The notes under the pieces: model-generated
Told to the model about the DNA's origin: nothing
Seen by the model: only the letters and a program-made list of their open reading frames with translations
The model's database searches: none
Translations under genes and position numbers: made by a program
Shown here: positions 1 through 64,000 of the stretch, piece by piece
Layout of the letters: every line of letters begins with the position of its first letter
Position numbering within the stretch: position 1 is the first letter of the stretch
Source: a virus
Taxonomy: Duplodnaviria > Caudoviricetes
DNA: 64,000 nucleotides
Direction: 5' to 3' (one strand)
Virus record (IMG/VR): IMGVR_UViG_2513237329_000015
Location: 1 to 64,000 of that record

Positions 1-213
1 ATGGAGAATCATGCTGCCGGTGTTGTGACGAATTGTCTGAGAGCGGCGCTTTATCAAGAGCCGAGAGCAAATTCCAAAGTCCTTACAGTCATTACGGCTC
101 TGACCAGAGTTTCCGTCAATATGGACGAGTCAACAGATGCTTTCTATAAAGTATCGACCTCCAACGGCACCCAGGGGTACTGCATGAAGAAGTTCATCGC
201 AGTCCGCCGGTGA
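1..213 (+). CDS. Small SH3b-like domain phage protein
   Basis: 70 aa; GVVTNC...LYQEP...SKVLTVI...V.V...FYKV...GTQGYCMKKFI resembles a bacterial SH3 pattern. Confidence 0.55.
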   Translation: MENHAAGVVTNCLRAALYQEPRANSKVLTVITALTRVSVNMDESTDAFYKVSTSNGTQGYCMKKFIAVRR

Positions 214-223
214 GGAGGCTGTT

Positions 224-610
224 ATGGAGATTTCCGAAAGCATCCTGATATCAATCAAGAAACTGTTGGGCATCGACGAGAGCTACACGCACTTTGACCC
301 GGACATTATCATCCACATCAACAGCGTGTTTTCCATCCTGACGCAAATGGGCGTTGGACCTGCCAACGGTTTCTCAATCTCAGGAAAAGATGAAGTCTGG
401 TCCGGATTTATTCAGGATAAGCCGAACATCTTTTCCTTAGTCAAATCCTACGTTTACATGAAGGTTCGGTTGTTATTTGACCCGCCTCTCAGCTCCGCTG
501 CCATTGAGTCCATCAACCGGCAGATCAGCGAGTTTGAGTGGCGGCTTTTTGTTGCAGCGGACCCCGTGAAGAACACCAGCGGGAAGGAGGAAAGTCAAGA
601 TGGAGAATAG
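224..610 (+). CDS. Putative head-tail connector (gp6-like) protein
   Basis: GAGGAGG RBS; 128 aa, SILISIKKLLGI...VKSYVYMKVRLLFDPP...EWRL, typical of helical phage adaptors; function inferred. Confidence 0.6.
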   Translation: MEISESILISIKKLLGIDESYTHFDPDIIIHINSVFSILTQMGVGPANGFSISGKDEVWSGFIQDKPNIFSLVKSYVYMKVRLLFDPPLSSAAIESINRQISEFEWRLFVAADPVKNTSGKEESQDGE

Positions 611-1118
611 CATGCTCCTGCACTACGGCATCAAAGGCATGAAGTGGGGCGTCCGCCGCTACCAGAACAAAGACGGCACCCTGACCGCCGCCGGTGAAAA
701 ACGCTATGACCGGGATAAGCGGGAAAACGCGGCTAAGAAGAAGGAGAACCGCATTGATACTTCCAATCCTGATCCGCGGCGCTGGGCTCAGGAGGACTTG
801 GAGCGCTCTAAGCAGGTTGTAGATGCAAGTTCAAATCTTGTACGGGAAGCGAAGAAAATTGAACAGAGTGCTACTTCTAAGCCGACTCCGAAACGGATGG
901 ATCTGAGCAAGATGACCGACAAGGAGATGCGGGATAAGATCAACCGGGAGCTTCTGGAGCGGCAGTATAATCAGCTCTTTGCAGAGGTGTCGGAAAGTAG
1001 CGTTTCTAAAGGCCGTCAATTCTTTAGGACCTCCTTAAACGCGGCGGAGGTTGTCTTGGGCATGACCGCATCCGCGTTAAGCATTGCTTTGGCAATCAAG
1101 AAATTGAACGGCAAGTAA
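600..1118 (+). CDS. Phage protein with N-terminal LxHYGIKGMKWGVRR leader (copy 1)
   Basis: AAGGAGG RBS; leader LLHYGIKGMKWGVRRYQNKDGTLT, then a charged helical body. Confidence 0.85.
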   Translation: MENSMLLHYGIKGMKWGVRRYQNKDGTLTAAGEKRYDRDKRENAAKKKENRIDTSNPDPRRWAQEDLERSKQVVDASSNLVREAKKIEQSATSKPTPKRMDLSKMTDKEMRDKINRELLERQYNQLFAEVSESSVSKGRQFFRTSLNAAEVVLGMTASALSIALAIKKLNGK

Positions 1119-1137
1119 TTGGGAGGCTGGTGAACCG

Positions 1138-2886
1138 ATGTTATCCAACACCGCCGTCCCCCGTTACTACGGCGCATTCCGCGATGCGGTCATCCGCGGC
1201 GATATTCCGGTCTGCAAGGAAGTTGCCATGGAGATGTACCGGATCGACCGGCTGATCGAGTCGCCCAGCTACTACTATGACGACAGGGCGGTAGAGGGCT
1301 GGATCGAGTTCTGCGAGAACGAGCTGACCCTGACCGACGGTTCCGACCTGCATCTTCTGGATACCTTCAAGCTTTGGGGGGAACAGGTGTTTGGCTGGTA
1401 CTATTTCGACGACCGCTCTGTCTATGTGCCCAATCCGGACGGCAGAGGCGGACGCTATGTGACCAAGCGGATCAAGCAGCGGCTGACCAAAAAGCAGTAC
1501 CTGATCGTGGGGAGAGGCGCGGCGAAGTCGCTTTACGATTCCTGCATTCAGGCATACTTCTGTGTTGTGGACGGCTCCACCACTCATCAGATCACCACGG
1601 CCCCCACCATGAAGCAGGCCGAGGAGATCATCAACCCCATCAAGACCGCCATCACCCGGGCCAGAGGCCCCGTCTTCCAGTTCATGACCGAGGGGTCTTT
1701 GCAGAACACCACCGGGTCCCGGGCCAATCGGGTGAAGCTGGCCTCTACCAAGAAGGGCATTGAGAATTTCATTTCAGGCTCCCTGGTCGAAATCCGTCCC
1801 ATGTCGGTGGACAAGCTCCAGGGTCTGCGCTGCAAAGTGGCTACCGTGGACGAGTGGCTGTCCTCCGCCGACGCCCGGGAGGACGTTATCGGCGCGGTGG
1901 AGCAGGGCGCCTCCAAGCTGGACGACTACCTTATTATAGCGACCAGTTCCGAGGGTACGGTTCGTAATGGCGCCGGCGATACCATCAAAATGGAGTTGAT
2001 GAACATTCTCCAGGGCATCGGGCCTCCGCAGGAGCATGTTTCCATCTGGTGGTACAAGCTGGACTCTGTTGAGGAGGTGGCCTACCCTGATATGTGGCCT
2101 AAGGCCAACCCGAATCTGGGAAAGACCGTCACCTATGAGACCTACCAGAAGGATGTGGACCGGGCGGAAACCGCCCCCGCCACACGGAATGATATGCTGG
2201 CCAAGCGGTTCGGCCTTCCTATGGAGGGATACACTTACTACTTCACCTACGAGGAGACTTTGCCACACCGCCGGCAGCGGTTTTGGCAGATGCCCTGCTC
2301 CATGGGCGCTGATCTCTCCCAGGGCGACGACTTCTGCTCCTTTACGTTCCTGTTCCCTCTTCGGGATGGTTCCTTTGGCGTTAAGTCGCGCAACTACATC
2401 ACATCGGTGACGCTCCATAAGCTCCCCGCCGCCATGCGGGTCAAGTACGAGGACTTTATGGCAGAGGGCAGCCTGATCGTCATGGAGGGGACAGTTCTCG
2501 ATATGATGCAGGTCTATGAGGATTTGGACGACCACGTCATCAACTGCGGCTACGATGTGCGCTGCTTTGGATATGACCCCTACAACGCCAAGGAATTTGT
2601 GGAACGCTGGGTCAATGAGAACGGCTCGTTTGGGGTCGAGGTGGTCCGGCAGGGAGCGAGAACGGAATCCGTCCCCCTGGGCGAGCTGAAGAAGCTGGCC
2701 GGAGAGCGGATGCTGCTCTTTGACGAGGACTTGATCACCTTCTCTATGGGCAACTGCATCACGATGGAGGACACCAACGGCAACCGCAAGCTGCTGAAAA
2801 AGCGGTCTGACCAGAAGATCGACGCGGTGGCGGCCATGATGGACGCCTACGTCGCCTATAAACACAACCCGGAAGCATTTGAGTAA
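1138..2886 (+). CDS. terL: Terminase large subunit
   Basis: 582 aa; Walker A GRGAAKS, Walker B VATVDE, nuclease motifs GADLSQGDD and KIDAVAAMMDA; upstream of portal. Confidence 0.95.
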   Translation: MLSNTAVPRYYGAFRDAVIRGDIPVCKEVAMEMYRIDRLIESPSYYYDDRAVEGWIEFCENELTLTDGSDLHLLDTFKLWGEQVFGWYYFDDRSVYVPNPDGRGGRYVTKRIKQRLTKKQYLIVGRGAAKSLYDSCIQAYFCVVDGSTTHQITTAPTMKQAEEIINPIKTAITRARGPVFQFMTEGSLQNTTGSRANRVKLASTKKGIENFISGSLVEIRPMSVDKLQGLRCKVATVDEWLSSADAREDVIGAVEQGASKLDDYLIIATSSEGTVRNGAGDTIKMELMNILQGIGPPQEHVSIWWYKLDSVEEVAYPDMWPKANPNLGKTVTYETYQKDVDRAETAPATRNDMLAKRFGLPMEGYTYYFTYEETLPHRRQRFWQMPCSMGADLSQGDDFCSFTFLFPLRDGSFGVKSRNYITSVTLHKLPAAMRVKYEDFMAEGSLIVMEGTVLDMMQVYEDLDDHVINCGYDVRCFGYDPYNAKEFVERWVNENGSFGVEVVRQGARTESVPLGELKKLAGERMLLFDEDLITFSMGNCITMEDTNGNRKLLKKRSDQKIDAVAAMMDAYVAYKHNPEAFE

Positions 2887-2904
2887 AAAAAAAGGGGGGT
2901 ACTT

Positions 2905-3459
2905 GTGAAGCCCTATGAGAAACCTTCTCCCCAGGATTGCCTTGCCCATTATGGAGTCAAGGGCATGAAATGGGGCGTCAGGCGTTATCAGAACTATGAC
3001 GGTTCCTATACCCGAAAAGGACTGGAGCGCTATCGCAAAGCCGAATCGGACTATGAACGTGCCAAATCAAAAGCGGCAGAAACGAAAGCCGCCCATAAAT
3101 CCGGGCAGGCTACCCGGCAGCGGGTCAAGGACGCTAATCGGGCCGTCAAAACCGAAAAACGTCGGATGGAAGATGCCTATGGTAAACTGAAGACCGACAA
3201 GTTAGCGGATGAAGGCAAGAAACTTTATCAGCGCGGCAAGACCATTACCGGGAATACCCGAACTGCTTATTTAGCGGAAGCGGCCATAGTAGTTGGTTCC
3301 CGTGCGGTAAGTTCACTCTTATCCAAGGGGATGGAAGACCAGCGGACGGCACAACTTGCGGGCTCAGCTATCGCAGTGGGCGGAACAATCGTGAACGCTT
3401 TGCTCGCTGGAAAGGCCATCAGCGAGAACAGAAAGCTGCGGGCGTTCTATGCTCATTGA
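2905..3459 (+). CDS. Phage protein with LxHYGVKGMKWGVRR leader (copy 2)
   Basis: GTG start; CLAHYGVKGMKWGVRRYQNYDGSYT, basic coiled-coil body, hydrophobic C-terminal segments. Confidence 0.85.
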   Translation: MKPYEKPSPQDCLAHYGVKGMKWGVRRYQNYDGSYTRKGLERYRKAESDYERAKSKAAETKAAHKSGQATRQRVKDANRAVKTEKRRMEDAYGKLKTDKLADEGKKLYQRGKTITGNTRTAYLAEAAIVVGSRAVSSLLSKGMEDQRTAQLAGSAIAVGGTIVNALLAGKAISENRKLRAFYAH

Positions 3460-3509
3460 CGCAGTTTTTAACCGGGCCCTGCGGATTTTATGACTACATT
3501 TGGTAATTT

Positions 3510-3532
3510 CCGATGGTCGACCATCGGTTTTT
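3510..3532 (+). terminator. Perfect 18-bp palindrome followed by T5; possible terminator or operator
   Basis: CCGATGGTCGACCATCGG (3510-3527) then TTTTT. Confidence 0.45.
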
Positions 3533-3583
3533 ACAGGAAAGAAGAAAAGAGAGCGGCATGGCGCCGACCTCCTCCTATCGGAA

Positions 3584-3736
3584 TCAATGATACCAGTGAA
3601 TAACCGGCGTGACTTCCGGCCGATCCCCATCGGCATACCGTTCATCCAATGTTTTTGCTATGACATAAGCAGATTTAACGGCGAGATCGAATAGGGTGTT
3701 GTGATCGAGGATTATTGTCTTTTCATTGGGTTTCAT
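3584..3736 (-). CDS. Small antisense ORF (50 aa, MKPNEKTIILDHNTLFDLAVKSAYVIAKTLDERYADGDRPEVTPVIHWYH); moron-like
   Basis: Translated by hand (below the ORF-track cutoff); upstream AAGGACGGAG RBS-like sequence and a sigma70-type promoter. Confidence 0.5.
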   Translation of the reverse strand: MKPNEKTIILDHNTLFDLAVKSAYVIAKTLDERYADGDRPEVTPVIHWYH

Positions 3737-3816
3737 ATTCTCCGTCCTTCTTTCCACTGCGCCGCCAGTAACGTTTGAGTGCGAGTCAGACGCTACTGGC
3801 GGCCACTTTTTACCGC

Positions 3817-3845
3817 ATTATACTACACAGCATTCACCCTGTTAA
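3817..3845 (-). promoter_or_regulatory. Sigma70/SigA-type promoter on the minus strand
   Basis: Minus strand reads TTAACA-17 nt-TATAAT and points at ORF 3584-3736. Confidence 0.6.
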
Positions 3846-3862
3846 AGCGGCGAAACGCCTCA

Positions 3863-3896
3863 CCACAGACTCTTAACCGAGTCTGTGGTTTTTTTG
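3863..3896 (+). terminator. Rho-independent terminator
   Basis: CCACAGACTC-ttaacc-GAGTCTGTGG followed by a T-run. Confidence 0.75.
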
Positions 3897-3960
3897 ACCT
3901 AAATTCGATACACACGGGGCAGTTGTTACAAATTTTATCACAGACAGGAGGTGACCGCGA

Positions 3961-4455
3961 TTGTCAGATATTTTGCAGCACTATGGCATCCGTGGGATGA
4001 AGTGGGGCGTGCGGAGATTTCAGCAGAAGGACGGAAGCTTGACGCCCCAGGGCCGGAAACGGTACGGCGGTGAGGATAGAACCGAGCGGAAGAAGCTGCC
4101 CGCAGCCGGAAAAGCGGCCGTGGGAGCGGCGGCAGCCGCAGGAATCGTTCTCACCGCTTATCTGGTAAAACGGCACGGGGCGAAAAAGGCGGCGGAGCTT
4201 GCCGCAAAGGCGGAGCAGGGGAAACGGGCTGTGGGGCAGCTTCAAAAGAGCGCCTCCGTCTTCTCAACGTCGGTCAGCCAGCTTCGGACTCCCGGGCCGT
4301 CTCCGGGCGGCGGTGTCCAGCAGGCTGTAAAAACCGTTGCCTCGGCCACAAAGCAGGCATCCGCGGCAAAGCCTCCTCCGGCTTATGACTTCGCGGCCTT
4401 GATGAAGCAGAACGACGAGCTGCTCAAGAAGATGTACGCCGATCTGCTGTCGTAG
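3961..4455 (+). CDS. Phage protein with LxHYGIRGMKWGVRR leader (copy 3)
   Basis: AGGAGGTG RBS, TTG start; ILQHYGIRGMKWGVRRFQQKDGSLT, then an Ala-rich hydrophobic segment. Confidence 0.85.
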   Translation: MSDILQHYGIRGMKWGVRRFQQKDGSLTPQGRKRYGGEDRTERKKLPAAGKAAVGAAAAAGIVLTAYLVKRHGAKKAAELAAKAEQGKRAVGQLQKSASVFSTSVSQLRTPGPSPGGGVQQAVKTVASATKQASAAKPPPAYDFAALMKQNDELLKKMYADLLS

Positions 4456-4467
4456 GAGGTGAGAAAA

Positions 4468-5715
4468 GTGGAAATGTCAGTTGGTTCCAGGCTGAAACAC
4501 GCCTGGAACGCTTTTTTAGGCAATGAGTTTTTCAAGTACAGCCATTCCCTTGGCCCCAGCTACTCCTACCGCCCGGATCGGCCCATTTTCAGCCGGGGAA
4601 ACGAGCGCTCCATCATTACCTCCGTCTACAACCGGATCGCGCTGGATGCGGCGTCGATTGGGATTCAGCATGTCCGCCTGGATGACGACGGCCGGTTTAC
4701 AGAGGTGATCAATTCAAGTTTGAACGGCTGTCTGACCCTGGAGGCGAATCTGGACCAGACCGGGCGAGCCTTTATCCAGGACGTGGTCATGTCCATGCTG
4801 GACGAGGGATGCGTGGCCATCGTGCCCACGGATACCGACCTCGACCCGGAGACCGGCTCGTTCAAGATCGAAACGATGCGTACCGGGAAAATCGTGGAGT
4901 GGTATCCCAAGCACGTCAAGGTCCGGGTCTACAACGAGAACCGGGGTGAGAAGCAGGATGTCATCCTGCCGAAGAGCGGGGTCGCCATCATTGAGAACCC
5001 GTTTTTCGCGGTGATGAACGAGCCCAACTCCACCATGCAGCGGTTGATCCGAAAGCTCAATATTTTGGACGCAATCGACGAGCAGAGCGGTTCCGGAAAA
5101 CTCAACCTGATCATTCAGCTGCCCTACGTCATCAAGACGGAAGCGAGGCGTCAACAGGCGGAAAAACGCCGTAAAGATATCGAGGAACAGTTGTCCGACT
5201 CCAAGTACGGCGTCGCTTACACCGACGGCACGGAGCATGTGGTCCAGCTGAACCGGCCCATCGACAACAATCTGATGTCCCAGATTGAATACCTGACGAG
5301 CATGCTTTACAGCCAGTTGGGGATCACGCAGGGGATTTTGGACGGGACTGCCGATGACCGGACGAAGCTGAATTACGACAACCGGACGATTGAACCGATC
5401 CTATCAGCCATTGTTGACGAAATGAAGAGGAAATTCCTCACCAAAACTGCTCGGTCACAGAAGCAGTCAATCCTCTTCTTCAGAGACCCGTTCCGGCTGG
5501 TGCCCATCAACGATATTGCCGAAATTGCCGACAAGATGACCCGCAACGAGATCATGACCTCCAATGAGATCCGGCAGAAGATCGGCATGAAGCCGTCGAA
5601 GGACCCCAAGGCGGACGAGCTCCGAAACAGCAACCTAAGCGCCCCGAAAGAGGAGGGCAATCAGCCACCATCAACATCTGAAGGAGGAAACGTTCAAAAT
5701 GAACCTGAAGTATGA
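4468..5715 (+). CDS. Phage portal protein
   Basis: ~415 aa between terminase and protease; SVYNRIALD, IMTSNEIRQKIGMKP...ADEL C-terminus typical of HK97-type portals; start codon 4459/4468/4474 uncertain. Confidence 0.9.
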   Translation: MEMSVGSRLKHAWNAFLGNEFFKYSHSLGPSYSYRPDRPIFSRGNERSIITSVYNRIALDAASIGIQHVRLDDDGRFTEVINSSLNGCLTLEANLDQTGRAFIQDVVMSMLDEGCVAIVPTDTDLDPETGSFKIETMRTGKIVEWYPKHVKVRVYNENRGEKQDVILPKSGVAIIENPFFAVMNEPNSTMQRLIRKLNILDAIDEQSGSGKLNLIIQLPYVIKTEARRQQAEKRRKDIEEQLSDSKYGVAYTDGTEHVVQLNRPIDNNLMSQIEYLTSMLYSQLGITQGILDGTADDRTKLNYDNRTIEPILSAIVDEMKRKFLTKTARSQKQSILFFRDPFRLVPINDIAEIADKMTRNEIMTSNEIRQKIGMKPSKDPKADELRNSNLSAPKEEGNQPPSTSEGGNVQNEPEV

Positions 5716-7603
5716 CTTTAGTGGCTGGGCGACCCGGAACGACCTTGTCTGCGCGGACGGACGAACCATCCGCCATAACGCATTCGAGGATTGCGACGGG
5801 AAGACGGTTCCCCTGGTTTGGAACCACCAGCACGACGAACCTGGCAACATCCTGGGCCACGCCCTTTTGGAGAACCGGAAGGACGGCGTTTATGCCTACT
5901 GCACGTTCAACGAGACCGACGCCGGCAAGGCGGCCAAGATGCTGGTCCAGCATGGGGACATCGCGTCCCTGTCCATCTACGCCAATGGGCTGAAGCAGAC
6001 TCCCAGCAAGGATGTGACGCACGGCGTCATCCGGGAGGTCAGCCTGGTGGTCGCCGGGGCAAATCCCGGCGCCTTTATTGACTTTGTGGATATGGCCCAC
6101 GGCGAAGGCGGCGAGCAGGAGATGATCCTGTCCGCTTACGAGCCCATTTCTCTATTCCGCCCCGACGAGAAACCCCCTCTTGTTCACAAGGCCGGCTCTG
6201 AGGATGGCAAGAAGGAGGACAAGCCCAAGGGTGACGGAAAAGAGGAGAAGCCTGAGGATGAGAAGACCGTCCAGGACGTGGTAGACAGCATGACCGAGGA
6301 GCAGAGAACGGTCATGTATGCCCTGATCGGCGCGGCCATGGAGGAATTGGATTCCCAGAAGGGCAAGGGGGACGGGGGCGACGACGATGACGACGACCCC
6401 GACAAGAAATCTGACAAAACCAAGGGAGGAAACAAGACCATGAAGCACAATGTTTTCGAGAACGAAGACACTCAGGACACCGTTCTGAGCCACTCCGACC
6501 GCGCTGACATTCTTGCTCTGGCCAAGAGCAACAGCGTGGGCAGCCTTCAGACCGCTCTGAAGATCTACGCTGAACAGAACGAGCTCAAGCACGGCATCGA
6601 CAATATCGAGAGCCTGTTCCCGGACTTCAAGGACCTGCGCCCCGGCGCGCCTGAGCGCGTTACCCGCGACCAGGGCTGGGTGACTGCCGTCATGCAGAAG
6701 GTCCACAAGAGCCCTATCAGCCGTATTCGTACCCGCCAGATGGACACCCGCAAGGACTCCATCCGGGCCCACGGCTATCAGAAGGGCAAGCGCAAGACTC
6801 TGTCCGGCAACATGAACGTCATCACCCGGACCACTGACCCTCAGACGGTGTACCGTACCGACGCCCTGCACCGGGACGACATTGTCGACATCACTGATTT
6901 CGATGTGGTGGAGTACCAGTATGCCGTGATGCGGGAGAACCTCAACGAAGAGGTGGCTACCGCCATCATGGTGGGCGACGGCCGCGAAGCGGACGACGAG
7001 ATGAAGATCTCCGAGGACCACATCCGTTCCATCTGGAACGACAACGACCTCTACACCATCCACTACGACGTGGATATTGAGGCCGCCCGCGCCGAGCTCA
7101 ACGGCAGCAAGACCGATATGAGTTTCGGCGAGAATTACATCTACTCCGAGGCCATCATCACCGCCGCTCTCTATGCCCGGGAGAAGTACAAGGGCACCGG
7201 CACCCCCGATTTCTTCTGCACGCCCCATCTGGTGAACGTGATGCTGCTGGCCCGGGACATGAATGGCCGCCGCATCTACAACTCCAAGGCCGACCTGGCC
7301 GCCGCCCTGAACATCGGCGAGCTCTATACCGCCGAGCAGTTTGAGGGCCTGGTCCGTATGGATGACGAGGGCGCCAAGCACAAGCTGCTGGGCCTCTTTG
7401 TCAACCTGGCCGACTATACCGTGGGCTCCACCAAGGGCGGCGAGATCACCCGGTTTGACCAGTTCGACATCGACTTCAACCAGCAGAAGTACCTGATCGA
7501 GACCCGCCTGTCCGGCGCGCTGACCCGCGTCTACTCCGCCATCGCGCTGGAGGAGCCTGTGGCTACCAGCTCCGGCGGTGGTTCCAGCGCCGGCACTCCC
7601 TGA
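5699..7603 (+). CDS. Fused prohead protease - major capsid protein
   Basis: N-terminal HK97-type protease (FSGWA, PLVWNHQH, SLSI, EVSLV..GANPGA), acidic linker, capsid C-terminus (FDIDFNQQKYLIETRLSGAL). Confidence 0.9.
   Translation: MNLKYDFSGWATRNDLVCADGRTIRHNAFEDCDGKTVPLVWNHQHDEPGNILGHALLENRKDGVYAYCTFNETDAGKAAKMLVQHGDIASLSIYANGLKQTPSKDVTHGVIREVSLVVAGANPGAFIDFVDMAHGEGGEQEMILSAYEPISLFRPDEKPPLVHKAGSEDGKKEDKPKGDGKEEKPEDEKTVQDVVDSMTEEQRTVMYALIGAAMEELDSQKGKGDGGDDDDDDPDKKSDKTKGGNKTMKHNVFENEDTQDTVLSHSDRADILALAKSNSVGSLQTALKIYAEQNELKHGIDNIESLFPDFKDLRPGAPERVTRDQGWVTAVMQKVHKSPISRIRTRQMDTRKDSIRAHGYQKGKRKTLSGNMNVITRTTDPQTVYRTDALHRDDIVDITDFDVVEYQYAVMRENLNEEVATAIMVGDGREADDEMKISEDHIRSIWNDNDLYTIHYDVDIEAARAELNGSKTDMSFGENYIYSEAIITAALYAREKYKGTGTPDFFCTPHLVNVMLLARDMNGRRIYNSKADLAAALNIGELYTAEQFEGLVRMDDEGAKHKLLGLFVNLADYTVGSTKGGEITRFDQFDIDFNQQKYLIETRLSGALTRVYSAIALEEPVATSSGGGSSAGTP
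6424..6442 (+). promoter_or_regulatory. Internal RBS and in-frame ATG for a stand-alone capsid protein (6440-7603, 387 aa)
   Basis: GGGAGGAAACAAGACC-ATG, in frame with 5699, at the end of the acidic linker. Confidence 0.6.
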
Positions 7604-7617
7604 GGAGAAGCTTCAAA

Positions 7618-7932
7618 ATGGCGAAATTTTATGGATCGGTAGGCTATGCTGATACCGTTGAGACTGCCCCTGGCGTGTATGAAGAGAAGATCGTTGAGTA
7701 TCCGTACTATGGCGATTTGACTCGGAATACACGCCAGCTTCAGTCTGGGGAGACCCTGAACGACGACATCAATATCGCGAATGAGATCAGCATAGTCGCC
7801 GATCCGTTCGCCAGGAAGAACTTCCACAAGATGCGGTATGTGGCGTACATGGGCGCGAAATGGAAGATTTCCAAGGTCGAAGTGGGATATCCCCGCCTGA
7901 TCCTGACGATTGGGGGGCTCTACAATGGGTGA
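7618..7932 (+). CDS. Putative head-closure/head-tail joining protein
   Basis: 104 aa directly after the capsid gene; beta-rich, ...YMGAKWKISKVEV.YPRLIL. Confidence 0.6.
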   Translation: MAKFYGSVGYADTVETAPGVYEEKIVEYPYYGDLTRNTRQLQSGETLNDDINIANEISIVADPFARKNFHKMRYVAYMGAKWKISKVEVGYPRLILTIGGLYNG

Positions 7933-8248
7933 CAGGATTCAACTTCATACCCTTCTGTGCGGGATTCTTGGCTGTCCGGAACGCGGCGATGCGTGCCGGG
8001 CTTATTTTCAGCCTCCGGCCAGCAAGGAAATCCACTACCCCTGCATCGTCTACGAGCGAAGCGAAATCAGCGCCATCCACGCTGACAACGCCCCCTACCG
8101 GCTGCTGGACCGGTATCAGGTGACGGCCATCTACAAGAACCCGGACAGCGATCTGCCCCACCGCCTTGCCATGCTGCCCATGTGTGCCCATGACCGTCAT
8201 TTCACGGCCGAAAATCTGAACCACGACATCTTCAACCTGTACTATTAA
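7925..8248 (+). CDS. Putative tail terminator/completion protein
   Basis: YFQPP...YPCIVY motif; immediately upstream of the major tail gene. Confidence 0.6.
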   Translation: MGDRIQLHTLLCGILGCPERGDACRAYFQPPASKEIHYPCIVYERSEISAIHADNAPYRLLDRYQVTAIYKNPDSDLPHRLAMLPMCAHDRHFTAENLNHDIFNLYY

Positions 8249-8264
8249 AAGGAGGAAATCCGAA

Positions 8265-9299
8265 ATGAGTAAACTTGTATGGGACAAGATCGGGGAACGT
8301 TTCTACGAAACCGGCGTTGATCACGCCGTCCTCTACCCCCTCAGCGCCGCCGGCGTCTATGACAGGGGTGTGGCCTGGAACGGCATCACCGGCATTACCG
8401 AGAGTCCCTCCGGCGCTGAGCCCAACAACATGTACGCCGACAACATCAAGTACCTGGTGCTGGTGGGCGCCGAGGACTTCGGCCTGACCATCGAAGCCTA
8501 CATGTACCCCGACGAGTGGGAGGAGTGCGACGGCTCCAAGGAGATTGCCCCGGGCGTTGTTGCCGGGCAGCAGACCCGCAAGGTCTTTGGCCTGAGCTAC
8601 CGCACCAAGCTGGGCAACGATGTGGACGGTCAGGACCACGGCTACAAGCTGCACCTGGTCTACGGCGGTCTGGCCTCTCCCTCTGAGCGGGGCTATCAGT
8701 CTGTCAACGACTCTCCCGAACCCATCAACCCCAGCTGGGAGGTCACGACCACTCCCGTGGACGTACCCGGCTTCAAGCCCACCGCCCGTCTGATCATCGT
8801 CTCCACCAAGGCCGACCTCGCCAAGCTGAAGGCGCTGGAGGACATCCTCTACGGCACCGAGGAAACGGAGCCCCGGCTGCCTCTGCCCGAGGAAGTCATC
8901 AAGCTGTTGGCGAGCGATGTCACGGTGACCGTCGCCCCGGAGAGCCCCTCCGCCACCCTGCTGGGCAAGAAGGTCTCCGAACTTCAGAGCAACGTCGCAG
9001 TGGGCGAGAGCGCCATCACCGGCAGCCTGAAGAATGTGACCGGCTATACCGGGTTCAGCAGCGATCCCTCTGAGCAGAAGGGGCACTATCTGGCGCTGAA
9101 ATTCGACGTCACTCCGGCCGACGCCGCCACCACCGTGGAGCTGGTGGGCGGCACCAAGGGGCCTGTGGCTCTGGATGAGGACAAGAACATTGTTCTCCTC
9201 ATCAAGAACAATTCCCAGAGCGTCAAGGTGATCTCCACCAAGGACAGCTCCTCTGTCACCAAGATCTATACTCTGACCGGCCTGACTCTGGAGTCCTGA
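8265..9299 (+). CDS. Major tail (tube) protein with C-terminal beta-rich extension
   Basis: AAGGAGG RBS; W..G...YETGVD, YADNIKY, GYKLHLVY; extra ~125 aa Ig-like tail. Confidence 0.85.
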   Translation: MSKLVWDKIGERFYETGVDHAVLYPLSAAGVYDRGVAWNGITGITESPSGAEPNNMYADNIKYLVLVGAEDFGLTIEAYMYPDEWEECDGSKEIAPGVVAGQQTRKVFGLSYRTKLGNDVDGQDHGYKLHLVYGGLASPSERGYQSVNDSPEPINPSWEVTTTPVDVPGFKPTARLIIVSTKADLAKLKALEDILYGTEETEPRLPLPEEVIKLLASDVTVTVAPESPSATLLGKKVSELQSNVAVGESAITGSLKNVTGYTGFSSDPSEQKGHYLALKFDVTPADAATTVELVGGTKGPVALDEDKNIVLLIKNNSQSVKVISTKDSSSVTKIYTLTGLTLES

Positions 9300-9333
9300 G
9301 AAACGGGGACTGAAATCCAGACAACGAATCCGC

Positions 9334-9372
9334 AAGGCGGAGCTCTCTTCACCGAGGGCTCCGCTTTCTTTT
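9334..9372 (+). terminator. Rho-independent terminator after the major tail gene
   Basis: AAGGCGGAGCTCTC-loop-GAGGGCTCCGCTTT followed by CTTTT. Confidence 0.75.
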
Positions 9373-9395
9373 ATTTTTGAAAGGAGAAAACTGCA

Positions 9396-9797
9396 ATGCT
9401 GAAGCTGACAAGGACTTACAAGGACTATAACGGCGTTTCCCGCACGGAGGATTTCTACTTCAATCTGACCCAGGCCGAGGTGACCGAGCTGGAGCTCTCC
9501 GTGGACGGCGGTCTGGTGGAGATGATCAACCGCATTGTCGCGGCCCAGGATGGGAAGCAGATCATCGCCATCTTCAAGGACATCATTCTGCGGGCCTATG
9601 GCGAGAAGTCCCCTGACGGGAAGCGCTTTATCAAGAACCAGGAGCTGCGGGACGCGTTCGCCCAGACGGAGGCGTACAGCGATTTGTTCATGGAGCTGGC
9701 CACCGATGCGGAAGCGGCGGCCCGGTTCATCAACGGCATCGTCCCCCAGGGCAAGAAGGCTCCGGCTTCTTCCGGTTCCCCCGCGCCTCAGGCATAA
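9396..9797 (+). CDS. Putative tail assembly chaperone
   Basis: 133 aa after the tail tube gene; AAGGAG RBS; positional inference. Confidence 0.65.
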   Translation: MLKLTRTYKDYNGVSRTEDFYFNLTQAEVTELELSVDGGLVEMINRIVAAQDGKQIIAIFKDIILRAYGEKSPDGKRFIKNQELRDAFAQTEAYSDLFMELATDAEAAARFINGIVPQGKKAPASSGSPAPQA

Positions 9798-9818
9798 GGG
9801 CGGCTGGGGAGATCAGAG

Positions 9819-10361
9819 ATGCTGGAACTTGTGATACCGGAGACCGAGCAGTATGACGAGGCGAACGACCGTTTTATCACGACCAAGAAGCAGGTGCTTC
9901 GGCTGGAACACTCTCTGGTCTCCCTTTCAAAATGGGAATCGAAATGGCATAAGCCTTACCTTTCCCGAAAGCCGAAGACGCGGGAGGAGCGGATCGACTA
10001 TGTCCGGTGCATGACATTGACCCAGAACGTGGACCCCGATGTCTACACCGCTATTACGCCCCAGATGCTGAAAACAGTCGACGCCTACATCGACGATTCC
10101 ATGACGGCGACCACCTTTGCCAAAGGCCGGAAGGGCCGGTCGGCCAATGAGGTTGTCACGGCGGAGATCATCTACTACTGGATGCTCTCCCACCAGATTC
10201 CCTTTGAGTGCCAGAAGTGGCATTTGAACCGGCTTATGACGCTGATTAACGTCTGCAACGCAAAGAACGGCCCTCAAAAGAAAATGAGCCAGAAGGAAAT
10301 CTTTGCACAGAACCGTGCGCTGAACGCGGCACGCAGAAAGAGAGCCAATTCGAGAGGATGA
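9819..10361 (+). CDS. Putative second tail assembly chaperone / conserved phage protein
   Basis: 180 aa; LEHSLVSLSKWESKW, IPFECQKWHLNRL; position. Confidence 0.55.
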   Translation: MLELVIPETEQYDEANDRFITTKKQVLRLEHSLVSLSKWESKWHKPYLSRKPKTREERIDYVRCMTLTQNVDPDVYTAITPQMLKTVDAYIDDSMTATTFAKGRKGRSANEVVTAEIIYYWMLSHQIPFECQKWHLNRLMTLINVCNAKNGPQKKMSQKEIFAQNRALNAARRKRANSRG

Positions 10362-11713
10362 TGCACATGTCCGAAGCAGTGATTTGGAGTTTCTTCAAGA
10401 AGAAAGGCCTCTCGGATTGCGGAGCGGCCGGACTGATGGGGAATCTCTATGCCGAGAGCGGTCTGAAGCCGGACAATCTCCAGAACACTTGTGAAAAGAA
10501 GCTGGGCTTGTCCGACGCGGACTATACCGCCCAGGTGGACGCCGGAATCTATCAGGATTTTGTCCACGACAGCGCCGGATATGGCCTTGCCCAGTGGACA
10601 TTCTGGAGCCGGAAGCAAAAGCTGCTCGTCTTTGCCCTGAGCCGCGGCAAGAGCATCGGGGATTTGGAGATGCAGCTGGACTTTCTCTGGAAGGAACTGA
10701 CCGAGAGCTATCCCTCTCTGGTCAACATCTTGAAGACCGCCGCATCTGTCCGGGCGGCCTCCGACGCCGTGCTGGTACAGTTTGAGCGCCCCGCAGACCA
10801 GAGCGAGATGGCCAAGGCCAGACGGGCCGCTTACGGGCAGAAGTATTACGACCAATTTGCAGGAAGAGGCGAAACGATGTCTTCTACAACGATGCTGCCG
10901 GCTGTGGAGCGCGTGCTGGCCACGGCCAGAGCCGAGATCGGCTATATCGAGAAAGAAACCAATGCCCAGCTCGATCATAAGACGGCCAATGCCGGAGATA
11001 AAAACTGGAACAAGTACGCCAGGGACCTGGACGCGCTGGGGGTCGTCTATAACGGAAGGAAGAACGGCTATTCCTGGTGCGACATCTTTGTGGACTGGTG
11101 CCACATCCACACGTTCGGTCTGGAGCTGGCGTTGAAGCTGCTCTGCCAGGCAAAGAACGGCGTGGGGGCAGGATGCACCGGTTCCGCCAACTACTATAAG
11201 CAGAAGGGACGGTTTTATACCGGAGGTCCGCAGCCTGGCGACCAGATCTTCTTTACGAAGGACGGCGGCAAGTCGTTCTACCACACTGGTATCGTGGAGA
11301 AGGTGTCCGGCGGGCGGGTCTACACCATTGAGGGGAACACCAGCTCCGCGGCCGGCGTCGTGGAAAATGGCGGCTGTGTCCGGGATAAGAGCTATCCCAT
11401 GGCATACAACAAGATCGGCGGTTACGGCCGCCCCGACTATTCTATCGTATCGGAGGAGGACAACGATATGGATCAGGCGAAATTCAATGAGATGTTCGGC
11501 GCAGCCATGACGAATTACCTTAAGGGTCTTCAGAACAACAACTGCGGCGATTGGTCCGAAGAGGCCCGGGTTTGGGCTGAAAGTGTGGGACTCTTTGCCG
11601 GGAACGGCACCGCGGTTGACGGCAAGCCGAACATGATGTGGCCGTCCGGTCTGACAAGAGAGCAGGCGGCTCAGCTCTTCTACCGCTTTGCGCAGATGGT
11701 GGGGCTTGCGTGA
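10358..11713 (+). CDS. Modular lysin: tail-lysozyme-type domain, CHAP domain and C-terminal SLH-like domain
   Basis: GAAGLMGNLYAESGL/GYGLAQWT/FERPA; CHAP motifs WCDIFVDW, HTGIVE, TIEGNTS; SLH-like WSEEARVWA..GLFAG...P..LTREQAAQLFYR. Confidence 0.88.
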   Translation: MMHMSEAVIWSFFKKKGLSDCGAAGLMGNLYAESGLKPDNLQNTCEKKLGLSDADYTAQVDAGIYQDFVHDSAGYGLAQWTFWSRKQKLLVFALSRGKSIGDLEMQLDFLWKELTESYPSLVNILKTAASVRAASDAVLVQFERPADQSEMAKARRAAYGQKYYDQFAGRGETMSSTTMLPAVERVLATARAEIGYIEKETNAQLDHKTANAGDKNWNKYARDLDALGVVYNGRKNGYSWCDIFVDWCHIHTFGLELALKLLCQAKNGVGAGCTGSANYYKQKGRFYTGGPQPGDQIFFTKDGGKSFYHTGIVEKVSGGRVYTIEGNTSSAAGVVENGGCVRDKSYPMAYNKIGGYGRPDYSIVSEEDNDMDQAKFNEMFGAAMTNYLKGLQNNNCGDWSEEARVWAESVGLFAGNGTAVDGKPNMMWPSGLTREQAAQLFYRFAQMVGLA

Positions 11714-12066
11714 TGAAAAGCAGGAGAAGCCGGACCAGAGGCAAATCTGGAAGAAAACCTGACCTTTCGCAATTTTCAAAATGGATGATCGCCGATATCC
11801 GTCCGCTGTTGTGGATCGTGACCATCGGCGGTTTTTTATTGGCCTTCTACTGTGTCTATAAGGGGTATATGGGAGCGTTGCCCTGGATCGGCGCTATGGT
11901 CGGTCTTCCCTGGACGGCCCATGGCGTGGTGTGCAGTTTCTATCTGAACCTGTGCAAGTCCGACCACCGTGAGGGCGGAATCACTTTTGAAACGGCGAAG
12001 GCTTCCAATTTCAATGTAAATGTTTCGCAGACACCGGTTGGCTCTGTGGAGAGCCCGGCAATTTAA
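11713..12066 (+). CDS. Membrane protein, holin-like
   Basis: ATG overlaps the lysin stop codon; two hydrophobic segments after a basic N-terminus. Confidence 0.55.
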   Translation: MKSRRSRTRGKSGRKPDLSQFSKWMIADIRPLLWIVTIGGFLLAFYCVYKGYMGALPWIGAMVGLPWTAHGVVCSFYLNLCKSDHREGGITFETAKASNFNVNVSQTPVGSVESPAI

Positions 12067-12077
12067 GGAGGAAGCGT

Positions 12078-12386
12078 ATGAACGCGGAAATCATTTCGAC
12101 GCTGCTGATGATTATTGGCGGGGTTACGATCCTGACCAACATCATTGTCCAGGTGGTTAAGACTGTGACCTGGGATAAGTTCCCCACAAATTTCCTTGCG
12201 CTTATGGTGTCGGAGGCGCTGACACTGGCTGCCGGCGCCGCCTATGCACAAATCAAAGGGATTGCAATTACCTGGTATCTGGTATTTGCGGCTGTCGTGG
12301 TCGGGCTTCTGTCCGCCTACGCGGCCATGGTGGGCTATGACAAATTGATTGAGGCATTCAAGAACTGGCCGAAGAAAACGGAATGA
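12078..12386 (+). CDS. Putative holin
   Basis: 102 aa, three hydrophobic helices, charged C-terminus, next to the lysin. Confidence 0.65.
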   Translation: MNAEIISTLLMIIGGVTILTNIIVQVVKTVTWDKFPTNFLALMVSEALTLAAGAAYAQIKGIAITWYLVFAAVVVGLLSAYAAMVGYDKLIEAFKNWPKKTE

Positions 12387-12401
12387 TAGGAGGAGACGGC
12401 A

Positions 12402-12779
12402 GTGATTCGTTTCAAACACAAGGGTGACTTTTCCAAGCTGACCCGATTTCTGGAAAGAGCAAAGGAGACGGTTCATCTCGGCGATCTGGACAAGTTTGGC
12501 CGGGAAGGCGTGGCCGCCCTTTCGTCTGCAACGCCTGTCGACTCCGGAGAGACGGCCGCGTCCTGGTATTACAAAATTACCAACAAGAACAACACCGTCA
12601 CTATCTCGTTTCACAATTCAAATGTTCAAAATGGAGTTCCCATCGCCATTATCCTGCAATACGGGCATGGCACTGGAAACAGAGGCTGGGTACAGGGAAG
12701 AGATTACATCAACCCTGCTATCCAGCCTATTTTTGACCAGATCGCGGATTACGCATGGAAGGAGGTCACACGGTCATGA
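12402..12779 (+). CDS. HK97 gp10-like tail component
   Basis: TPVDSGETAASW, LQYGHGT...YINPAIQ motifs. Confidence 0.75.
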   Translation: MIRFKHKGDFSKLTRFLERAKETVHLGDLDKFGREGVAALSSATPVDSGETAASWYYKITNKNNTVTISFHNSNVQNGVPIAIILQYGHGTGNRGWVQGRDYINPAIQPIFDQIADYAWKEVTRS

Positions 12780-15700
12780 GCAGGACCATCGACGAGAGAA
12801 TCGTCGAGATGCGATTTGACAACAGACAGTTTGAGCGGAATGTGCAGACCAGTCTGTCGACACTCGACAAACTCAGGCAGGGTTTGGATCTGGACGGTGC
12901 TGCCAAGGGGCTTGAAAACCTGGGCGACGCTGCTAAGAAGTGCAATATGTCCGCCCTTAGCAGATCCGTCGAGACGGTTCGGGCGAAATTCTCGGCGCTT
13001 GAAGTCGTTGCCATGACGACCCTTTCCAACATTACAAATTCGGCCCTGAACACGGGAAAACGGCTTGTGTCCGCCCTGACGATCGACCCCATCAAAACCG
13101 GTTTTCAGGAGTATGAGACCCAGATCGGAGCGGTGCAGACCATCTTGGCGAACACCCAGCACGAAGGGACCAATCTTCAGCAGGTGAACCGGGCGCTGGA
13201 TGAGCTGAACACCTACGCGGACAAGACGATCTACAGCTTTACAGAAATGACCCGGAACATCGGCACGTTTACCGCGGCTGGTGTAAATCTTCAGACATCG
13301 GTCGATTCCATCAAGGGTATCGCGAACCTGGCCGCCATTTCCGGCTCCACCTCCCAGCAGGCGTCCACGGCCATGTATCAGCTCTCCCAGGCGCTGGCCG
13401 CAGGCAGAGTGTCTCTGATGGACTGGAACTCGGTGGTCAATGCGGGCATGGGCGGCAAGGTGTTCCAGGACGCCCTGGTCCGCACATCTGAACTACTGGG
13501 CACCGGAGCCCAGAATGCCATAAACATGTATGGTTCCTTCCGGGAATCCCTTACCAGGGGTGAGTGGCTCACCACGGAAGTCCTCACGGAGACCCTGAAG
13601 CAGTTTGCCGGCGCATATACCGAGGCGGATCTGGTGCAGCAGGGCTTTACGGAGGCCCAGGCAAAGGAAATCGCCCAAATGGCGCAGACGGCAGAGGACA
13701 CCGCCACAAAGGTAAAAACCTTTACCCAGCTGTGGGATACCCTGAAGGAGAGCGCTCGATCCGGATGGACCTCGACGTGGGAGATCCTGGTCGGCGACTT
13801 TGAAGAAGCCAAAGAGCTGCTGACTGAGATTTCAAACACCATCGGCGGCGTGATCAGCGAGTCCGCCCAGGCGAGAAACGAACTGCTCAGCGGAGGCTTG
13901 AGTTCCGGCTGGAAGCAGCTGCTGGATCAGGGAATTGCCGATGAAGCGGGTTTTATAGAGTCGATCCAAGCAGTCGCCAGAGAGAGCGGCGACGCCTTTG
14001 ACCAGATGGTAGCGGATTCGGACAGCTTTACTGACGCGCTGAAGCAGGGGTTGAAGGATGGAGTAATCTCCTCTGAAACCTTGTCCGAGGCTGTCTATCA
14101 TCTCCAGGGAAAGATGTCCGGCATGTCCCAGGAGGAGCGCAAGGCCGCCGGATACACCTCGGAGATGGTGGAGCAGATCGAAACGCTGGCCGACAGTCTT
14201 CGGGATGGCTCCGTCTCCATGGATGAGTTTACGGAGAAGATTCTGCGCCCCTCCGGCCGGGAGAACCTGATCCAGTCGGTCTGGAACGCGGCCAAGGGAT
14301 TGGTGAGCGTTATCGCCCCGATCAAGGACGCGTTTCGCGATATTTTTCCGCCCGCCACCTCCGACCAGCTCTACGCGCTGACGGAGACGCTGCGGAGCTT
14401 TTCCGAGCGGTTGACGATTTCGGATGAAACAGCGGATAAATTGCAGCGGACTTTCAAGGGGCTCTTTTCCATTCTTGATCTGGTTCGCCAAGGGGTAGCT
14501 GCGGTTTTTGACGCATTTGCCCCTTTACGAAGTGGAATGGGCTTTTTCGTAGATAGATTCCTTACTGTAACCGCTACGATTGGCGATTTTCTGACCGGCA
14601 TCAACGACGCGGCAAAGAAAGGTGAAGTCTTCAGTAAAGTGGCCCAGGGCATCGCGGATGCTCTGGATTTCGTTGTATCAGGAATCCAAACCTTTATCGG
14701 GTTTCTCGACGACGTCTTTGCCATCCCCGGCTTTGAGGCGTTCCAGGCGCTTCTCGGCCGCATCCAGACCCGAATCGGCCAGGTGATCGACGCGGTCGGC
14801 GGCCTGGGATTTGGGGTGGACGATGCGGTAAACACCATGGATTCCGCCGTTGGAAACAGCAAATTCCTGCAAATGCTTCAGAGCCTGTTCAACGGCGTGA
14901 AAGCCATTGCCAGCGGAATCATCGGCGTACTCGGCGGCTTGTCCGCCACGCTGATAGACGCCATTGGCAACGCTGATTTCAGCGGAGTGATTGATTTACT
15001 CAACGGCATTTCTCTGGGCGGAATCGCGGTAGGCATCACCAAGTTCATGAACAGCCTGACGAAGTCTTTCGACGATGTCGGCAGCCTCCTTGACAATGTA
15101 AAGGGCATTTTGGACGGGGTGCGGGGCTGCTTTGAAGCCTATCAGACCCAGTTGAAGGCCGGAACCCTTCTGAAAATTGCCTCCGCTATTGCCGTGCTGG
15201 CGGCCGCGATCGTAACCATTTCCCTGATTGACAGCGGCAAGCTGACCGCTTCTCTGGGTGCCATTACCGTACTGTTTGCGGAATTGATGGCTTCCATGGC
15301 CATCTTTAGTCGTATCAGTGGAGAAGTCAAGGGTGTCGTTAAAGGTACTGCGGCCATGATTGGCGTTTCCACCTCAGTTCTTCTGCTGTCCTCCGCCCTG
15401 AAGAAAATTTCCGATATCGAGCCGGAGCAGATGGTCGTGGCCCTTGCCGGGATCGCCGGGCTGATGACCGCGCTGGTGGCCGCGGCCAAAGTTTTGGGGA
15501 GCGGTTCCAGCTCCGTCATCAAGGGGTCCGCCCAGATGGTGGTGTTCGCCGGCGCAATCAAAATGCTTGCCTCCGCCTGCATCGACCTGGCTCAGCTGGA
15601 CTTTGCCGGGTTGGTAAAGGGCTTGGCCGGAGTCGGCGTTCTGATGGCGGAGGTTTCTCTGTTCACGAACACGGTTAAGGTCAACAAGGGTTTCATGGCT

Positions 15701-18700
15701 ACTGCGGCTGGGATTCTGGTTCTGGCCAGCGCCATGAAGGTCTTTGCCTCCGCCTGCAAGGATTTCGGGCAGATGAACGCGGGCGAGCTGGTGAAGGGGC
15801 TAAGCTCTGTTGGAGCTGTCCTTTTGGAGATTACCGCATTCACAAAACTGACTGGAAATGCACAGGGGCTTATCTCCACCGGCCTTGCCATGATTGAGAT
15901 CGGCGCGGCCATGAAGATATTTGCTTCCGCAATGGCGGACTTCGGCGGCATGTCTTTGGCGGAGATCGGGAAGGGCTTGCTGGCCATGGGCGGGGCCTTG
16001 GCGGAAGTGGCGGTCGCCATGAAAGCCATGCCGAAGAACTTGATTGCCACGGGCGCGGGGCTTGTCACAGTTGGAGCGGCGCTGAATGTCTTGGCGGAGG
16101 CCCTCGGAAAAATGGGGGGCATGAGCTGGGAGGCCGTTGCGAAAAGCCTGGTTGCCATGGGCGGCGCCCTGGCCGAGCTGGCAGTCGGTTTGAACTTTAT
16201 GAACGGGACACTGGCCGGTTCCGCCGCTATGCTGGTAGCCGCAAGCGCTTTGGCGGTTTTGACCCCGGTGCTCTTTACCCTGGGAAGCATGAGCTGGGAG
16301 GCCATCGCCAAGGGGCTGATTAGCGTTGCCGGAGCCTTTACGGTGATTGGGACGGCCGGCGCGCTTCTTACGCCGCTGCTCCCCACCATTCTCGGGCTGG
16401 GCGGCGCGTTTGCTTTGATTGGCATCGGCATTGCCGGCCTTGGGGCGGGGCTGCTCCTGGTGGGGACCGGATTGACCGCTATCGCGGTCGGCATCACGGG
16501 CCTGGCCACCTCCCTCGGCGCAGGCGTGACCATTATTGTGGCGGGCTTGACCTCCATCATCACAGGCATCGCCGCATTGATTCCCGCCATCGCCCAGCAG
16601 CTGGGAGAGGCGGTCGTCGCCTTTGCCGGGGTCATCGCCAATGGTGCCCCGGCGATTGGAAACGCGGTCAAAGCGCTGGTGCTCACCCTGGTGGATGTCT
16701 TGGTGGAGTGTGTGCCCGCGATTGCCAACGGGGCTTTGGAGCTGATCGCCGGAGTCCTTGCGGCGCTGGCAGCCTATACGCCGCAGATCGTGGATTCCAT
16801 CATGCAGTTCCTAATCGAAGTCATCGACGGCTTGGCGCGCAATCTGCCGACGCTGATCCAGTCGGTGGTTAATTTGCTGATGTCCTTCTTCTCCGGAATC
16901 GTATCCGCCTTGGGGAGCATCGACACTGACGCCCTTCTGAAAGGCGTCGCCGGGATCGGGCTTCTCAGCGGCATTATGGTGGCCCTCGGCGCGTTGGCCG
17001 GGCTGATTCCCTCCGCAATGGTGGGTGTGCTTGGCCTGGGCGTTGTTATGGCGGAACTTGCCGTTGTTCTGGCGGCCATTGGAGGCCTGGCGCAGATTCC
17101 GGGCCTCGACTGGCTGATTGGGGAAGGCGGCAAGCTGCTGCAAACCATCGGAAACGCCATTGGCGGATTTATCGGCGGTATTGTCGGCGGGTTTATGAGC
17201 GGTATATCCGGATCGTTCCCGCAGATCGGCGCCGATCTCGCGGCGTTCATGACTAACGTGCAGCCGTTTATCGATGGAGCCCGTGGCATTGACGCCGCCA
17301 TGCTGGACGGTGTAAAGGCGCTTACCGAGGCGATTTTGCTGATTACTGCCGCTGATCTGCTGGAAGGATTGACCTCCTGGCTGACGGGCGGGTCTTCCCT
17401 GTCCGCTTTTGCCGGGGAGCTTGTCCCCTTCGGTGAGGCGATGATGAAATTTTCCAACAGCATCGCCGGCCTTGACGGCAATTTGGTCAGCACGGCCGCG
17501 ATTGCCGGCAAGACACTGGCCGAGATGGCGGCGACCCTGCCGAACCGCGGCGGCATCGCGGGGTTCTTCACCGGCGAAAATGACATGGGCGAGTTTGGAA
17601 ACCAGCTGGTTGGTTTCGGCGGGTCCATGATGCGGTTTGCCGCAAGCATTAAAGGGCTGGACGCCGACGCGGTAAACAATGCCGCCATCGCGGGGAAGGC
17701 CATGGCGGAAATGGCAGCGACTCTGCCCAATACAGGCGGAGCCGTGGCTTTCTTTGCCGGTGACAACGATATGAGCGCGTTTGGTGACCAGCTGGTGCCC
17801 TTTGGGGAGGCCATCAAAGCCTACTCTGACGCGGTGACCGGACTGGATGTGGACGCGGTTAAGAACTCAGCCATCGCCGGGCAGGCCATGGCGGAGCTGG
17901 CGGCTACCCTCCCGAACACGGGAGGCGCTGTCGCATTCTTTGCCGGCGACAACGATATGGCGACCTTCGGAGCGCAGCTTGCCTCCTTTGGCGTCTCCAT
18001 GAAGAATTATTCAAAATCGGTCAGCGGTTTGGACGGCGATGCGGTTGAAAACTCGGCCATTGCCGGAAAAACTCTGGTGGAGCTGGCAAACACCATTCCG
18101 AATACCGGAGGTTTGGTCGCATTCTTCACGGGCGACAACGATTTGGAGACCTTTGGCGATCAGTTGGTCCCCTTTGGAGAGGCGATGAAGGCTTATTCCG
18201 ACAGCGTGACCGGCATAGACGGCGATGCGGTCACCGCTTCCGCCACTGCGGCAAAGGCGCTGGCAGAGCTGCAAGCCTCCCTCCCCAATATCGGCGGGGT
18301 GGTGGACTTCTTCACCGGAGGCAACGACTTGGAGACCTTCGCAAACGGTTTGCTCCCCTTCGGAGAAGGGATGAAAGCCTATGCCGATTCCGTGACCGGG
18401 TTGGACGCGGGCGCTGTTTCCGCCTCCATTACCGTAGCCCAGGCCCTCTCCGCGCTTCAGGCGTCTCTTCCCCATGTGGGCGGAGTGCTGGAATTCTTCA
18501 CCGGCGGAAACGACCTTGGGGCCTTTGCGGATGGAGTTCTTTCCTTTGGCTTGGCTATGAAAGCCTATGGCGGCGCTGTTTCCGGCATTGACGCCGGCGC
18601 GGTCTCCGCCTCGGCTGTGGCGGCTCAAGCCCTGGCAGAGCTGCAAGCATCTCTGCCCAACGTGGGCGGCATCATGGAGTTTTTCACCGGCGGGAACGAC

Positions 18701-21700
18701 CTTGAAACATTCTCCGAGGGCGTGATCCCCTTTGGTGAGGCCATGAAGTCCTATGGAGAGGCTGTGGCCGGTATCAACGCCGACGCCGTGGAGGCATCTG
18801 GAATCGCCGCCCAGTCGTTGGCAAAACTTCAGGCCGCTTTGCCGCAGGTTGGCGGGGTCATGGAGTTCTTCACGGGAGGAAATGGTCTCGGTACATTCTC
18901 GGAGGGCATTGTGCCCTTTGGCGCGGCCATGAAATCCTATGGCGACGCCGTGGCCGGCATCAACGCCGAGGCGATCACGGCTTCTGCGGTTGCCGCCCAG
19001 TCCCTGGCCCAGCTTCAGACCGACCTGCCCAATGTGGGCGGTGTGATGACCTTCTTTGATGGCAGCAACGACCTTGGCACCTTTGCCGCGGGCATTGTCC
19101 CCTTCGGCGCGGCTATGAAGTCCTACGGAGACGCCGTGGCGGACATCAACACCGGGGCTATCACCGCCTCGGCAGTGGCGGCCCAGTCCCTGGCAAGGCT
19201 GCAAGAATCCCTTCCCCTGGCGGGCGGAGTCATGGAGTTTTTCAATGGAAGCCATGATCTGGCCGCCTTTGCCGCCGGGATCATCCCCTTCGGCGCGGCC
19301 ATGAAGTCTTACAGCGACGCTGTGGCCGACATCAATCCCACTGCCGTGGAAACTTCCGCCTCCGCCGGTCAGGCGCTGGTGGAACTGGCGAATACCTTAC
19401 CCAATACGGGCGGGCTGCTCTCCTTCTTTACGGGAGGAACCGATCTGACTGCCTTTGGAGACGACCTCACGTCCTTCGGCGCAGATCTGGCCGCCTATGC
19501 GGCGGCCATCAAGGATGTGAAGCCGGAAGCGGTAACGGCCTCGGCCAACGCTGCGAGCGCGCTTTCCAATCTGGCGACCGGCCTTCCGGACAGCAGTCTG
19601 TTCGACCAGTGGTTCGGCGGGGATCAGACGCTGGCGTCCTTTGGCGCGGATATTTCCAAATTCGGCGCCTCCATGAAGGATTACTACAATGAGATTTCCG
19701 GTATTGACCTCGGCAAGTTGTCCGACGTCATCACCCAGGTCTGGGATCTGATCGAGCTGGCGGAAGGGGTAAACGGCGTCAACACCAGCGGCCTGACCAA
19801 ATTCGCCGACAGTATGAAGAAGATGGGCGACGCCGGGATTTCCGGATTCACCGACGCCTTCTACAACTGCGGCGGCACCGTAAACAGCGCCGTGGTCAGT
19901 ATGCTGACCTCCGTCCGCGGTTCCATCACGTCGAACATCCTGGTGGCAAGCTCCGCCATGGAGATGCTTGTGGAGTCGATGGCAGGCATCGTGGATAAAA
20001 AGGTCGTTGTGATTGAAAACGCGGTTGACGGCATGATGCGGAACCTCACCGTTTCGATCCTATCATCTTCCGGCGCCGTAAAAACGGCAGCGGGGACGGT
20101 GGCATCTGCGGCCGTATCCCAAATCAACAGCATGAAACCCGAGTTTGAGACTGCCGGTGAAAATGCTGGACAGGGCTTTGTCAAAGGCGTCCACTCTAAG
20201 TTCAGCGCCTCCAGTTCCGCGGGCCGCAGTCTGGGCCTTGCCGCGCTGAACGCGGCGAAAAAGGCCCTGGACAGCCATTCTCCCTCCCGGGAGTTCATCT
20301 ATCTGGGCGAGAACATCGGTGAGGGCCTGGCCATCGGCGTCGACAACAGCATCGTCCCGGCCGCCCAGGCCACTTCCGACATGATCGGCGAGGTCATCGC
20401 CGTCAGCAACAAAGGCATCGACGCCTGGAAGGACTGGGTGGACGAGAAGACCTATTACGACGAGCTGAGTTTGAAAGACCAGCTGGCCGGATGGGAAAAC
20501 CTTCAGAAGCGGTACAAAGCCGGTTCCGAGGAGCGGAAGCAGATCGACCGGGAGGTCTATCAGCTTCAAAATGAACTGGTGGCGTCCACCTATCAGGCTT
20601 CCCTCGACTGGATCGAGGAGGAGAAATACTACAACCGGCTGAGCACCGAGGAGGAACTGGCCGCCTATGAGCGGATGCAGTCCCGGTATATGGAGGGCAG
20701 CGAGGAACGCAAGAAGATCGACCGGGAGGTCTATACCCTTCGCAACCAGCTTGTGGACGAGTCCTATCAGAACTCCATGGACTGGATCGAGAAGGAGAAG
20801 AACTACGGCCGAATGAGCCTGGCAGACGAGCTGGCCGCCTATAAGCGTGTTCGGAGCCGGTATGCGGCGGGCAGCAAAGAGCGCGAGGAGATGGACCTGA
20901 AGGTCTATCAGCTGGAACAGGAGATCTATGAGGCCCAGAAGCAGTATATCGCCGACGTCCAGAGCGTTCAGGAGTCCGCCAACCAGAAGCGCATCCAGCT
21001 GGAGCAGGAGTATGCCGACAAGGTTCGCTCTGTCAATGAGCAGCTGGAACGGGATATTCAGTCGCTGAACGACCAGTATCAGAACGCGGTGGAATCCCGC
21101 ACCAACAGTCTCTACCAGTCCTACGGCCTTTTCGATGAAGTTACAAAGAAGGAGGCCGTCAGCAGCGATACCCTGATGAAGAATCTGGAGGGGCAGGTGC
21201 AGGAGTTCGGCGAATGGCAGGATATTCTGGGCCAGCTCTCCGCCAGGGGGGTTGACGCGGACCTGATTTCCGAACTCCAGGAGATGGGGCCGTCCGCCAT
21301 CGAAGAGATCCGGGCGCTGAACTCCATGAGCGACGACGAGCTGGAGAAGTACGTCTCCCTCTGGTCCGTCAAGCACGCTCAGGCCCGGGAACAGGCCACC
21401 TCGGAGCTGGAAGGCCTCCGCGTGGAAACCCAGGAGCAGATCGCTCAGCTGCGGGCCGACGCGGAAGCGGAGTTGGAGGAATACCGCATTACCTGGCAGG
21501 AGGAATTGTCCCAGTTGGAAGAGGACACAGCCAATCAACTGGCGTCGCTCCGGCAGGAGTTCGCGGAAAACGTGGGCTTGATCAAGAAGGACACCGAGGC
21601 CGAGATGCGGGAAATGACCGAGGCGGCCACGAAGATCCTGAAGGAAGCCGGATGGACCGAGACGGGACAGCAGATCCCCGCCGGTCTTGCGGAGGGCGTC

Positions 21701-22303
21701 TCCCTGTCGAAATCCGCCTTTCTCGATGAACTGACCAGCATGGCGCTGGCCGGTGTAGAGGCGGTCAAGAGCACGCTGAAGATCAATTCTCCCTCTCGGG
21801 TCTTCCGGGAGCTAGGTAACTTTACGGGGCTTGGCTTTGTGACGGGACTGGCAGACTACGCGAAGAAGTCCTACGCCGCGGGGGCGAATGTGGCGGAGTA
21901 CGCCGCAGACGGCCTTTCCAACGCCATGTCCATCACGGCCGAGCTGCTCAGCGGGGATATGGATGCTCAGCCTACGATCCGGCCGGTCCTCGACCTCTCC
22001 GACGTAATGCGCGGGGCGGACGAGCTGAACAGCCTGTTCTATCCCCAGCGGACCATCGGCCTTGCGGGGCAGGCCAGCCTGGCCTTTTCCGAGTCCGGCC
22101 GAAGCGGCGGAACGGTGGTCAACGTGGACAACGGCGACATTGTGGAGGAGCTCCGCGCCCTTCGGAGTGAAATGGCAGAAATGACGGAGCGAATGGAACG
22201 GATGCGTGTGGTCCTGGATACCGGCACGCTGGTGGGCGAGATGGCAGGACCCATGGACAACGCCCTCGGGCAGAGGGTCACTCGCAGAGGAAGGGGGAAC
22301 TAA
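12776..22303 (+). CDS. Tape measure protein (3175 aa)
   Basis: Very long Ala/Gly-rich helical ORF; N-terminal tape-measure domain, hydrophobic repeats, two SPSR motifs; GGAGG RBS before ATG 12776. Confidence 0.93.
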   Translation: MSRTIDERIVEMRFDNRQFERNVQTSLSTLDKLRQGLDLDGAAKGLENLGDAAKKCNMSALSRSVETVRAKFSALEVVAMTTLSNITNSALNTGKRLVSALTIDPIKTGFQEYETQIGAVQTILANTQHEGTNLQQVNRALDELNTYADKTIYSFTEMTRNIGTFTAAGVNLQTSVDSIKGIANLAAISGSTSQQASTAMYQLSQALAAGRVSLMDWNSVVNAGMGGKVFQDALVRTSELLGTGAQNAINMYGSFRESLTRGEWLTTEVLTETLKQFAGAYTEADLVQQGFTEAQAKEIAQMAQTAEDTATKVKTFTQLWDTLKESARSGWTSTWEILVGDFEEAKELLTEISNTIGGVISESAQARNELLSGGLSSGWKQLLDQGIADEAGFIESIQAVARESGDAFDQMVADSDSFTDALKQGLKDGVISSETLSEAVYHLQGKMSGMSQEERKAAGYTSEMVEQIETLADSLRDGSVSMDEFTEKILRPSGRENLIQSVWNAAKGLVSVIAPIKDAFRDIFPPATSDQLYALTETLRSFSERLTISDETADKLQRTFKGLFSILDLVRQGVAAVFDAFAPLRSGMGFFVDRFLTVTATIGDFLTGINDAAKKGEVFSKVAQGIADALDFVVSGIQTFIGFLDDVFAIPGFEAFQALLGRIQTRIGQVIDAVGGLGFGVDDAVNTMDSAVGNSKFLQMLQSLFNGVKAIASGIIGVLGGLSATLIDAIGNADFSGVIDLLNGISLGGIAVGITKFMNSLTKSFDDVGSLLDNVKGILDGVRGCFEAYQTQLKAGTLLKIASAIAVLAAAIVTISLIDSGKLTASLGAITVLFAELMASMAIFSRISGEVKGVVKGTAAMIGVSTSVLLLSSALKKISDIEPEQMVVALAGIAGLMTALVAAAKVLGSGSSSVIKGSAQMVVFAGAIKMLASACIDLAQLDFAGLVKGLAGVGVLMAEVSLFTNTVKVNKGFMATAAGILVLASAMKVFASACKDFGQMNAGELVKGLSSVGAVLLEITAFTKLTGNAQGLISTGLAMIEIGAAMKIFASAMADFGGMSLAEIGKGLLAMGGALAEVAVAMKAMPKNLIATGAGLVTVGAALNVLAEALGKMGGMSWEAVAKSLVAMGGALAELAVGLNFMNGTLAGSAAMLVAASALAVLTPVLFTLGSMSWEAIAKGLISVAGAFTVIGTAGALLTPLLPTILGLGGAFALIGIGIAGLGAGLLLVGTGLTAIAVGITGLATSLGAGVTIIVAGLTSIITGIAALIPAIAQQLGEAVVAFAGVIANGAPAIGNAVKALVLTLVDVLVECVPAIANGALELIAGVLAALAAYTPQIVDSIMQFLIEVIDGLARNLPTLIQSVVNLLMSFFSGIVSALGSIDTDALLKGVAGIGLLSGIMVALGALAGLIPSAMVGVLGLGVVMAELAVVLAAIGGLAQIPGLDWLIGEGGKLLQTIGNAIGGFIGGIVGGFMSGISGSFPQIGADLAAFMTNVQPFIDGARGIDAAMLDGVKALTEAILLITAADLLEGLTSWLTGGSSLSAFAGELVPFGEAMMKFSNSIAGLDGNLVSTAAIAGKTLAEMAATLPNRGGIAGFFTGENDMGEFGNQLVGFGGSMMRFAASIKGLDADAVNNAAIAGKAMAEMAATLPNTGGAVAFFAGDNDMSAFGDQLVPFGEAIKAYSDAVTGLDVDAVKNSAIAGQAMAELAATLPNTGGAVAFFAGDNDMATFGAQLASFGVSMKNYSKSVSGLDGDAVENSAIAGKTLVELANTIPNTGGLVAFFTGDNDLETFGDQLVPFGEAMKAYSDSVTGIDGDAVTASATAAKALAELQASLPNIGGVVDFFTGGNDLETFANGLLPFGEGMKAYADSVTGLDAGAVSASITVAQALSALQASLPHVGGVLEFFTGGNDLGAFADGVLSFGLAMKAYGGAVSGIDAGAVSASAVAAQALAELQASLPNVGGIMEFFTGGNDLETFSEGVIPFGEAMKSYGEAVAGINADAVEASGIAAQSLAKLQAALPQVGGVMEFFTGGNGLGTFSEGIVPFGAAMKSYGDAVAGINAEAITASAVAAQSLAQLQTDLPNVGGVMTFFDGSNDLGTFAAGIVPFGAAMKSYGDAVADINTGAITASAVAAQSLARLQESLPLAGGVMEFFNGSHDLAAFAAGIIPFGAAMKSYSDAVADINPTAVETSASAGQALVELANTLPNTGGLLSFFTGGTDLTAFGDDLTSFGADLAAYAAAIKDVKPEAVTASANAASALSNLATGLPDSSLFDQWFGGDQTLASFGADISKFGASMKDYYNEISGIDLGKLSDVITQVWDLIELAEGVNGVNTSGLTKFADSMKKMGDAGISGFTDAFYNCGGTVNSAVVSMLTSVRGSITSNILVASSAMEMLVESMAGIVDKKVVVIENAVDGMMRNLTVSILSSSGAVKTAAGTVASAAVSQINSMKPEFETAGENAGQGFVKGVHSKFSASSSAGRSLGLAALNAAKKALDSHSPSREFIYLGENIGEGLAIGVDNSIVPAAQATSDMIGEVIAVSNKGIDAWKDWVDEKTYYDELSLKDQLAGWENLQKRYKAGSEERKQIDREVYQLQNELVASTYQASLDWIEEEKYYNRLSTEEELAAYERMQSRYMEGSEERKKIDREVYTLRNQLVDESYQNSMDWIEKEKNYGRMSLADELAAYKRVRSRYAAGSKEREEMDLKVYQLEQEIYEAQKQYIADVQSVQESANQKRIQLEQEYADKVRSVNEQLERDIQSLNDQYQNAVESRTNSLYQSYGLFDEVTKKEAVSSDTLMKNLEGQVQEFGEWQDILGQLSARGVDADLISELQEMGPSAIEEIRALNSMSDDELEKYVSLWSVKHAQAREQATSELEGLRVETQEQIAQLRADAEAELEEYRITWQEELSQLEEDTANQLASLRQEFAENVGLIKKDTEAEMREMTEAATKILKEAGWTETGQQIPAGLAEGVSLSKSAFLDELTSMALAGVEAVKSTLKINSPSRVFRELGNFTGLGFVTGLADYAKKSYAAGANVAEYAADGLSNAMSITAELLSGDMDAQPTIRPVLDLSDVMRGADELNSLFYPQRTIGLAGQASLAFSESGRSGGTVVNVDNGDIVEELRALRSEMAEMTERMERMRVVLDTGTLVGEMAGPMDNALGQRVTRRGRGN
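17537..19768 (+). repeat. About 12 degenerate tandem 186-bp (62-aa) repeats within the tape measure gene
   Basis: LPNxGGxxxFFxGxNDL...LVPFGEAMKAY... recurs at 17537, 17723 ... 19583, consistent with a 186-bp period. Confidence 0.85.
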
Positions 22304-22305
22304 GC

Positions 22306-23067
22306 TTGTACCATTCGGTTACCTTTGGGGATAAAAACACCTGGGACGACTGGCGGCTGGTTCCCGCCTCCCGCCCCGTGTTCAATCCTCCGGCCCAAAA
22401 GGTAAAGACGCTGGAAATACCCGGTGGGGACGGGGTGATCGATTTATCCCAGTCTCTCACCGGGTATCCGGTGTATCAGAACCGGACGGGCTCCATTGAG
22501 TTTATCGTGATGAATGACTTTAAGCCCTGGCACATGGCCTATTCCGACATCATGGACTATCTGCACGGCCAGAAGTTGCGGGCGATTTTGGAGGATGACC
22601 CGGAGTATTTTTACGAGGGGCGGTTCGTGGTCAACGCCTGGAAGTCGGAAAAGGACTGGTCGCGCATCACCATCGACTATGACGTGGGGCCCTACAAGTG
22701 GTCGGTTCTGTCCTCCACAGACGACTGGCTGTGGGACCCCTTCAACTTTCAAAATGGCGTGATCCGGCCGGCTCTGTTTAAGGACATCGCCGTGACCGAT
22801 GAAAAGAGGACCATCCGGCTGGAGGCCGCGCTCTTTGGGCGGGCCCCGGTGTGTCCGCAGTTCTTTGTGACCAGCTCAGACCAGAGGGGCGTACACATCC
22901 GGTTTGTCAACCCAACGCTGGGGCTGGATGAGACAAAGCTGCTCACCGACGGCACCATCCAGTTCCCGGAGTTTGTGTTCTTCGGCGGCCAGGGAGCCAC
23001 ATTGGAGCTGTGGTGCGACACCGGCACGGGCACGGTCTCGGTGGATTTCAGAGTGGGGAGGCTGTGA
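22306..23067 (+). CDS. Distal tail (Dit)-like protein
   Basis: Follows the tape measure; IPGGDGVIDLS, YLHGQK...DDPEYFYEGR. Confidence 0.75.
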   Translation: MYHSVTFGDKNTWDDWRLVPASRPVFNPPAQKVKTLEIPGGDGVIDLSQSLTGYPVYQNRTGSIEFIVMNDFKPWHMAYSDIMDYLHGQKLRAILEDDPEYFYEGRFVVNAWKSEKDWSRITIDYDVGPYKWSVLSSTDDWLWDPFNFQNGVIRPALFKDIAVTDEKRTIRLEAALFGRAPVCPQFFVTSSDQRGVHIRFVNPTLGLDETKLLTDGTIQFPEFVFFGGQGATLELWCDTGTGTVSVDFRVGRL

Positions 23068-23070
23068 GGG

Positions 23071-25338
23071 ATGTATAGCATTTACGCGGACGGCGTGTGC
23101 ATCTACAATGATGTGTTCTCGCTGGATGACATGAAGGCGGTCAACCCTAAGCTGACGCTGGAGGACAGCGCGGCCGGGGCGCTGGAGATGGCCCTCCCCC
23201 ACACCAACAAGGCCTACGACACCATTGTCCGCATGGTCACGGATATTTCCGTGAAGAAAAACGGAGAGGAGATTTGGGCGGGGCGGGCGCTTTCGGAGAG
23301 CAAGGACTTCTGGAACAACCGGGTGCTCTATTGCGAGGGAGAACTGGCGTTTTTCAACGATTCCGTTCAGCCTCCGGCGGAGTATGCCGGAAAATCGATC
23401 CGGGAGTATCTGGAGCAGCTGATTGCCGTTCACAACTCCAAAGTCGGCGCCAACCGGCAATTTGCCATCGGCGCGGTGACGGTGGTGGATGAGAACTTCC
23501 CCACCTACTACACCAATTACGAGAAGACGATGGAGCTGCTCAACGCTCTGGTGGAAACCTATGGAGGCCATCTCCGGGTCCGGAAGGCGGATGGGGTGCG
23601 GTATCTGGATTACCTGAAGGAGTACCCCGACACTTGCAGCCAGGTCATCCAGTTTGGGTCCAATCTCATCGACTTCACCCGCAACTGGGATTCCACGGAG
23701 TATGCCACCGCCATTATCCCGCTGGGCAGCCGGCTGGATGACAGCCCCATCGAGGCGCTGGACGCCTACCTGACGGTGGAGAGCGTGAACGGCGGCAGCC
23801 TCTATGTCCAGTCGGACGAGGCGGTGAAGCACTACGGCTGGATCGCCAAGACAGTCAGCTGGGACGATGTGAGCGACCCGGAGGCGCTTCTGGAAAAGGC
23901 CAGGGAGTATCTGGCAGACCTCCAGTTCGACAACCTGGAGCTAGAGCTGAGCGCGCTGGATCTGCACTATCTGGACGTAAACACAGAGGCGGTCAAGCTG
24001 CTGGACGAGATCCGGGTCATCTCCCGCCCTCATGGCCTGGACCGGATGTTCCCGGTGACCAAGCTGGAGATCCCATTGGATCACCCGGAGAACACCCAGT
24101 TCAAAATGGGGGATTCGGTACAGGTCAGCCTGACCAGCGTGAACAATCAGACCAACGCCGCGGTGCTGGAGAAGATCGAGGGGCTTCCCAAGGCCCATTC
24201 CATTCTCAAGGAGGCCAAGGAAAACGCCACCGAGATCATCAACATGGCCACCACGGGCTACATCACCATCACCCGGGACGAGTATGGCTCGGATACGCTC
24301 TATATCTCCAACGTGCGGGACTACACCAAGGCGGACAAGCTGTGGAAGTGGAACATGAACGGCCTGGGGTACTCCAATGATGGAGGCAAGACCTTTGGGC
24401 TGGCCATGACCATGGACGGGTCCATCGTGGCTGACTACGTCAATACGGGCGTGCTCAATGCCGATGTGATCCGGGCAGGCGTGCTCAAGGACGTCAGCGG
24501 GAACTTTTCCCTGGATATGAAAACGGGTACGCTGACCATGAAGAAAGGCTCCATCAATATCGGCGGAAATTTTATCGTGGACGAGCAGGGGAATCTGACT
24601 GCGCGGCGGGGCACCTTTGCCGGAACGCTGGTAGCCGCCAAGGGCTCCTTCGGAGGCGTGGTACAGGCGGAGGATTTTCTGGACCCCTATGGAAACAGCA
24701 TGCTGACGGGCGACAAGTTCAAGGCGGATTATCTGGACCTTTACGGCCTGACCGTGAGCAACAAGAGCACGGGAGCGGTGACGTTCGCCGTGAGCTCCAA
24801 CGGTCTTGTCACCATCAACGGCAGCGTGACCATGGGAGCCGGGAGCAGCATCAACTGGGCCCAGGTAAGCAACCAGAACATCAATTCCAATCCGGCCTAT
24901 TCCATGGCCAACGACGCCTATAATCTGGCGGACGAGGCCTATGACTACGCCGACGACGCGTACTCCCGGGCCGACCGGGCGTACAAGCTGGCGGACTCCA
25001 TTGAGATGCCCGGCTACATCAAGAGTACCTATATTGACCAGACCACGATCCGTTCCCCGGTCATTGAAGGCGGAGAGTTCTACGGCGAGGAATTCAACAT
25101 CATCGCCGGGAGCGACTTTGGGAGCTTCAACCTCTACGGTCCCTATGGGAACAGCCGGTTCCACATGCTGGCCATCGAGTATTACGAGGGGGACGCCCCC
25201 TACATCGACATTTACAGCCCCTGCGGCGGCTATATCACGATTGGCAACCGGGGCAGCGGCGGTGTCGTTTTCTTTGAGGGGCATGTGGATTTCAGCGGCG
25301 CGACCGTCCGAGGTCTGGATTTTGGAACAGGAGAATAA
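23071..25338 (+). CDS. Tail-associated (Tal/endopeptidase-like) baseplate hub with C-terminal spike extension
   Basis: Follows Dit; FGSNLIDF, ATAIIPLG; C-terminal WKWNMNGLGYS/MTMDGSIVAD beta-repeats. Confidence 0.75.
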   Translation: MYSIYADGVCIYNDVFSLDDMKAVNPKLTLEDSAAGALEMALPHTNKAYDTIVRMVTDISVKKNGEEIWAGRALSESKDFWNNRVLYCEGELAFFNDSVQPPAEYAGKSIREYLEQLIAVHNSKVGANRQFAIGAVTVVDENFPTYYTNYEKTMELLNALVETYGGHLRVRKADGVRYLDYLKEYPDTCSQVIQFGSNLIDFTRNWDSTEYATAIIPLGSRLDDSPIEALDAYLTVESVNGGSLYVQSDEAVKHYGWIAKTVSWDDVSDPEALLEKAREYLADLQFDNLELELSALDLHYLDVNTEAVKLLDEIRVISRPHGLDRMFPVTKLEIPLDHPENTQFKMGDSVQVSLTSVNNQTNAAVLEKIEGLPKAHSILKEAKENATEIINMATTGYITITRDEYGSDTLYISNVRDYTKADKLWKWNMNGLGYSNDGGKTFGLAMTMDGSIVADYVNTGVLNADVIRAGVLKDVSGNFSLDMKTGTLTMKKGSINIGGNFIVDEQGNLTARRGTFAGTLVAAKGSFGGVVQAEDFLDPYGNSMLTGDKFKADYLDLYGLTVSNKSTGAVTFAVSSNGLVTINGSVTMGAGSSINWAQVSNQNINSNPAYSMANDAYNLADEAYDYADDAYSRADRAYKLADSIEMPGYIKSTYIDQTTIRSPVIEGGEFYGEEFNIIAGSDFGSFNLYGPYGNSRFHMLAIEYYEGDAPYIDIYSPCGGYITIGNRGSGGVVFFEGHVDFSGATVRGLDFGTGE

Positions 25339-25345
25339 TGCCGTT

Positions 25346-25717
25346 ATGAAGAAAAAATTGAAAAATTCAGAAGTGCTCGTATATCTGAAGTCGCTCAAGC
25401 CCCTGCTTGCCCTGCGGGACAAGATCGGATATGTGGCGGCCCGGAATTACCGCTTTCTCTCCAATTCCATCGTGGAGTTTGACACGATTCGCTTAAGCCT
25501 GATCGAAAAGTACGGCGAGAAGGGAAAGGACGAGCGGGGCGCGCCGACCTATACGCTCAAAATGGATTCCCCCAACTTCCAGCAGTTCTGCGACGAGCTG
25601 GCCCCGTTCAATGAAATGGAGCATGAGGTGGAGCTGATGATGGCGAAGTATGACGACGCCGTTGGAAATTTGTCGGGGGAAGAGATTCTGGCAATCGACT
25701 GGATGCTGGAGGATTAG
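25346..25717 (+). CDS. Hypothetical phage protein (123 aa)
   Basis: AGGAG RBS; between Tal and fibre genes. Confidence 0.7.
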   Translation: MKKKLKNSEVLVYLKSLKPLLALRDKIGYVAARNYRFLSNSIVEFDTIRLSLIEKYGEKGKDERGAPTYTLKMDSPNFQQFCDELAPFNEMEHEVELMMAKYDDAVGNLSGEEILAIDWMLED

Positions 25718-25733
25718 GAAGGGGTGAGTTGAT

Positions 25734-27041
25734 TTGGCCGACATCAGCAGTTATCTAAAGAAAATACTGGAGGCTATCTATGGCGAGGAGGTGCGCGGGT
25801 CCATCCACGACGCCCTGGCCGCTATGAACCAGGAGTCCTCCAGCGCGATGGAGTTTGCGGCCACGGCCAAGGACTCTGCCGCCGCCTCCGCCGAGAAAGC
25901 CAAGAGTGAGGCGGCCACCGCCGCTCAAAAGGCGGAGGAGGCCAAGGACTCCGCCAAAGACGCCCAAACGTCCGAGGAACGGGCCAAGGCCTCTGAGACC
26001 CAGGCGGGACAGTATTCTGACAATGCCATCGATGCGGCAAGCCGCGCCAAGGAGTCAGAGACCAATGCGGCTGATTCGGCGGAGGCAGCGATCCAGAAGG
26101 CCCGGGAGGCGGAAGAATCCAGGAATGCCGCCGCTCTGAGCGCGTCCGAGGCAAAAGCCGCTGAGGATCGGGCCAAAAACGTCAGGAATGAGGTAGAAGC
26201 GCTGGGCGGCCAGGCAGCGGCAGATGCGAAGGCTGCTCAAGCCGCCAAAGAGGCCGCCGAGAAGGCAAAGGCGGCAGCCAAGCTCAGCGAGACCAACGCC
26301 AAGGAGTCGGAAACCGTCGCGCTGGGGGCTAAGGATGCCGCGGAGGCCGCAAGCGGCGAGGCTCAAGCCGCTAAAGAGAGCGCCGAGGATGACGCCCTCT
26401 CCGCTGCGCAGGCCAAAGAGGACGCCGAAAATGCCAAACTGGCCGCGGAACAGGCCAAGACCGCCGCCGCAGAGAGCGCCGGAAACGCCGCGGAGAGCGC
26501 TTCCAGGGCAGAACAGTACAGTGGGAAACCGCCCAAGCCTCAAAATGGAACCTGGTGGATCTGGGACGCGGAAACGGGCACATACTACGACACAAAAATC
26601 AGCTGTGAGCTGCGGGGGCCCATTGGCGTGGGCATCGACGACATCCAGATGACCGAGGGCGACCACTCCCCCGGCAGCACAGACGTTTACACCGTGCATC
26701 TGACAGACGGGTCCTCGTACAACATCTCGGTCTACAACGGTCTGAATGGAACGGGCGCGGGGGACGTGCTGGGCATCTCCTTTGACCTGGTCATCCCCAA
26801 GAACGGGTGGAAGGACGGGAGCGTCACCCTTGCCGACAGCCGGCTTTTGGCCCTGGCGACCCACAAGTATTTTCTCAGCGCCGAGGAGGCCTGCAAGGAG
26901 GAGTTCATCGACTGCAACGTACAGCCGAAGGACATCACCGCCTCCGGCTTTCTCGTGTTTACCTGCGACACCGACCCGGCGATGGATCTGACGGTCCATC
27001 TTATCCGGTTCGAGCTGTCCGGCAACGGGGCTATTCAGTAA
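25734..27041 (+). CDS. Tail fibre-like protein with Ala/Glu-rich coiled coil
   Basis: AIYGEEVRGSIHDAL N-terminus, long A/E/K coiled coil, NGTWWIWD motif, beta-rich C-terminal domain. Confidence 0.65.
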   Translation: MADISSYLKKILEAIYGEEVRGSIHDALAAMNQESSSAMEFAATAKDSAAASAEKAKSEAATAAQKAEEAKDSAKDAQTSEERAKASETQAGQYSDNAIDAASRAKESETNAADSAEAAIQKAREAEESRNAAALSASEAKAAEDRAKNVRNEVEALGGQAAADAKAAQAAKEAAEKAKAAAKLSETNAKESETVALGAKDAAEAASGEAQAAKESAEDDALSAAQAKEDAENAKLAAEQAKTAAAESAGNAAESASRAEQYSGKPPKPQNGTWWIWDAETGTYYDTKISCELRGPIGVGIDDIQMTEGDHSPGSTDVYTVHLTDGSSYNISVYNGLNGTGAGDVLGISFDLVIPKNGWKDGSVTLADSRLLALATHKYFLSAEEACKEEFIDCNVQPKDITASGFLVFTCDTDPAMDLTVHLIRFELSGNGAIQ

Positions 27042-27054
27042 GGAGGTGCGGCCC

Positions 27055-27588
27055 GTGGAAATCGCAGTCAAAGAAACCTATGCCCATATGCTCAAGGATG
27101 AGAGTCTGGTGCAGAACGCCGAAACCCTCTACATCGTGGAGTTCCTCTTTGATAAAAGCTGGGATGGCTACACAAAAACGGCCATTTTCAAGGCCGGCAG
27201 CGTGGAGCTGTCCGTGAAGCTGACGGACGACCGGTGCATCATCCCCGCCGAGTGTTTGAAGCAGGCGGGGGTCAGTCTTCGCATCGGCGTGTCCGGCGTC
27301 AAGGGCGGGGAGCAAAAAGACACCGTATGGTGCCTGACCAGCCGAATCATGTATGCCGTCGATGCGGCCCAGCTGGTTCCGCCCTCCCATTCCGGAGCAG
27401 ACATACGGGCTCAGATTCTGGAAGTCATCCGGGAGAACACGGCTACGGACGAGGAAGTGGATGCGGCCCTGGACGATGCGTTCGCATCCGACTGGACGCC
27501 CCCGGACGACCCGGAGCATCCGGGGAATACGGCCACCGACGAAGAAGTGGAGGACGTTCTTGACGATGTTTTCGGCGACGAGCCGTAA
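27055..27588 (+). CDS. BppU-like upper baseplate protein with duplicated acidic C-terminal motif
   Basis: AGGAGGTG RBS; FLFDKSWDGYTKTAIF...CIIPAECL; TATDEEV..LDD.F occurs twice. Confidence 0.6.
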   Translation: MEIAVKETYAHMLKDESLVQNAETLYIVEFLFDKSWDGYTKTAIFKAGSVELSVKLTDDRCIIPAECLKQAGVSLRIGVSGVKGGEQKDTVWCLTSRIMYAVDAAQLVPPSHSGADIRAQILEVIRENTATDEEVDAALDDAFASDWTPPDDPEHPGNTATDEEVEDVLDDVFGDEP

Positions 27589-27615
27589 ACAAATACATTT
27601 AAGGAGGACATATCT

Positions 27616-28608
27616 ATGTCTAAGCACACTACTCTTGACCAGCTGAAGATGCTGGCCCAGCGCACCAAGGGCGAGATCGATAAGGTCGACTCCAAGGTGG
27701 CAACCCTGTCCGGCCGAGTGGACACGCTGGAAGGCGCGGGCGGCCAGGCCAACGTCCTGGAGGGCGTCAAGGTCAACGGCACCGCCCTGAAAATCGTTGA
27801 CAAGGTCGTCGATATCCTGATCGCCACTGGCGCCGCCAACGGCACTCTGGCGGTGAATGGTATCGACGTGTCTGTCAAGGGTCTGGCTGCCCTGGCCTAC
27901 AAGGCCCAGGTGTCTGAGGCCGACCTGGACTCTGCCCTGACTGCCGTTCTGGCCGCCAAGGCCCCCAAGGCGGATGTGGACACCTTGATCGGCAGCGACG
28001 CCGGCAAGAGTGCCCGCACCATTGCCAATGAGGAGCTGGCCAAGCAGCTGATTCCCGAGGACGCCCAGGAGTCCCTGAACACCCTGGCCGAGATTGCCGC
28101 CTGGATTCAGGAACACCCGGACGACGCTTCCGCCATGAACGCCGCCATCACCAAGCTCAACGAGATCACCGCCGGTATCGGCGGTGAGGAGGACGACTAC
28201 GCCACCGTGATGGCCGCCATCGAGGGCAAGATCACCGCCGCCATGGCCGGCATCGCCCAGGGCGCGACCAAGGTGGAGAAGTCCGAGACCAATGGCAACA
28301 TCAAGATCAACGGCCAGGAGACCGTGGTCTACACCCACCCCGCCGGCTCCGCCGTGGAGGCCGGATTCAAGAAGGTGGGCAGCGACGCCAGCGGCCATGT
28401 GGTGCTGGGCGACAACGTGACCAAGGAGGATATCACCAAGCTGGGCATCCCCGGCCAGGACACCACCTATGAGAAGGCTACTTCCGCAGCCGACGGCCTG
28501 ATGTCCAAGGAGGACAAGAAGAAGCTGGACGGCATGGCTGTGGCTGAGGACACCGAGGTGCAATCCATGCTGGATGAGGTCTTCGGCACCACTGAAGAGG
28601 AGCCTTAA
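27616..28608 (+). CDS. Fibre-like structural protein
   Basis: AAGGAGG RBS; LNTLAEIAAWI, YTHP and ATSAADGLMSKEDKKKLDG motifs common in phage fibres; followed by a terminator. Confidence 0.65.
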   Translation: MSKHTTLDQLKMLAQRTKGEIDKVDSKVATLSGRVDTLEGAGGQANVLEGVKVNGTALKIVDKVVDILIATGAANGTLAVNGIDVSVKGLAALAYKAQVSEADLDSALTAVLAAKAPKADVDTLIGSDAGKSARTIANEELAKQLIPEDAQESLNTLAEIAAWIQEHPDDASAMNAAITKLNEITAGIGGEEDDYATVMAAIEGKITAAMAGIAQGATKVEKSETNGNIKINGQETVVYTHPAGSAVEAGFKKVGSDASGHVVLGDNVTKEDITKLGIPGQDTTYEKATSAADGLMSKEDKKKLDGMAVAEDTEVQSMLDEVFGTTEEEP

Positions 28609-28620
28609 ATGGCTCCGTTA

Positions 28621-28656
28621 AGGGGGATGGGGGCACAGATTCCCGTCCCCCTTTTT
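28621..28656 (+). terminator. Rho-independent terminator
   Basis: AGGGGGATGGG...CCCGTCCCCCT followed by TTTT. Confidence 0.7.
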
Positions 28657-28680
28657 ATATTTCCCGAAAGGAGCTCTCAT

Positions 28681-29070
28681 ATGGCAGAGAAACAACTCAC
28701 CACCATAGAGCAGTTACGGGCACTGGCAGAGCGAGGGAAACAGGACACCCTGATCCGCATCAACGAACTATTGGACTCGATGATCCCTCTGCTGGAAAGC
28801 GCGCAGCATGCCGGCATCACCGTCACTCTGCCGGCCGAGAAGTGGAGCGGCAGAGCTCAAACCGTGCAGGACGAGTTCCTCCTGGCTGACGGAAAATACT
28901 GGTACATTGTGTGCGCCGACGCAGACTGCTTTATGGCGGCAAGCGAGACCGGCGTAAAAGCCGATAACATTACAACGGACGGTCAGGTCACGTTCCGGTG
29001 CGAGGTCACCCCCACGGAGAACCTGACGATTTCTATTTTGCGACTGGAGGTCGAGCAGAGCAATGAGTAA
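28681..29070 (+). CDS. Small fibre adaptor-like phage protein (129 aa)
   Basis: AAGGAG RBS; C-terminal domain resembles the C-terminus of 25734-27041. Confidence 0.65.
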   Translation: MAEKQLTTIEQLRALAERGKQDTLIRINELLDSMIPLLESAQHAGITVTLPAEKWSGRAQTVQDEFLLADGKYWYIVCADADCFMAASETGVKADNITTDGQVTFRCEVTPTENLTISILRLEVEQSNE

Positions 29071-31801
29071 CGCTAACGTCGGCAAGGTTTTCAACATGAC
29101 CGGCGGCAACGGTGGCGGCGGCGCTCTGAAGCTGGAGACCCTGGCAATTACCAAGCAGCCCAACAAGACAATCTATAAGTCCGGGGAGTCCTTTGACCCG
29201 ACCGGCATGGTGGTCACGGCGGGCTATGGGTACGGTCTTACTTCAGACGTGACCGGCTACACCGTTTCGCCTCAGGTTCTGACGGATGGGGTCACGGAGG
29301 TGACCATTACTTACACGGAGGGGCGGATCACCAAGACGGCCAGCGTACCCGTGACAGTGAAGAAGGTGCTGGTGTCCATCGCCATCACGGCAAACCCGAC
29401 AAAGATGACATACCAGTATCTGGAGACCTTTGATCCGGCCGGAATGGTGGTCACAGCCACTTATTCGGACGAATCCTCGGAGGAAGTCTCCGGATACACC
29501 CACTCCCCGGACGCGTTCTCCGCACTGGGGCAGCAGGCAGTGCAGATCCAGTACGCCTACGAGGGCGTGACCAAGACCGCAAGCCTGACGGTGACGGTGA
29601 ACCCCATCGAGGTGGCCGTCCCGGTTCAAAATGGAGTTCTGACCTATGACGGAGAGACCAAGACGCCGGCGTGGACCGGATATGACACCGGAAAGATGAC
29701 CATTTCCGGAGAAACCAATGGCGTCAATGCAGGCACCTATTCCGCCAAGTTTGTTCTGGACTATGGCTATGTATTCCCCGGAGGGCAGAATGAGGCGACC
29801 GTAAGCTGGGTCATCGACCGGGCGGTCATCGCTTCGCCGCCGAAGCAGAGCAATGCGCTGGCGGCCAATGGAAAGCCCCAGTCCCCCACCTGGGACAACT
29901 ATGACACCAGCAAGCTGACCATCGGCGGAGAGCGGTTCGGCACAGAGGCCAAGGACTATACCGCCACCTTTACCCCCACGCCCAACTACAAGTGGTGGGA
30001 CGGCTCCACCGGGGCCAAGGAGGTCATCTGGACCATCACCAGCGTCATCGTACCCATCCCGGTGCAGAAGGGCTCTCCCGTTTATACGGGCGCGCCGCAG
30101 ACGCCAGAGTGGGACAACTTTGACCAGGAGAATTCCTCGGTATCGGTGACACCCCAGACCAACGCGGGCACCCATACCGCCACCTTTACCCTGCTGAAAG
30201 GCATGTGGTCGGACGGCACCACCGGGAAGAAGACGGTAAACTGGACCATTGGCCGGGCCAGCCTGGCGGCGGTGCCAAAGCAGAGCAGCGTGCCGAAGTA
30301 CGACGGCAACCCCAAGACCCCGTCCTGGGACAGCAACTATGACAGCAATAAGATGACTGTTTCGGTGGAGCCCCAAATCAACGCCGGGACGGGATACACC
30401 GCCACCTTTACACCGGACTCCAACCATCAGTGGTGGGACGGCGAAGTGGGCGGCAAGACCGCGACCTGGTCCATCGCCAAGGGCGATCAGGTGGTGACGG
30501 TAAACCCCGCGGCTGTGACCCTGAACACCAGCGCCCGAAGCGCCAAATTCACGGTGACCCGGAAAGGGGACGGTGTGATCTCCGCCATCTCCAACAATCA
30601 GAGTGTGGCTACCGTGAGCAACGTCAATCAGATCACGGGGGAGGTGACGGTGAACAGTGTAAAGGACACCACAGGCACCACCACAATTACCGTCAAGGTG
30701 GCAGAGGGGGGCAACTATCTGGCCGGCGCGGACAAGCAGGTACAGGTCAAGGCTCAGTTCGTCACCATCTACGGCGTGGAGTGGGATTGGACCAGCAGCG
30801 GCTCCACCAAGGGAAAGCGCACGGACGGGGCGACCGGGTTCGGCGACCCCAATCCGGCAGTGAATAATGGCTCCGGCTCCTCTCCATTTGACAACCTGTA
30901 CCCGTGGAGGGACATGACCAAGGTTACCCGGACCGGTGGTGTGATGGTGAAGGAGCCCAAGTATTGGTTCAAGTGGACCAAGACGGGGAAGAAGTTGAAG
31001 CTGCAAATCGCGGACGGCCCTGTTGAGGGGTTCCATGTGGACCCTGTGAATATGGATCGGGGCGATGGCTTGGGCGAGCTGGATCACTCCTACATCGGCC
31101 GGTACCACTGCGGCTCCAACTGGAAATCGGAGACCAATCAGGCGCAGATGGTCAACATCACCCGTTCCATTGCCCGCACCAATATCCACAATCTGGGGAC
31201 GAACATCTGGCAGATGGACTTTGCCCAGTTCTGGTATGTGAATATGCTGTTCCTGGTGGAATTCGCGGACTGGAACGGTGAGCGCATCGGCCTGGGCTGT
31301 TCGGCCAGCGGCTCCAGGGAAAACAACGGAAAGACGGACGCCATGAAATACCACACGGGAACCACGGCGGTCAACCGGAATTCCTATGGGTTCTGCCAGT
31401 ACCGGAATATCGAGGGTTGGTGGGACAACGTGTACGACTGGATGGACGGGTGCTACTACAATGCCAATGGCCTGAATGTCATCAAGAATCCCAATCAGTT
31501 CAGTGACAATGCCAACGGGGTTCTGGTGGGCAAGCCAACCAGCGGCTACCCCAGCGATTTCGCCATCCCGACTCAAAGCGGCCTGGAGTGGGCGCTTTAC
31601 CCCTCCGAATCCTCTGGCAGTACTACAACTTGTGTCCCGGATAGCTGGGATTTCAACGGTAGTAACCCGTGCCTGCGCCATGGCGGTTGCTATAGCCAGG
31701 GCCAGAGTCACGGGCCTTTCTGCGTGTACTTCTACAGCGCGTCGTACTCCTACTCCTTCATCGGCTGTCGCCTCCAGGAGCGCCCGCCGAAGGCGGCGTG
31801 A
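29063..31801 (+). CDS. DGR target: multi-Ig-like-domain receptor-binding/adhesin protein with C-terminal variable (CLec-type) domain
   Basis: Two Ig-like (Big_3-type) repeats (P.K..Y..GE.FDPTGMVVTA.Y), further beta-repeats, C-terminal YRNIEGWWDNVYDWMDG...IGCRLQ containing the VR. Confidence 0.9.
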   Translation: MSNANVGKVFNMTGGNGGGGALKLETLAITKQPNKTIYKSGESFDPTGMVVTAGYGYGLTSDVTGYTVSPQVLTDGVTEVTITYTEGRITKTASVPVTVKKVLVSIAITANPTKMTYQYLETFDPAGMVVTATYSDESSEEVSGYTHSPDAFSALGQQAVQIQYAYEGVTKTASLTVTVNPIEVAVPVQNGVLTYDGETKTPAWTGYDTGKMTISGETNGVNAGTYSAKFVLDYGYVFPGGQNEATVSWVIDRAVIASPPKQSNALAANGKPQSPTWDNYDTSKLTIGGERFGTEAKDYTATFTPTPNYKWWDGSTGAKEVIWTITSVIVPIPVQKGSPVYTGAPQTPEWDNFDQENSSVSVTPQTNAGTHTATFTLLKGMWSDGTTGKKTVNWTIGRASLAAVPKQSSVPKYDGNPKTPSWDSNYDSNKMTVSVEPQINAGTGYTATFTPDSNHQWWDGEVGGKTATWSIAKGDQVVTVNPAAVTLNTSARSAKFTVTRKGDGVISAISNNQSVATVSNVNQITGEVTVNSVKDTTGTTTITVKVAEGGNYLAGADKQVQVKAQFVTIYGVEWDWTSSGSTKGKRTDGATGFGDPNPAVNNGSGSSPFDNLYPWRDMTKVTRTGGVMVKEPKYWFKWTKTGKKLKLQIADGPVEGFHVDPVNMDRGDGLGELDHSYIGRYHCGSNWKSETNQAQMVNITRSIARTNIHNLGTNIWQMDFAQFWYVNMLFLVEFADWNGERIGLGCSASGSRENNGKTDAMKYHTGTTAVNRNSYGFCQYRNIEGWWDNVYDWMDGCYYNANGLNVIKNPNQFSDNANGVLVGKPTSGYPSDFAIPTQSGLEWALYPSESSGSTTTCVPDSWDFNGSNPCLRHGGCYSQGQSHGPFCVYFYSASYSYSFIGCRLQERPPKAA
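31633..31773 (+). repeat. DGR variable repeat (VR)
   Basis: 141-bp ungapped match to 31959-32099; all 18 mismatches lie opposite TR adenines. Confidence 0.97.
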
Positions 31802-31864
31802 CTTATTCCCCTGTAGAGGAGGGGGTTTGGGGTGAGGGGACCGCAGTCCCTTCCCCCAACCTCC
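31784..31864 (+). promoter_or_regulatory. Hairpins downstream of VR (candidate DGR target-recognition cruciform)
   Basis: CCGCC-GAA-GGCGG (31784-31796) and GGGAC-CGCA-GTCCC core (31837-31850) with imperfect G-rich/C-rich extended arms; absent downstream of TR. Confidence 0.6.
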
Positions 31865-31958
31865 GCCTTATAAAAATTCAAAATGGAGCGATTTTGCTCT
31901 AATAAACCGCTTTTCCTTTGGTAAGGGGAAAGCGCGGGGTCAACTTTGCAGCAGACGA

Positions 31959-32099
31959 TGTCCCGGATAACTGGAATTTCAACGGTAGTAACCCGTGCCT
32001 GCACCATGGCGGTAACTATAACCAGAACCAGAATCACGGGCCTTTCTACGTGAACTACAACAACGCGTCGAACTCCAACTCCAACATCGGCTGTCGCCT
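31959..32099 (+). repeat. DGR template repeat (TR)
   Basis: Adenine-bearing copy of VR with 14 AAY codons; lies between target gene and RT. Confidence 0.97.
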
Positions 32100-32320
32100 T
32101 CTTGAAGCAGACGCAGGTCGAAGGACCTGTCGGGTATGGCTAAACCTCCTTTTGGTAGTCAGGGTTCCTCACCCTTTCTATTACGCATCGTTGACCGCGC
32201 AGCACTTGCTGAAGATGAGCCGTCAGGACACAGCTTAGTACACTTCGGGCCGGGTCCCGCCCCGGAACCACCCGCGGCGATGGAACAGTTGTGAGGCTAC
32301 AAGGAGGAACACTATCCCTG

Positions 32321-33496
32321 ATGAAACGAGTTAGAATTTACCAACAAATCATTTCCGATGAAAACCTGCGTCTGGCTATTCAGGATGTCAACCGGGGACA
32401 CCGGCGCAACGGCGACCACAGCTTAAATAAGAAGGTCATGGAAATCGAGGAGCATATCGATGAATATGTGGTAAAACTCCGCAAGTTCATCGAGGACCTG
32501 GTGGCCGGGGACGAGCATATGCATAAACCGCTGCAACGGCGGAAGTGGGACCGGAACGCGGACAGCGGCAAAGGGAAATGGCGGGATATCAACGAGCCGC
32601 TCTTGTGGCCGGACCAGTATGTCCACCATGCGGTGGTGCAGCCCATGATCCCGCACATCAGGCGGAGCATGGACAAGTATTGTATCGCAAGCGTACCAGG
32701 GCGTGGCAACTCTTATGGCGTAAAGGTTTTAAAGAAATGGATGAAGAACGACCCTGTGGGCACCCAATACTGCGCGGAGTGCGATATTCACCATTGCTTT
32801 GTGGAGGTGGACCCGCCGTATGTCATCCACGCGCTGAAACGGCTGTTCAAGGATCGGGAAACGCTCTGGCTATGCGATGCGCTGATGGAGTACGGAGTCC
32901 TGATCGGCGCATTCTTCTCCGCATGGTTCCTGCATTTGCTGCTCCAACCGCTGGATCTGATGATCCACCAAAAGCAATATGGCGTGAGCCACTATCTGCG
33001 GCAGATGGACAACTTCACAATCTTCGGTCCCAATAAACGGAAACTGCGGAAGCTGCTGGAGGACATCAAAGCATGGCTGGGTGAAATCGGCATGAAACTG
33101 AAAGACACCTGGCAGATCTTCCGGGTGGGCTTTACGCCAAAGGTGGCAAAGGCCCACGGGGACTTATCCGAGAAGAAACAGCGGCACCGCCGTCCAAGAA
33201 TTCCGTCGGCATTGGGCTATCGTTTCGGGCATGGGTACACGATCCTCCGAAAGCACAATCTGTTCCGACTCAAGCAAGCGCTGCACACCTACTACCACCG
33301 GCGAGACCGGAACCGGGTCATTTCTTTTAAGCGGGCATCCGGGCTGATCTCAAGACTGGGGCAATTGCGTAAGTGCAACAGTCAGCGAATATTGGAGCGG
33401 TATTACCAGCCGAATACCATGCTCAATCTCAAGAAAGTCGTCCGAAGGGAATGTCGGCGGCTACAACGATTATATCCGCCTTATCGGGCGGCCTGA
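32321..33496 (+). CDS. DGR reverse transcriptase (non-canonical motifs)
   Basis: RT domain order: RDINEP..WPDQYVHHA, ASVPGRG, YCAECDIHHCF, GVLIGAFFSAWF, YLRQMDNF (YxDD position), ALGYRF; adjacent to TR. Confidence 0.92.
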   Translation: MKRVRIYQQIISDENLRLAIQDVNRGHRRNGDHSLNKKVMEIEEHIDEYVVKLRKFIEDLVAGDEHMHKPLQRRKWDRNADSGKGKWRDINEPLLWPDQYVHHAVVQPMIPHIRRSMDKYCIASVPGRGNSYGVKVLKKWMKNDPVGTQYCAECDIHHCFVEVDPPYVIHALKRLFKDRETLWLCDALMEYGVLIGAFFSAWFLHLLLQPLDLMIHQKQYGVSHYLRQMDNFTIFGPNKRKLRKLLEDIKAWLGEIGMKLKDTWQIFRVGFTPKVAKAHGDLSEKKQRHRRPRIPSALGYRFGHGYTILRKHNLFRLKQALHTYYHRRDRNRVISFKRASGLISRLGQLRKCNSQRILERYYQPNTMLNLKKVVRRECRRLQRLYPPYRAA

Positions 33497-33510
33497 AAGG
33501 AGTGGCACCT

Positions 33511-33840
33511 ATGAAAGTACAGGGAATGGTCGATCCGGGGAAGTTCACCGTGGAGCAGATCCCGGGAACCAACCGAAGCCTTGTGCGGCTGTTTCAAAAT
33601 GTAAAACCGGCAGAAACCGAGGAGTTCACCGGATATGAGTACGACGAGTACCACGTGGAGGTGGAAACCTGGGACGGGATTGTCCGGAACGTCCGGGACA
33701 ACTATGAGGAGTTCCTGAAGAAAGGCATGGACAATGAGATCGACCTCAGCAACGAGGCTCTGTATCGTGCTCAGAAAGAGCTGGCGTCCTATGTGGAACT
33801 GGCCAATGCGATTCGGGAAGGAGTGAACGGAGTTGACTGA
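33511..33840 (+). CDS. Hypothetical phage protein (109 aa) directly downstream of the RT
   Basis: AAAGGAG RBS immediately after the RT stop codon; acidic. Confidence 0.75.
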   Translation: MKVQGMVDPGKFTVEQIPGTNRSLVRLFQNVKPAETEEFTGYEYDEYHVEVETWDGIVRNVRDNYEEFLKKGMDNEIDLSNEALYRAQKELASYVELANAIREGVNGVD

Positions 33841-34318
33841 CAAGGATTTTGTGCTGACCACTATGCGGGAATACGGCATGCGCCGGGCCCAGGATTTGCA
33901 GGAGACCTCCGAGGGCATGACGGGCACCGAACTGTACGAGAAAGAGGATTATATTCCAGACTTCTCTGCCGCGGTCGCCAAGAAGAACATGCTGGAGCGC
34001 AAAGCCGGCAAGACGGACGGGTTCCTGTGTCGGTCTTCTGCGGGGCGTATTGTGCGCCTTATCCAAAACTACAACAGCGACACCTACCCCCAGGAGCCGG
34101 AGGAACTGCCCGCCCAGTGGGGGTTCTACTGGTCGGACGATCCTAAGAAGGCCCCCCCCTTCGTCGCCATGTCTACGAGCCCGTACAACACCGGGGATTG
34201 TTGCACCCACAACGGCCATGTGTGGCGATCCGGGCAGGACAACAACGTATGGGAGCCGGGGACGGTCAACGTAAAGTGGACGGATCTTGGCACGATTGAG
34301 GAAGTCATGGGCGATTGA
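33833..34318 (+). CDS. Phage protein with C-terminal CBM5/12-like carbohydrate-binding module
   Basis: YNTGDCCTHNGHVWRS..DNNVWEPG...W pattern. Confidence 0.6.
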   Translation: MTDKDFVLTTMREYGMRRAQDLQETSEGMTGTELYEKEDYIPDFSAAVAKKNMLERKAGKTDGFLCRSSAGRIVRLIQNYNSDTYPQEPEELPAQWGFYWSDDPKKAPPFVAMSTSPYNTGDCCTHNGHVWRSGQDNNVWEPGTVNVKWTDLGTIEEVMGD

Positions 34319-34441
34319 GGTCTGTGTTCGTCTAATATAGGAGGTCGAGCGATGGTCAAAGAAAATTATGCTCTTGGCCCTCAGCATTCACGGCTCAGAC
34401 TACGAAAAGCCGCCTTGGTAAAGGGGTGGTGATCGATCACA

Positions 34442-35059
34442 ATGATTGGCTATATCGAGTATCTGAATGTGCCCGTCGCTTTAGGTCTAGCCATTATTGG
34501 CATATTTCTGGTTATGCAGATCATCGGTGAGGTTTTGGAATTTAAGGGAAAAGTCGTTCCTGAATTCGTCAAAATCCGAAAGTATTTTGCTCGTAAAAAG
34601 CAGGAGCGCCAGACCATGCAGGAAATGTCCACAACCATTCATGATGTGAAAACTATGCTAAGCAGCGTGGAGTCCCATTACAATTCAGACAATATTGCCA
34701 AACGCGATTCCTGGATGAAGTGGGTCAATGATCGGGCAGAGGTGTATGACGAATCCATTAAAGTTCTGAAAGAAGGGCTGGATAAAAACAATGAGATCAC
34801 CATGTCTCTTTACATTGAAAGCAAGCGCAGCTCGATTATAAGTTTTGCATCGTACTGCGTTTGCCCCGATAATCCGGTGACCAGAGAGCAATTCAAGCGA
34901 GTCTTTCGCATCTATGCAGAGTACGAGGAGATTATCCGGGAGAACGGTCTGCAAAACGGTGAGGTAGACATCGCCATCCGTATCATCCAGGAAGCGTATG
35001 AAAATAACTTGAGAAACAGGTCGTTTGTCGAGGATGTACGCGGGTACGGCGGCGAGTAA
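34442..35059 (+). CDS. Phage membrane protein (N-terminal TM helix, coiled coil); holin-like
   Basis: VPVALGLAIIGIFLVMQII TM segment; last prophage-like gene. Confidence 0.6.
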   Translation: MIGYIEYLNVPVALGLAIIGIFLVMQIIGEVLEFKGKVVPEFVKIRKYFARKKQERQTMQEMSTTIHDVKTMLSSVESHYNSDNIAKRDSWMKWVNDRAEVYDESIKVLKEGLDKNNEITMSLYIESKRSSIISFASYCVCPDNPVTREQFKRVFRIYAEYEEIIRENGLQNGEVDIAIRIIQEAYENNLRNRSFVEDVRGYGGE

Positions 35060-35106
35060 AGCTATTTATTTGCTTCTGTGCTTAAAGCGGCAGAACGGTG
35101 TAAAAA

Positions 35107-35148
35107 GAGGTGTAGGAGAGTCGGTTATTACTTGACTACTCCTACACC
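35107..35148. terminator. Hairpin at the end of the phage late operon
   Basis: AGGTGTAGGAG-AGTC...GACT-A-CTCCTACACCT, preceded by an A-run. Confidence 0.6.
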
Positions 35149-35432
35149 TTGACCGTTCGAGCCCTGATATTGCTGGATTTTAAGTTTTTATGATAATTAC
35201 CTATAAGATAAAATCTCAACTTTTATATACAAATTCAAGCCCCTCGTGCAAAGCTATAATATCTAAATATACGCACTTACCTTTCCCTGTCCCCCAATGG
35301 GGATAGAACAGGTCGGATAAACAGTCTCCCCTAAGAAAGAACTTAGAATTGGAGGCGGGCGAAATGCCTTAGTGAAAAGAAGGGTATGAACAGAGTAAGC
35401 GTATTTTGAAGTGCGAAGGGAGCTGGAGATTT

Positions 35433-38400
35433 ATGAAGGTAAAAAGATACTGGAAAAAGATCTTATCCTTGGTACTGACGTCAGCACTCCTGCTCGGCTT
35501 GTTGCCGACTGCGGCCTTTGCCTATTCCCCGGATGAAAAAACGGATATCATTGAGTTCAAGGCTATGGTACTTGAGAATTTGACGGGCGGAACCGTATCC
35601 GAGTATCAGTACCTGACCACCGACAATACATTTTACAGCGACATCAATATGAATGGCTATACGGATGAAGATGGCGAGTATGGCTATTCTTGGACGATGC
35701 TGTCCTATACGATTGAGAAAACGCAGCCGGTCAACCTGATGCTGTACCGCATGAATGATGACACGGAGTATGTCTACGGCGACACGGTGAACCTCACCCA
35801 CTCGGAGAGCCCAGAGGCAGATGAACCGTTTATCGGAGAGTTTATCGGATATCTGCATGGCACCCCTCTGCTGGACGAGAACGGGGAACCGTTTATTGGT
35901 GATATTCCGGAAGAGGAGCTCCAGGAATTGATTTGGCAAGCCGTTTGGGGCGGCTTACCCTCAGAAACAATAAAGGAATATACCGCGTTTGGCTTCACCG
36001 GTGAGGAGTTGGATATCTCCAATGCGATAGATGCCCCAGAACCTACCGAGACGCCTACGGAGCCGAAGCCCACCGAGACGCCCACGGAGCCAGAACCTAC
36101 CGAGACGCCCACGGAGCCGGAACCCACCGAGACGCCCACGGAGCCGGAACCCACCGAGACGCCCGCGGAGCCGGAACCCACCGAGACGCCCGCGGAGCCG
36201 GAACCCACCGAGACGCCCGCGGAGCCGGAGCCCACCGAGACGCCTGCGGAACCGGAGCCCACCGAGACGCCCACGGAGCCGGAACCCAGCGAGACGCCCA
36301 CGGAGCCGGAACCCAGCGAGGATTCCGCAGATTCAGGACCTGGTGAAGTCCCCGCAGAACAAAAGGCAAGTGCAGCCCCTGTGATGCTGGAGTCCAGCGA
36401 GGAACCTGCAGAGCCGGAGCCCACCGAGACGCCCGCAGAGCCGGAGCCCACCGAGACGCCTGAAGAGCCGGAGCCCACCGAGACACCCGTAGAGTCGGAG
36501 CCCACCGAGACGCCTGCGGAGCCGGAGCCCACCGAGACGCCTGCGGAGCCGGAGCCCACCGAGATGCCCGCAGAGCCGGAGCCCATCGAGACGCCCGTAG
36601 AACCTGAGCCTACTCCAGTGGAAACAGAACCACAGGTTCCCCAATATACAGAGGCCGATGTTTTGATTGACCGGGGTGCCAATGGACTGTTTCGCGCGGA
36701 CACGGATGAGGGCGCCTATACTAAGAACTATCTCCTCTGGGATGGTCTGATCGAAACAGAAGATGGCGCTCTTACATACTGCAATCTTGAGAGCGGAAAT
36801 TATGTTATTGTCATGCAGCCTACCACTCCGGGGGCGGAAAAGTACAGGAGCTTCCTGGCTTTTTCGCAGAATTCTGAGCGGCAGGATCAGTTCCTGAACT
36901 CGGACGCTTGGAGCGAGCTGGAGGCGATGGCGGAAAAATACGGTTGGACAGTTGACCCCGTGGACCTGTTGACCGGAAGCTTCAAGTGGGAATACCAGGA
37001 TCTGGCGCTTTACGGGAAAGACGATCTTCCGTTTATCCGGTATTATAACTCGTCCGATTTTGAGGATGACCATGGCCTCGGCCTAGGCTGGAGCAGCAAC
37101 TATACCGCATTTTTGGATATTGAGAATCTCTTTGTCCGGGCCATCCTGCCAAACGGCAGGGAGCTCTATTTCAACCTCAACTTCGACGATACCTTCCGGC
37201 CGGTGGGAGACTGCACGCTGGAGTGGGCTGGCGGGGAGTTCCTGTTGAAGAACACCAGTGATGGGACAAGCTATGCCTTCACAAAGGAAGGTGATCTGGC
37301 ACGGATCGACTATTTGAATGGGAATACCGTGCAGTTTAGCTATACTGGCGATCAGCTTACCGAAATCTCGAATGCCTCCGGCAGCCTTTTGCTGGAGTAC
37401 ACTGGCGGACACATATCCAGAATTACGGACAGCACAGGCCGCAGTATCACCCTCACCTATGACGGCGATTACCTGTCCCAGGTGGATAATCCAGACGGAA
37501 ACAGCTTCTCTTATACATATGAGGACGGCTGCTTGACCGAGGTTTCCAACCTAAAGGGCGAGGTGTATGTCCAGAACGTGTATGATTCCCAGGGACGAGT
37601 CGTGCACCAGGAAGTCGCCAACATGGGTGTATTCGACTTCACGTATGATACGGACAACCGGGTCAATACCTGCACAGGTACAGACGGCTACCTGCTGGAA
37701 ATCCACTACGATGAGTTGGGACGGATTACCCGGAGCACAAATGCGGAGGGGACTGCCCGCATCACCTACAATGAGGAAAATCAGGTAACCAGTGAGACAG
37801 ACCGCGAGGGCAACACCACCCGCTATACTCACGACGAGGCGGGGAATATCTCCCGCATCACCTATCCGGACGGCACGACGGAGGACTTTGTCTATAATGA
37901 AGACCGGCTGGTTACGGAGTTTACCGACCGGAACGGCATTACCAGTTCCTATACATATGATGACAAGGGTAACGCTACCAGCCTGACCGACGGCCGCGGC
38001 AACACAATTTCCTGTGAGTATGACGCTATGGGCAATATGCTCACTCAGACAGATGCCGAAGGGAATACGACTACCTACACCTACGACGCGGTGGGAAACT
38101 GTACCTCAGTAAGGGATGCCCGCGGCAATCAGACCACTATGGAATATGACAGACAGGGCCGCCTGCTCTCCCAGATAGATGCCCAGGGCAACACCACTTC
38201 CTATGAGTATACCGATGCGGGTAAGCTCGTAAAAATGACGGACGCCCAGGGCAACGTGCAGAACTACACCGTAGACGGCAATGGCTTCAATACCAGCGAG
38301 AGCGACTGGCTGGGAAACACTACAACCAGTGAGCGCAATGCCCAGAACCAGGTCACAAAGATCACGGATCCGCTGGGCAACGCCACGACCTACTCCTATG

Positions 38401-41400
38401 ATGACCGGGGCAATATGACTGTGGCCACTGACGCCAACGGGCATTCCACCACCTATACCTACGATGCCGCGGGGCGTATGCTCTCCATGACAACCTCCAA
38501 TGGCGGTACCTGGAGCTATGGCTATGACAACGAGGGGCGGCAGATCTCCGCCACCGATCCCGCCGGCGGGACCACTACGACCCATTATGACAGTACCGGC
38601 CGCACTACTTCTACCACTGACGCCCGTGGTGCTGAGACCTCTTACACCTATGACGGTGTGGGAAATACCATCCAAACCAAAGATGCACTGGGCAACAGCA
38701 CTGTGATGGAATATGACGCCAATGGCAACTTGATCTCCCAGACCGACCGCACCGGCGCCCAAACGACCTATACCTATGACGCCAACAACCGTATGGTCAG
38801 CAGCACGGATGCGTTGGGCCAAGTTACACAGTATAGCTATGATGAGGTAGGAAATCTGATCTCTACCACTACCCCGGAAGGGAATAAATCCTCCGCGGAA
38901 TATGACGATCTGAACCGGGCAGGCTCCTCTACCGACGCTCTGAGCCGCGTGACCGCGCAGGAATATGACAGCTTGGGCCGTGTGATCAGGACCACCTATG
39001 CCGACGGCTCTAGTGTGTCCTATACTTACGATGCCAACGGGCAGGTGCTCACTGCTACGGACGAAATGGGGGGCGTGGTATCCTATACCTACGATGCCAA
39101 TGGCCGTATGCTCACTACTACCGATCCCATGGGCGGCGTTACCAGTACCACCTATGATGCGGTAGGTAATGTGCTCAGCGAAACAACCCCCATGGGCTTC
39201 ACAACCACCTATACCTACGACGGGGACAACAATGTAGCCGCCGTCACCGATGCCAATGGTGCTGCGACCTCCTATACCTATGACGCCATGGATCGGGTGA
39301 GCACCGTGACCGACCCCATGGGAGGCACCACCAGCTACACCTATGATGCCGCTGGCAATCAGAGCACGATCACCGACGCAGAGGGCGGAGTGACCCGCTA
39401 TGAGTATGACCTGCTGGGCCGCACCACTTCCATGACCGATGCCCGCGGCAATACCTGGATCTACGAATACGACAATGAGGGCCGAGCCACTGCGACTGTG
39501 GATCCGTTGAACTACTCCACATCCAAGAGTTACGACGCCATTGGCCAGCTTGTCAGCGAGACGGATGCCAACGGCAACACCTGGACCTACACCTACGATA
39601 AGGACGGCCGGCAGACATCTCAAACTGACCCGCTGGGCAATACGACGACATATGCCTACGACGCGGTGGGCAACCTCCTCACCAGCACCACGGCGTTGGG
39701 GCGAACCACCAGCTATACCTACGATGCCCGGAACCGCAAGACCAGCGAGACCGATCCTATGGGCCATGTGATCACCTTCTACTACGATGCCCTGGGGCGG
39801 CTGGTTGGAGCGGACAATAAGGATGGAACGCATGTCTCCACCACCTATGACGCCAACGGGAATACCCTGACTACCACGGACGAAGAGGGCTATGTGGTCT
39901 CCTATGTCTATGACCTGGACGGCCGTATGACGGAGATGACCAATGCCCGTGGGTACAAGACCTCCTATACCTACGACGCGGTGGGCAATCAGATTTCCAT
40001 CACCGATGCCAAGGGTGGTGTGACCAGCTCCGTCTATGATGCCAATGGCAATCTGACCTCTGAGACTGATGTGCTGGGCAATACGACCACTTATACCTAT
40101 GACAAGCTGGGCCGGCTGCTCACCATCACCGATCCCAAGGGCGGCGTGACGGCCTCGGAGTATGATGCCAACGGCAATCTGGTCAAGGCCACCGATGCGG
40201 AGGGCCATGTCATTACCTATACCTATGATGCGCTCAACCGCCTGAGCAGCTACGTGGACACCGAGGGCTACACCCACTCCTATACTTACGACGGCAACGG
40301 CAACGTTCTCACAGAGACCGACGGCCGGGGCAACACGACTACCTATACCTATGACGGCCTGAACCGGCAGGTGGGTATGACTGATGCCGAGGGCGGTGTG
40401 TCCTCCAACACCTACGATGCCGACGGCCGCCTGATCCAGACAACCAATGCGGAAGGCGCTGTGACCAAGTATATCTACGATGACTGCGACCGCGTGGTGG
40501 AGATGATCGACGCTCTGGGCAACTCCACCAAGTACACCTATGACGCGATGGACCGGGTGCTCACCGTGACAGACCCGCGCGGCGGCGTGACCACTTATAC
40601 CTACACGGACCGCGGCGACGTGGCCACCGAGACCGATGCCGAGGGCTACACCGTCTCCTATGAGTACGACGGCAATCACAATATGGTGAAGAAGACCACC
40701 GTGGACGGCGACACCACCTATGTCTATGACGAGCTGGACCGGCTGATCTCCACCACCACCCCGGACGGCAAAACCGAAAATATCGAGTACGACGGCAAGG
40801 GACAGGTGACCGCTTCCACCGATAAGGGCGGACACACCACGAAGTATGTCTATGACGCTGCCGGCAACGTGATCCAGACCATCGACGCCAAGGGCAATGT
40901 TGCGGCCTTTGAGTATGACCTGATGGGCAACCTCACAAAGGTCACCCTGCATCGTGTGGATACCCAGGACGGCGTGGACGAGTATGAGGTCACCCTGTAT
41001 GAGTACGACGGCCGGGGCCTCGTCACCAAGGTTGTGGATGCTCTGGGCAACGTGACCACCACGGAGTACGACGGCAACGGCAATATCGCAAAGGTCACCG
41101 ATGCGGACGGATATGTGACGGAATATACCTACAATGCCCTTGATATGGTGACGCATATCAACTATAACGGGGGCAAAGAGGTGTCCTATCAGTACAATGC
41201 CGTTGGCGACCTGGTGCAGATGGACGATTGGACGGGTACCAACACCTTTGAGGTGGATCTGCTCAACCGAATCACTGCGGTCACCAATGAGAAGGGCAAC
41301 AAGGTTACCTATGAGTATGATGCCACTGGAAACCAGACCAGAGTAGGCTATCCTGACGGTACCAGTGTGACCAAGACCTATGATTTGGTGGGCAACCTGG

Positions 41401-43718
41401 AGAGCGTCGTGGAAAGCGACGGCCGAACCACCACCTACCAGTACGACGGGATGCGGCGCTTGGTTCACATGAACTATCCGGATGGCTGGCAGGAGGACTA
41501 CACCTATGACGCCGTTGGCCAGATCCTGAGTATCTATGACACCGATCCCACCGGACAGGACATGAAGCAGCAGAAGAACAAGTTCGAGTACGACGCCTGC
41601 GGCAACATGACCTATGAGTATATGCGGGGCAACGGCACCGGAGGGGCTACCACAGAGGTGTTCTACACTTATGATGAGCTCCATCAGGTGGTGACGGCAA
41701 AGGAGAACTACGGCAACAAAACGCGCACCTACCAGTATGACAGCCTGGGCAACCTGACCTATGAGACCAACAGCAACAATGTCCAGTACGACTATAAGCT
41801 CAACAATCTCAACCAACTGGTGGAAAAGACCTACAGCAAGGGCAAGGAGCATACGGTCTATACCTACGATGGCCGAGGCAACCTGGTCGAGGAGGAGTAC
41901 GGGAAGAACAAAAAGACCGCCACGGTCGGCGCGTACACCTTCGATGAGACGAACCGGATGGTGCTGGGCGTCAACGCCGACAGCGAGAGCAGCGCCTATA
42001 CCTTCAACGGCCTGGGGGCGCTGGTGGAGCAGACCTGGACGATCAAGAAGAACAGCTACGGCTACCACGACGGTTCTGAGACGGCTGCGCTGACTGCTCA
42101 GGGAGGAGCGGCGGAGACTGAGAGCGGGGCCGATGCGGAGGCGCAGGCCGCGGCTCCGGCTCCTGACACCGGTACGGCTCTTTTGGATGAGCTGGATGCC
42201 ATGGGCGACCCGGCCGCTGCTCTGGATGCAGAATTGGGGATCATGCCCTTGAAGAACGACCACAGCGATAAGAAGCCGGACGATAAGCCCGGCCACAAGC
42301 CGAACCAGATGATCACCGTGGTCAAGCAGTTCTTCCCGGATTACACCCGGGAGACCCTGGACCCGCTGGTGGAGAACGAGGTGGGCGGCCTGGAGTACCG
42401 GTATGTCTATGGCAATGAGCGCCTGAGCGTCAACATCACCGGAATCGAGAACGGCGCGGGGAGCATTGTGGAGAACGGCAACCAGGTACGGCTCTACTAC
42501 CACCAGGATCTGCGCGGTACGGTGGACTACCTGACCAGCCCGGTGAGCCAGAAGATCGAGAGCTGGACACACTACAACGAGTGGGGCGAGATCACCCACA
42601 ATGCGGTACTCAAGTGCGGCCAGCGGCAGCTCGACCTGGTGAAGAACTACACCGGTCATGAGTATGACGCGGTGCTCAACCTCTACTTTGCCAAGGCCCG
42701 CTTCTACGACGCGGAGAACCGGCGCTTCATCTCCATGGATCCGGTAAAGGGTTCAGTCAAGGATCCGATCTCCATGGTGCAGTATCTGTATGTTAAGAAC
42801 GCTCCTCTGATCTATACTGATCCCACAGGAGAAAAATATTCTCTTGCGCAGGGAACTGTAGCCCATGCGGAGATTACGGCTTACATTAAAAGTATTGAGC
42901 CCACTGCGGAAGGTGGAGTGAAGATAGTTGGACTCACCAGGACAAAGTCTGGCCGTGGATTTGCAGACATAATCATCAAAAATGGAGGAAACCATGATGT
43001 CTATGAAATAAAGTCCGACCAATATGAGTTTTTGGGAAGATATAATGCCGCTGCTATTAACCAGTTGGACTCTTATGTCAACGCAATAACCAACTATCCA
43101 GTAGAAAATGCCAACTATTATCCAGCTAGAAAGGGCACAAAGGTGATTCCAACTCCGGTATATCTTCCCTACCTTTTGGATCGAACAAAAGTAATACGTG
43201 TATATACAAAATACAACAAGTATCCTGGTCTCATTTTTTACGAGATTATGAAAGCACCGCAGAATAAGCAAGTTGTTGCGGAGGAGTCCTTTGTTACAGC
43301 TTCGCTACTGCAAACGGTAAGCTACTATGGAATGGTTACATGTGAGTACCCACCAGCCTATTACCAAGATTACATTAATGTTGATTCTTATTTGGATCAA
43401 CAAATGAATGATGATATTCAAGCATGGCTTGATGGTGCAACCGTTTCAACATATACCGAAGGGCTTAATATTTATACTAAGATAGTATATGCAGATGGTA
43501 CCGAGGTTTACCGTTATGAGGGGCTGGGAGTTCCTTTTTTGACAACTACTCCTAAGCTAAGCGGTAGTGAATTGCTCACAATTAGAGAGGGTGGAACTTA
43601 TAACCAACTACAAGGCTGGGCGTCATCTGCAAAAGAAGCATTTAATTTGCAAAAAGCCGCATCGACAGTCCCGGTGCTACCGCTTCCTGGAGGAGGCGTA
43701 GTCGTACCGGTAGTCTGA
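35433..43718 (+). CDS. Sec-exported Rhs/YD-repeat polymorphic toxin (2761 aa)
   Basis: Signal peptide MKVKRYWKKILSLVLTSALLLGLLPTAAFA; VDPVDLLTG/GLGWS pre-Rhs domain; many YTYD..G repeats; core end YTGHEYD..LYFAKARFYD...RFISMDP...YLYVKNAPLIYTDPTG. Confidence 0.95.
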   Translation: MKVKRYWKKILSLVLTSALLLGLLPTAAFAYSPDEKTDIIEFKAMVLENLTGGTVSEYQYLTTDNTFYSDINMNGYTDEDGEYGYSWTMLSYTIEKTQPVNLMLYRMNDDTEYVYGDTVNLTHSESPEADEPFIGEFIGYLHGTPLLDENGEPFIGDIPEEELQELIWQAVWGGLPSETIKEYTAFGFTGEELDISNAIDAPEPTETPTEPKPTETPTEPEPTETPTEPEPTETPTEPEPTETPAEPEPTETPAEPEPTETPAEPEPTETPAEPEPTETPTEPEPSETPTEPEPSEDSADSGPGEVPAEQKASAAPVMLESSEEPAEPEPTETPAEPEPTETPEEPEPTETPVESEPTETPAEPEPTETPAEPEPTEMPAEPEPIETPVEPEPTPVETEPQVPQYTEADVLIDRGANGLFRADTDEGAYTKNYLLWDGLIETEDGALTYCNLESGNYVIVMQPTTPGAEKYRSFLAFSQNSERQDQFLNSDAWSELEAMAEKYGWTVDPVDLLTGSFKWEYQDLALYGKDDLPFIRYYNSSDFEDDHGLGLGWSSNYTAFLDIENLFVRAILPNGRELYFNLNFDDTFRPVGDCTLEWAGGEFLLKNTSDGTSYAFTKEGDLARIDYLNGNTVQFSYTGDQLTEISNASGSLLLEYTGGHISRITDSTGRSITLTYDGDYLSQVDNPDGNSFSYTYEDGCLTEVSNLKGEVYVQNVYDSQGRVVHQEVANMGVFDFTYDTDNRVNTCTGTDGYLLEIHYDELGRITRSTNAEGTARITYNEENQVTSETDREGNTTRYTHDEAGNISRITYPDGTTEDFVYNEDRLVTEFTDRNGITSSYTYDDKGNATSLTDGRGNTISCEYDAMGNMLTQTDAEGNTTTYTYDAVGNCTSVRDARGNQTTMEYDRQGRLLSQIDAQGNTTSYEYTDAGKLVKMTDAQGNVQNYTVDGNGFNTSESDWLGNTTTSERNAQNQVTKITDPLGNATTYSYDDRGNMTVATDANGHSTTYTYDAAGRMLSMTTSNGGTWSYGYDNEGRQISATDPAGGTTTTHYDSTGRTTSTTDARGAETSYTYDGVGNTIQTKDALGNSTVMEYDANGNLISQTDRTGAQTTYTYDANNRMVSSTDALGQVTQYSYDEVGNLISTTTPEGNKSSAEYDDLNRAGSSTDALSRVTAQEYDSLGRVIRTTYADGSSVSYTYDANGQVLTATDEMGGVVSYTYDANGRMLTTTDPMGGVTSTTYDAVGNVLSETTPMGFTTTYTYDGDNNVAAVTDANGAATSYTYDAMDRVSTVTDPMGGTTSYTYDAAGNQSTITDAEGGVTRYEYDLLGRTTSMTDARGNTWIYEYDNEGRATATVDPLNYSTSKSYDAIGQLVSETDANGNTWTYTYDKDGRQTSQTDPLGNTTTYAYDAVGNLLTSTTALGRTTSYTYDARNRKTSETDPMGHVITFYYDALGRLVGADNKDGTHVSTTYDANGNTLTTTDEEGYVVSYVYDLDGRMTEMTNARGYKTSYTYDAVGNQISITDAKGGVTSSVYDANGNLTSETDVLGNTTTYTYDKLGRLLTITDPKGGVTASEYDANGNLVKATDAEGHVITYTYDALNRLSSYVDTEGYTHSYTYDGNGNVLTETDGRGNTTTYTYDGLNRQVGMTDAEGGVSSNTYDADGRLIQTTNAEGAVTKYIYDDCDRVVEMIDALGNSTKYTYDAMDRVLTVTDPRGGVTTYTYTDRGDVATETDAEGYTVSYEYDGNHNMVKKTTVDGDTTYVYDELDRLISTTTPDGKTENIEYDGKGQVTASTDKGGHTTKYVYDAAGNVIQTIDAKGNVAAFEYDLMGNLTKVTLHRVDTQDGVDEYEVTLYEYDGRGLVTKVVDALGNVTTTEYDGNGNIAKVTDADGYVTEYTYNALDMVTHINYNGGKEVSYQYNAVGDLVQMDDWTGTNTFEVDLLNRITAVTNEKGNKVTYEYDATGNQTRVGYPDGTSVTKTYDLVGNLESVVESDGRTTTYQYDGMRRLVHMNYPDGWQEDYTYDAVGQILSIYDTDPTGQDMKQQKNKFEYDACGNMTYEYMRGNGTGGATTEVFYTYDELHQVVTAKENYGNKTRTYQYDSLGNLTYETNSNNVQYDYKLNNLNQLVEKTYSKGKEHTVYTYDGRGNLVEEEYGKNKKTATVGAYTFDETNRMVLGVNADSESSAYTFNGLGALVEQTWTIKKNSYGYHDGSETAALTAQGGAAETESGADAEAQAAAPAPDTGTALLDELDAMGDPAAALDAELGIMPLKNDHSDKKPDDKPGHKPNQMITVVKQFFPDYTRETLDPLVENEVGGLEYRYVYGNERLSVNITGIENGAGSIVENGNQVRLYYHQDLRGTVDYLTSPVSQKIESWTHYNEWGEITHNAVLKCGQRQLDLVKNYTGHEYDAVLNLYFAKARFYDAENRRFISMDPVKGSVKDPISMVQYLYVKNAPLIYTDPTGEKYSLAQGTVAHAEITAYIKSIEPTAEGGVKIVGLTRTKSGRGFADIIIKNGGNHDVYEIKSDQYEFLGRYNAAAINQLDSYVNAITNYPVENANYYPARKGTKVIPTPVYLPYLLDRTKVIRVYTKYNKYPGLIFYEIMKAPQNKQVVAEESFVTASLLQTVSYYGMVTCEYPPAYYQDYINVDSYLDQQMNDDIQAWLDGATVSTYTEGLNIYTKIVYADGTEVYRYEGLGVPFLTTTPKLSGSELLTIREGGTYNQLQGWASSAKEAFNLQKAASTVPVLPLPGGGVVVPVV
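36036..36320 (+). repeat. 27-bp tandem repeat (PEPTETP[T/A]E x10) in the Rhs N-terminal linker
   Basis: Repeated CCGGAACCCACCGAGACGCCC(A/G)CGGAG units. Confidence 0.92.
36405..36614 (+). repeat. Second 27-bp tandem repeat block (about 7 units)
   Basis: PEPTETPAE-type units, more degenerate. Confidence 0.88.
42831..43718 (+). other. Rhs C-terminal toxin domain, PD-(D/E)xK nuclease-like
   Basis: Follows DPTG; abrupt GC drop; G..AH..I..Y, GFADII, VYEIKS motifs. Confidence 0.65.
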
Positions 43719-43723
43719 ATTAT

Positions 43724-43753
43724 AATGCTGGCCGTCTTCGGACGGCCAGCATT
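43724..43753 (+). other. Perfect 13-bp hairpin with cUUCGg tetraloop between toxin and immunity genes
   Basis: AATGCTGGCCGTC-TTCG-GACGGCCAGCATT; no U-tract. Confidence 0.8.
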
Positions 43754-43774
43754 GGAAAAGGGTGTGATCGAAAA

Positions 43775-44578
43775 ATGAACCTAAAGCGAATTATTGAAAC
43801 GGAATTGGAGCCTACCCTATTCTCGTTGGGTTACAAAAGAGGAAATTGGGGGCAGGGGTGGTATCAGTATAAAAATGACGAAGCAGGGATTAGCATTGAA
43901 TATCACGTAGCGCGTGTGGGGCAACAATTTACAAGAGGCATCGAGGTCGATTTTCATGTCTACAGTCTGGCGGGGAAGTGGTTCAGCTTGTCGGACTTTC
44001 CGGGAGAGTCTCCCATATATTATGATACACAAGCAGAGCTGGATCGCAAGTTGAGGCATGCATTTGATGCTACGGTAAATATCGTTTTGCCCTACATACA
44101 GGACATGAAAAAGTATGCTGTTCCGGATCCCTGTTCGGAAGATTACCAAGCTCTTGCAAACTGTCCGATGCAGCGGGCAGAGCGTTTTTCTTCCCAATAC
44201 CATATTCCGATGATACCTGAACGAACGACGCTCATACAACTTAATTCTATACTGAAGTCAATCCGTCCAACGAATTTATCCGAGTTACGAGACTCATTTC
44301 GAGCGAATTATGAAACGCTGATCAATATGGCGGCTTTTTACGGCACGCTATTTGTCAAAAAAGCTCCACGCTTTTGTTGGGGGTGGGCTCCGCTGATACC
44401 GCCAGATGATCCGATTTATCCGCTTATAGCACCAGAGACAGAGCGATTTGTGATTCTTGAAGTAGGTAACCCTGATTTTGGGCCAAGTGAAAGGATTGAT
44501 GCCCTGTCATTTTCTGTACAGGTGTGGAACTATGTGGAAACAAAGAGGAACCAATTTACCTCCGTTGCACTTATGTGA
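43775..44578 (+). CDS. Putative cognate immunity protein
   Basis: Low-GC ORF directly after the Rhs tip; no signal peptide. Confidence 0.65.
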   Translation: MNLKRIIETELEPTLFSLGYKRGNWGQGWYQYKNDEAGISIEYHVARVGQQFTRGIEVDFHVYSLAGKWFSLSDFPGESPIYYDTQAELDRKLRHAFDATVNIVLPYIQDMKKYAVPDPCSEDYQALANCPMQRAERFSSQYHIPMIPERTTLIQLNSILKSIRPTNLSELRDSFRANYETLINMAAFYGTLFVKKAPRFCWGWAPLIPPDDPIYPLIAPETERFVILEVGNPDFGPSERIDALSFSVQVWNYVETKRNQFTSVALM

Positions 44579-44817
44579 AGAAGAGCACGGCCTTACTCCG
44601 GAGCAATATAAAGCTGCCACAGAGTACGCAACTGCCAGCGAACGCGGTAATTACTATATCCAGGCGTTCATAGATATTTTGAAGAAGAACCCCAAGATCT
44701 GAGCGTTTTGGAATGGTATCTTTAGAAAACACATAGCATCGGCATGTCGCTGGGAGATTTCCTCTCAGCGACATGCCCTCAGTTTTGGTTTTGTATCCAT
44801 ATTTCGGGGAGGTCATT

Positions 44818-46638
44818 ATGAGAAAAGGTAATTTGCTGCTGTGCGGAATAGTCGCTGTGGCAATGCTAGCGCCGTCATGCCAGGCCATCGCTCCTGATGT
44901 GGAATACAAGCGGCTTCCTGATTGGAATTGCCTAGAAGGACTGGAGTCTTATACCGAAGAAAACGGCGCTATAGTTCCAGTTCTACATGTGGGCGGTAAT
45001 TGGAAATGTAATTTTGCAAACCAATGGGGGGAATTACTTGTAGAAGGGGTTTTTGACGATTTCGGCGAATTCTCGGAGGGTCTGGCTTTGGTGCGTGTGG
45101 GTGATACATTCGGGTATATTGACACGCTTGGGACAATGGTGATCCAACTGCCTGAAGATGCCTCATATTGTGGAGACTTCCATAACGGGCGCGCTTTTAT
45201 CAAAGGAAGAGATGGGGATAGGTACTATATCGACAGGACGGGAGAAATCATCTATCGCAGTCCAGAGGATGTTTTTTTAGCGGCGGAATTTGATGAACAT
45301 GGGATCGCACCGGCCAAAGATCTCCAGAGCGGCTTATACGGATATTATAACCAAGACGGCTATTGGGAGATCCCTCCGCAGTATGAGACGACCTATTCTT
45401 TTGAGGGGGATTATGCGTTTTTCCGCGAGGACGGAAAAGGCGGAATAATGGATCGCAGTGGGGCTATCATTCTTCCACCTAAGTATTCGATCGTTTATAC
45501 GCTTTCGGAAGGGGATCCCGCACTATTTGGTATCTGTGAGACTCGGGATGAAAAACAGCTCTATGGCTTAGCAGATTCGAACGGCACGATTCTGATAGAA
45601 CCTCAAGACAAATGGACGTATAGCGTTCCGATGTATTCGTGCGGGTATTGTGTGGTTAACTATCGATATCGCCAATATGATCCAGAGTCGGGTGATTATA
45701 CGGACAGTTCTCCCAACAGTCTTATTGATGAGAAGGGCAATGAGATTCCCCTGCCGTATGAGGTTACAGATAGCCAATTCTACGATGGTTTTCTTCTGGT
45801 CAGGGATCCGGAAAGGACGGCATATCTCAATACAGACTTGGAGGAAGTTCTTTCGCTGGATATATCATTTGAGGAATATTCCGCAAGTCCTCTCATCGAC
45901 GGTATTGTTGCTGTAACCAAAGATATCGGCAGTCACACCTATGTGATTGACCAGGATGGAGAACTTATTTGTGAAATGACGGACAGCCGCCTCCATGATG
46001 ATTTTGGGGTATTTTCAGAAGGGACTTGCTGGGCTCGAACGGTCAGTGAAACAGAGGGAGGCTCTTTTTTATACTTCGATCCCCGCCTGAAAGACTATAC
46101 CAGTCCCTGGGCGGCGGCGGAGATGGATCGTGCTCAGGCGGCGGGGCTGGTGACGGAGAGCAACGACAGCTATTTCACGTTCCGCATCACGCGGCGGCGG
46201 TTCGCGGAGCTGATGGCCAATCTGGTGGAAAAGACGACCGGCCGGAGCATCACCCCGGCGCCGGAGGGCACCTTCTCGGACACCGACGATCTATGGGTGC
46301 GCAAGGCCGCCGCGCTGGGGCTGGTCAACGGCCTGGACGACGGCCGCTTCAGTCCCAACGGCTACATCAACCGCGAGCAGCTGGCCGTCATGCTGCATCG
46401 GACGATTGAGTACCTGGAGGACGAGACCGGCCGGAGCGTGCTCGCAGACGCCGGCGGCCTGGAAAGCTTCACCGATGCCGGACAGGTCTCCGGCTGGGCG
46501 GCGGACTCCCTGGCGGCCCTCACCGCCTCCGGTATCCTCCAGGGTACTTCCAGCGCCACCCTCTCCCCCAAGGACACCACTACCGTGGAGCAGGCCATTC
46601 TCCTCACTCTCCGAGCCTATCAGGAGTTTTCTAAATAG
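44818..46638 (+). CDS. Secreted WG-repeat protein with C-terminal SLH domains
   Basis: Signal peptide; FSEGLALV...FGYID, YGYYNQDG.W.IPPQY repeats; SPWA...ITRRRFA, GLVNG..DGRFSP...NREQLA. Confidence 0.88.
   Translation: MRKGNLLLCGIVAVAMLAPSCQAIAPDVEYKRLPDWNCLEGLESYTEENGAIVPVLHVGGNWKCNFANQWGELLVEGVFDDFGEFSEGLALVRVGDTFGYIDTLGTMVIQLPEDASYCGDFHNGRAFIKGRDGDRYYIDRTGEIIYRSPEDVFLAAEFDEHGIAPAKDLQSGLYGYYNQDGYWEIPPQYETTYSFEGDYAFFREDGKGGIMDRSGAIILPPKYSIVYTLSEGDPALFGICETRDEKQLYGLADSNGTILIEPQDKWTYSVPMYSCGYCVVNYRYRQYDPESGDYTDSSPNSLIDEKGNEIPLPYEVTDSQFYDGFLLVRDPERTAYLNTDLEEVLSLDISFEEYSASPLIDGIVAVTKDIGSHTYVIDQDGELICEMTDSRLHDDFGVFSEGTCWARTVSETEGGSFLYFDPRLKDYTSPWAAAEMDRAQAAGLVTESNDSYFTFRITRRRFAELMANLVEKTTGRSITPAPEGTFSDTDDLWVRKAAALGLVNGLDDGRFSPNGYINREQLAVMLHRTIEYLEDETGRSVLADAGGLESFTDAGQVSGWAADSLAALTASGILQGTSSATLSPKDTTTVEQAILLTLRAYQEFSK
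46426..46638 (+). repeat. 213-bp direct repeat, copy 1 (copy 2 at 48293-48505), encoding the last SLH domain
   Basis: 13 mismatches in 213 bp by manual alignment, mostly third codon positions. Confidence 0.9.
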
Positions 46639-46711
46639 GTTGGACGGGGCAGGGCGCGAAATATATCTGCGCTCTGCCCCAATAGAAATGCAGGAAAGAT
46701 GGGGATTTACT

Positions 46712-48505
46712 ATGAAACGACGGTTAATAGGATTTCTTCTGTCATGTGCCATGCTTCTTCCTCAAAGCATGGTATGGGCAAGCGCATCCGGGCCTGCACT
46801 TGATATTTCCTGGATTGAGTTGCCATCTTCTGCCGCTTGGGATGTTATAGCTGACGATATTACCGCTGGCCCTGTCTGTTTTGCGCACGATGACCCTTTT
46901 GAGATGAGTCAATACTATGACTTGTCGGGTAAGCCTGTCGAAACCGGCTTTGCCTACAGACCGGGCGACTACTATTTTTCCTGTGGATTGGGAGTGATCG
47001 AGCGGGACGGGAAATACGGTTATATCGATGCCGAGGGGAATTTAGTGATCGACTGCATCTATGATGCTGGCTACACATTTGAGGATGGCTTGGCTCTGGT
47101 GGAGAAGGACGGGGAAGAGTTGCTGATCGATGTGTCCGGAAAAACCTTCATGAACCTAAGCGAACGCCAGCTAAATGCCTATTCGGGCTTTTCGGAAGGG
47201 TTCTGCGCAGTGAGCTCTGAGGCAGAGGGAGAAAACTGGGGATTAACCGGCTACATAGACAAAAATGGAGAGCTTGCAGTCCCGATGCGTTACATGTCTG
47301 CTTTCGATTTCCACGATGGAATTGTTGTTGTGCGGGAATATTATGACGGGAAGGGCAGCACTGGAGCAGTGGACAAAGAGGGGAATGTCATTATCCCCTG
47401 TGAATATGACGATGTAGAAAACTATACCGCTAATAAGAACTACCTCATTGCAACAGATGAGACACGGAGCGATATTTATCGCAGAGACGGAACGCTTTTA
47501 CATTCGTTTCCGAAATCCCAATATGATAGGGTCAGAATAGGAGAAATAAACGACCTGATTTTTGTTGAAAAGAACTACAGGTGTGGCTGCTTAGATATGG
47601 ACGGCCAAGAAATAGTTCCTATGATGTATTATGTCCTTCAAGAATCGGGAATTGATGGGGGCTTAATAGCGCAGAAGGTTCCGTATCAAACTCCTGCTGG
47701 CACAAATATGTGGGGAACCATTGCCCTTGATGACGAGATGGCGTTCGTCCCATTTCCTGATGAAGCTGCATATGTCGGATTTCCTTTTTCTGAAGGCAGT
47801 ATTGTAGTAAAACAACAGTCAACCGGAAAATATGGCTATATGGATCAGACAGGTGCCTGGGTCGTTCCTCCCCAATTTGATCAGGCAAAGTCCTTTGAGA
47901 ATGGGTACGAGCTGGTTTGCCAGGATGGCAGAATTGGCATTCTGAAAAATCCTCTTGATCTTCCCAGTCCATGGGCCGCCGGTGCTGTAAGCACAGCCCG
48001 GGAACTGGGCCTGTTGCCTCGACAAGTCGATAGTTGCTATACCACAGCGATAACACGTCAGCACTTTTCTGAACTTATGGTTTGTCTGGTGGAAACTGCT
48101 GACGGCAAGAAAATAGATGCAAGGTCAGTCCTTCCATTTACAGATACTGCGGATATTGCAGCAAGAAAAGCCTATGCAGCAGGTATCGTAACCGGAACTG
48201 GAGATGGAACGACCTTTTCACCAGATGCCTCTATCACCAGAGAACAGATGGCGGCGATGCTGTACCGGGCCATTCAATACATCCAGAAGCAAACCGGCCG
48301 GAGCGTGCTCACAGAGGCCGGCGGCCTGGACAGCTTCACCGACGCCGGACAGGTCTCCGGCTGGGCGGCGGATTCCCTGGCGGCCCTCACCGCCTCCGGC
48401 ATCCTCCAAGGTACTTCCAGCGCCACCCTCTCCCCCAAGGACACCACCACTGTGGAGCAGGCGATTCTCCTCACCCTACGGGCCTATCAGGAGTTTTCTA
48501 AATAG
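46712..48505 (+). CDS. Second secreted WG-repeat/SLH protein
   Basis: Signal peptide MKRRLIGFLLSCAMLL; KYGYID.EG, FSEGF; SLH motifs GIVTG.GDGTTFSP...ITREQMA. Confidence 0.88.
   Translation: MKRRLIGFLLSCAMLLPQSMVWASASGPALDISWIELPSSAAWDVIADDITAGPVCFAHDDPFEMSQYYDLSGKPVETGFAYRPGDYYFSCGLGVIERDGKYGYIDAEGNLVIDCIYDAGYTFEDGLALVEKDGEELLIDVSGKTFMNLSERQLNAYSGFSEGFCAVSSEAEGENWGLTGYIDKNGELAVPMRYMSAFDFHDGIVVVREYYDGKGSTGAVDKEGNVIIPCEYDDVENYTANKNYLIATDETRSDIYRRDGTLLHSFPKSQYDRVRIGEINDLIFVEKNYRCGCLDMDGQEIVPMMYYVLQESGIDGGLIAQKVPYQTPAGTNMWGTIALDDEMAFVPFPDEAAYVGFPFSEGSIVVKQQSTGKYGYMDQTGAWVVPPQFDQAKSFENGYELVCQDGRIGILKNPLDLPSPWAAGAVSTARELGLLPRQVDSCYTTAITRQHFSELMVCLVETADGKKIDARSVLPFTDTADIAARKAYAAGIVTGTGDGTTFSPDASITREQMAAMLYRAIQYIQKQTGRSVLTEAGGLDSFTDAGQVSGWAADSLAALTASGILQGTSSATLSPKDTTTVEQAILLTLRAYQEFSK
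48293..48505 (+). repeat. 213-bp direct repeat, copy 2
   Basis: Matches 46426-46638 through the shared stop codon. Confidence 0.9.
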
Positions 48506-48552
48506 ATTGGTACCTGGAAGGAGTAATTATTCTATAGAAAGAAGGGGAAATT

Positions 48553-48906
48553 ATGTTACCCCTTAAAGCGAGAGAGAAGTCCTTTAGCAATGTACGTTCT
48601 TTTGCTGGGGCATCTGGCGGCTCACCTGACAATTTTTATAGAAGGGTGAACGTAACGGTCCACCACGGTCAAGAAGAATATTTGTATCGAGGAATCTATA
48701 TGAGCATCGGCTATCAGTATAACTATATGGATTATAAAGTAGAGTTAATTTGGGAGGATGATACCAGTCAACCGAATTATGAGGACATCGGGTTACACGG
48801 AGAATATTCAACAAACTGGCAGGAGTTCTCATTCTCTGGAGGTAGATTGTCTTTTACAGACGGCGATAATCAGGTAAGCGTGTTTGTTGGAGATACAGCG
48901 AGCTGA
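48553..48906 (+). CDS. Hypothetical low-GC protein (possible orphan immunity protein)
   Basis: 117 aa ORF at the end of the toxin locus, followed by a hairpin. Confidence 0.55.
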   Translation: MLPLKAREKSFSNVRSFAGASGGSPDNFYRRVNVTVHHGQEEYLYRGIYMSIGYQYNYMDYKVELIWEDDTSQPNYEDIGLHGEYSTNWQEFSFSGGRLSFTDGDNQVSVFVGDTAS

Positions 48907-48989
48907 TGGTGATGCCGGCGGCTGCCTGACCTGGCGCAATTTGGGGCATCTCCTACGAGCGGAGAAAAGCGATAAATGGATCGCAGGAG

Positions 48990-49027
48990 GAAGAAACTGG
49001 CGAGGCTTTTGCCTAGCCAGTTTCTTC
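48990..49027. terminator. Inverted repeat / terminator closing the Rhs locus
   Basis: GAAGAAACTGGC.AGGC-TTTT-GCCT.GCCAGTTTCTTC. Confidence 0.65.
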
Positions 49028-49273
49028 GCGATGAAATGAGCATCTCTCCCTTCTAGACCTATATGACAGATACGGGGGGGAGAGCTTTTATTAAATTGCA
49101 GTTGGAAAAACTCCGCCTATACAGGAGAGGAAAGAGCTGATAGAATAAAGGCGTATTCTAGGTCAGAGCAAGATTAAGGGCGGAGTAAGTTAGGGCGGAA
49201 CGGCGTGGAAGGAGGGTGAAGTCTGCCCTCTGCCGGACAGCTACGACCTGGAAAATTGAATCTGGACATGAAT

Positions 49274-49312
49274 GACTGTAATTGCCTTTTGGGGTGGTTG
49301 CGGTCTTTTTTT
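49274..49312 (+). terminator. G-U-rich terminator-like hairpin in the leader of the helicase operon
   Basis: 14-bp stem with six G-U pairs (49274-49305) then T7, just before the AAGGAG RBS. Confidence 0.5.
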
Positions 49313-49337
49313 GTCCCCAAATAGGAAAGGAGAATGA

Positions 49338-52300
49338 ATGGCGCAAAGCAGACTGATTGAACTAAGCTATTTTGACCCGCACACATCCATCCGCCTGACC
49401 ACCTATGCGGATACCATCGTGACCGACTACAGTTCCCCAAACCGTATCATCAGCGCAGTCCGGTTCGGTGGATATCCAGAGGTAGTAAAGGCAATGTCGG
49501 ACGCGATCTACGGCGGAGCAACCATCGACGTATGTTCAAACGGTGAGACCCTGCATCTGGACACGCTTCCCAAGGGCTACCGAAGGCAGCTCTCCCACGA
49601 CGGCATGTACGCTGCGGCCACTCTTATGGCCAACGACGACGCGCAATCCCTGGATCAGCTAAAGGAGGACACCGCAGAAGATGACTCCCTCGAAGAGAGC
49701 AAGCCGCGTAAATGCTATATCTTCTGCCCAGCCGGGGATCAGGACAGGCTTTTTGAAGAAGTGGATCGGAAAACAGCGGCTCCGCTGATTCCAGAATTTC
49801 GGGACTATGTCCTGCAGGAGCTCATCCGCCGGGGAGAGCTGAGAAGGATGGAGGTATTCTCCGTCAAGGAGAAGATGGATGCCTGGGTTCTCTCTCTGCT
49901 GCCGGAGGATAAAAATGTGGTACAGGTGCTGGAGGATGGCCTGAAAACCGGACAGATTGCTATACCAGGGGCGACGCCCGGAATGCCGGATGGTTTTGCT
50001 CAGGTAGAAAATGTTACCGACTATCTTAGCACCTACGGTATCACGGTCGCCGACCGTATCCGAAAACAGTTTATCCCCCTGTTTGACCCGGCCTCCGAGC
50101 CGCTGTCGGACGAAGTGCTGGACATCAACCGCTATATTCAGCAGAAGGCTGGATATTCCCTTTATGATGCACAGCTTGCTGTGGCCGAAGCGACCAAGCG
50201 CCAGCTTCAGCGCTGCGGCACGGCCTTGATTGTGGCAGAATGTGGAAGTGGAAAAACGAAAATTGGTACAGATGCTTTGGGTGCCCTCTATGGGCTTGGG
50301 GCTGCACAGGGCGGCAAGAAGACCTTCAACCTGGTCATGGCCCCGTCACATGTCACAAAGAAGTGGGTGCGTGAGATCGGCGAGACTCTGCCCAACACCT
50401 TTGCCATGGTGGTAAAAAGCATCACAGACCTCAACCGGCTTTATGATATGTACCAGAACTGTCCTCAGAGTGTTTTTGCGGTGTTCAGCAAGGAGCGCGC
50501 CCGGGACGGCTATATGCGCTATCCCGCTGTTCAGTGGAATTGCAGAAAAAAAGCGTTTCTCTGTCCAGACTGCATGGAACCGGTTGAAATGGAGATCAGC
50601 GAGGATGGCACCAGGTACACGGTCAACGCCGACCAGTTTTTCTTTCAGAAGGAGCACAAAAGGAACCACAAATGCCGCCGTTGCGGCGCAGTTCTCTGGG
50701 CACCGGTAGTCCCTGGGAGGCAAATCGACTGGATCAAGATCCCAGAGTATGGCTGGATCTACCGTTACAGGGCAGGCAAGCATCTCATGCGCACCCAAAA
50801 CGAGGCGGTATTGGATCAGCTTACCCAAATTGCCGCATTCCCGGAGCAGAGCTATCCGGTGAGGGGAGCAAAGCGCAGGTTTCCGCTGAGCACCTACATC
50901 AAAAGGAAAATGCGCGGACAGATCGATGCAATTCTTTGTGATGAACTGCATCAGTACAACAATGCAAGCGGTCAAGGTGACGCCATGGCGGAGCTGTTTG
51001 GCGTCTGCAGGTATTATATCGGCATGACTGCCACCTTGATTAACGGGTACAGCAGCGGCATCTTCCACCTGCTTTACCGTCTGCTCCCCGGCCTGATGCT
51101 CAAGGACGGGAAGCGATATCGAAAACCGGGCGACTTTGATGCTGAGTACGGCGTTGTAGAGAACACCTACGAAATCAAAGATGCAGCCTACAACTCCAAT
51201 CGAAGGGCCATAAAAAGGAAAACTAAGAGCCGCCAGCTTCCAGGCGTATCCCCGCTGGTATACTCACGCTTCCTGCTGGAGTATACCTCCTTCCTATCAC
51301 TTTCCGATATGGGGAAGGATTTGCCGGACTACGAGGAGATCCCGGTCCCACTGGATATGCCCGAAGCGGTTTACAGCAGCTACGAAAAGATTGAACATGA
51401 GCTTCGGATGGTTTTGAAGACAGACCGAAAGGCGGCGCAAAAGATTCTCTCTGCCTATCTTAACCTTCTGACCGTCTATCCGGATCAGCCTTACGATCAG
51501 CCTGCCATAATACACCCCATTGAGGGGACGGTCATTGCAGAACCGCCCAACATGGCATCCTTTGAGGACATTCTGCCCAAAGAGGAAAAGACACTGGAAA
51601 TTGTCCGGGAAAAGCTCGCAGCAGGAGAACGGGTGCTCATCTATACCAGTTGGACCCGGACCGACTCACAGAAAAAACTGCTGAAGCAACTCCATCAGGA
51701 GGGCATCTGCGCAGAGATCCTGAAACCCAGCGTCCCCACCGAAAAGCGGGAGGAATGGGTGGAAAAGCGTGTCCGGTTCGGACTACAGGTACTCATTACC
51801 AATCCATCCGTAGTAGAAACCGGGCTCGATTTGAATGCCTTTACGACCCTGATCTTCTACTCGATAGGCTACAACCTCTTCACGCTCCGGCAGGCGTCGC
51901 GCCGCTCATGGCGTATCAATCAGAGCGCGCCGAGGGTCGAGGTCTATCTGCTCTATTATGCCAATACCATCCAAGCCAAGGCCGTGAAGCTGATGGCCTC
52001 CAAGCTGGCGGTGGCCGGCATTATTGAGGGCACCTTCTCGGAGGAGGGCCTGTCCGCCATGAGCGATGTGCGGGACCTGACCTCCCAGATGGCCAAGGAG
52101 CTCTCACTCGGCATCAAGGACAACGTGGAGGATATTGCCGCGGCGTTCAAGAAAATGGCGGTCATCAACCCGGGGCGAGAGAATAGACAAAAGCAGCCCG
52201 TACAGACCGCGGCGGGCTCCGAGGTATTCTCTATGCCTGCTGTGGAGCATCCCGCCGCATCCGGCACACCGGGCGGCATCCGCGCAGTGGAATCCCAGCA

Positions 52301-52418
52301 GCGACGGATGCTCTATGAAGGCCTGCTGCAAAAAAGAATGGAAGAACAACAAAAACGCAGGAAAAAGCAGCGCACAGTGGACGAAAACCAACTGTCGCTC
52401 TTTGGGCCTGCCGCTTGA
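49338..52418 (+). CDS. SF2 (SNF2-like) helicase with Zn-ribbon insertion
   Basis: AECGSGKT, DELH, TAT, ETGLDL, QASRRSWR motifs; CPDC...CRRC; C-terminal QLSLF. Confidence 0.88.
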   Translation: MAQSRLIELSYFDPHTSIRLTTYADTIVTDYSSPNRIISAVRFGGYPEVVKAMSDAIYGGATIDVCSNGETLHLDTLPKGYRRQLSHDGMYAAATLMANDDAQSLDQLKEDTAEDDSLEESKPRKCYIFCPAGDQDRLFEEVDRKTAAPLIPEFRDYVLQELIRRGELRRMEVFSVKEKMDAWVLSLLPEDKNVVQVLEDGLKTGQIAIPGATPGMPDGFAQVENVTDYLSTYGITVADRIRKQFIPLFDPASEPLSDEVLDINRYIQQKAGYSLYDAQLAVAEATKRQLQRCGTALIVAECGSGKTKIGTDALGALYGLGAAQGGKKTFNLVMAPSHVTKKWVREIGETLPNTFAMVVKSITDLNRLYDMYQNCPQSVFAVFSKERARDGYMRYPAVQWNCRKKAFLCPDCMEPVEMEISEDGTRYTVNADQFFFQKEHKRNHKCRRCGAVLWAPVVPGRQIDWIKIPEYGWIYRYRAGKHLMRTQNEAVLDQLTQIAAFPEQSYPVRGAKRRFPLSTYIKRKMRGQIDAILCDELHQYNNASGQGDAMAELFGVCRYYIGMTATLINGYSSGIFHLLYRLLPGLMLKDGKRYRKPGDFDAEYGVVENTYEIKDAAYNSNRRAIKRKTKSRQLPGVSPLVYSRFLLEYTSFLSLSDMGKDLPDYEEIPVPLDMPEAVYSSYEKIEHELRMVLKTDRKAAQKILSAYLNLLTVYPDQPYDQPAIIHPIEGTVIAEPPNMASFEDILPKEEKTLEIVREKLAAGERVLIYTSWTRTDSQKKLLKQLHQEGICAEILKPSVPTEKREEWVEKRVRFGLQVLITNPSVVETGLDLNAFTTLIFYSIGYNLFTLRQASRRSWRINQSAPRVEVYLLYYANTIQAKAVKLMASKLAVAGIIEGTFSEEGLSAMSDVRDLTSQMAKELSLGIKDNVEDIAAAFKKMAVINPGRENRQKQPVQTAAGSEVFSMPAVEHPAASGTPGGIRAVESQQRRMLYEGLLQKRMEEQQKRRKKQRTVDENQLSLFGPAA

Positions 52419-52430
52419 TTATCAGGAGGA

Positions 52431-54302
52431 ATGACACATATGAATGAGAACTGGTCCTTACATCTGACCTTGTTGAACAACCGGACAGGACAAAAGATAG
52501 GGGCAAATTATCCCAAAAACAAATACGAGATTCTGGAAATGCTAGACCGCTGCCAAATCCCTTATGGGAGTGGCGACTATGCCCATCTGGCAGTTCCATT
52601 TCCTGATGGGACACCGGATAGCCTGCAATTAAAATTGGCTGGTGTGATTGAAAATGAGCATTGCCCTCCAAGCATTCGACAGGTAAATTTTCTGGCGGAG
52701 CAGCTCCAGCGGATGTCGGCGGAGAGCCGCGAGGCGCTAAAGCAGGAGCTTACGGATATGCCCATGGCTGTTATTACGGATGTGATCCGCATTGCTGGCC
52801 GTTTGCTCTCGGAGCTGCCTCTTCCTCAGACCATTGACCTGTCTGAGCGGGCCGTCCTTCTGACAGAGCAGGAGCCTTATTTCCGGCTTAACGTGGCGGC
52901 CCTGGAATCAGAGAGCACGGAGGACGGAGTTTGGCTTGACCTTCCCATGAAAAATGGAGCGCTAGAACAGCTCATGCTTCATCTGGATGTTCAAGACACT
53001 GATGAACTTGAGATCCGGGGCCTTTCCGGGGTTGTGTCGCCGGACGATTTGGAACTCGGGGAGTATGAAATATTCCTTGCTGATATTCATGATTATGATG
53101 CTTTTGCCCGGACGCTGATGGAGTGTGTTCCTGTTCATGCGATGGCAAAGTATAAGGCGCTTTTACTGGCCCGACCGACATCCATCCAAGGGGCAACCAA
53201 GCTGGCTACGCGACTGAGCTGTTATGAGTTTTTCCGTTACGCAGAGTTGCAGGACTTGCTTCAGGAACACAAACTCCACATGGACTGTAGAACTTTGGCG
53301 GATCATCTGAATTTTGATGAGACGAATTACGGCTTCATACGTTACAGGCTGGGACACAACCTGGATGTGGAACTAGATACGATCCGTTTAATGGAAAACA
53401 CCAAAACGGAGGATGCCTTCTGGAATGCAACGAAATACCTGTTTGGGAGGAATTCCCCTGATTCCTTTCAACGGTGGATTGCTTTCGTTGACAGGCAGGT
53501 GGAGTCTAACCAATATGCGGACAATTTTCCTTCCGCTTTTCCGCCCAACCCTGCTTTTACGGCTCAGTTTTGGCTGGGCTCTCTGCTTGCGGCGTTTTAT
53601 CAGGTCGCAGAGCAGTATGGCGATGAGATTGCCTTTAAGATCTGGAGTTGTCCGTATTGTTATCCGCCCCATCAACTTCTTGCCCTGGCGGAGCACCTGA
53701 AAGAGGGTGGAATGATCGAGGGCGTGGCTCAGAAGGACTTCGGGCCGGACGGCCTGCCCCTGCCCTTCCCCATGCTCGCGGATGTGCTACCCACTGACAG
53801 CCCCTATTGGGAGGAAGATCCGGCCGCGGCTGTGGAACGGATACATCAGGAACAGATTGCACAGAACAGAGCCCAACTCCGCACGGATCTGGCGTCTGGC
53901 ACCCGGCAGCTCTGGGATTTGGAACAGGAGCTGCAAGGCCGCGCCGGAACGTTTCCGGGCTGGCTGCAGGGAGCCTACGAGGTGAACGAGGACTTTGAAC
54001 AGTCTCTGGGGGAGGTAATCGCGGAGCTCTGTGAAACTTTCCAGGAGATCAAGCGCCGGTATGGAATTGAAATCGCCAGGGAGCTCTATAACGAGCACCC
54101 CGTGATTTTGAGCTCAGAGCTTCCAGGGGCGGCCCAGTTTCTCAGCATGGGCGGTTCCTGCAGTGGGGCTGCGGAGCTGGCCGGCGTCGGGTTCTTCATG
54201 CCGGAGGAAGATATCACGGAAGCTGAAATGGCACGGGCCGCAGCGTACATGAACGCCGGCGGCAATGCCAGTGAAGTCTATAAGGCAATCGAGCAGAACT
54301 GA
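52431..54302 (+). CDS. Acidic hypothetical protein, weak ArdA-like segment
   Basis: AGGAGG RBS; GVWLDLPM segment recalls antirestriction proteins; function uncertain. Confidence 0.6.
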   Translation: MTHMNENWSLHLTLLNNRTGQKIGANYPKNKYEILEMLDRCQIPYGSGDYAHLAVPFPDGTPDSLQLKLAGVIENEHCPPSIRQVNFLAEQLQRMSAESREALKQELTDMPMAVITDVIRIAGRLLSELPLPQTIDLSERAVLLTEQEPYFRLNVAALESESTEDGVWLDLPMKNGALEQLMLHLDVQDTDELEIRGLSGVVSPDDLELGEYEIFLADIHDYDAFARTLMECVPVHAMAKYKALLLARPTSIQGATKLATRLSCYEFFRYAELQDLLQEHKLHMDCRTLADHLNFDETNYGFIRYRLGHNLDVELDTIRLMENTKTEDAFWNATKYLFGRNSPDSFQRWIAFVDRQVESNQYADNFPSAFPPNPAFTAQFWLGSLLAAFYQVAEQYGDEIAFKIWSCPYCYPPHQLLALAEHLKEGGMIEGVAQKDFGPDGLPLPFPMLADVLPTDSPYWEEDPAAAVERIHQEQIAQNRAQLRTDLASGTRQLWDLEQELQGRAGTFPGWLQGAYEVNEDFEQSLGEVIAELCETFQEIKRRYGIEIARELYNEHPVILSSELPGAAQFLSMGGSCSGAAELAGVGFFMPEEDITEAEMARAAAYMNAGGNASEVYKAIEQN

Positions 54303-54314
54303 TAGGTTGGAGGT

Positions 54315-55430
54315 ATGGCTATGAATGTAACCGTAAACCGGGCCGAATTTCTGGCGGCGGCAAAGCGGGCGGCATCGGTTGCTCCGCTCTCATCCCCGCT
54401 GGAGCCGCTGAGAGGTATCCTGCTGGAGACCGACCGCAGGGAAGGATGCCTGACTATCAGCGCCACCAACCTGGAGGTTTCTCTTGTCCAAACCATCCCG
54501 TGCACCTCTCTGGACGTCGACGCCCTGGTACTCAATGCCCGGCTTCTGGAAGGGATGCTCGACAAACTGGAGGAAGACAGCGTGACGCTGATCCGTGTGG
54601 AGCAGCAACCGGTGGTTTTACTCACCAGCGGCCTTGCCACCTATAGGATAGGGGTATGGGAGCGCGGCCTCTTCCCGCAAATCGAATCGCCCTATCCGGC
54701 GGATACCGTCCTGGTCACTGGAATCCCTGCCATGACCAAGCGCACCATATTTGCGGTGGGAGAGAAGAAAAATACGCCCCTGCTGCGCTGCGTAAACCTC
54801 ATGTTTACGCCGAACGGCCTGAAAGCGGTGGGCAGCAACGGAAGCTGTGTGGTCAGCGCGAAGGGGGACAGCCAGAGTACCGGCAACATCAGCTTGCTTG
54901 TGCCGGCATCTTCTCTGGGCAAGCTGGCCCACATGTGTGAGGATACGGATGAATTCCGGGTCGGAACCACTGGAGACCATATCGTTTTCTTCCGGGACGG
55001 ACTTCTGTTCAGCGCACGGCTCATGTCCGGCCGGTATATCAATACCGAACAGCTCATCTCCTCTCTGGTCAACACCTTTACTGTTTTTACCGATGTGACC
55101 GATCTGCGTGATGGCCTTTATACCGCCTGCTCTGTGGAAGCGGATGGGAAGGTCATGCTGCACTTTGAGGGGGACCGGCTCATATTCCGCTGCGACGGCG
55201 TCTACGGCAGTGCGGTTTCCCAGATCGACGTGATCCCGTTGAGAGGGACGCCCCAGGGAGAGTTCTGGTATCTGACCCGTCCGCTCCTGACGTGCCTGGA
55301 TGCACTTTCCGGTACGGTCCAGCTTGGCACGGCGCAGGGCGGTCTGCTGACCATCTCCACTGAGGACGCTTTTTATATGCAAAACGGAGTGCGCCCGCCC
55401 AGTGAGCAGCAGTCCTCTAAGGCGGCCTGA
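54315..55430 (+). CDS. dnaN: DNA polymerase III beta-clamp homologue
   Basis: 371 aa; PLRGILLE, LTISATNLEVS, FSARLMSGRY; divergent, not in dnaA-dnaN-recF context. Confidence 0.8.
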   Translation: MAMNVTVNRAEFLAAAKRAASVAPLSSPLEPLRGILLETDRREGCLTISATNLEVSLVQTIPCTSLDVDALVLNARLLEGMLDKLEEDSVTLIRVEQQPVVLLTSGLATYRIGVWERGLFPQIESPYPADTVLVTGIPAMTKRTIFAVGEKKNTPLLRCVNLMFTPNGLKAVGSNGSCVVSAKGDSQSTGNISLLVPASSLGKLAHMCEDTDEFRVGTTGDHIVFFRDGLLFSARLMSGRYINTEQLISSLVNTFTVFTDVTDLRDGLYTACSVEADGKVMLHFEGDRLIFRCDGVYGSAVSQIDVIPLRGTPQGEFWYLTRPLLTCLDALSGTVQLGTAQGGLLTISTEDAFYMQNGVRPPSEQQSSKAA

Positions 55431-55433
55431 CCG

Positions 55434-56276
55434 ATGGGTCTCAAAATACTGAGCTGCGGCGCGGGGATGCAGAGCACCGCTATGGCGCTCATCAGCTGCG
55501 CGCAGGTAGACGGCCCGGTGGAACACCCGGAGGTTCCGCGGTACGACGCCGTGATTTACTGTGATCTGGGGATTGAACCGGAGTGGGTTGCCAGACAGGT
55601 CGCCTTTCTGGAGGATGCCTGTACCAGACAGGGGATACCCTTTTACATTCTGAAAAGCGACCTTTATCAAGATTATATGGAAAACTTCGGCGTCAGGCGG
55701 GTGGCCGGTATGCCCTTCTGGACGCTGGATGAAGACGGAAAGGCCGGGAAAATACACCGGCGGGCCTGCACGATCGAGTACAAGATCCTCATGATCCAAA
55801 AATTTGTCCGGTACAGACTTCTGGGCTACCAGCTATATCAGAGGCTGGCCCGGAAGGACATAGGGGCCCATGAACTGCACATCGGCTTCTCTTACGAGGA
55901 GGCTAACCGCTCATTCCCCAGTCATCACAAAATGTTCAAGAACAGATTTCCACTCATCGAGATGAAGTGGCAGCGGAAGGACACCTATGCCTATAACCTG
56001 GACGTATGGGGGCTGGACACTAAGGCCAGCGCCTGCTGTATCTGCCCTTATCATCAAAATTATTTTTTCCAGTATTTGAAGGAGCATTACCCCCGGCATT
56101 ATCAAAATGTCGTAGATTTCGACAATATGCTGGAGAATATGCAGCCCCCAAGCCCGATCCGTAACCGTGTATTCCTGTCCCGGTCCAGAAAGCGCATCCG
56201 GGATCTCCGACCGGAGGACTGCGATGACGCGCAGACCTTCGATTATCAGGGAAGGCGGATATGGAACGGCTTTTGA
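55434..56276 (+). CDS. PAPS-reductase / adenine nucleotide alpha-hydrolase-like protein
   Basis: ILSCGAGMQSTAM PP-loop variant, CTIEYKI, IGFSYEE, FPLIE, SACCICPY. Confidence 0.7.
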   Translation: MGLKILSCGAGMQSTAMALISCAQVDGPVEHPEVPRYDAVIYCDLGIEPEWVARQVAFLEDACTRQGIPFYILKSDLYQDYMENFGVRRVAGMPFWTLDEDGKAGKIHRRACTIEYKILMIQKFVRYRLLGYQLYQRLARKDIGAHELHIGFSYEEANRSFPSHHKMFKNRFPLIEMKWQRKDTYAYNLDVWGLDTKASACCICPYHQNYFFQYLKEHYPRHYQNVVDFDNMLENMQPPSPIRNRVFLSRSRKRIRDLRPEDCDDAQTFDYQGRRIWNGF

Positions 56277-56293
56277 ATGAAGCGAAAGGAGGG

Positions 56294-56698
56294 ATGCGAT
56301 TGGGACATTCCGGCATCTGCCGCTACTGCGGCGGCAAGATCCGCGTCGTACCGGCCGAACAGATCTACGGCAAGGCCGCGGCGGAGCGGTTAAACCTGCA
56401 AACCGAGTATATCCACCAGTGCCAGAACTGCAATGCGAGGGTCGGCTGCCACAAGGGTACCAAGCGTCCGCTGGGCTCTGTAGCCAACGAGACGCTGCGG
56501 CTCAAGCGCATGGAGACGCACCACGTTTTTGACAGTTTCTGGCGCAGGAAGGGTATGACGCGTACCCAGGCTTACCGATGGCTGGCGAAGAAACTGGATT
56601 TACCCGTGAAGCGCACCCACATCGGGGGCTTTGAGATGGACCAGTGCCAGATGACCATCGACCTGTGTAACGTGGAAGAAGAAATGGAGGCTGTTTGA
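56294..56698 (+). CDS. Zinc-finger protein (DUF3268-like)
   Basis: CRYCGG, CQNCNARVGCH..T..PLG, AYRWLA..L......HIG.F...QC. Confidence 0.72.
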   Translation: MRLGHSGICRYCGGKIRVVPAEQIYGKAAAERLNLQTEYIHQCQNCNARVGCHKGTKRPLGSVANETLRLKRMETHHVFDSFWRRKGMTRTQAYRWLAKKLDLPVKRTHIGGFEMDQCQMTIDLCNVEEEMEAV

Positions 56699-56831
56699 AT
56701 GCGGGAATAAAGAGCTGATATTGAACAGCGGATCTTGACACAGAAGCCAAGGCAGAATATCCGGGAACAGGGGGGCAGACCAGCTCGGCAGCGGCCGGGC
56801 TGGTCCGCCTTCTCATTTGAAAAGAGGTTTT

Positions 56832-57113
56832 ATGAAACTTTATAAAATCATTGACACTGTGATCCCCTATATGTGGAACACCCCCTGCAAAATTGCAATC
56901 TTTACCGACGGAAGGCGCATGAAGATCTATGAAAAGGTATTTCCCCGCTGTGCGTCTGGGTCGGCTTCCTGGGTTCGGCATCTCGGCCTGGAGGAACGGT
57001 TCCGCACGCCGCAGGCGGTGGAGGTATATCTCTCAGAGATTGAGAACGAGACCGCCAAGGCGGTCAAACAGTACATTGCTGAAAAGACGCGGCAGACAAA
57101 GGAGGCACAATGA
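56832..57113 (+). CDS. Hypothetical protein
   Basis: GAGG RBS; in operon. Confidence 0.6.
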   Translation: MKLYKIIDTVIPYMWNTPCKIAIFTDGRRMKIYEKVFPRCASGSASWVRHLGLEERFRTPQAVEVYLSEIENETAKAVKQYIAEKTRQTKEAQ

Positions 57114-57114
57114 T

Positions 57115-57642
57115 ATGCACACCAATCAGGCACTGCGCGCGTATGGATGCGCGGAGTGCACCTTCTTGACGTGCCAGGGATTTGAACGCTACTGCGGAGG
57201 TTTCCCGGAAAAACGAAAGCCAAAGCGTTTTTGGAAGACCGATCCCCAGTGGAAGGCTCCGAAGTGGTGCCCACGGCGGAAAACCCCGGCCGTCTACCGT
57301 GTGTATCACTATAAGAACGACGGCTCCATGCTTCTGTCAAATGCACTTCTGCACTTTGACGGGAAAGGGCATGGCGCTACTGCATTTGTCAGCGACCGGC
57401 ACTACGCTCTGGTTGCGGAGGGGACGACACAGCTTTCGGCCAGGCAGTTTTTGACATCCAGCCATCAGCAGCCGGCCTCTACCCTTCTGGACTATCCGGA
57501 TCTCGTCTACGGAAATGTGGTGGAGATTGATGATGGGCTTCGCCCCTGCTGCTTTTATTACCGTAGCCATCGAAATTTCGCTGTCTGCTTTGAATTCCAT
57601 CAGAGTCAATCGGAACCGCCGAGAAAAGAGGGCACGCCATGA
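57115..57642 (+). CDS. Hypothetical Cys-rich protein
   Basis: AAGGAGG RBS; CAEC..C..C, PKWCPRR. Confidence 0.6.
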   Translation: MHTNQALRAYGCAECTFLTCQGFERYCGGFPEKRKPKRFWKTDPQWKAPKWCPRRKTPAVYRVYHYKNDGSMLLSNALLHFDGKGHGATAFVSDRHYALVAEGTTQLSARQFLTSSHQQPASTLLDYPDLVYGNVVEIDDGLRPCCFYYRSHRNFAVCFEFHQSQSEPPRKEGTP

Positions 57643-58004
57643 ACAAACCGCCTGCATCTGTTTCGGAACATGGGCCGGAGTTGGCGCTATATGAGTGCCG
57701 CATCCGGGAAAACGGCTGGGAAGAACCGTTCCGCTATATGCTCCTGGATCGTCTGCGGCAGGACTGCCTGTACTTTCTGGGCTTTGGAAACCGCTGTGAG
57801 CGGTGCCTCTGGGCAGGAAATATTCGAGACCAGATTGGCTATATGAAGGCACTCTGGAACAGCTTTCCTTCGGCGGGCAAGCCGGAGTGGCTGCCCTGGG
57901 ACGAGATTCTGGCTCTTGAAGCGCGTATGACAGACGATATATCGGCCGCTGGAAGTGAAGGCTTTTTACCATCGGGTACGGTTCAGTCCAAGTACCCAAA
58001 GTAA
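57639..58004 (+). CDS. LPD11-like (large polyvalent protein domain) protein
   Basis: YMLLDRLRQDCLYFLG.G......LWAG....QI.YMKALWNSF....KPEWL. Confidence 0.7.
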   Translation: MNKPPASVSEHGPELALYECRIRENGWEEPFRYMLLDRLRQDCLYFLGFGNRCERCLWAGNIRDQIGYMKALWNSFPSAGKPEWLPWDEILALEARMTDDISAAGSEGFLPSGTVQSKYPK

Positions 58005-58015
58005 GGAGGACCTGA

Positions 58016-58201
58016 TTGAAGAAACAGAGAAAACATTGTAACAACTGCCACTATTCCTACTACCGCACGGAGGGACAGAGGGGCAAACGCCAACACTGTA
58101 ACAATCCCAATTATAATTCAGCCGCTTATTCCCGCAAAATGCTGATGGAGGACTGGGGCCGCTTCTGCCGGTTCTGGGCCCCGAGGCAGAAAAACAAATG
58201 A
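58016..58201 (+). CDS. Small Cys-containing hypothetical protein
   Basis: AGGAGG RBS, TTG start; CNNCHY...C...CRFW. Confidence 0.55.
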   Translation: MKKQRKHCNNCHYSYYRTEGQRGKRQHCNNPNYNSAAYSRKMLMEDWGRFCRFWAPRQKNK

Positions 58202-58217
58202 AAAGGAGCGCCATCTC

Positions 58218-58586
58218 ATGAAAAACAACTATTCTATCGCCGAGCGCAACCGTATCGTAGAGGAACATCTCTGGTGCATCGACCGGGTTATCCGCAAGAA
58301 CCGTTCGTTGATGCGCGCGGCGCGTCTGGACTATGATGACGTGTACCAGCAGCTCTCCATCCGGCTCATTCGGGCCGTCGCGGGCTTCGATCCCCAAAAG
58401 GGTAAATTGAAGCAGCATATCTTTGCCCAGCTCCGGTTTGAGTTGCTCAACTGCAAGCGGCCATACCGTATGTTTGGTATGACCGGCCTGCCCGCAGACT
58501 ACCGCGGCAAAAAAATCATCTCGATCGAGGATTACTTGGAACGACACAGCGGAGCGGAGCCCGATGGCTTCTTCCTGTCGGCGTGA
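58218..58586 (+). CDS. Short sigma-70 region-2-like protein
   Basis: RNRIVEEHL..I..V...DYDDVYQ...IRLIRAVAGFDP.KG; region 4 absent. Confidence 0.68.
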   Translation: MKNNYSIAERNRIVEEHLWCIDRVIRKNRSLMRAARLDYDDVYQQLSIRLIRAVAGFDPQKGKLKQHIFAQLRFELLNCKRPYRMFGMTGLPADYRGKKIISIEDYLERHSGAEPDGFFLSA

Positions 58587-58666
58587 GATGGATGTGCAGT
58601 CAGTGATGGAAACTGTTTCCACAAGTTGCTGTAAGAATAATAATATTCAATGGAGGACATACCGCT

Positions 58667-59011
58667 ATGAGCATTCGTTTGACGCAGGTTGAGCTTCAGT
58701 CGGAAGAGGATACCGTGATTTTTCTGGCTTCGGGGTATCTGAACTGCGTGGAACAGGTCAAGCCTCTTCTGGAGGCGGAAAACTTTTTGGAGGACCACGA
58801 TGGGGAGGACATTGAAGTTTCCCTGAGCCATTATCTGTACGGAGACGAAGGGCCGGCATATGACGCCGACCAGAATCACATCCGTCTGATTCAAGCTGTT
58901 GAGGACACACCGGACTGGATCGGCGAGCTTGGGAATTTTCTCTTGCAGCACGCCCGGCTTGTGGACGAGCTGATGTTTACCATCCCGGGCCAGCCGAACG
59001 AGCAGCCATAA
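58667..59011 (+). CDS. Acidic hypothetical protein
   Basis: GGAGG RBS. Confidence 0.65.
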   Translation: MSIRLTQVELQSEEDTVIFLASGYLNCVEQVKPLLEAENFLEDHDGEDIEVSLSHYLYGDEGPAYDADQNHIRLIQAVEDTPDWIGELGNFLLQHARLVDELMFTIPGQPNEQP

Positions 59012-59035
59012 CACAAAGAGGGATGTGATTCCTGT

Positions 59036-59542
59036 ATGAGCATGGTAACGAAACAGGAGATCCTTGAGTTCTGGAAAAAGCATGAGACACCGGAGGCCAA
59101 AGAGGAGCGCCGGGAAGTAGAGGCGTTGAAAAAGGACCTTCGGATTGCCCAGGACAGCATCCAGGACGCGATTGCCCGCTACCGCAAGGCCAAGCTGCGC
59201 GCCCGCAGCAAGGCTAAGGCCAGTTCGGAGGATATATTTCTCCCTCTGGAGGAGTATTCTTCCCGGACCGACATCCAAGACGCCTATGGTTACGAGATGA
59301 TTTCGGAGACGGAATATGACCGCCTGATGACCCTTTGGGAGCTGCGGGAGCAATCCAGCCGGAAGGACGGATCTTACACGGATCGGGTGGTCGAGATGCT
59401 GGAAGTGGCCAGCCGGGACATCTGGGATGCCTACGGTGATCCGGTTATGGAGTACGATGAAAAAGTCTCCCGGATGCACCGGGAGGCGGAGCGGATCGCT
59501 GCGGAGAACTGGCGTCGGGAGCTGGATCACACTGCTGAGTGA
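59036..59542 (+). CDS. Hypothetical coiled-coil protein
   Basis: 168 aa charged helical ORF in operon. Confidence 0.65.
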   Translation: MSMVTKQEILEFWKKHETPEAKEERREVEALKKDLRIAQDSIQDAIARYRKAKLRARSKAKASSEDIFLPLEEYSSRTDIQDAYGYEMISETEYDRLMTLWELREQSSRKDGSYTDRVVEMLEVASRDIWDAYGDPVMEYDEKVSRMHREAERIAAENWRRELDHTAE

Positions 59543-59883
59543 TGGAGGAGTCCGTGAAGTATAAAAAGATTTATAACATTTTAAAGAAGGGCGGCGCGAG
59601 CATCACCCTGGATTACAGCGGCTGGTGGAGCGCGTATTGTCCCAATAACTATATGGCCCGGAATAGACCTCTGTGGATCGTGGCCGAAGTCCCCCATCTT
59701 CATCTGAGACTGTGGATCACACATGAATTTGGCACGCTGAGGGTAACGACAGCGGACACCGCGCAGCCTTCCGACAGCCGTGCTTATCATGACTCCCAGA
59801 TCCGCAGGACCTTCCGCAACCAGCGGGAAATGGCGGAGTATTTGGAGACGATGCTGTGCCGGAACAGAAAGGAGGCCGTATGA
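59539..59883 (+). CDS. Hypothetical protein
   Basis: Overlaps neighbouring genes; start uncertain. Confidence 0.6.
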   Translation: MMEESVKYKKIYNILKKGGASITLDYSGWWSAYCPNNYMARNRPLWIVAEVPHLHLRLWITHEFGTLRVTTADTAQPSDSRAYHDSQIRRTFRNQREMAEYLETMLCRNRKEAV

Positions 59884-60221
59884 AACTCTATTTTTCCACG
59901 ATCCGGATCGCGCTCCCTAATACGGAAGTCTTGACCTACTGGGAGAGCGGACACCCGGATGAGTACGATGTCCAGGAGCTCTTTGCCCGCAGCGCCCGCT
60001 ATCATACCGTGGCAGAGCTGCTGACAGAGACGGCGGAGGTCGCAGTTTCCCACTATATCTATGAAACGGAGAGCCCCGGGCCGGATGCGGTGGCGGAGCA
60101 GAGCCACTTCGATCTGCTGGACGCCTATAACGAGCTGGCCCGCCGGCACCGTCGGGCCCGGTTTGAGCATCGGGAGGATGTCTGCAAGGTACGAACATTC
60201 AGCCTTCACCTGGAACTATGA
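59880..60221 (+). CDS. Hypothetical protein
   Basis: AAGGAGG RBS; ATGA overlap. Confidence 0.62.
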   Translation: MKLYFSTIRIALPNTEVLTYWESGHPDEYDVQELFARSARYHTVAELLTETAEVAVSHYIYETESPGPDAVAEQSHFDLLDAYNELARRHRRARFEHREDVCKVRTFSLHLEL

Positions 60222-60233
60222 CGGAGGGATAGA

Positions 60234-61241
60234 ATGGATCACAGACGAACGATTTCGCCGGCCTACTATGAAAAAATGGCTGAGGCCAAAGCTGTCTTTT
60301 GTTCTTACTGTACGCTTGGCGCAATGCTGTTTTGGGAAGACTGCGAGGGCTGCAAAATACAAAGGATGTTTCATGCAGTCCAGAGAACGATTAAGGAGGA
60401 AATGCCTCCCAAAGAACAGGGTGCCATAGTGCAGGAACAAAACACCTATGAGGGAATAGATCTGCCGCGGGAAATGATTGAGAGCATCGGTAAAGGTCCT
60501 GCCACTGAAGGTGGCTTCCGCACCTCGCCGGAATTTATCATTTGGGAGGACGGTATGTACGAGGCGTTCCGGCTCCAGCTTGTGGAGGAGAAGACTGGCC
60601 TGCCTGACTTCGCCGGAACGGATGACCTGCCGCCTACCCAATCCACACTGTACTATCTGAGGGTTATTTGTGTGGAACGCGGACAACGGACCATCATGGA
60701 AGCGATTCAGATTTGGGATACCAGCTATGCAAATGTCCGGAAGGAGATAAAGTCTGTTGTGGACCGACGTTTGCAACAATCAGTGGACAGCCTCTGGGGC
60801 ATTGAAGCACTCCCTTTTCTGAAGCAATATCTGCTCTATCCCTATGCTCCGGAAGATCTGGCCGAGGAGCTGCTGAAGGAGTTGGCCAATCAGTCGGAAG
60901 CCGGGGGAGACACCGCCGGTTTTGTGTCTACGCAGGAGCATTTCCTGGCTGCTCCGAGGAATATGCGGGGTCTCCAGGATTCCTCCCTGATCCAGAATGC
61001 CCATGTCAGCCTAAGCCGGCAGGCCGGGAGCGGACACCCCCGGCATTTCCTGAAGGTCCGCAATACAATCCCCCCGAGGTTTACCAGCCTGCTGGAGATA
61101 CGGGAGGCAAATGCGGCGGCCATTCAAAAAGAGCTGGAACGGCTATTAGGCTACTTGGCCGAGGTGGAACGGCTCAGGAACCCTCTTGCTCCTTCGGGCG
61201 GGGCAGCCGCTACAGGGGAAGGTCAGGGAAATGCACACTGA
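60234..61241 (+). CDS. Hypothetical protein with N-terminal CxxC...CxxC
   Basis: GGAGG RBS; CSYC...CEGC. Confidence 0.62.
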   Translation: MDHRRTISPAYYEKMAEAKAVFCSYCTLGAMLFWEDCEGCKIQRMFHAVQRTIKEEMPPKEQGAIVQEQNTYEGIDLPREMIESIGKGPATEGGFRTSPEFIIWEDGMYEAFRLQLVEEKTGLPDFAGTDDLPPTQSTLYYLRVICVERGQRTIMEAIQIWDTSYANVRKEIKSVVDRRLQQSVDSLWGIEALPFLKQYLLYPYAPEDLAEELLKELANQSEAGGDTAGFVSTQEHFLAAPRNMRGLQDSSLIQNAHVSLSRQAGSGHPRHFLKVRNTIPPRFTSLLEIREANAAAIQKELERLLGYLAEVERLRNPLAPSGGAAATGEGQGNAH

Positions 61242-62094
61242 TCCATACACAACGCCATGGGCGGGACTTCATGCGTTCATCGTTCATTTGGGCCCGCAGA
61301 GCTGTCGGTGTCCCGGACTGCTGAGCGAGGCGGCCTTTGACCGCGTGATGGACGCACTCAACTGGAGAATGCCCTACCATCTTCGGGCCTTTCACTGTTC
61401 GAGCCCGGAGACGGCGGCGGCAAATCCCGTGCTGCGGGCCATGCCGGAATTTACGGAGCCGCTGGAAGCTGTGCTGTTCACAGCCCCTGCAGCGCCCATG
61501 CGTCTGAAAGACAAGCGGCGCAAGCAGACGCTATCGGTACGCAGCAAGTACGGCGACTATGCGCTTGCGGAAACGGAGGACGGCTATGGCCGCCTGTACC
61601 GCGTGGATGGGACCACCTCCAGCCTGATCACCAGGCTGGAGGCGCATCCCATCACGATTCAGGAGGCCGGCGCCTATGTGGAGGCACACCACCGCCACAA
61701 TGCAGGACCGAAGTTTCACAAGTTCTCCCTCTGCCTCCGGGCCCCGGGAGAACCGGAACCGGTAGGTGTGGCGATTGCCAGCATACCCAAGGCCCGCCGC
61801 CAGATGGATGGCGTGACATTGGAGATCAACCGTTGCTGCACCGACCCACGCTATGCGGACGTGTGCAGCAACCTCTACGCCCGCACGATCCGGATTGGCC
61901 GGGAGATGGGCTACACCCGCTTTCTGACCTATACCCTGCCGGAGGAGAGCGGGAGCAGCCTGCGGGCGGTGGGATTCCAGCTGGACGGTACCGTACACGG
62001 TTCCTCTCACGGCTGGGATTCTCCGTCCCGTCCCCGTACTGCCGGACGGTATCCGTCCGGTGATAAGCTCAGATGGGTGCTTTTGGCCCCATAA
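61231..62094 (+). CDS. XF1762-like (Mom/GNAT-like) protein
   Basis: PITIQEA.AYV..HHRH, VGVAI...P.AR..DG.TLEINRCC, GY....TYTL.EESGSSLRAVGF. Confidence 0.7.
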   Translation: MHTDPYTTPWAGLHAFIVHLGPQSCRCPGLLSEAAFDRVMDALNWRMPYHLRAFHCSSPETAAANPVLRAMPEFTEPLEAVLFTAPAAPMRLKDKRRKQTLSVRSKYGDYALAETEDGYGRLYRVDGTTSSLITRLEAHPITIQEAGAYVEAHHRHNAGPKFHKFSLCLRAPGEPEPVGVAIASIPKARRQMDGVTLEINRCCTDPRYADVCSNLYARTIRIGREMGYTRFLTYTLPEESGSSLRAVGFQLDGTVHGSSHGWDSPSRPRTAGRYPSGDKLRWVLLAP

Positions 62095-62160
62095 CCAAAC
62101 AACAGACCGGAGGTGGCCTTCCAGGGTTCGGAAGGCCGCCCCGCGAAAGGAGAATTTAAT

Positions 62161-62670
62161 ATGTCAATCTGTATTATCCATCTGTCCGATGGAAAAGTGG
62201 CCGGAGTCTACAGCAATACGCATGAACCCATGGAGGTAATGGTCATGGAGCGCGACGGCCCGCGGATGACCGAGGAGCAGCAGGCCCGGTACCGCGCATT
62301 TCAAACCATGGTGAAGTACGGCCTGGTCATGGACTGGCAGAATCCGCCTTATCCTGTGCCGTGTGCTCCAGAATTTGCGCCTAATCTTCTGGATGAGCTG
62401 CTTGTCAGGCCGAAGGACGGCACAGCGGACAGGGAACGTCAAAGACTGGAGCTGTCCTACGCTATGGGCTATCTCGCGGCGCAGAGGAAGCTGCGGGAGA
62501 CGCTGGAGCGTTTTACCCGCACGGGCCGGACGGTTATGGAGGAGTTCCCGTCGGAAATCCGGGATTTCTTTGGAAAGTACCAGGATGATCAGCTCAAGGT
62601 ATTTCTGGAGTTGTGCGCGGAGGCGAACGGTACAGATGCCGCTGGGAGAAAGGAGTGCGTGAATGGATAA
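62161..62670 (+). CDS. Hypothetical protein
   Basis: AAAGGAG RBS. Confidence 0.62.
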   Translation: MSICIIHLSDGKVAGVYSNTHEPMEVMVMERDGPRMTEEQQARYRAFQTMVKYGLVMDWQNPPYPVPCAPEFAPNLLDELLVRPKDGTADRERQRLELSYAMGYLAAQRKLRETLERFTRTGRTVMEEFPSEIRDFFGKYQDDQLKVFLELCAEANGTDAAGRKECVNG

Positions 62671-63760
62671 GCCGTGTTCCTGCAAGGCGATGTACCGCCA
62701 TGACTGGTCCAGTATCCATGAGCATTGCAAGCGATACTTTATACCTGTAGGCTGGGGCTACTGTGAGACGCCGAAGCATGGTATCCGGCCCTCCCTGATT
62801 TTGCAGGGGCGATGCAAAGCATGCGGCGGTTCCATCGAGATGGGCTATCCGGTTCCGGCCGCCTGTGAGGACGATGGGGAACGGTATCATTTCCTGTTCC
62901 GCCAACTTCAAACCTGGCGGCCATATGCTAATCTGTCAGAGAATGTATTGCCAGCGGCGGCGGAACGCCTTGCCTGGTATGAGGAGCAGGAGGAACGGAC
63001 CACTGATGGGTGGGCTCAGTTGCTGCTGGATCTCCTCCCGGAAGCCGAAGCTCCCTATGCCCGTCTGTGGCTGTCCGGCTATCGGAAACGGCAGGAGGAG
63101 CAGTGGCGGGGAGCATGGCCCATTGGCTCCGTGGCACGGTTCAAGCAGGAAGCCCCTATCCATGTAACCCCATATATCGGATACGGACAAGGACGGGACA
63201 TCACCGCCCGCCCTATGCAGGAAATGAAGGTGGTCAATGTCCATGCTTGTCCCGAGGGCGTTATTTACTCCGGCCTCATTAAAGTGGAACGGGAAACCTT
63301 CTACATAGAAGAAGTAAAGGACGCCCTGCTTTATTCGCAGGAGGAATGGGAGGCACTACTCCCGGAACTGGAAGCTGAGCCCTCACCCCTTTTATTCCGG
63401 AGTAGTTTTAAAGCTCAGTTCCCGCCGCAGCCGGTGGAACGATACTACGTTCTGGCTGAGGAGTGCGGCTTTTTCGGGGAGAAAAAAGAGCTGCACCTCT
63501 TGGCTGCATCCGCCTCCGTAGATCTTTTGAAAGACCAGATCAGTCGGGAAATTGCTCGCCTTACCACAGCAGATTTGCTGTCGGTTGGCGCCGCATTTAT
63601 GCCGCTGGAGGTGGAGTCGCCTGAGTCTGAGGATTACAGCTACAGGTACATAGAGATAGGCGGTTCGCTTACATATTATATCAGTCCGGTTCCTGTCCTC
63701 GCTATGGAGGCTATTTCGCCTCGTGAGCAAGGGTCGGGAGTTGAAGGCCATATATCCTGA
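62663..63760 (+). CDS. Hypothetical protein with Cys-rich N-terminus
   Basis: AAGGAG RBS; 365 aa. Confidence 0.62.
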   Translation: MDKPCSCKAMYRHDWSSIHEHCKRYFIPVGWGYCETPKHGIRPSLILQGRCKACGGSIEMGYPVPAACEDDGERYHFLFRQLQTWRPYANLSENVLPAAAERLAWYEEQEERTTDGWAQLLLDLLPEAEAPYARLWLSGYRKRQEEQWRGAWPIGSVARFKQEAPIHVTPYIGYGQGRDITARPMQEMKVVNVHACPEGVIYSGLIKVERETFYIEEVKDALLYSQEEWEALLPELEAEPSPLLFRSSFKAQFPPQPVERYYVLAEECGFFGEKKELHLLAASASVDLLKDQISREIARLTTADLLSVGAAFMPLEVESPESEDYSYRYIEIGGSLTYYISPVPVLAMEAISPREQGSGVEGHIS

Positions 63761-63813
63761 TGTGTTATGTTAAAGTCAATCGGAAACCGGCTGCTGATCT
63801 GGAGGTATTGAAT

Positions 63814-64000
63814 ATGAGCATCTGGAAGGCAAGAATACAGGCCTTTGTGAGTATCTGCGCCGGATGGCTTTGCCGCCATACCGGACGCCACGCGCATGCG
63901 GACACTTTGTCCACGGTACAGCCCACACAGGATGAGTATGCGGCGGAGCGGGAGATGAACCGAAAAAGAATCTGTGAATTGGAGGGGCTTCTGGCTCAGA
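63814..64000 (+). CDS. Partial hypothetical protein (runs off the window)
   Basis: GGAGG RBS then ATG; open to the window end. Confidence 0.45.
   Translation, partial: MSIWKARIQAFVSICAGWLCRHTGRHAHADTLSTVQPTQDEYAAEREMNRKRICELEGLLAQ

Follow-up and report, generated by a model that had tools for sequence, protein, structure and literature searches.

A temperate, siphovirus-like phage, a prophage of gut Oscillospiraceae, carries at the end of its tail module what is very probably a complete and currently functional diversity-generating retroelement (DGR) that lacks avd, its activity being deduced from differences between assemblies. As a DGR it is ordinary, one of thousands known from gut phages; its sole unusual feature is the motifs of its reverse transcriptase (RT), whose motif C reads QMDN. 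The element lies in a stretch of 64,000 nucleotides (the window) that belongs to a 97-kb record. Coordinates are those of the window, and all the features described are on its + strand.

RESULTS

A variable and a template repeat that differ only at adenines

The variable repeat (VR, 31633–31773) covers codons 858–905 of the target gene, with 25 diversifiable codons, and the template repeat (TR, 31959–32099) is non-coding. Both are 141 nt long, and their gapless alignment reproduced exactly the 18 mismatches that an earlier, sequence-only reading had described, all 18 at TR adenines (10 A>G, 8 A>T and no A>C). By base composition, the chance of all 18 mismatches falling on A is 9e-11. The same pair was the longest direct repeat in an independent repeat search. 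Moreover, the TR is stop-proof, as had been claimed: its 39 adenines occupy codon positions 1 (16) and 2 (23) and never position 3 (chance 1.4e-7), 14 of its codons are AAY (12 AAC and two AAT), and a substitution of A cannot create a stop from any codon of the TR. Homology stops in each copy at ...TCGGCTGTCGCCT, an A-free 3′ end common to VR and TR beyond which the flanks diverge, also as proposed; by analogy, these ends may correspond to IMH and IMH*. The two repeats are 185 nt apart, and, as in other DGRs, the VR lies inside the target coding sequence and the non-coding TR beside the RT gene, the TR ending 221 nt before the RT ATG. No second VR matching the TR was found in the whole 97-kb record, which thus has one VR only.

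The VR is variable and the TR invariant among related proviruses

A megablast search of a phage collection with the cassette gave no match. Among near-identical related proviruses, the VR varied and the TR did not, the pattern that the sequence-only reading had predicted for a live element. In five proviruses (that of the window record and L004–L007) the TR is 100% identical, whereas the VRs are 84–89% identical. L005 and L007 differ at a single position in 8,860 nt outside the VR and at 20 positions inside it, all at TR adenines, and their TRs are identical. Similarly, L068 and L069 show no differences in the RT gene or the TR and 24 in the VR. With 20 differences in 141 nt of VR against 1 in 8,860 nt elsewhere, diversification must have been very recent and must have taken place in QMDN-bearing genomes. 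Nearly all of the related loci with enough flanking sequence (about 120) carry a VR/TR pair of 135–149 nt with mismatches almost only at TR adenines.

The target is a tail protein with a C-type-lectin-like variable domain

Both of the open reading frames first noted, 29063–31801 and 32291/32321–33496, are present. The former is the target gene and codes for 912 aa with matches to PHROG 37900 and phrog_5302 ("tail protein"). It follows Dit, Tal and two tail proteins as the last large gene of a module that holds TerL, portal, major tail protein, TMP, Dit and Tal, in agreement with the assignment of the DGR to a phage. The protein consists of two N-terminal Big_3 Ig-like domains, four repeats of about 72 aa, one beta domain and the C-terminal variable domain; at the DNA level, the gene has internal repeats of 213–225 nt. 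Pfam matched Big_3 at two stretches of the N-terminus, and a search of the PDB by sequence with the N-terminal 572 aa gave nothing meaningful. A language-model comparison of the stalk gave leads only, to Big_2/Ig_Eae/MBG at 0.83–0.87, which hints weakly that the four central repeats are Ig/MBG-like. Thus, the Ig repeats claimed for this protein hold firmly for the two N-terminal domains, whereas for the central four they amount to a lead.

Because neither Pfam nor NCBIfam assigned the variable domain to any family, even at E 10 (FGE-sulfatase of Pfam included), we predicted its fold. The AF2 model of the C-terminal 340 aa (30779–31798), with the VR at its end, has a pLDDT of 92.9, and its best Foldseek matches are TaqVP of Thermus aquaticus (5vf4; E 1.6e-7), Mtd, PvdO, FGE and TvpA. 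In a fold comparison, TaqVP scored Z 22.8 (250 aa, 3.0 Å), Mtd Z 12 and TvpA Z 11.3. The modelled domain therefore has the C-type-lectin/FGE-like fold of DGR variable proteins, as had been expected. TaqVP, the best structural match, shares the CLec fold and a VR at the C-terminal end, but it is only 14% identical and is a bacterial chromosomal protein, away from the context of a phage tail and an Ig-like stalk.

The position of the gene and the fold point to a receptor-binding protein located in the virion, and variation would most likely alter what the phage binds on the host surface, whether receptor or glycan. It is rather unlikely, though worth serious consideration, that the DGR works but diversifies a decorative or adhesive fibre (for gut glycans or mucus) or a lysogen protein that does not bind the receptor. 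Stalks built of Ig-like/MBG-like domains are typical of adhesins, genes for a separate Tal and for tail-fibre-like proteins lie upstream, and receptor binding by the target is itself deduced from position and fold. Against this, the last large gene of a tail module occupies the position of a side fibre or RBP, the PHROG families matched are those of tail proteins, and the closest functional analogue, Mtd, is a determinant of tropism.

The cassette has no avd gene

The architecture of the BPP-1 DGR, which the sequence-only reading had assigned to the element, was not upheld. No avd (PF05635/TIGR02436) was found anywhere in the 97-kb record, including the interval between VR and TR, and in the related loci that interval, at 120–380 nt, is too short for a gene. 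The layout is target-TR-RT, free of accessory genes, and corresponds to "architecture A" of Wu et al. (2018; PMC5758913). Two small flanking genes (28609–29070 and 33511–33840) were considered as accessory factors and rejected on weak evidence; neither matches Avd. Homologues of the downstream gene occur only in loci of the QMDN lineage; those of the upstream gene, which resembles the neighbouring tail protein, occur only in some more distant loci. It is possible that an accessory factor is encoded elsewhere, as three of five host genomes hold an Avd-like gene on another contig. Two isolate genomes that carry this type of DGR have no Avd homologue.

By layout, the cassette is like the accessory-free DGRs, among them the avd-less Lineage 3, in the order target-TR-RT and in the absence of an accessory gene. 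This class makes up 29% of the catalogued DGRs, and Avd-independent retrohoming was inferred for it (Wu, Gingery et al., 2018; PMC5758913). A changed catalytic motif, as found here, is not described in the parts of the main text of that paper that were consulted.

Hairpins downstream of the VR and an RT-18 motif between TR and RT

Two GC-rich hairpins follow the VR. The smaller (31781–31798; core CGCC-GAA-GGCG in a DNA fold) begins 8 nt after the VR and overlaps the last codons of the target; its counterpart spans the stop codon in the 18 loci folded. The longer (31817–31868; −27 kcal/mol, z −2.3) follows the target stop and has a core of an 8-bp stem (31834–31841/31846–31853) and the 4-nt loop CGCA. 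Each of the 18 loci folded has, downstream of its VR, a GC stem of 8 bp closed by a 4-nt loop, the stem sequences differing between loci. GC hairpins after the VR are known from BPP-1 and other phage DGRs (Guo, 2011; PMC3240598), and by analogy the long hairpin is a candidate for the target-recognition hairpin or cruciform, although its loop departs from the GRNA consensus and it lies 60 nt from the VR, against a reported range of 4–34 nt. It may have an additional role as a terminator.

The spacer of the presumed DGR RNA between TR and RT (32100–32320, 221 nt) is 100% identical to that of L004–L007 and holds a match to the RNA motif RT-18 (32200–32306; Rfam RF03021). The match extends over the full model (positions 1–84) and, at 68.5 bits, clears the gathering threshold of 41.3; the Shine-Dalgarno sequence of the RT gene forms its 3′ end. 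RT-18 was published without a function, and only RT-10 was linked to a DGR (Weinberg et al., 2017; PMC5737381). Here RT-18 is tied to a DGR: it occurs at the same place in 14/14 related loci with a DN-type and in 9/16 with a DD-type RT, and in 24 of the 31 loci examined, that of the window included, it lies between TR and RT. Since it was always between the TR and a DGR RT where found, RT-18 is the element in the TR-RT spacer of this lineage of DGRs. No sigma-70-like promoter for a TR-RT transcript was found.

A DGR-type RT with an altered active site

The RT (32321–33496, from the ATG at 32321; 391 aa, PHROG 1423) is the only RT encoded in the record. In a profile search of the PDB its best match was the Bordetella bRT (8ub7; E 1e-20), ahead of the RTs of group II introns, and its AF2 model (pLDDT 89.3) superposes on the same structure with a TM of 0.85 and an rmsd of 2.8 Å. 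Both profile and fold thus agree with the DGR type claimed for it.

Two of its motifs depart from the hallmark forms. Motif C, aligned to RYMDD of bRT, is Q228-M-D230-N231 (33002–33013) in place of the canonical Y-x-D-D. Motif 4 is I195-G-A-F-F-S-A201 (32903–32923), in which the I-G and S of [I/V/L]GxxxSQ are retained and the Q is lost, this motif being a diagnostic signature of DGR RTs and not a functional definition. In motif A (E153-C-D155; 32777–32785), the catalytic Asp is preceded two residues earlier by a Glu. In HIV-1 RT either Asp of YMDD is required for activity, so that Asn in place of the second Asp is unexpected for an active enzyme. The variant appears to be unreported so far: a full-text literature search for a YxDN or QMDN motif C in DGR RTs or in RTs generally returned nothing relevant.

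The DN motif is conserved and arose repeatedly

Motif C was xxDN in all 78 relatives scored on viral contigs, and likewise in the relatives on genome contigs in which it was readable, down to 36% identity. The QMDN subclade has a motif 4 ending in SA or SS, the YMDN relatives one ending in SQ. The clade is abundant, with protein clusters of up to 4,607 member sequences. The dN/dS of the RT against its relatives was 0.05–0.13, and the gene is under strong purifying selection. In the RT tree, the change from Asp to Asn arose at least about four to five times, usually with a Glu at position −2 relative to the Asp of motif A. This Glu is present in 12/14 DN and 1/79 DD representatives; despite these strong raw counts the association is not significant, because independent contrasts gave three pairs in the same direction, none opposite and two uninformative (p 0.25). 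Two separate DN lineages, YVDN and HMDN, likewise flank A-mismatched VR/TR pairs; in two DN loci, L210 and L212, no clean pair was found under the filter used. The share of A>C outcomes was 4% for the QMDN loci, 8% for the remaining DN loci and 18% for the DD relatives, a depletion that is suggestive only, as the comparison was made after selection and the loci are non-independent.

DISCUSSION

How the element would work

We envisage that a transcript with the TR, the 221-nt RT-18 spacer and probably the RT reading frame is bound by the RT, which would copy the TR into cDNA, misincorporating opposite adenines. The cDNA would then replace the VR in the 3′-terminal part of the gene for the 912-aa tail protein, steered by the shared A-free end (TCGGCTGTCGCCT) and the GC-rich hairpins downstream of the VR. 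The 25 codons could give up to about 1e23 variants of the ligand-binding face of a TaqVP/Mtd-like domain, which an Ig-like stalk would display.

The element resembles the BPP-1 DGR (mtd-VR, avd, TR, brt) in being phage-encoded, with a tail-fibre-type gene that codes for a C-type-lectin fold and has the VR at its 3′ end, and with the TR just upstream of the RT, separated from it by a structured spacer RNA. Mutagenesis is adenine-specific in both, with TR adenines at codon positions 1 and 2 only (AAY codons), a GC-rich hairpin follows the VR, and bRT is the best structural match of the RT (TM 0.85). Unlike BPP-1, the element lacks avd; its RT has QMDN for YMDD, SA for SQ and a basic C-terminal extension of about 60 aa; its spacer RNA is RT-18 instead of RT-10; its hairpin has the loop CGCA and lies 60 nt from the VR; and its target is a 912-aa protein with an Ig-like stalk, the variable domain of which is nearer to TaqVP (Z 22.8) than to Mtd (Z 12).

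Which enzyme mutates the VR

With a non-canonical active site and no accessory protein in cis, it could be argued that the element is active but that a host or co-resident-phage polymerase or RT carries out the polymerization, the QMDN protein acting as an RNA-binding or targeting subunit. Several DGRs per host are common, and one MAG has three loci (L082, L099 and L101). Nevertheless, we consider this highly unlikely, as conservation extends to the motif-A Asp, the first Asp of motif C, the fingers motifs and the thumb, the model fits the active-state bRT, more than 100 loci from many hosts have TR, RT-18 and RT linked in cis, and the two isolate genomes with this type of DGR are free of Avd homologues. 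That the DGR is instead a recently dead relic, its QMDN RT inactive and the VR differences frozen from an ancestral YxDD enzyme, is scarcely credible: the replaced second catalytic Asp and the broken RT genes of some relatives (a stop in L116, frameshifts in L103) are in its favor, but the differences between L005 and L007 are concentrated in the VR, xxDN is kept in every relative with a readable motif C, the dN/dS is low, and DN arose several times, each time beside A-mismatched VR/TR pairs.

We therefore favor the view that the QMDN RT is itself the active mutagenic polymerase. As to how, we offer only tentatively the idea that the swap to Asn together with the Glu at −2 from the Asp of motif A relocates a carboxylate, which would keep the RT active and tune its adenine-misincorporation spectrum; on this reading, the QMDN/SA subclade would also indicate that the Tyr of YxDD and SQ are each dispensable for adenine mutagenesis and for Avd-free retrohoming.

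Implications

An orphan Rfam family, RT-18, gains a biological context. The clade also represents a natural experiment on the enzyme, in which an abundant group of elements diversifies its targets with YxDN or QMDN, lacking both SQ and Avd. Should the DN enzyme prove active, the motif filters by which RTs and DGR RTs are called functional would need relaxing, and the enzyme would provide a handle on the relationship between low catalytic efficiency and adenine mutagenesis discussed for bRT (PMC7826257). It would also constitute a compact system, of one protein and an RT-18 RNA, for targeted mutagenesis tools.

Variable and template repeats at the end of a tail module

The source record is an IMG/VR provirus, and the final large gene of its tail module (29063-31801, plus strand) codes for the 912-aa target protein. 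Upstream of it, on the same strand, lie genes for the large terminase (1138-2883), the portal (4459-5712), a head protease/capsid protein (5699-7600), the major tail protein (8265-9296), the tape measure protein (12755-22300, elsewhere 12755-22303), Dit (22306-23064) and Tal (23071-25335), after which two tail or fibre proteins are listed. The tape measure protein is very long (3,182 aa), and a 451-aa protein with endolysin-like domains (10358-11713) is encoded within the tail gene block, 5' of the tape measure gene.

Near the 3' end of the target gene, the variable repeat (VR, 31633-31773, 141 nt) aligns with the non-coding template repeat (TR, 31959-32099, 141 nt). As the sequence-only reading had described, the alignment is gapless over 141 nt, and each of its 18 mismatches falls on a TR adenine (10 A>G, 8 A>T). 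On base composition alone, the probability that 18/18 mismatches fall on A is about 9e-11. Read in the frame of VR, all 39 TR adenines occupy the first or second codon position, and adenine substitution yields a stop in no codon, the 14 AAY codons included, again as that reading had it. Homology ends in both repeats with TCGGCTGTCGCCT. A scan of the 97-kb record for matches to TR at non-A positions gave none besides VR. The 25 diversifiable codons (residues 860-900) allow about 1e23 peptides.

The diversified domain resembles known DGR variable proteins

The target has two Big_3 domains at its N-terminus and four repeats of about 72 aa at its centre, for which an atlas look-up returned weak Big_2/Ig_Eae/MBG leads and nothing stronger. 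For the last 340 aa, an alignment was built with the translated ends of 40 homologous targets in related loci, and the AlphaFold2 model of this region has a pLDDT of 92.9. A Foldseek search against the PDB gave three significant matches, all of them chains of TaqVP, the Thermus DGR variable protein; next in order came Mtd, PvdO, FGE and TvpA. With VIA-align, the domain matched TaqVP with a Z of 22.8 over 250 residues (3.0 A), and scored a Z of about 12 against Mtd and of 11.3 against TvpA. Thus, the C-type-lectin-like fold that had been predicted is confirmed. VR is found at the C-terminal end of the fold, where other DGR variable proteins also have theirs.

The reverse transcriptase has an altered active site

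The RT gene (32321-33496, plus strand, ATG at 32321) codes for a protein of 391 aa that matches PHROG 1423; no other RT was found in the 97-kb record. When a profile of 28 clade members was compared with the PDB, the best match was the Bordetella bRT (8ub7; E 1e-20), with group II intron RTs ranking behind. The AlphaFold2 model (pLDDT 89.3) superimposes onto active-state bRT with a TM of 0.85 and an rmsd of 2.8 A. In the alignment, RQMDNF faces RYMDDI of bRT, so that YxDD has Asn in place of its second Asp and Gln in place of its Tyr; IGAFFSAWF faces IGSLTSQLF, and hence Ala replaces the Q of [I/V/L]GxxxSQ, the DGR signature. The catalytic motif-A Asp (D155) and first motif-C Asp (D230) are retained, and the dN/dS of the gene (0.05-0.13) indicates strong purifying selection. 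The RdRps of nonsegmented negative-strand RNA viruses use GDN, so that a D-N motif C need not in general preclude polymerase activity. Both Asp residues matter in the HIV-1 RT, however. A full-text literature search for such motifs in DGR RTs found no paper, and the accessible part of the survey by Wu et al. describes no such active-site motif (PMC5758913).

VR has diversified recently beside an invariant TR

Related loci were fetched from viral contigs (79) and genome contigs (40). Nearly all of those with enough upstream DNA have a VR/TR pair of 135-149 nt, whose 9-24 mismatches fall almost exclusively on TR adenines; VR is invariably at the end of a homologous target gene, and TR is located 130-310 nt before the RT gene. 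Between the window and four of these loci (L004-L007), TR and the TR-RT spacer are 100% identical and the flanks 99.5%, whereas the VRs are just 84-89% identical, with differences confined to TR-A positions. The clearest example is the pair L005 and L007, with 1 difference in 8,860 bases outside VR and 20 among the 141 nt of VR. Two loci of the YMDN branch (L068 and L069) do not differ in RT or TR, and their VRs differ at 24 positions. A variable VR with an invariant TR among relatives is what the sequence-only reading had expected, and it is seen here in assemblies instead of reads. We conclude that A-restricted VR turnover is very recent in genomes with this type of RT.

Against L005-L007, the RT gene is 92% identical (dS 0.31) at 32321-33493, and TR, both spacers and the 3' end of the target gene (31596-32320) are 99.5-100% identical. 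On these identities the cassette is a mosaic, with an apparent breakpoint near the RT start. In a Lawsonibacter isolate (L116:6001-7026) and a Clostridiaceae MAG (L103:6001-7057), the homologous RT gene is interrupted, by an in-frame stop in the first and by frameshifts in the second, and the locus still holds an A-mismatched VR/TR pair; both look like decaying copies.

The Asp-Asn motif is recurrent

Motif C was xxDN in 78/78 viral-contig relatives scored (QMDN in 54, YMDN in 21, YVDN in 2 and YLDN in 1). The signature motif has SA or SS in the QMDN group, and YMDN retains SQ. Genome-contig relatives with a readable motif C, down to 36% identity, have YMDN or YIDN. The RT relatives in genome assemblies are nearly all from gut Oscillospiraceae and other Clostridia, the named hosts being Lawsonibacter, Oscillibacter, Dysosmobacter, Butyricicoccus pullicaecorum DSM 23266 and Bacterium D16-76. 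An exhaustive HMMER search found 1,708 RT relatives; among the best-scoring 50%-identity representatives, the readable motifs end in DD in 85 and DN in 21. In the maximum-likelihood tree (93 full-length representatives), DN is not monophyletic; the well-supported branches require at least five changes and separate four DN groups that have DD sisters. A-mismatched VR/TR pairs also occur in two other DN groups, with YVDN (L204, L207) and HMDN (L211).

Two positions ahead of the motif-A Asp, Glu is present in 12/14 DN representatives but in only 1/79 DD representatives, where Lys (59) and Gln (13) are found. In independent contrasts three pairs ran in the same direction, none in the opposite one, and two were uninformative (p 0.25), so that the association of DN with Glu is suggestive only. 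The pooled VR/TR spectra were 67% A>G, 29% A>T and 4% A>C for QMDN (n=592), 59%, 32% and 8% for other DN (n=712), and 53%, 29% and 18% for DD relatives (n=843), but because they represent post-selection states of non-independent loci, the apparent trend in A>C is a lead and not a result. Since A>C makes up only 4% of the QMDN pool, its absence from the window VR (0/18) is normal for the clade.

Accessory elements

An Avd homologue was not found in the 97-kb record, and the VR-TR gap has no room for one. In five host genomes with this type of DGR, Avd was absent (2/5) or on another contig only (3/5). The BPP-1 architecture that had been proposed is therefore not matched, although the Avd-free layout is itself known: in a survey of 372 elements such DGRs, termed architecture A, make up 29%, and Avd-independent retrohoming was deduced for them (PMC5758913).

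A full RT-18 motif (RF03021, 68.5 bits) was detected with Rfam in the stretch from TR to the RT gene, and is present at the same place in 14/14 diverse DN loci and 9/16 DD relatives. The motif also lies about 10-120 nt before the start of canonical YxDD DGR RTs in related phages (L125, L130, L169, L175, L178, L184, L187, L192 and L194), and thus belongs to the wider lineage and is not DN-specific. Weinberg et al. tied only RT-10, the BPP-1 spacer, to a DGR and speculated about the others (PMC5737381). From its place in these loci, RT-18 can be assigned to this lineage of DGRs as the element of the TR-RT spacer.

A small hairpin 3' of VR covers the last codons of the target gene (31781-31798), and is followed by a long GC-rich hairpin with a core 8-bp stem and 4-nt loop (31834-31853). 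Equivalent hairpins follow VR in 18/18 loci folded, with differing stem sequences. The predicted structure resembles the hairpin/cruciform required for BPP-1 retrohoming, which has GC stems of 7-10 bp and a 4-nt GRNA loop, 4-34 nt from VR (PMC3240598); the hairpin in the window has a CGCA loop and is 60 nt away from VR. Around VR and just after TR, the hairpins at 31781-31798, 31834-31853 and 32112-32127 have recurrent C-GAA-G or CGCA-type loops, which also recur in relatives.

An orphan second VR in relatives and a module junction

Close relatives, one with an RT 100% identical to that of the window, have an orphan second VR (L005:9023-9262 and L002:3317-3527; also L007, L008 and L051), which is absent from the window's record. 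This orphan VR, 211 bp long, copies the 3' end of the target gene, has a 79-aa ORF and is located between the last gene past the RT and a tyrosine integrase. Relative to TR it shows 15-20 A mismatches and no non-A mismatches; it is identical to the target's own VR in L007 and different in L005. At L004:5087-5486, the upstream context of the orphan VR is fused to the downstream context of the target's own VR (spacer, TR, RT), through either an assembly jump or real recombination via the 211-bp repeat.

Homology to the closest relatives (L002, L005, L006) stops at 35188, beyond which these run on into the orphan VR and integrase. The window instead has a signal-peptide Rhs/YD toxin (35406-43718), then two WG-repeat/SLH proteins, and next a helicase and a DNA pol III beta-like gene. 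The interval 35188-35406 may be a module junction or an att site.

A working model

The sequence parts of a DGR are all present, together with a DGR-type RT fold and a variable-protein fold, and the observation and main interpretation of the sequence-only reading stand. Probably, cDNA is made from a TR/RT-18 RNA by the QMDN RT itself and needs no Avd, and the hairpins and shared 3' end would direct its integration. The diversified domain probably binds a host-surface receptor or glycan, so that its variation would change tropism. As a DGR the element is unremarkable among gut prophages; what makes it interesting is the active-site variant of its RT, together with the recurrence of this variant and its apparent activity.

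Follow-up and report, generated by a model that had tools for sequence, protein, structure and literature searches.

An Avd-less phage DGR with QMDN in place of the YxDD catalytic box of its reverse transcriptase

The DGR described here lies in an Oscillospiraceae prophage, within a 64,000-nucleotide stretch (positions 1 to 64,000) of the IMG/VR record IMGVR_UViG_2513237329_000015 (hereafter, the window), and is very probably a functional Avd-less phage DGR whose reverse transcriptase (RT) is one of a conserved lineage in which the active site has been remodelled. The catalytic box YxDD is regarded as what defines a reverse transcriptase, and both of its aspartates have been reported essential in HIV-1 RT. 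The cassette in the window lacks both the YxDD and the SQ sequence signatures, yet it is a DGR by the functional definition: the sequence comparisons presented below demonstrate that information from a template repeat (TR) has been copied into a variable repeat (VR) with adenine-specific mutagenesis, both in the QMDN lineage and recently.

The cassette is arranged in the order target-VR, TR and RT (Table 1). The VR ends 28 nt short of the stop codon of the target gene, placing it at the 3' end of a gene of the ligand-binding type, and a PDB sequence search with the C-terminal (VR) domain of the target gave no match. TR and VR differ by 18 mismatches, 18/18 of them at TR adenines, so that of the 39 adenines in the TR 18 are altered in the VR. 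A stretch of 221 nt separates the TR from the RT ATG, and the RT next to the TR falls among DGR RTs. Homology between TR and VR stops at a GC-rich block, which is followed by a 5-bp GC hairpin whose fold is no better than that of shuffled sequence (z = -0.95). The interval between the target gene and the RT holds no ORF besides reading frames that overlap the TR, and no match to Avd (PF05635) was obtained anywhere in the 97-kb provirus record, which is rated 100% complete by CheckV and in which the window RT is the only RT. Avd is present in 74% of DGRs and is not obligatory.

Table 1. Features of the DGR cassette and its RT, in coordinates of the window
Feature	Position	Strand	Description
DGR target gene, 912-aa Ig-repeat tail or receptor-binding protein	29063..31801	+	Pfam Big_3; PHROG 5302 'tail protein' over aa 624-911
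Variable repeat VR1	31633..31773	+	141 nt, 87% identical to TR; at 3' end of target gene
GC-rich hairpin 3' of VR, possible target-recognition hairpin	31785..31798	+	5-bp stem and 4-nt loop; DNA fold
Template repeat TR	31959..32099	+	141 nt, 39 adenines; TR/VR alignment ungapped
Spacer from TR to RT, presumed 3' part of DGR RNA	32100..32320	+	Assigned by position only
DGR reverse transcriptase	32321..33496	+	RVT_1 (Pfam), PHROG 1423 'Reverse transcriptase'; 391 aa from ATG 32321 or 401 aa from GTG 32291
Motif A, E163-C-D165 (AECDIHHCF)	32777..32785	+	Catalytic Asp kept; Glu where canonical relatives have Lys
Motif B, LIGAFFSA within GVLIGAFFSAWF	32900..32923	+	Ile (= bRT I181) and Ser kept; Gln of SQ replaced by Ala (A211)
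Motif C, Q238-M-D240-N241-F-T243	33002..33019	+	Asp1 kept; Tyr to Gln, Asp2 to Asn, next Val to Thr
Small acidic ORF	33511..33840	+	109 aa, pI 4.5; adjoins RT gene; longer GTG-started reading (33373) overlaps RT 3' end

The RT reading frame is unbroken from 32291 to 33496, and ATG 32321 is the likely start of the protein, as most homologues are 391 aa long and begin at residue 11 of the 32291 ORF; residue numbers given here count from GTG 32291. The initial annotation of this DNA had read QMDN for YxDD and SA for SQ in a DGR RT, and had described the first catalytic Asp as kept, the ORF as intact and the VR as heavily A-mutated, and each of these readings was borne out. The codons CGG CAG ATG GAC AAC TTC at 32999-33016 encode R237-Q-M-D-N-F242, with those for QMDN at 33002-33013, so that the box carries only one of the two aspartates of YxDD. 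LIGAFFSA retains the Ile, Gly and Ser of the DGR RT signature [ILV]GxxxSQ and departs from it in having Ala for Gln, and the codon for D165, the catalytic Asp of motif A, is found at 32783-32785. In a phmmer search of the PDB, the only sequence match to the window RT was bRT (8ub7), the RT of Bordetella phage BPP-1, at ~19% identity. The alignment sets RQMDNF against RYMDDI, GVLIGAFFSAWF against GIPIGSLTSQLF, and CDIHHCF against SDFSKFF, in agreement with the motif assignments. An AF2 model of the RT, built on 74 homologues, reached a mean pLDDT of 93, and its best fold match in the PDB was likewise bRT (8ub7_A, TM 0.85 normalised to the target), with group II intron RTs behind. All of the sequence and fold matches were RTs, from DGR, group II intron, retron and DRT systems. 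Across 74 diverse DGR RTs the residues K96, R98, G139, D165, G206, R237, D240 and G309 are invariant. In bRT, residues R74 and I181 were shown to promote A-mutagenesis (PMC7826257); I205 of the window RT aligns with I181 in the phmmer alignment, and R98 is probably the equivalent of R74, a correspondence extrapolated from an alignment that begins only at query residue 104.

The possibility that QMDN is a sequencing or assembly artefact can be dismissed. Contigs from four public runs (Logan; from no more than three samples and three studies) span positions 31777-33500 with zero base differences, one run having a 1-base gap at 31853, in non-coding sequence between VR and TR. The RT sequence is also identical in an IMG/VR record, and the motif recurs across 91 database clusters, of which some have members in the thousands. 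The check for read error that the initial annotation had called for was therefore passed, on contigs rather than raw reads. Its proposal to look among homologues for QMDN under purifying selection and alongside variable VRs gave an equally clear outcome. QMDN was present in 91 of the 120 best homologues in a set of 5.8 billion proteins and YMDN in 8/120, the motif being interrupted by truncation or frameshift in the remainder, and DD at motif C was seen in 0/120. Among the homologue clusters, P0015 comprises 4,607 member sequences and P0001 comprises 1,121. The partner of QMDN is SA, rarely SS, and relatives at ~50% identity carry YMDN together with SQ.

To assess selection on the RT, 38 RT genes of IMG/VR loci were aligned by codon, giving 620 locus pairs, over which the medians were 0.105 for dN, 1.28 for dS and 0.07 for dN/dS, with a maximum dN/dS of 0.21. 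The codon for residue 241 is AAC in 37/38 loci and AAT in the other one, and that for residue 238 is CAG in 37/38 loci and TAT in the YMDN outlier. Such codon conservation at high dS, with Asp only a single transition away, indicates that Asn241 and Gln238 are selected and not merely tolerated. These comparisons strongly support QMDN+SA as a lineage trait, the conserved state of a large family and not a dead allele. QMDN is the ancestral state of a clade with dS >1 and YMDN that of a deeper clade, QMDN+SA being a derived subclade of the YMDN family.

TR/VR pairs were found in all 31 of the related IMG/VR loci with enough upstream sequence, each pair having 14-21 mismatches at A sites and at most 2 others. 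Among 30 QMDN loci, 21 TR columns are polymorphic at non-A bases, and at these the VR carried the base of its own TR in 600/609 cases. Given that each VR tracks its own TR at these non-A polymorphisms, TR-to-VR transfer must have taken place after the QMDN RTs diverged. More recent transfer is evident from four loci, L004-L007, in which the TR is identical and the VRs are different. Downstream, their flanks are 99.9-100% identical across 1718 nt (comprising spacer, TR and RT), and the same holds for 2000 nt upstream in pairs that were comparable. Their VRs differ from one another at 20-24 of 141 positions, all of them TR adenines, compared with 0-2 flank differences in ~3.7 kb. VRs thus turn over among otherwise identical elements, which is the hallmark of ongoing mutagenic homing.

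Material from isolates gave a consistent picture. In isolate assemblies, one RT/TR copy at ~1x depth is accompanied by two VR-bearing loci that share 31596-31806 in the assembly graph, and the two VR copies differ at 15 sites, 15/15 at TR adenines. The second VR locus has different flanks, which were found in neither the window nor the 97-kb provirus. In another isolate, with identical flanks, the VR differs from the window VR at 19 sites, 18 of which are TR adenines. The same two VRs recur in the runs of organism A, filed between 2009 and 2019 (X1 from one sample, X2 and X11 from a second), an observation that says nothing either way about activity.

These data bear directly on an alternative raised in the initial annotation, namely that the RT was recently inactivated and the VR has since been frozen. 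One base change (GAC to AAC) would suffice for such an inactivation, and the organism A runs, from two samples, do carry the same VRs. The data nonetheless contradict this alternative, given that QMDN goes back to the ancestor of a clade with dS >1 and YMDN to that of a deeper one, that dN/dS is 0.07, that no close homologue has DD, and that VRs differ between phages with identical flanks. The preference expressed in the same annotation for a distinct lineage over a knock-out is upheld, with QMDN+SA conserved under purifying selection and the VRs still being diversified.

A second alternative accepts that the VRs are diversified and assigns the work to another enzyme. The QMDN RT would be dead or non-polymerising, perhaps serving as an RNA chaperone or scaffold, and the VR would be diversified in trans by a canonical YxDD DGR RT of the host or of a co-resident phage. 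The second YxDD aspartate is generally treated as catalytic, and in the DiGReF set of DGR RTs both YxDD aspartates are 100% conserved and the box opens with Y or F (PMC3521204). A source of help in trans can also be pointed to in places: some hosts hold several DGR RTs, as in a MAG where YMDN and YMDD RTs accompany the QMDN RT, and a second RT is present in one related viral record. However, the window RT is alone in the complete provirus, no second RT was found in 4/5 other related viral records, and two MAGs, though incomplete, hold only the QMDN RT. Moreover, the TR is in every case immediately upstream of the QMDN RT and each VR follows the TR of its own locus, and the polymerase core, including both key aspartates, is under strong purifying selection, which a scaffold would not demand. 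Finally, three further DN clades that stand apart on a quick tree (below), in unrelated phages, also have A-mutated VRs. Diversification in trans is therefore improbable, although it is to be taken more seriously than a recent inactivation, and we continue with the reading that the QMDN RT itself is the active enzyme of its cassette.

The initial annotation had also suggested that a D/D/N active site might be accompanied by altered nucleotide selection, and this suggestion was not upheld. At 30 QMDN loci, 542/1233 TR adenines were changed (44%), to G in 65%, T in 30% and C in 5% of cases, and at 13 loci of YMDN+SQ sisters with homologous VRs, 186/456 adenines were changed (41%), to G in 67%, T in 31% and C in 2%; both spectra come from fixed VRs, already filtered by selection. 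The two spectra are alike and mutagenesis is still adenine-specific, and altered nucleotide selection was accordingly rejected. The order of changes in the VRs, G > T > C, matches the order of misincorporation by bRT opposite A in vitro, dCTP > dATP > dGTP (PMC7826257). As for the replacement of SQ by SA, which had been counted among several coordinated changes, the substitution is real and its weight is less than was implied. YMDD relatives often carry SA, SP, SH or SV instead of SQ, and in bRT the Q187P substitution, which converts SQ to SP, left misincorporation unaltered (PMC7826257), from which we consider the SA-for-SQ change to be minor.

A wider search, against 1.84 billion cluster representatives, returned 1704 matches, and the 100 full-length representatives among the top matches were used for a tree and for covariation. 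The nearest relatives in this search are RTs, and the examined loci with enough upstream sequence carry TR/VR pairs. In 21 of the 100 representatives motif C reads xxDN. On a quick maximum-likelihood tree (IQ-TREE, SH-aLRT support only), the DN label requires 5 changes, at least 4 of which are forced by well-supported branches, and 0/500 shuffles gave a value as low. The window clade comprises 13 rows on this tree, all DN, and its sister is a YMDD protein. On the strength of this quick tree, D-to-N would have four or more separate origins within this group of Avd-less phage DGR RTs, and would thus be convergent.

Three DN clades have members that adjoin A-mutated TR/VR pairs: the window clade, YVDN and HMDN/YMDN. 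The YVDN locus L068 has 15 A-site mismatches and 1 other, the HMDN loci L072 and L074 have 9 and 14, respectively, each with 1 other, and the YMDN locus L073 has 13 and 1 other. No TR/VR pair was detected for the YIDN RT P0191 on its 3.6-kb contig, of which ~1.6 kb lies upstream of the RT. The TR/VR comparison left out P0228 (YMDN), P0243 (YADN) and P0184 (NVDD), whose contigs end close upstream of the RT. Loss of Avd was considered as a correlate of D-to-N and rejected, since neighbouring YxDD and NMDD RTs are avd-less as well, and these too have clean A-mutated VRs.

In each of the five DN groups, D241N is accompanied by covariation at two other positions. Residue 163, two before the motif A Asp, is E or Q in 21/21 DN RTs, compared to K in 60/79 and E/Q in 13/79 DD RTs. 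Residue 243, two positions past the Asn, is T, H, N, S or W in all DN RTs but one, which has V, compared to V, L, I, C or M in 75/79 DD RTs. Based on these patterns, we tentatively propose, with a confidence that stops a little short of even, that an alternative DGR RT active site has evolved repeatedly, with Lys, Asp and Val giving way to Glu/Gln, Asn and Thr/His/Ser on at least four independent occasions, and with products that would still be working mutagenic RTs. What is new here is that the D-to-N change is convergent and accompanied by two correlated substitutions, and that QMDN+SA is a further derived variant.

With regard to mechanism, D165 and D240 would be the metal-binding carboxylates for polymerisation, and N241 would serve as a neutral ligand or hydrogen-bond partner. 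The equivalents of D165 and D240 in bRT are D138 and D215, and in cryo-EM structures of bRT the observed cation lies 3 A from both (10.1101/2023.10.23.563531). In related RNA-dependent polymerases only the first motif C Asp is indispensable, mutation of the second lowering activity or shifting metal use, and Asn is natural at the second position in Birnaviridae and Mononegavirales (PMC4634563). E163, in place of the canonical Lys, and T243, in place of the canonical Val, may re-tune the surroundings of N241, as their covariation suggests, and the convergent E/Q at 163 together with a polar residue at 243 could reflect a hydrogen-bond and charge network rebuilt around N241. It is also conceivable that the joint replacement of SQ by SA and of Tyr by Gln shifts a Gln that contacts the nascent base pair from motif B to motif C. 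Such an arrangement would probably cost the enzyme catalytic efficiency or alter its metal preference, which a DGR RT might be able to afford because only ~140 nt of cDNA are made and sloppiness at adenines is required. Since bRT is already very inefficient, a property for which a link to A-mutagenesis has been proposed (PMC7826257), a still lower efficiency is plausibly affordable.

Compared with known systems, the window DGR resembles that of BPP-1 (mtd-VR / avd / TR / brt; structures 8ub7-8ubf) in that the TR precedes the RT, the VR lies 3'-terminally in a phage gene for a receptor-binding or tail protein, and only adenines are mutagenised, in the order G > T > C. The RTs of both share the motif A Asp, the first motif C Asp and the Ile of IGxxxS. 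In contrast with BPP-1, the window DGR has no Avd, and its RT differs from bRT in QMDN versus YMDD, SA versus SQ and Glu versus Lys two before the motif A Asp, as well as in longer N- and C-terminal regions (391 versus 328 aa). Closer in layout is the Avd-less Architecture A of Wu et al. (2018), a TR-RT core with the order target-TR-RT and no avd, HRDC or MSL gene, whose hosts, like that of the window DGR, are Firmicutes and their phages (PMC5758913). The same survey states that 'Lineage 3 lacks avd' and nowhere discusses active-site variants or the catalytic box (PMC5758913). The sister group, the YMDN gut-phage DGR RTs at ~50% identity, has in common with the window clade Asp2 to Asn, E/Q two before the motif A Asp, Thr after DNF, homologous TR/VR and target type, and the same spectrum of A changes. 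Beyond these, the window clade has Tyr to Gln (two base changes), the Gln of SQ to Ala, and Cys for the Phe of motif A.

The xDN RNA-dependent RNA polymerases of Mononegavirales (GDNQ) and Birnaviridae share with the window RT a right-hand palm and a natural Asn at the second motif C Asp, and in these enzymes the Asn has been linked with lower efficiency and altered metal use (PMC4634563). However, these RNA polymerases belong to eukaryotic viruses and share ancestry with the window RT only in the palm fold, and their similarity to it amounts to the Asp-Asn pair alone, short of homology, so that they offer an analogy of mechanism only. A literature search found no RT paper with YMDN, QMDN or YxDN.

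The QMDN family is large and abundant in gut phages, and it keeps only the first YxDD aspartate, the Tyr being lost too; among MAGs, related RTs were found in those of Oscillospiraceae and Lawsonibacter, and they also occur in metagenome runs from gut and faeces. DGRs of this kind indicate what a minimal RT active site tolerates in nature, and the correlated K-to-E/Q, D-to-N and V-to-T changes point at residues for metal use, catalytic rate and adenine infidelity. In practical terms, motif filters that demand YxDD or SQ would discard such DGRs or mislabel them as inactive, and DN variants could widen the set of enzymes for DGR-based directed evolution and mutagenesis tools. If the alternative active site has indeed evolved repeatedly, polymerisation would proceed with two carboxylates and an amide, and DN enzymes should differ measurably from the bRT type in metal preference, rate or processivity.

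Finally, the small acidic ORF that adjoins the RT gene has homologues at the same place in most related DGR loci, where the called genes also overlap the RT. Pfam, PHROG and NCBIfam assign no function to the small neighbouring ORFs. A role for the acidic ORF as a DN-specific accessory was rejected, since YVDD and NVDD relatives carry it as well and one homologue has a tail-assembly-chaperone domain. It is probably a tail-fibre chaperone-like phage gene, while a putative role as a DGR accessory is possible, and its likeness to the 'CH1' of Wu et al. (2018) is one of size class and pI alone (PMC5758913).

In the contig graphs of the isolate sequencing runs, a second locus carrying a VR was seen outside the window, at a different place in the host genome. 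The segment common to both VR loci corresponds to window positions 31596-31806, i.e., the final 211 nt of the target gene with 5 nt past the stop codon, and the flanks of the second locus are unlike those of the window target gene. In the isolate runs, the second-locus VR differs from VR1 at 15 sites, located at TR adenines, and in one isolate the same VR sequence appears to be present in both copies. Because the RT and TR are single-copy in the contig graphs of these runs, the second VR locus is probably a remote additional target of the same DGR.

The RTs of an Oscillospiraceae MAG (G002; loci L044, L058, L057, and L052) comprise one QMDN, two YMDN, and several YMDD-type enzymes, along with one group II intron RT, and its TRs are related yet distinct (74% identity). 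This genome therefore contains multiple DGRs.

Substitutions at the first position of the YxDD box were also observed among the RT relatives, with Asn replacing Tyr (NMDD or NVDD) in the representative proteins P0147, P0152, P0153, P0184, P0192, and P0205. A clean TR/VR pair, showing 18 mismatches at A sites, is present at L078, the locus of an NMDD RT. Together, these relatives and the L078 pair imply that the first box position, at which Y, F, N, H, and Q occur, is also freer in phage DGR RTs than the literature states.

Features 3' of the RT gene
Feature	Window position	Strand	Size	Remarks
Small acidic ORF	33511-33840	+	109 aa	pI 4.5; adjoins RT gene
RHS/YD-repeat protein	35406-43718	+	2770 aa	just 3' of tail and DGR module

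Within the avd-less phage DGR group, the small acidic ORF is conserved 3' of DN and DD RTs alike; homologues were found in loci L068, L070-L074, L079, and L081, and those called overlap the RT 3' end. Most carry a short stretch of aromatic and acidic residues, which reads YEYDEY in the window version. A Phage_tail_APC domain was detected in one homologue and XkdX in a different one. The product is probably a fibre chaperone. The ORF recalls the 'CH1' candidate accessory gene (Wu et al. 2018), the likeness being in size class and pI alone.

The RHS/YD-repeat protein has a signal-like segment at its N-terminus and long PTEPEPTET-type tandem repeats of Pro/Thr/Glu, and its C-terminal region has no Pfam match. 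It is probably either polymorphic-toxin-like cargo or a host gene within the provirus call.
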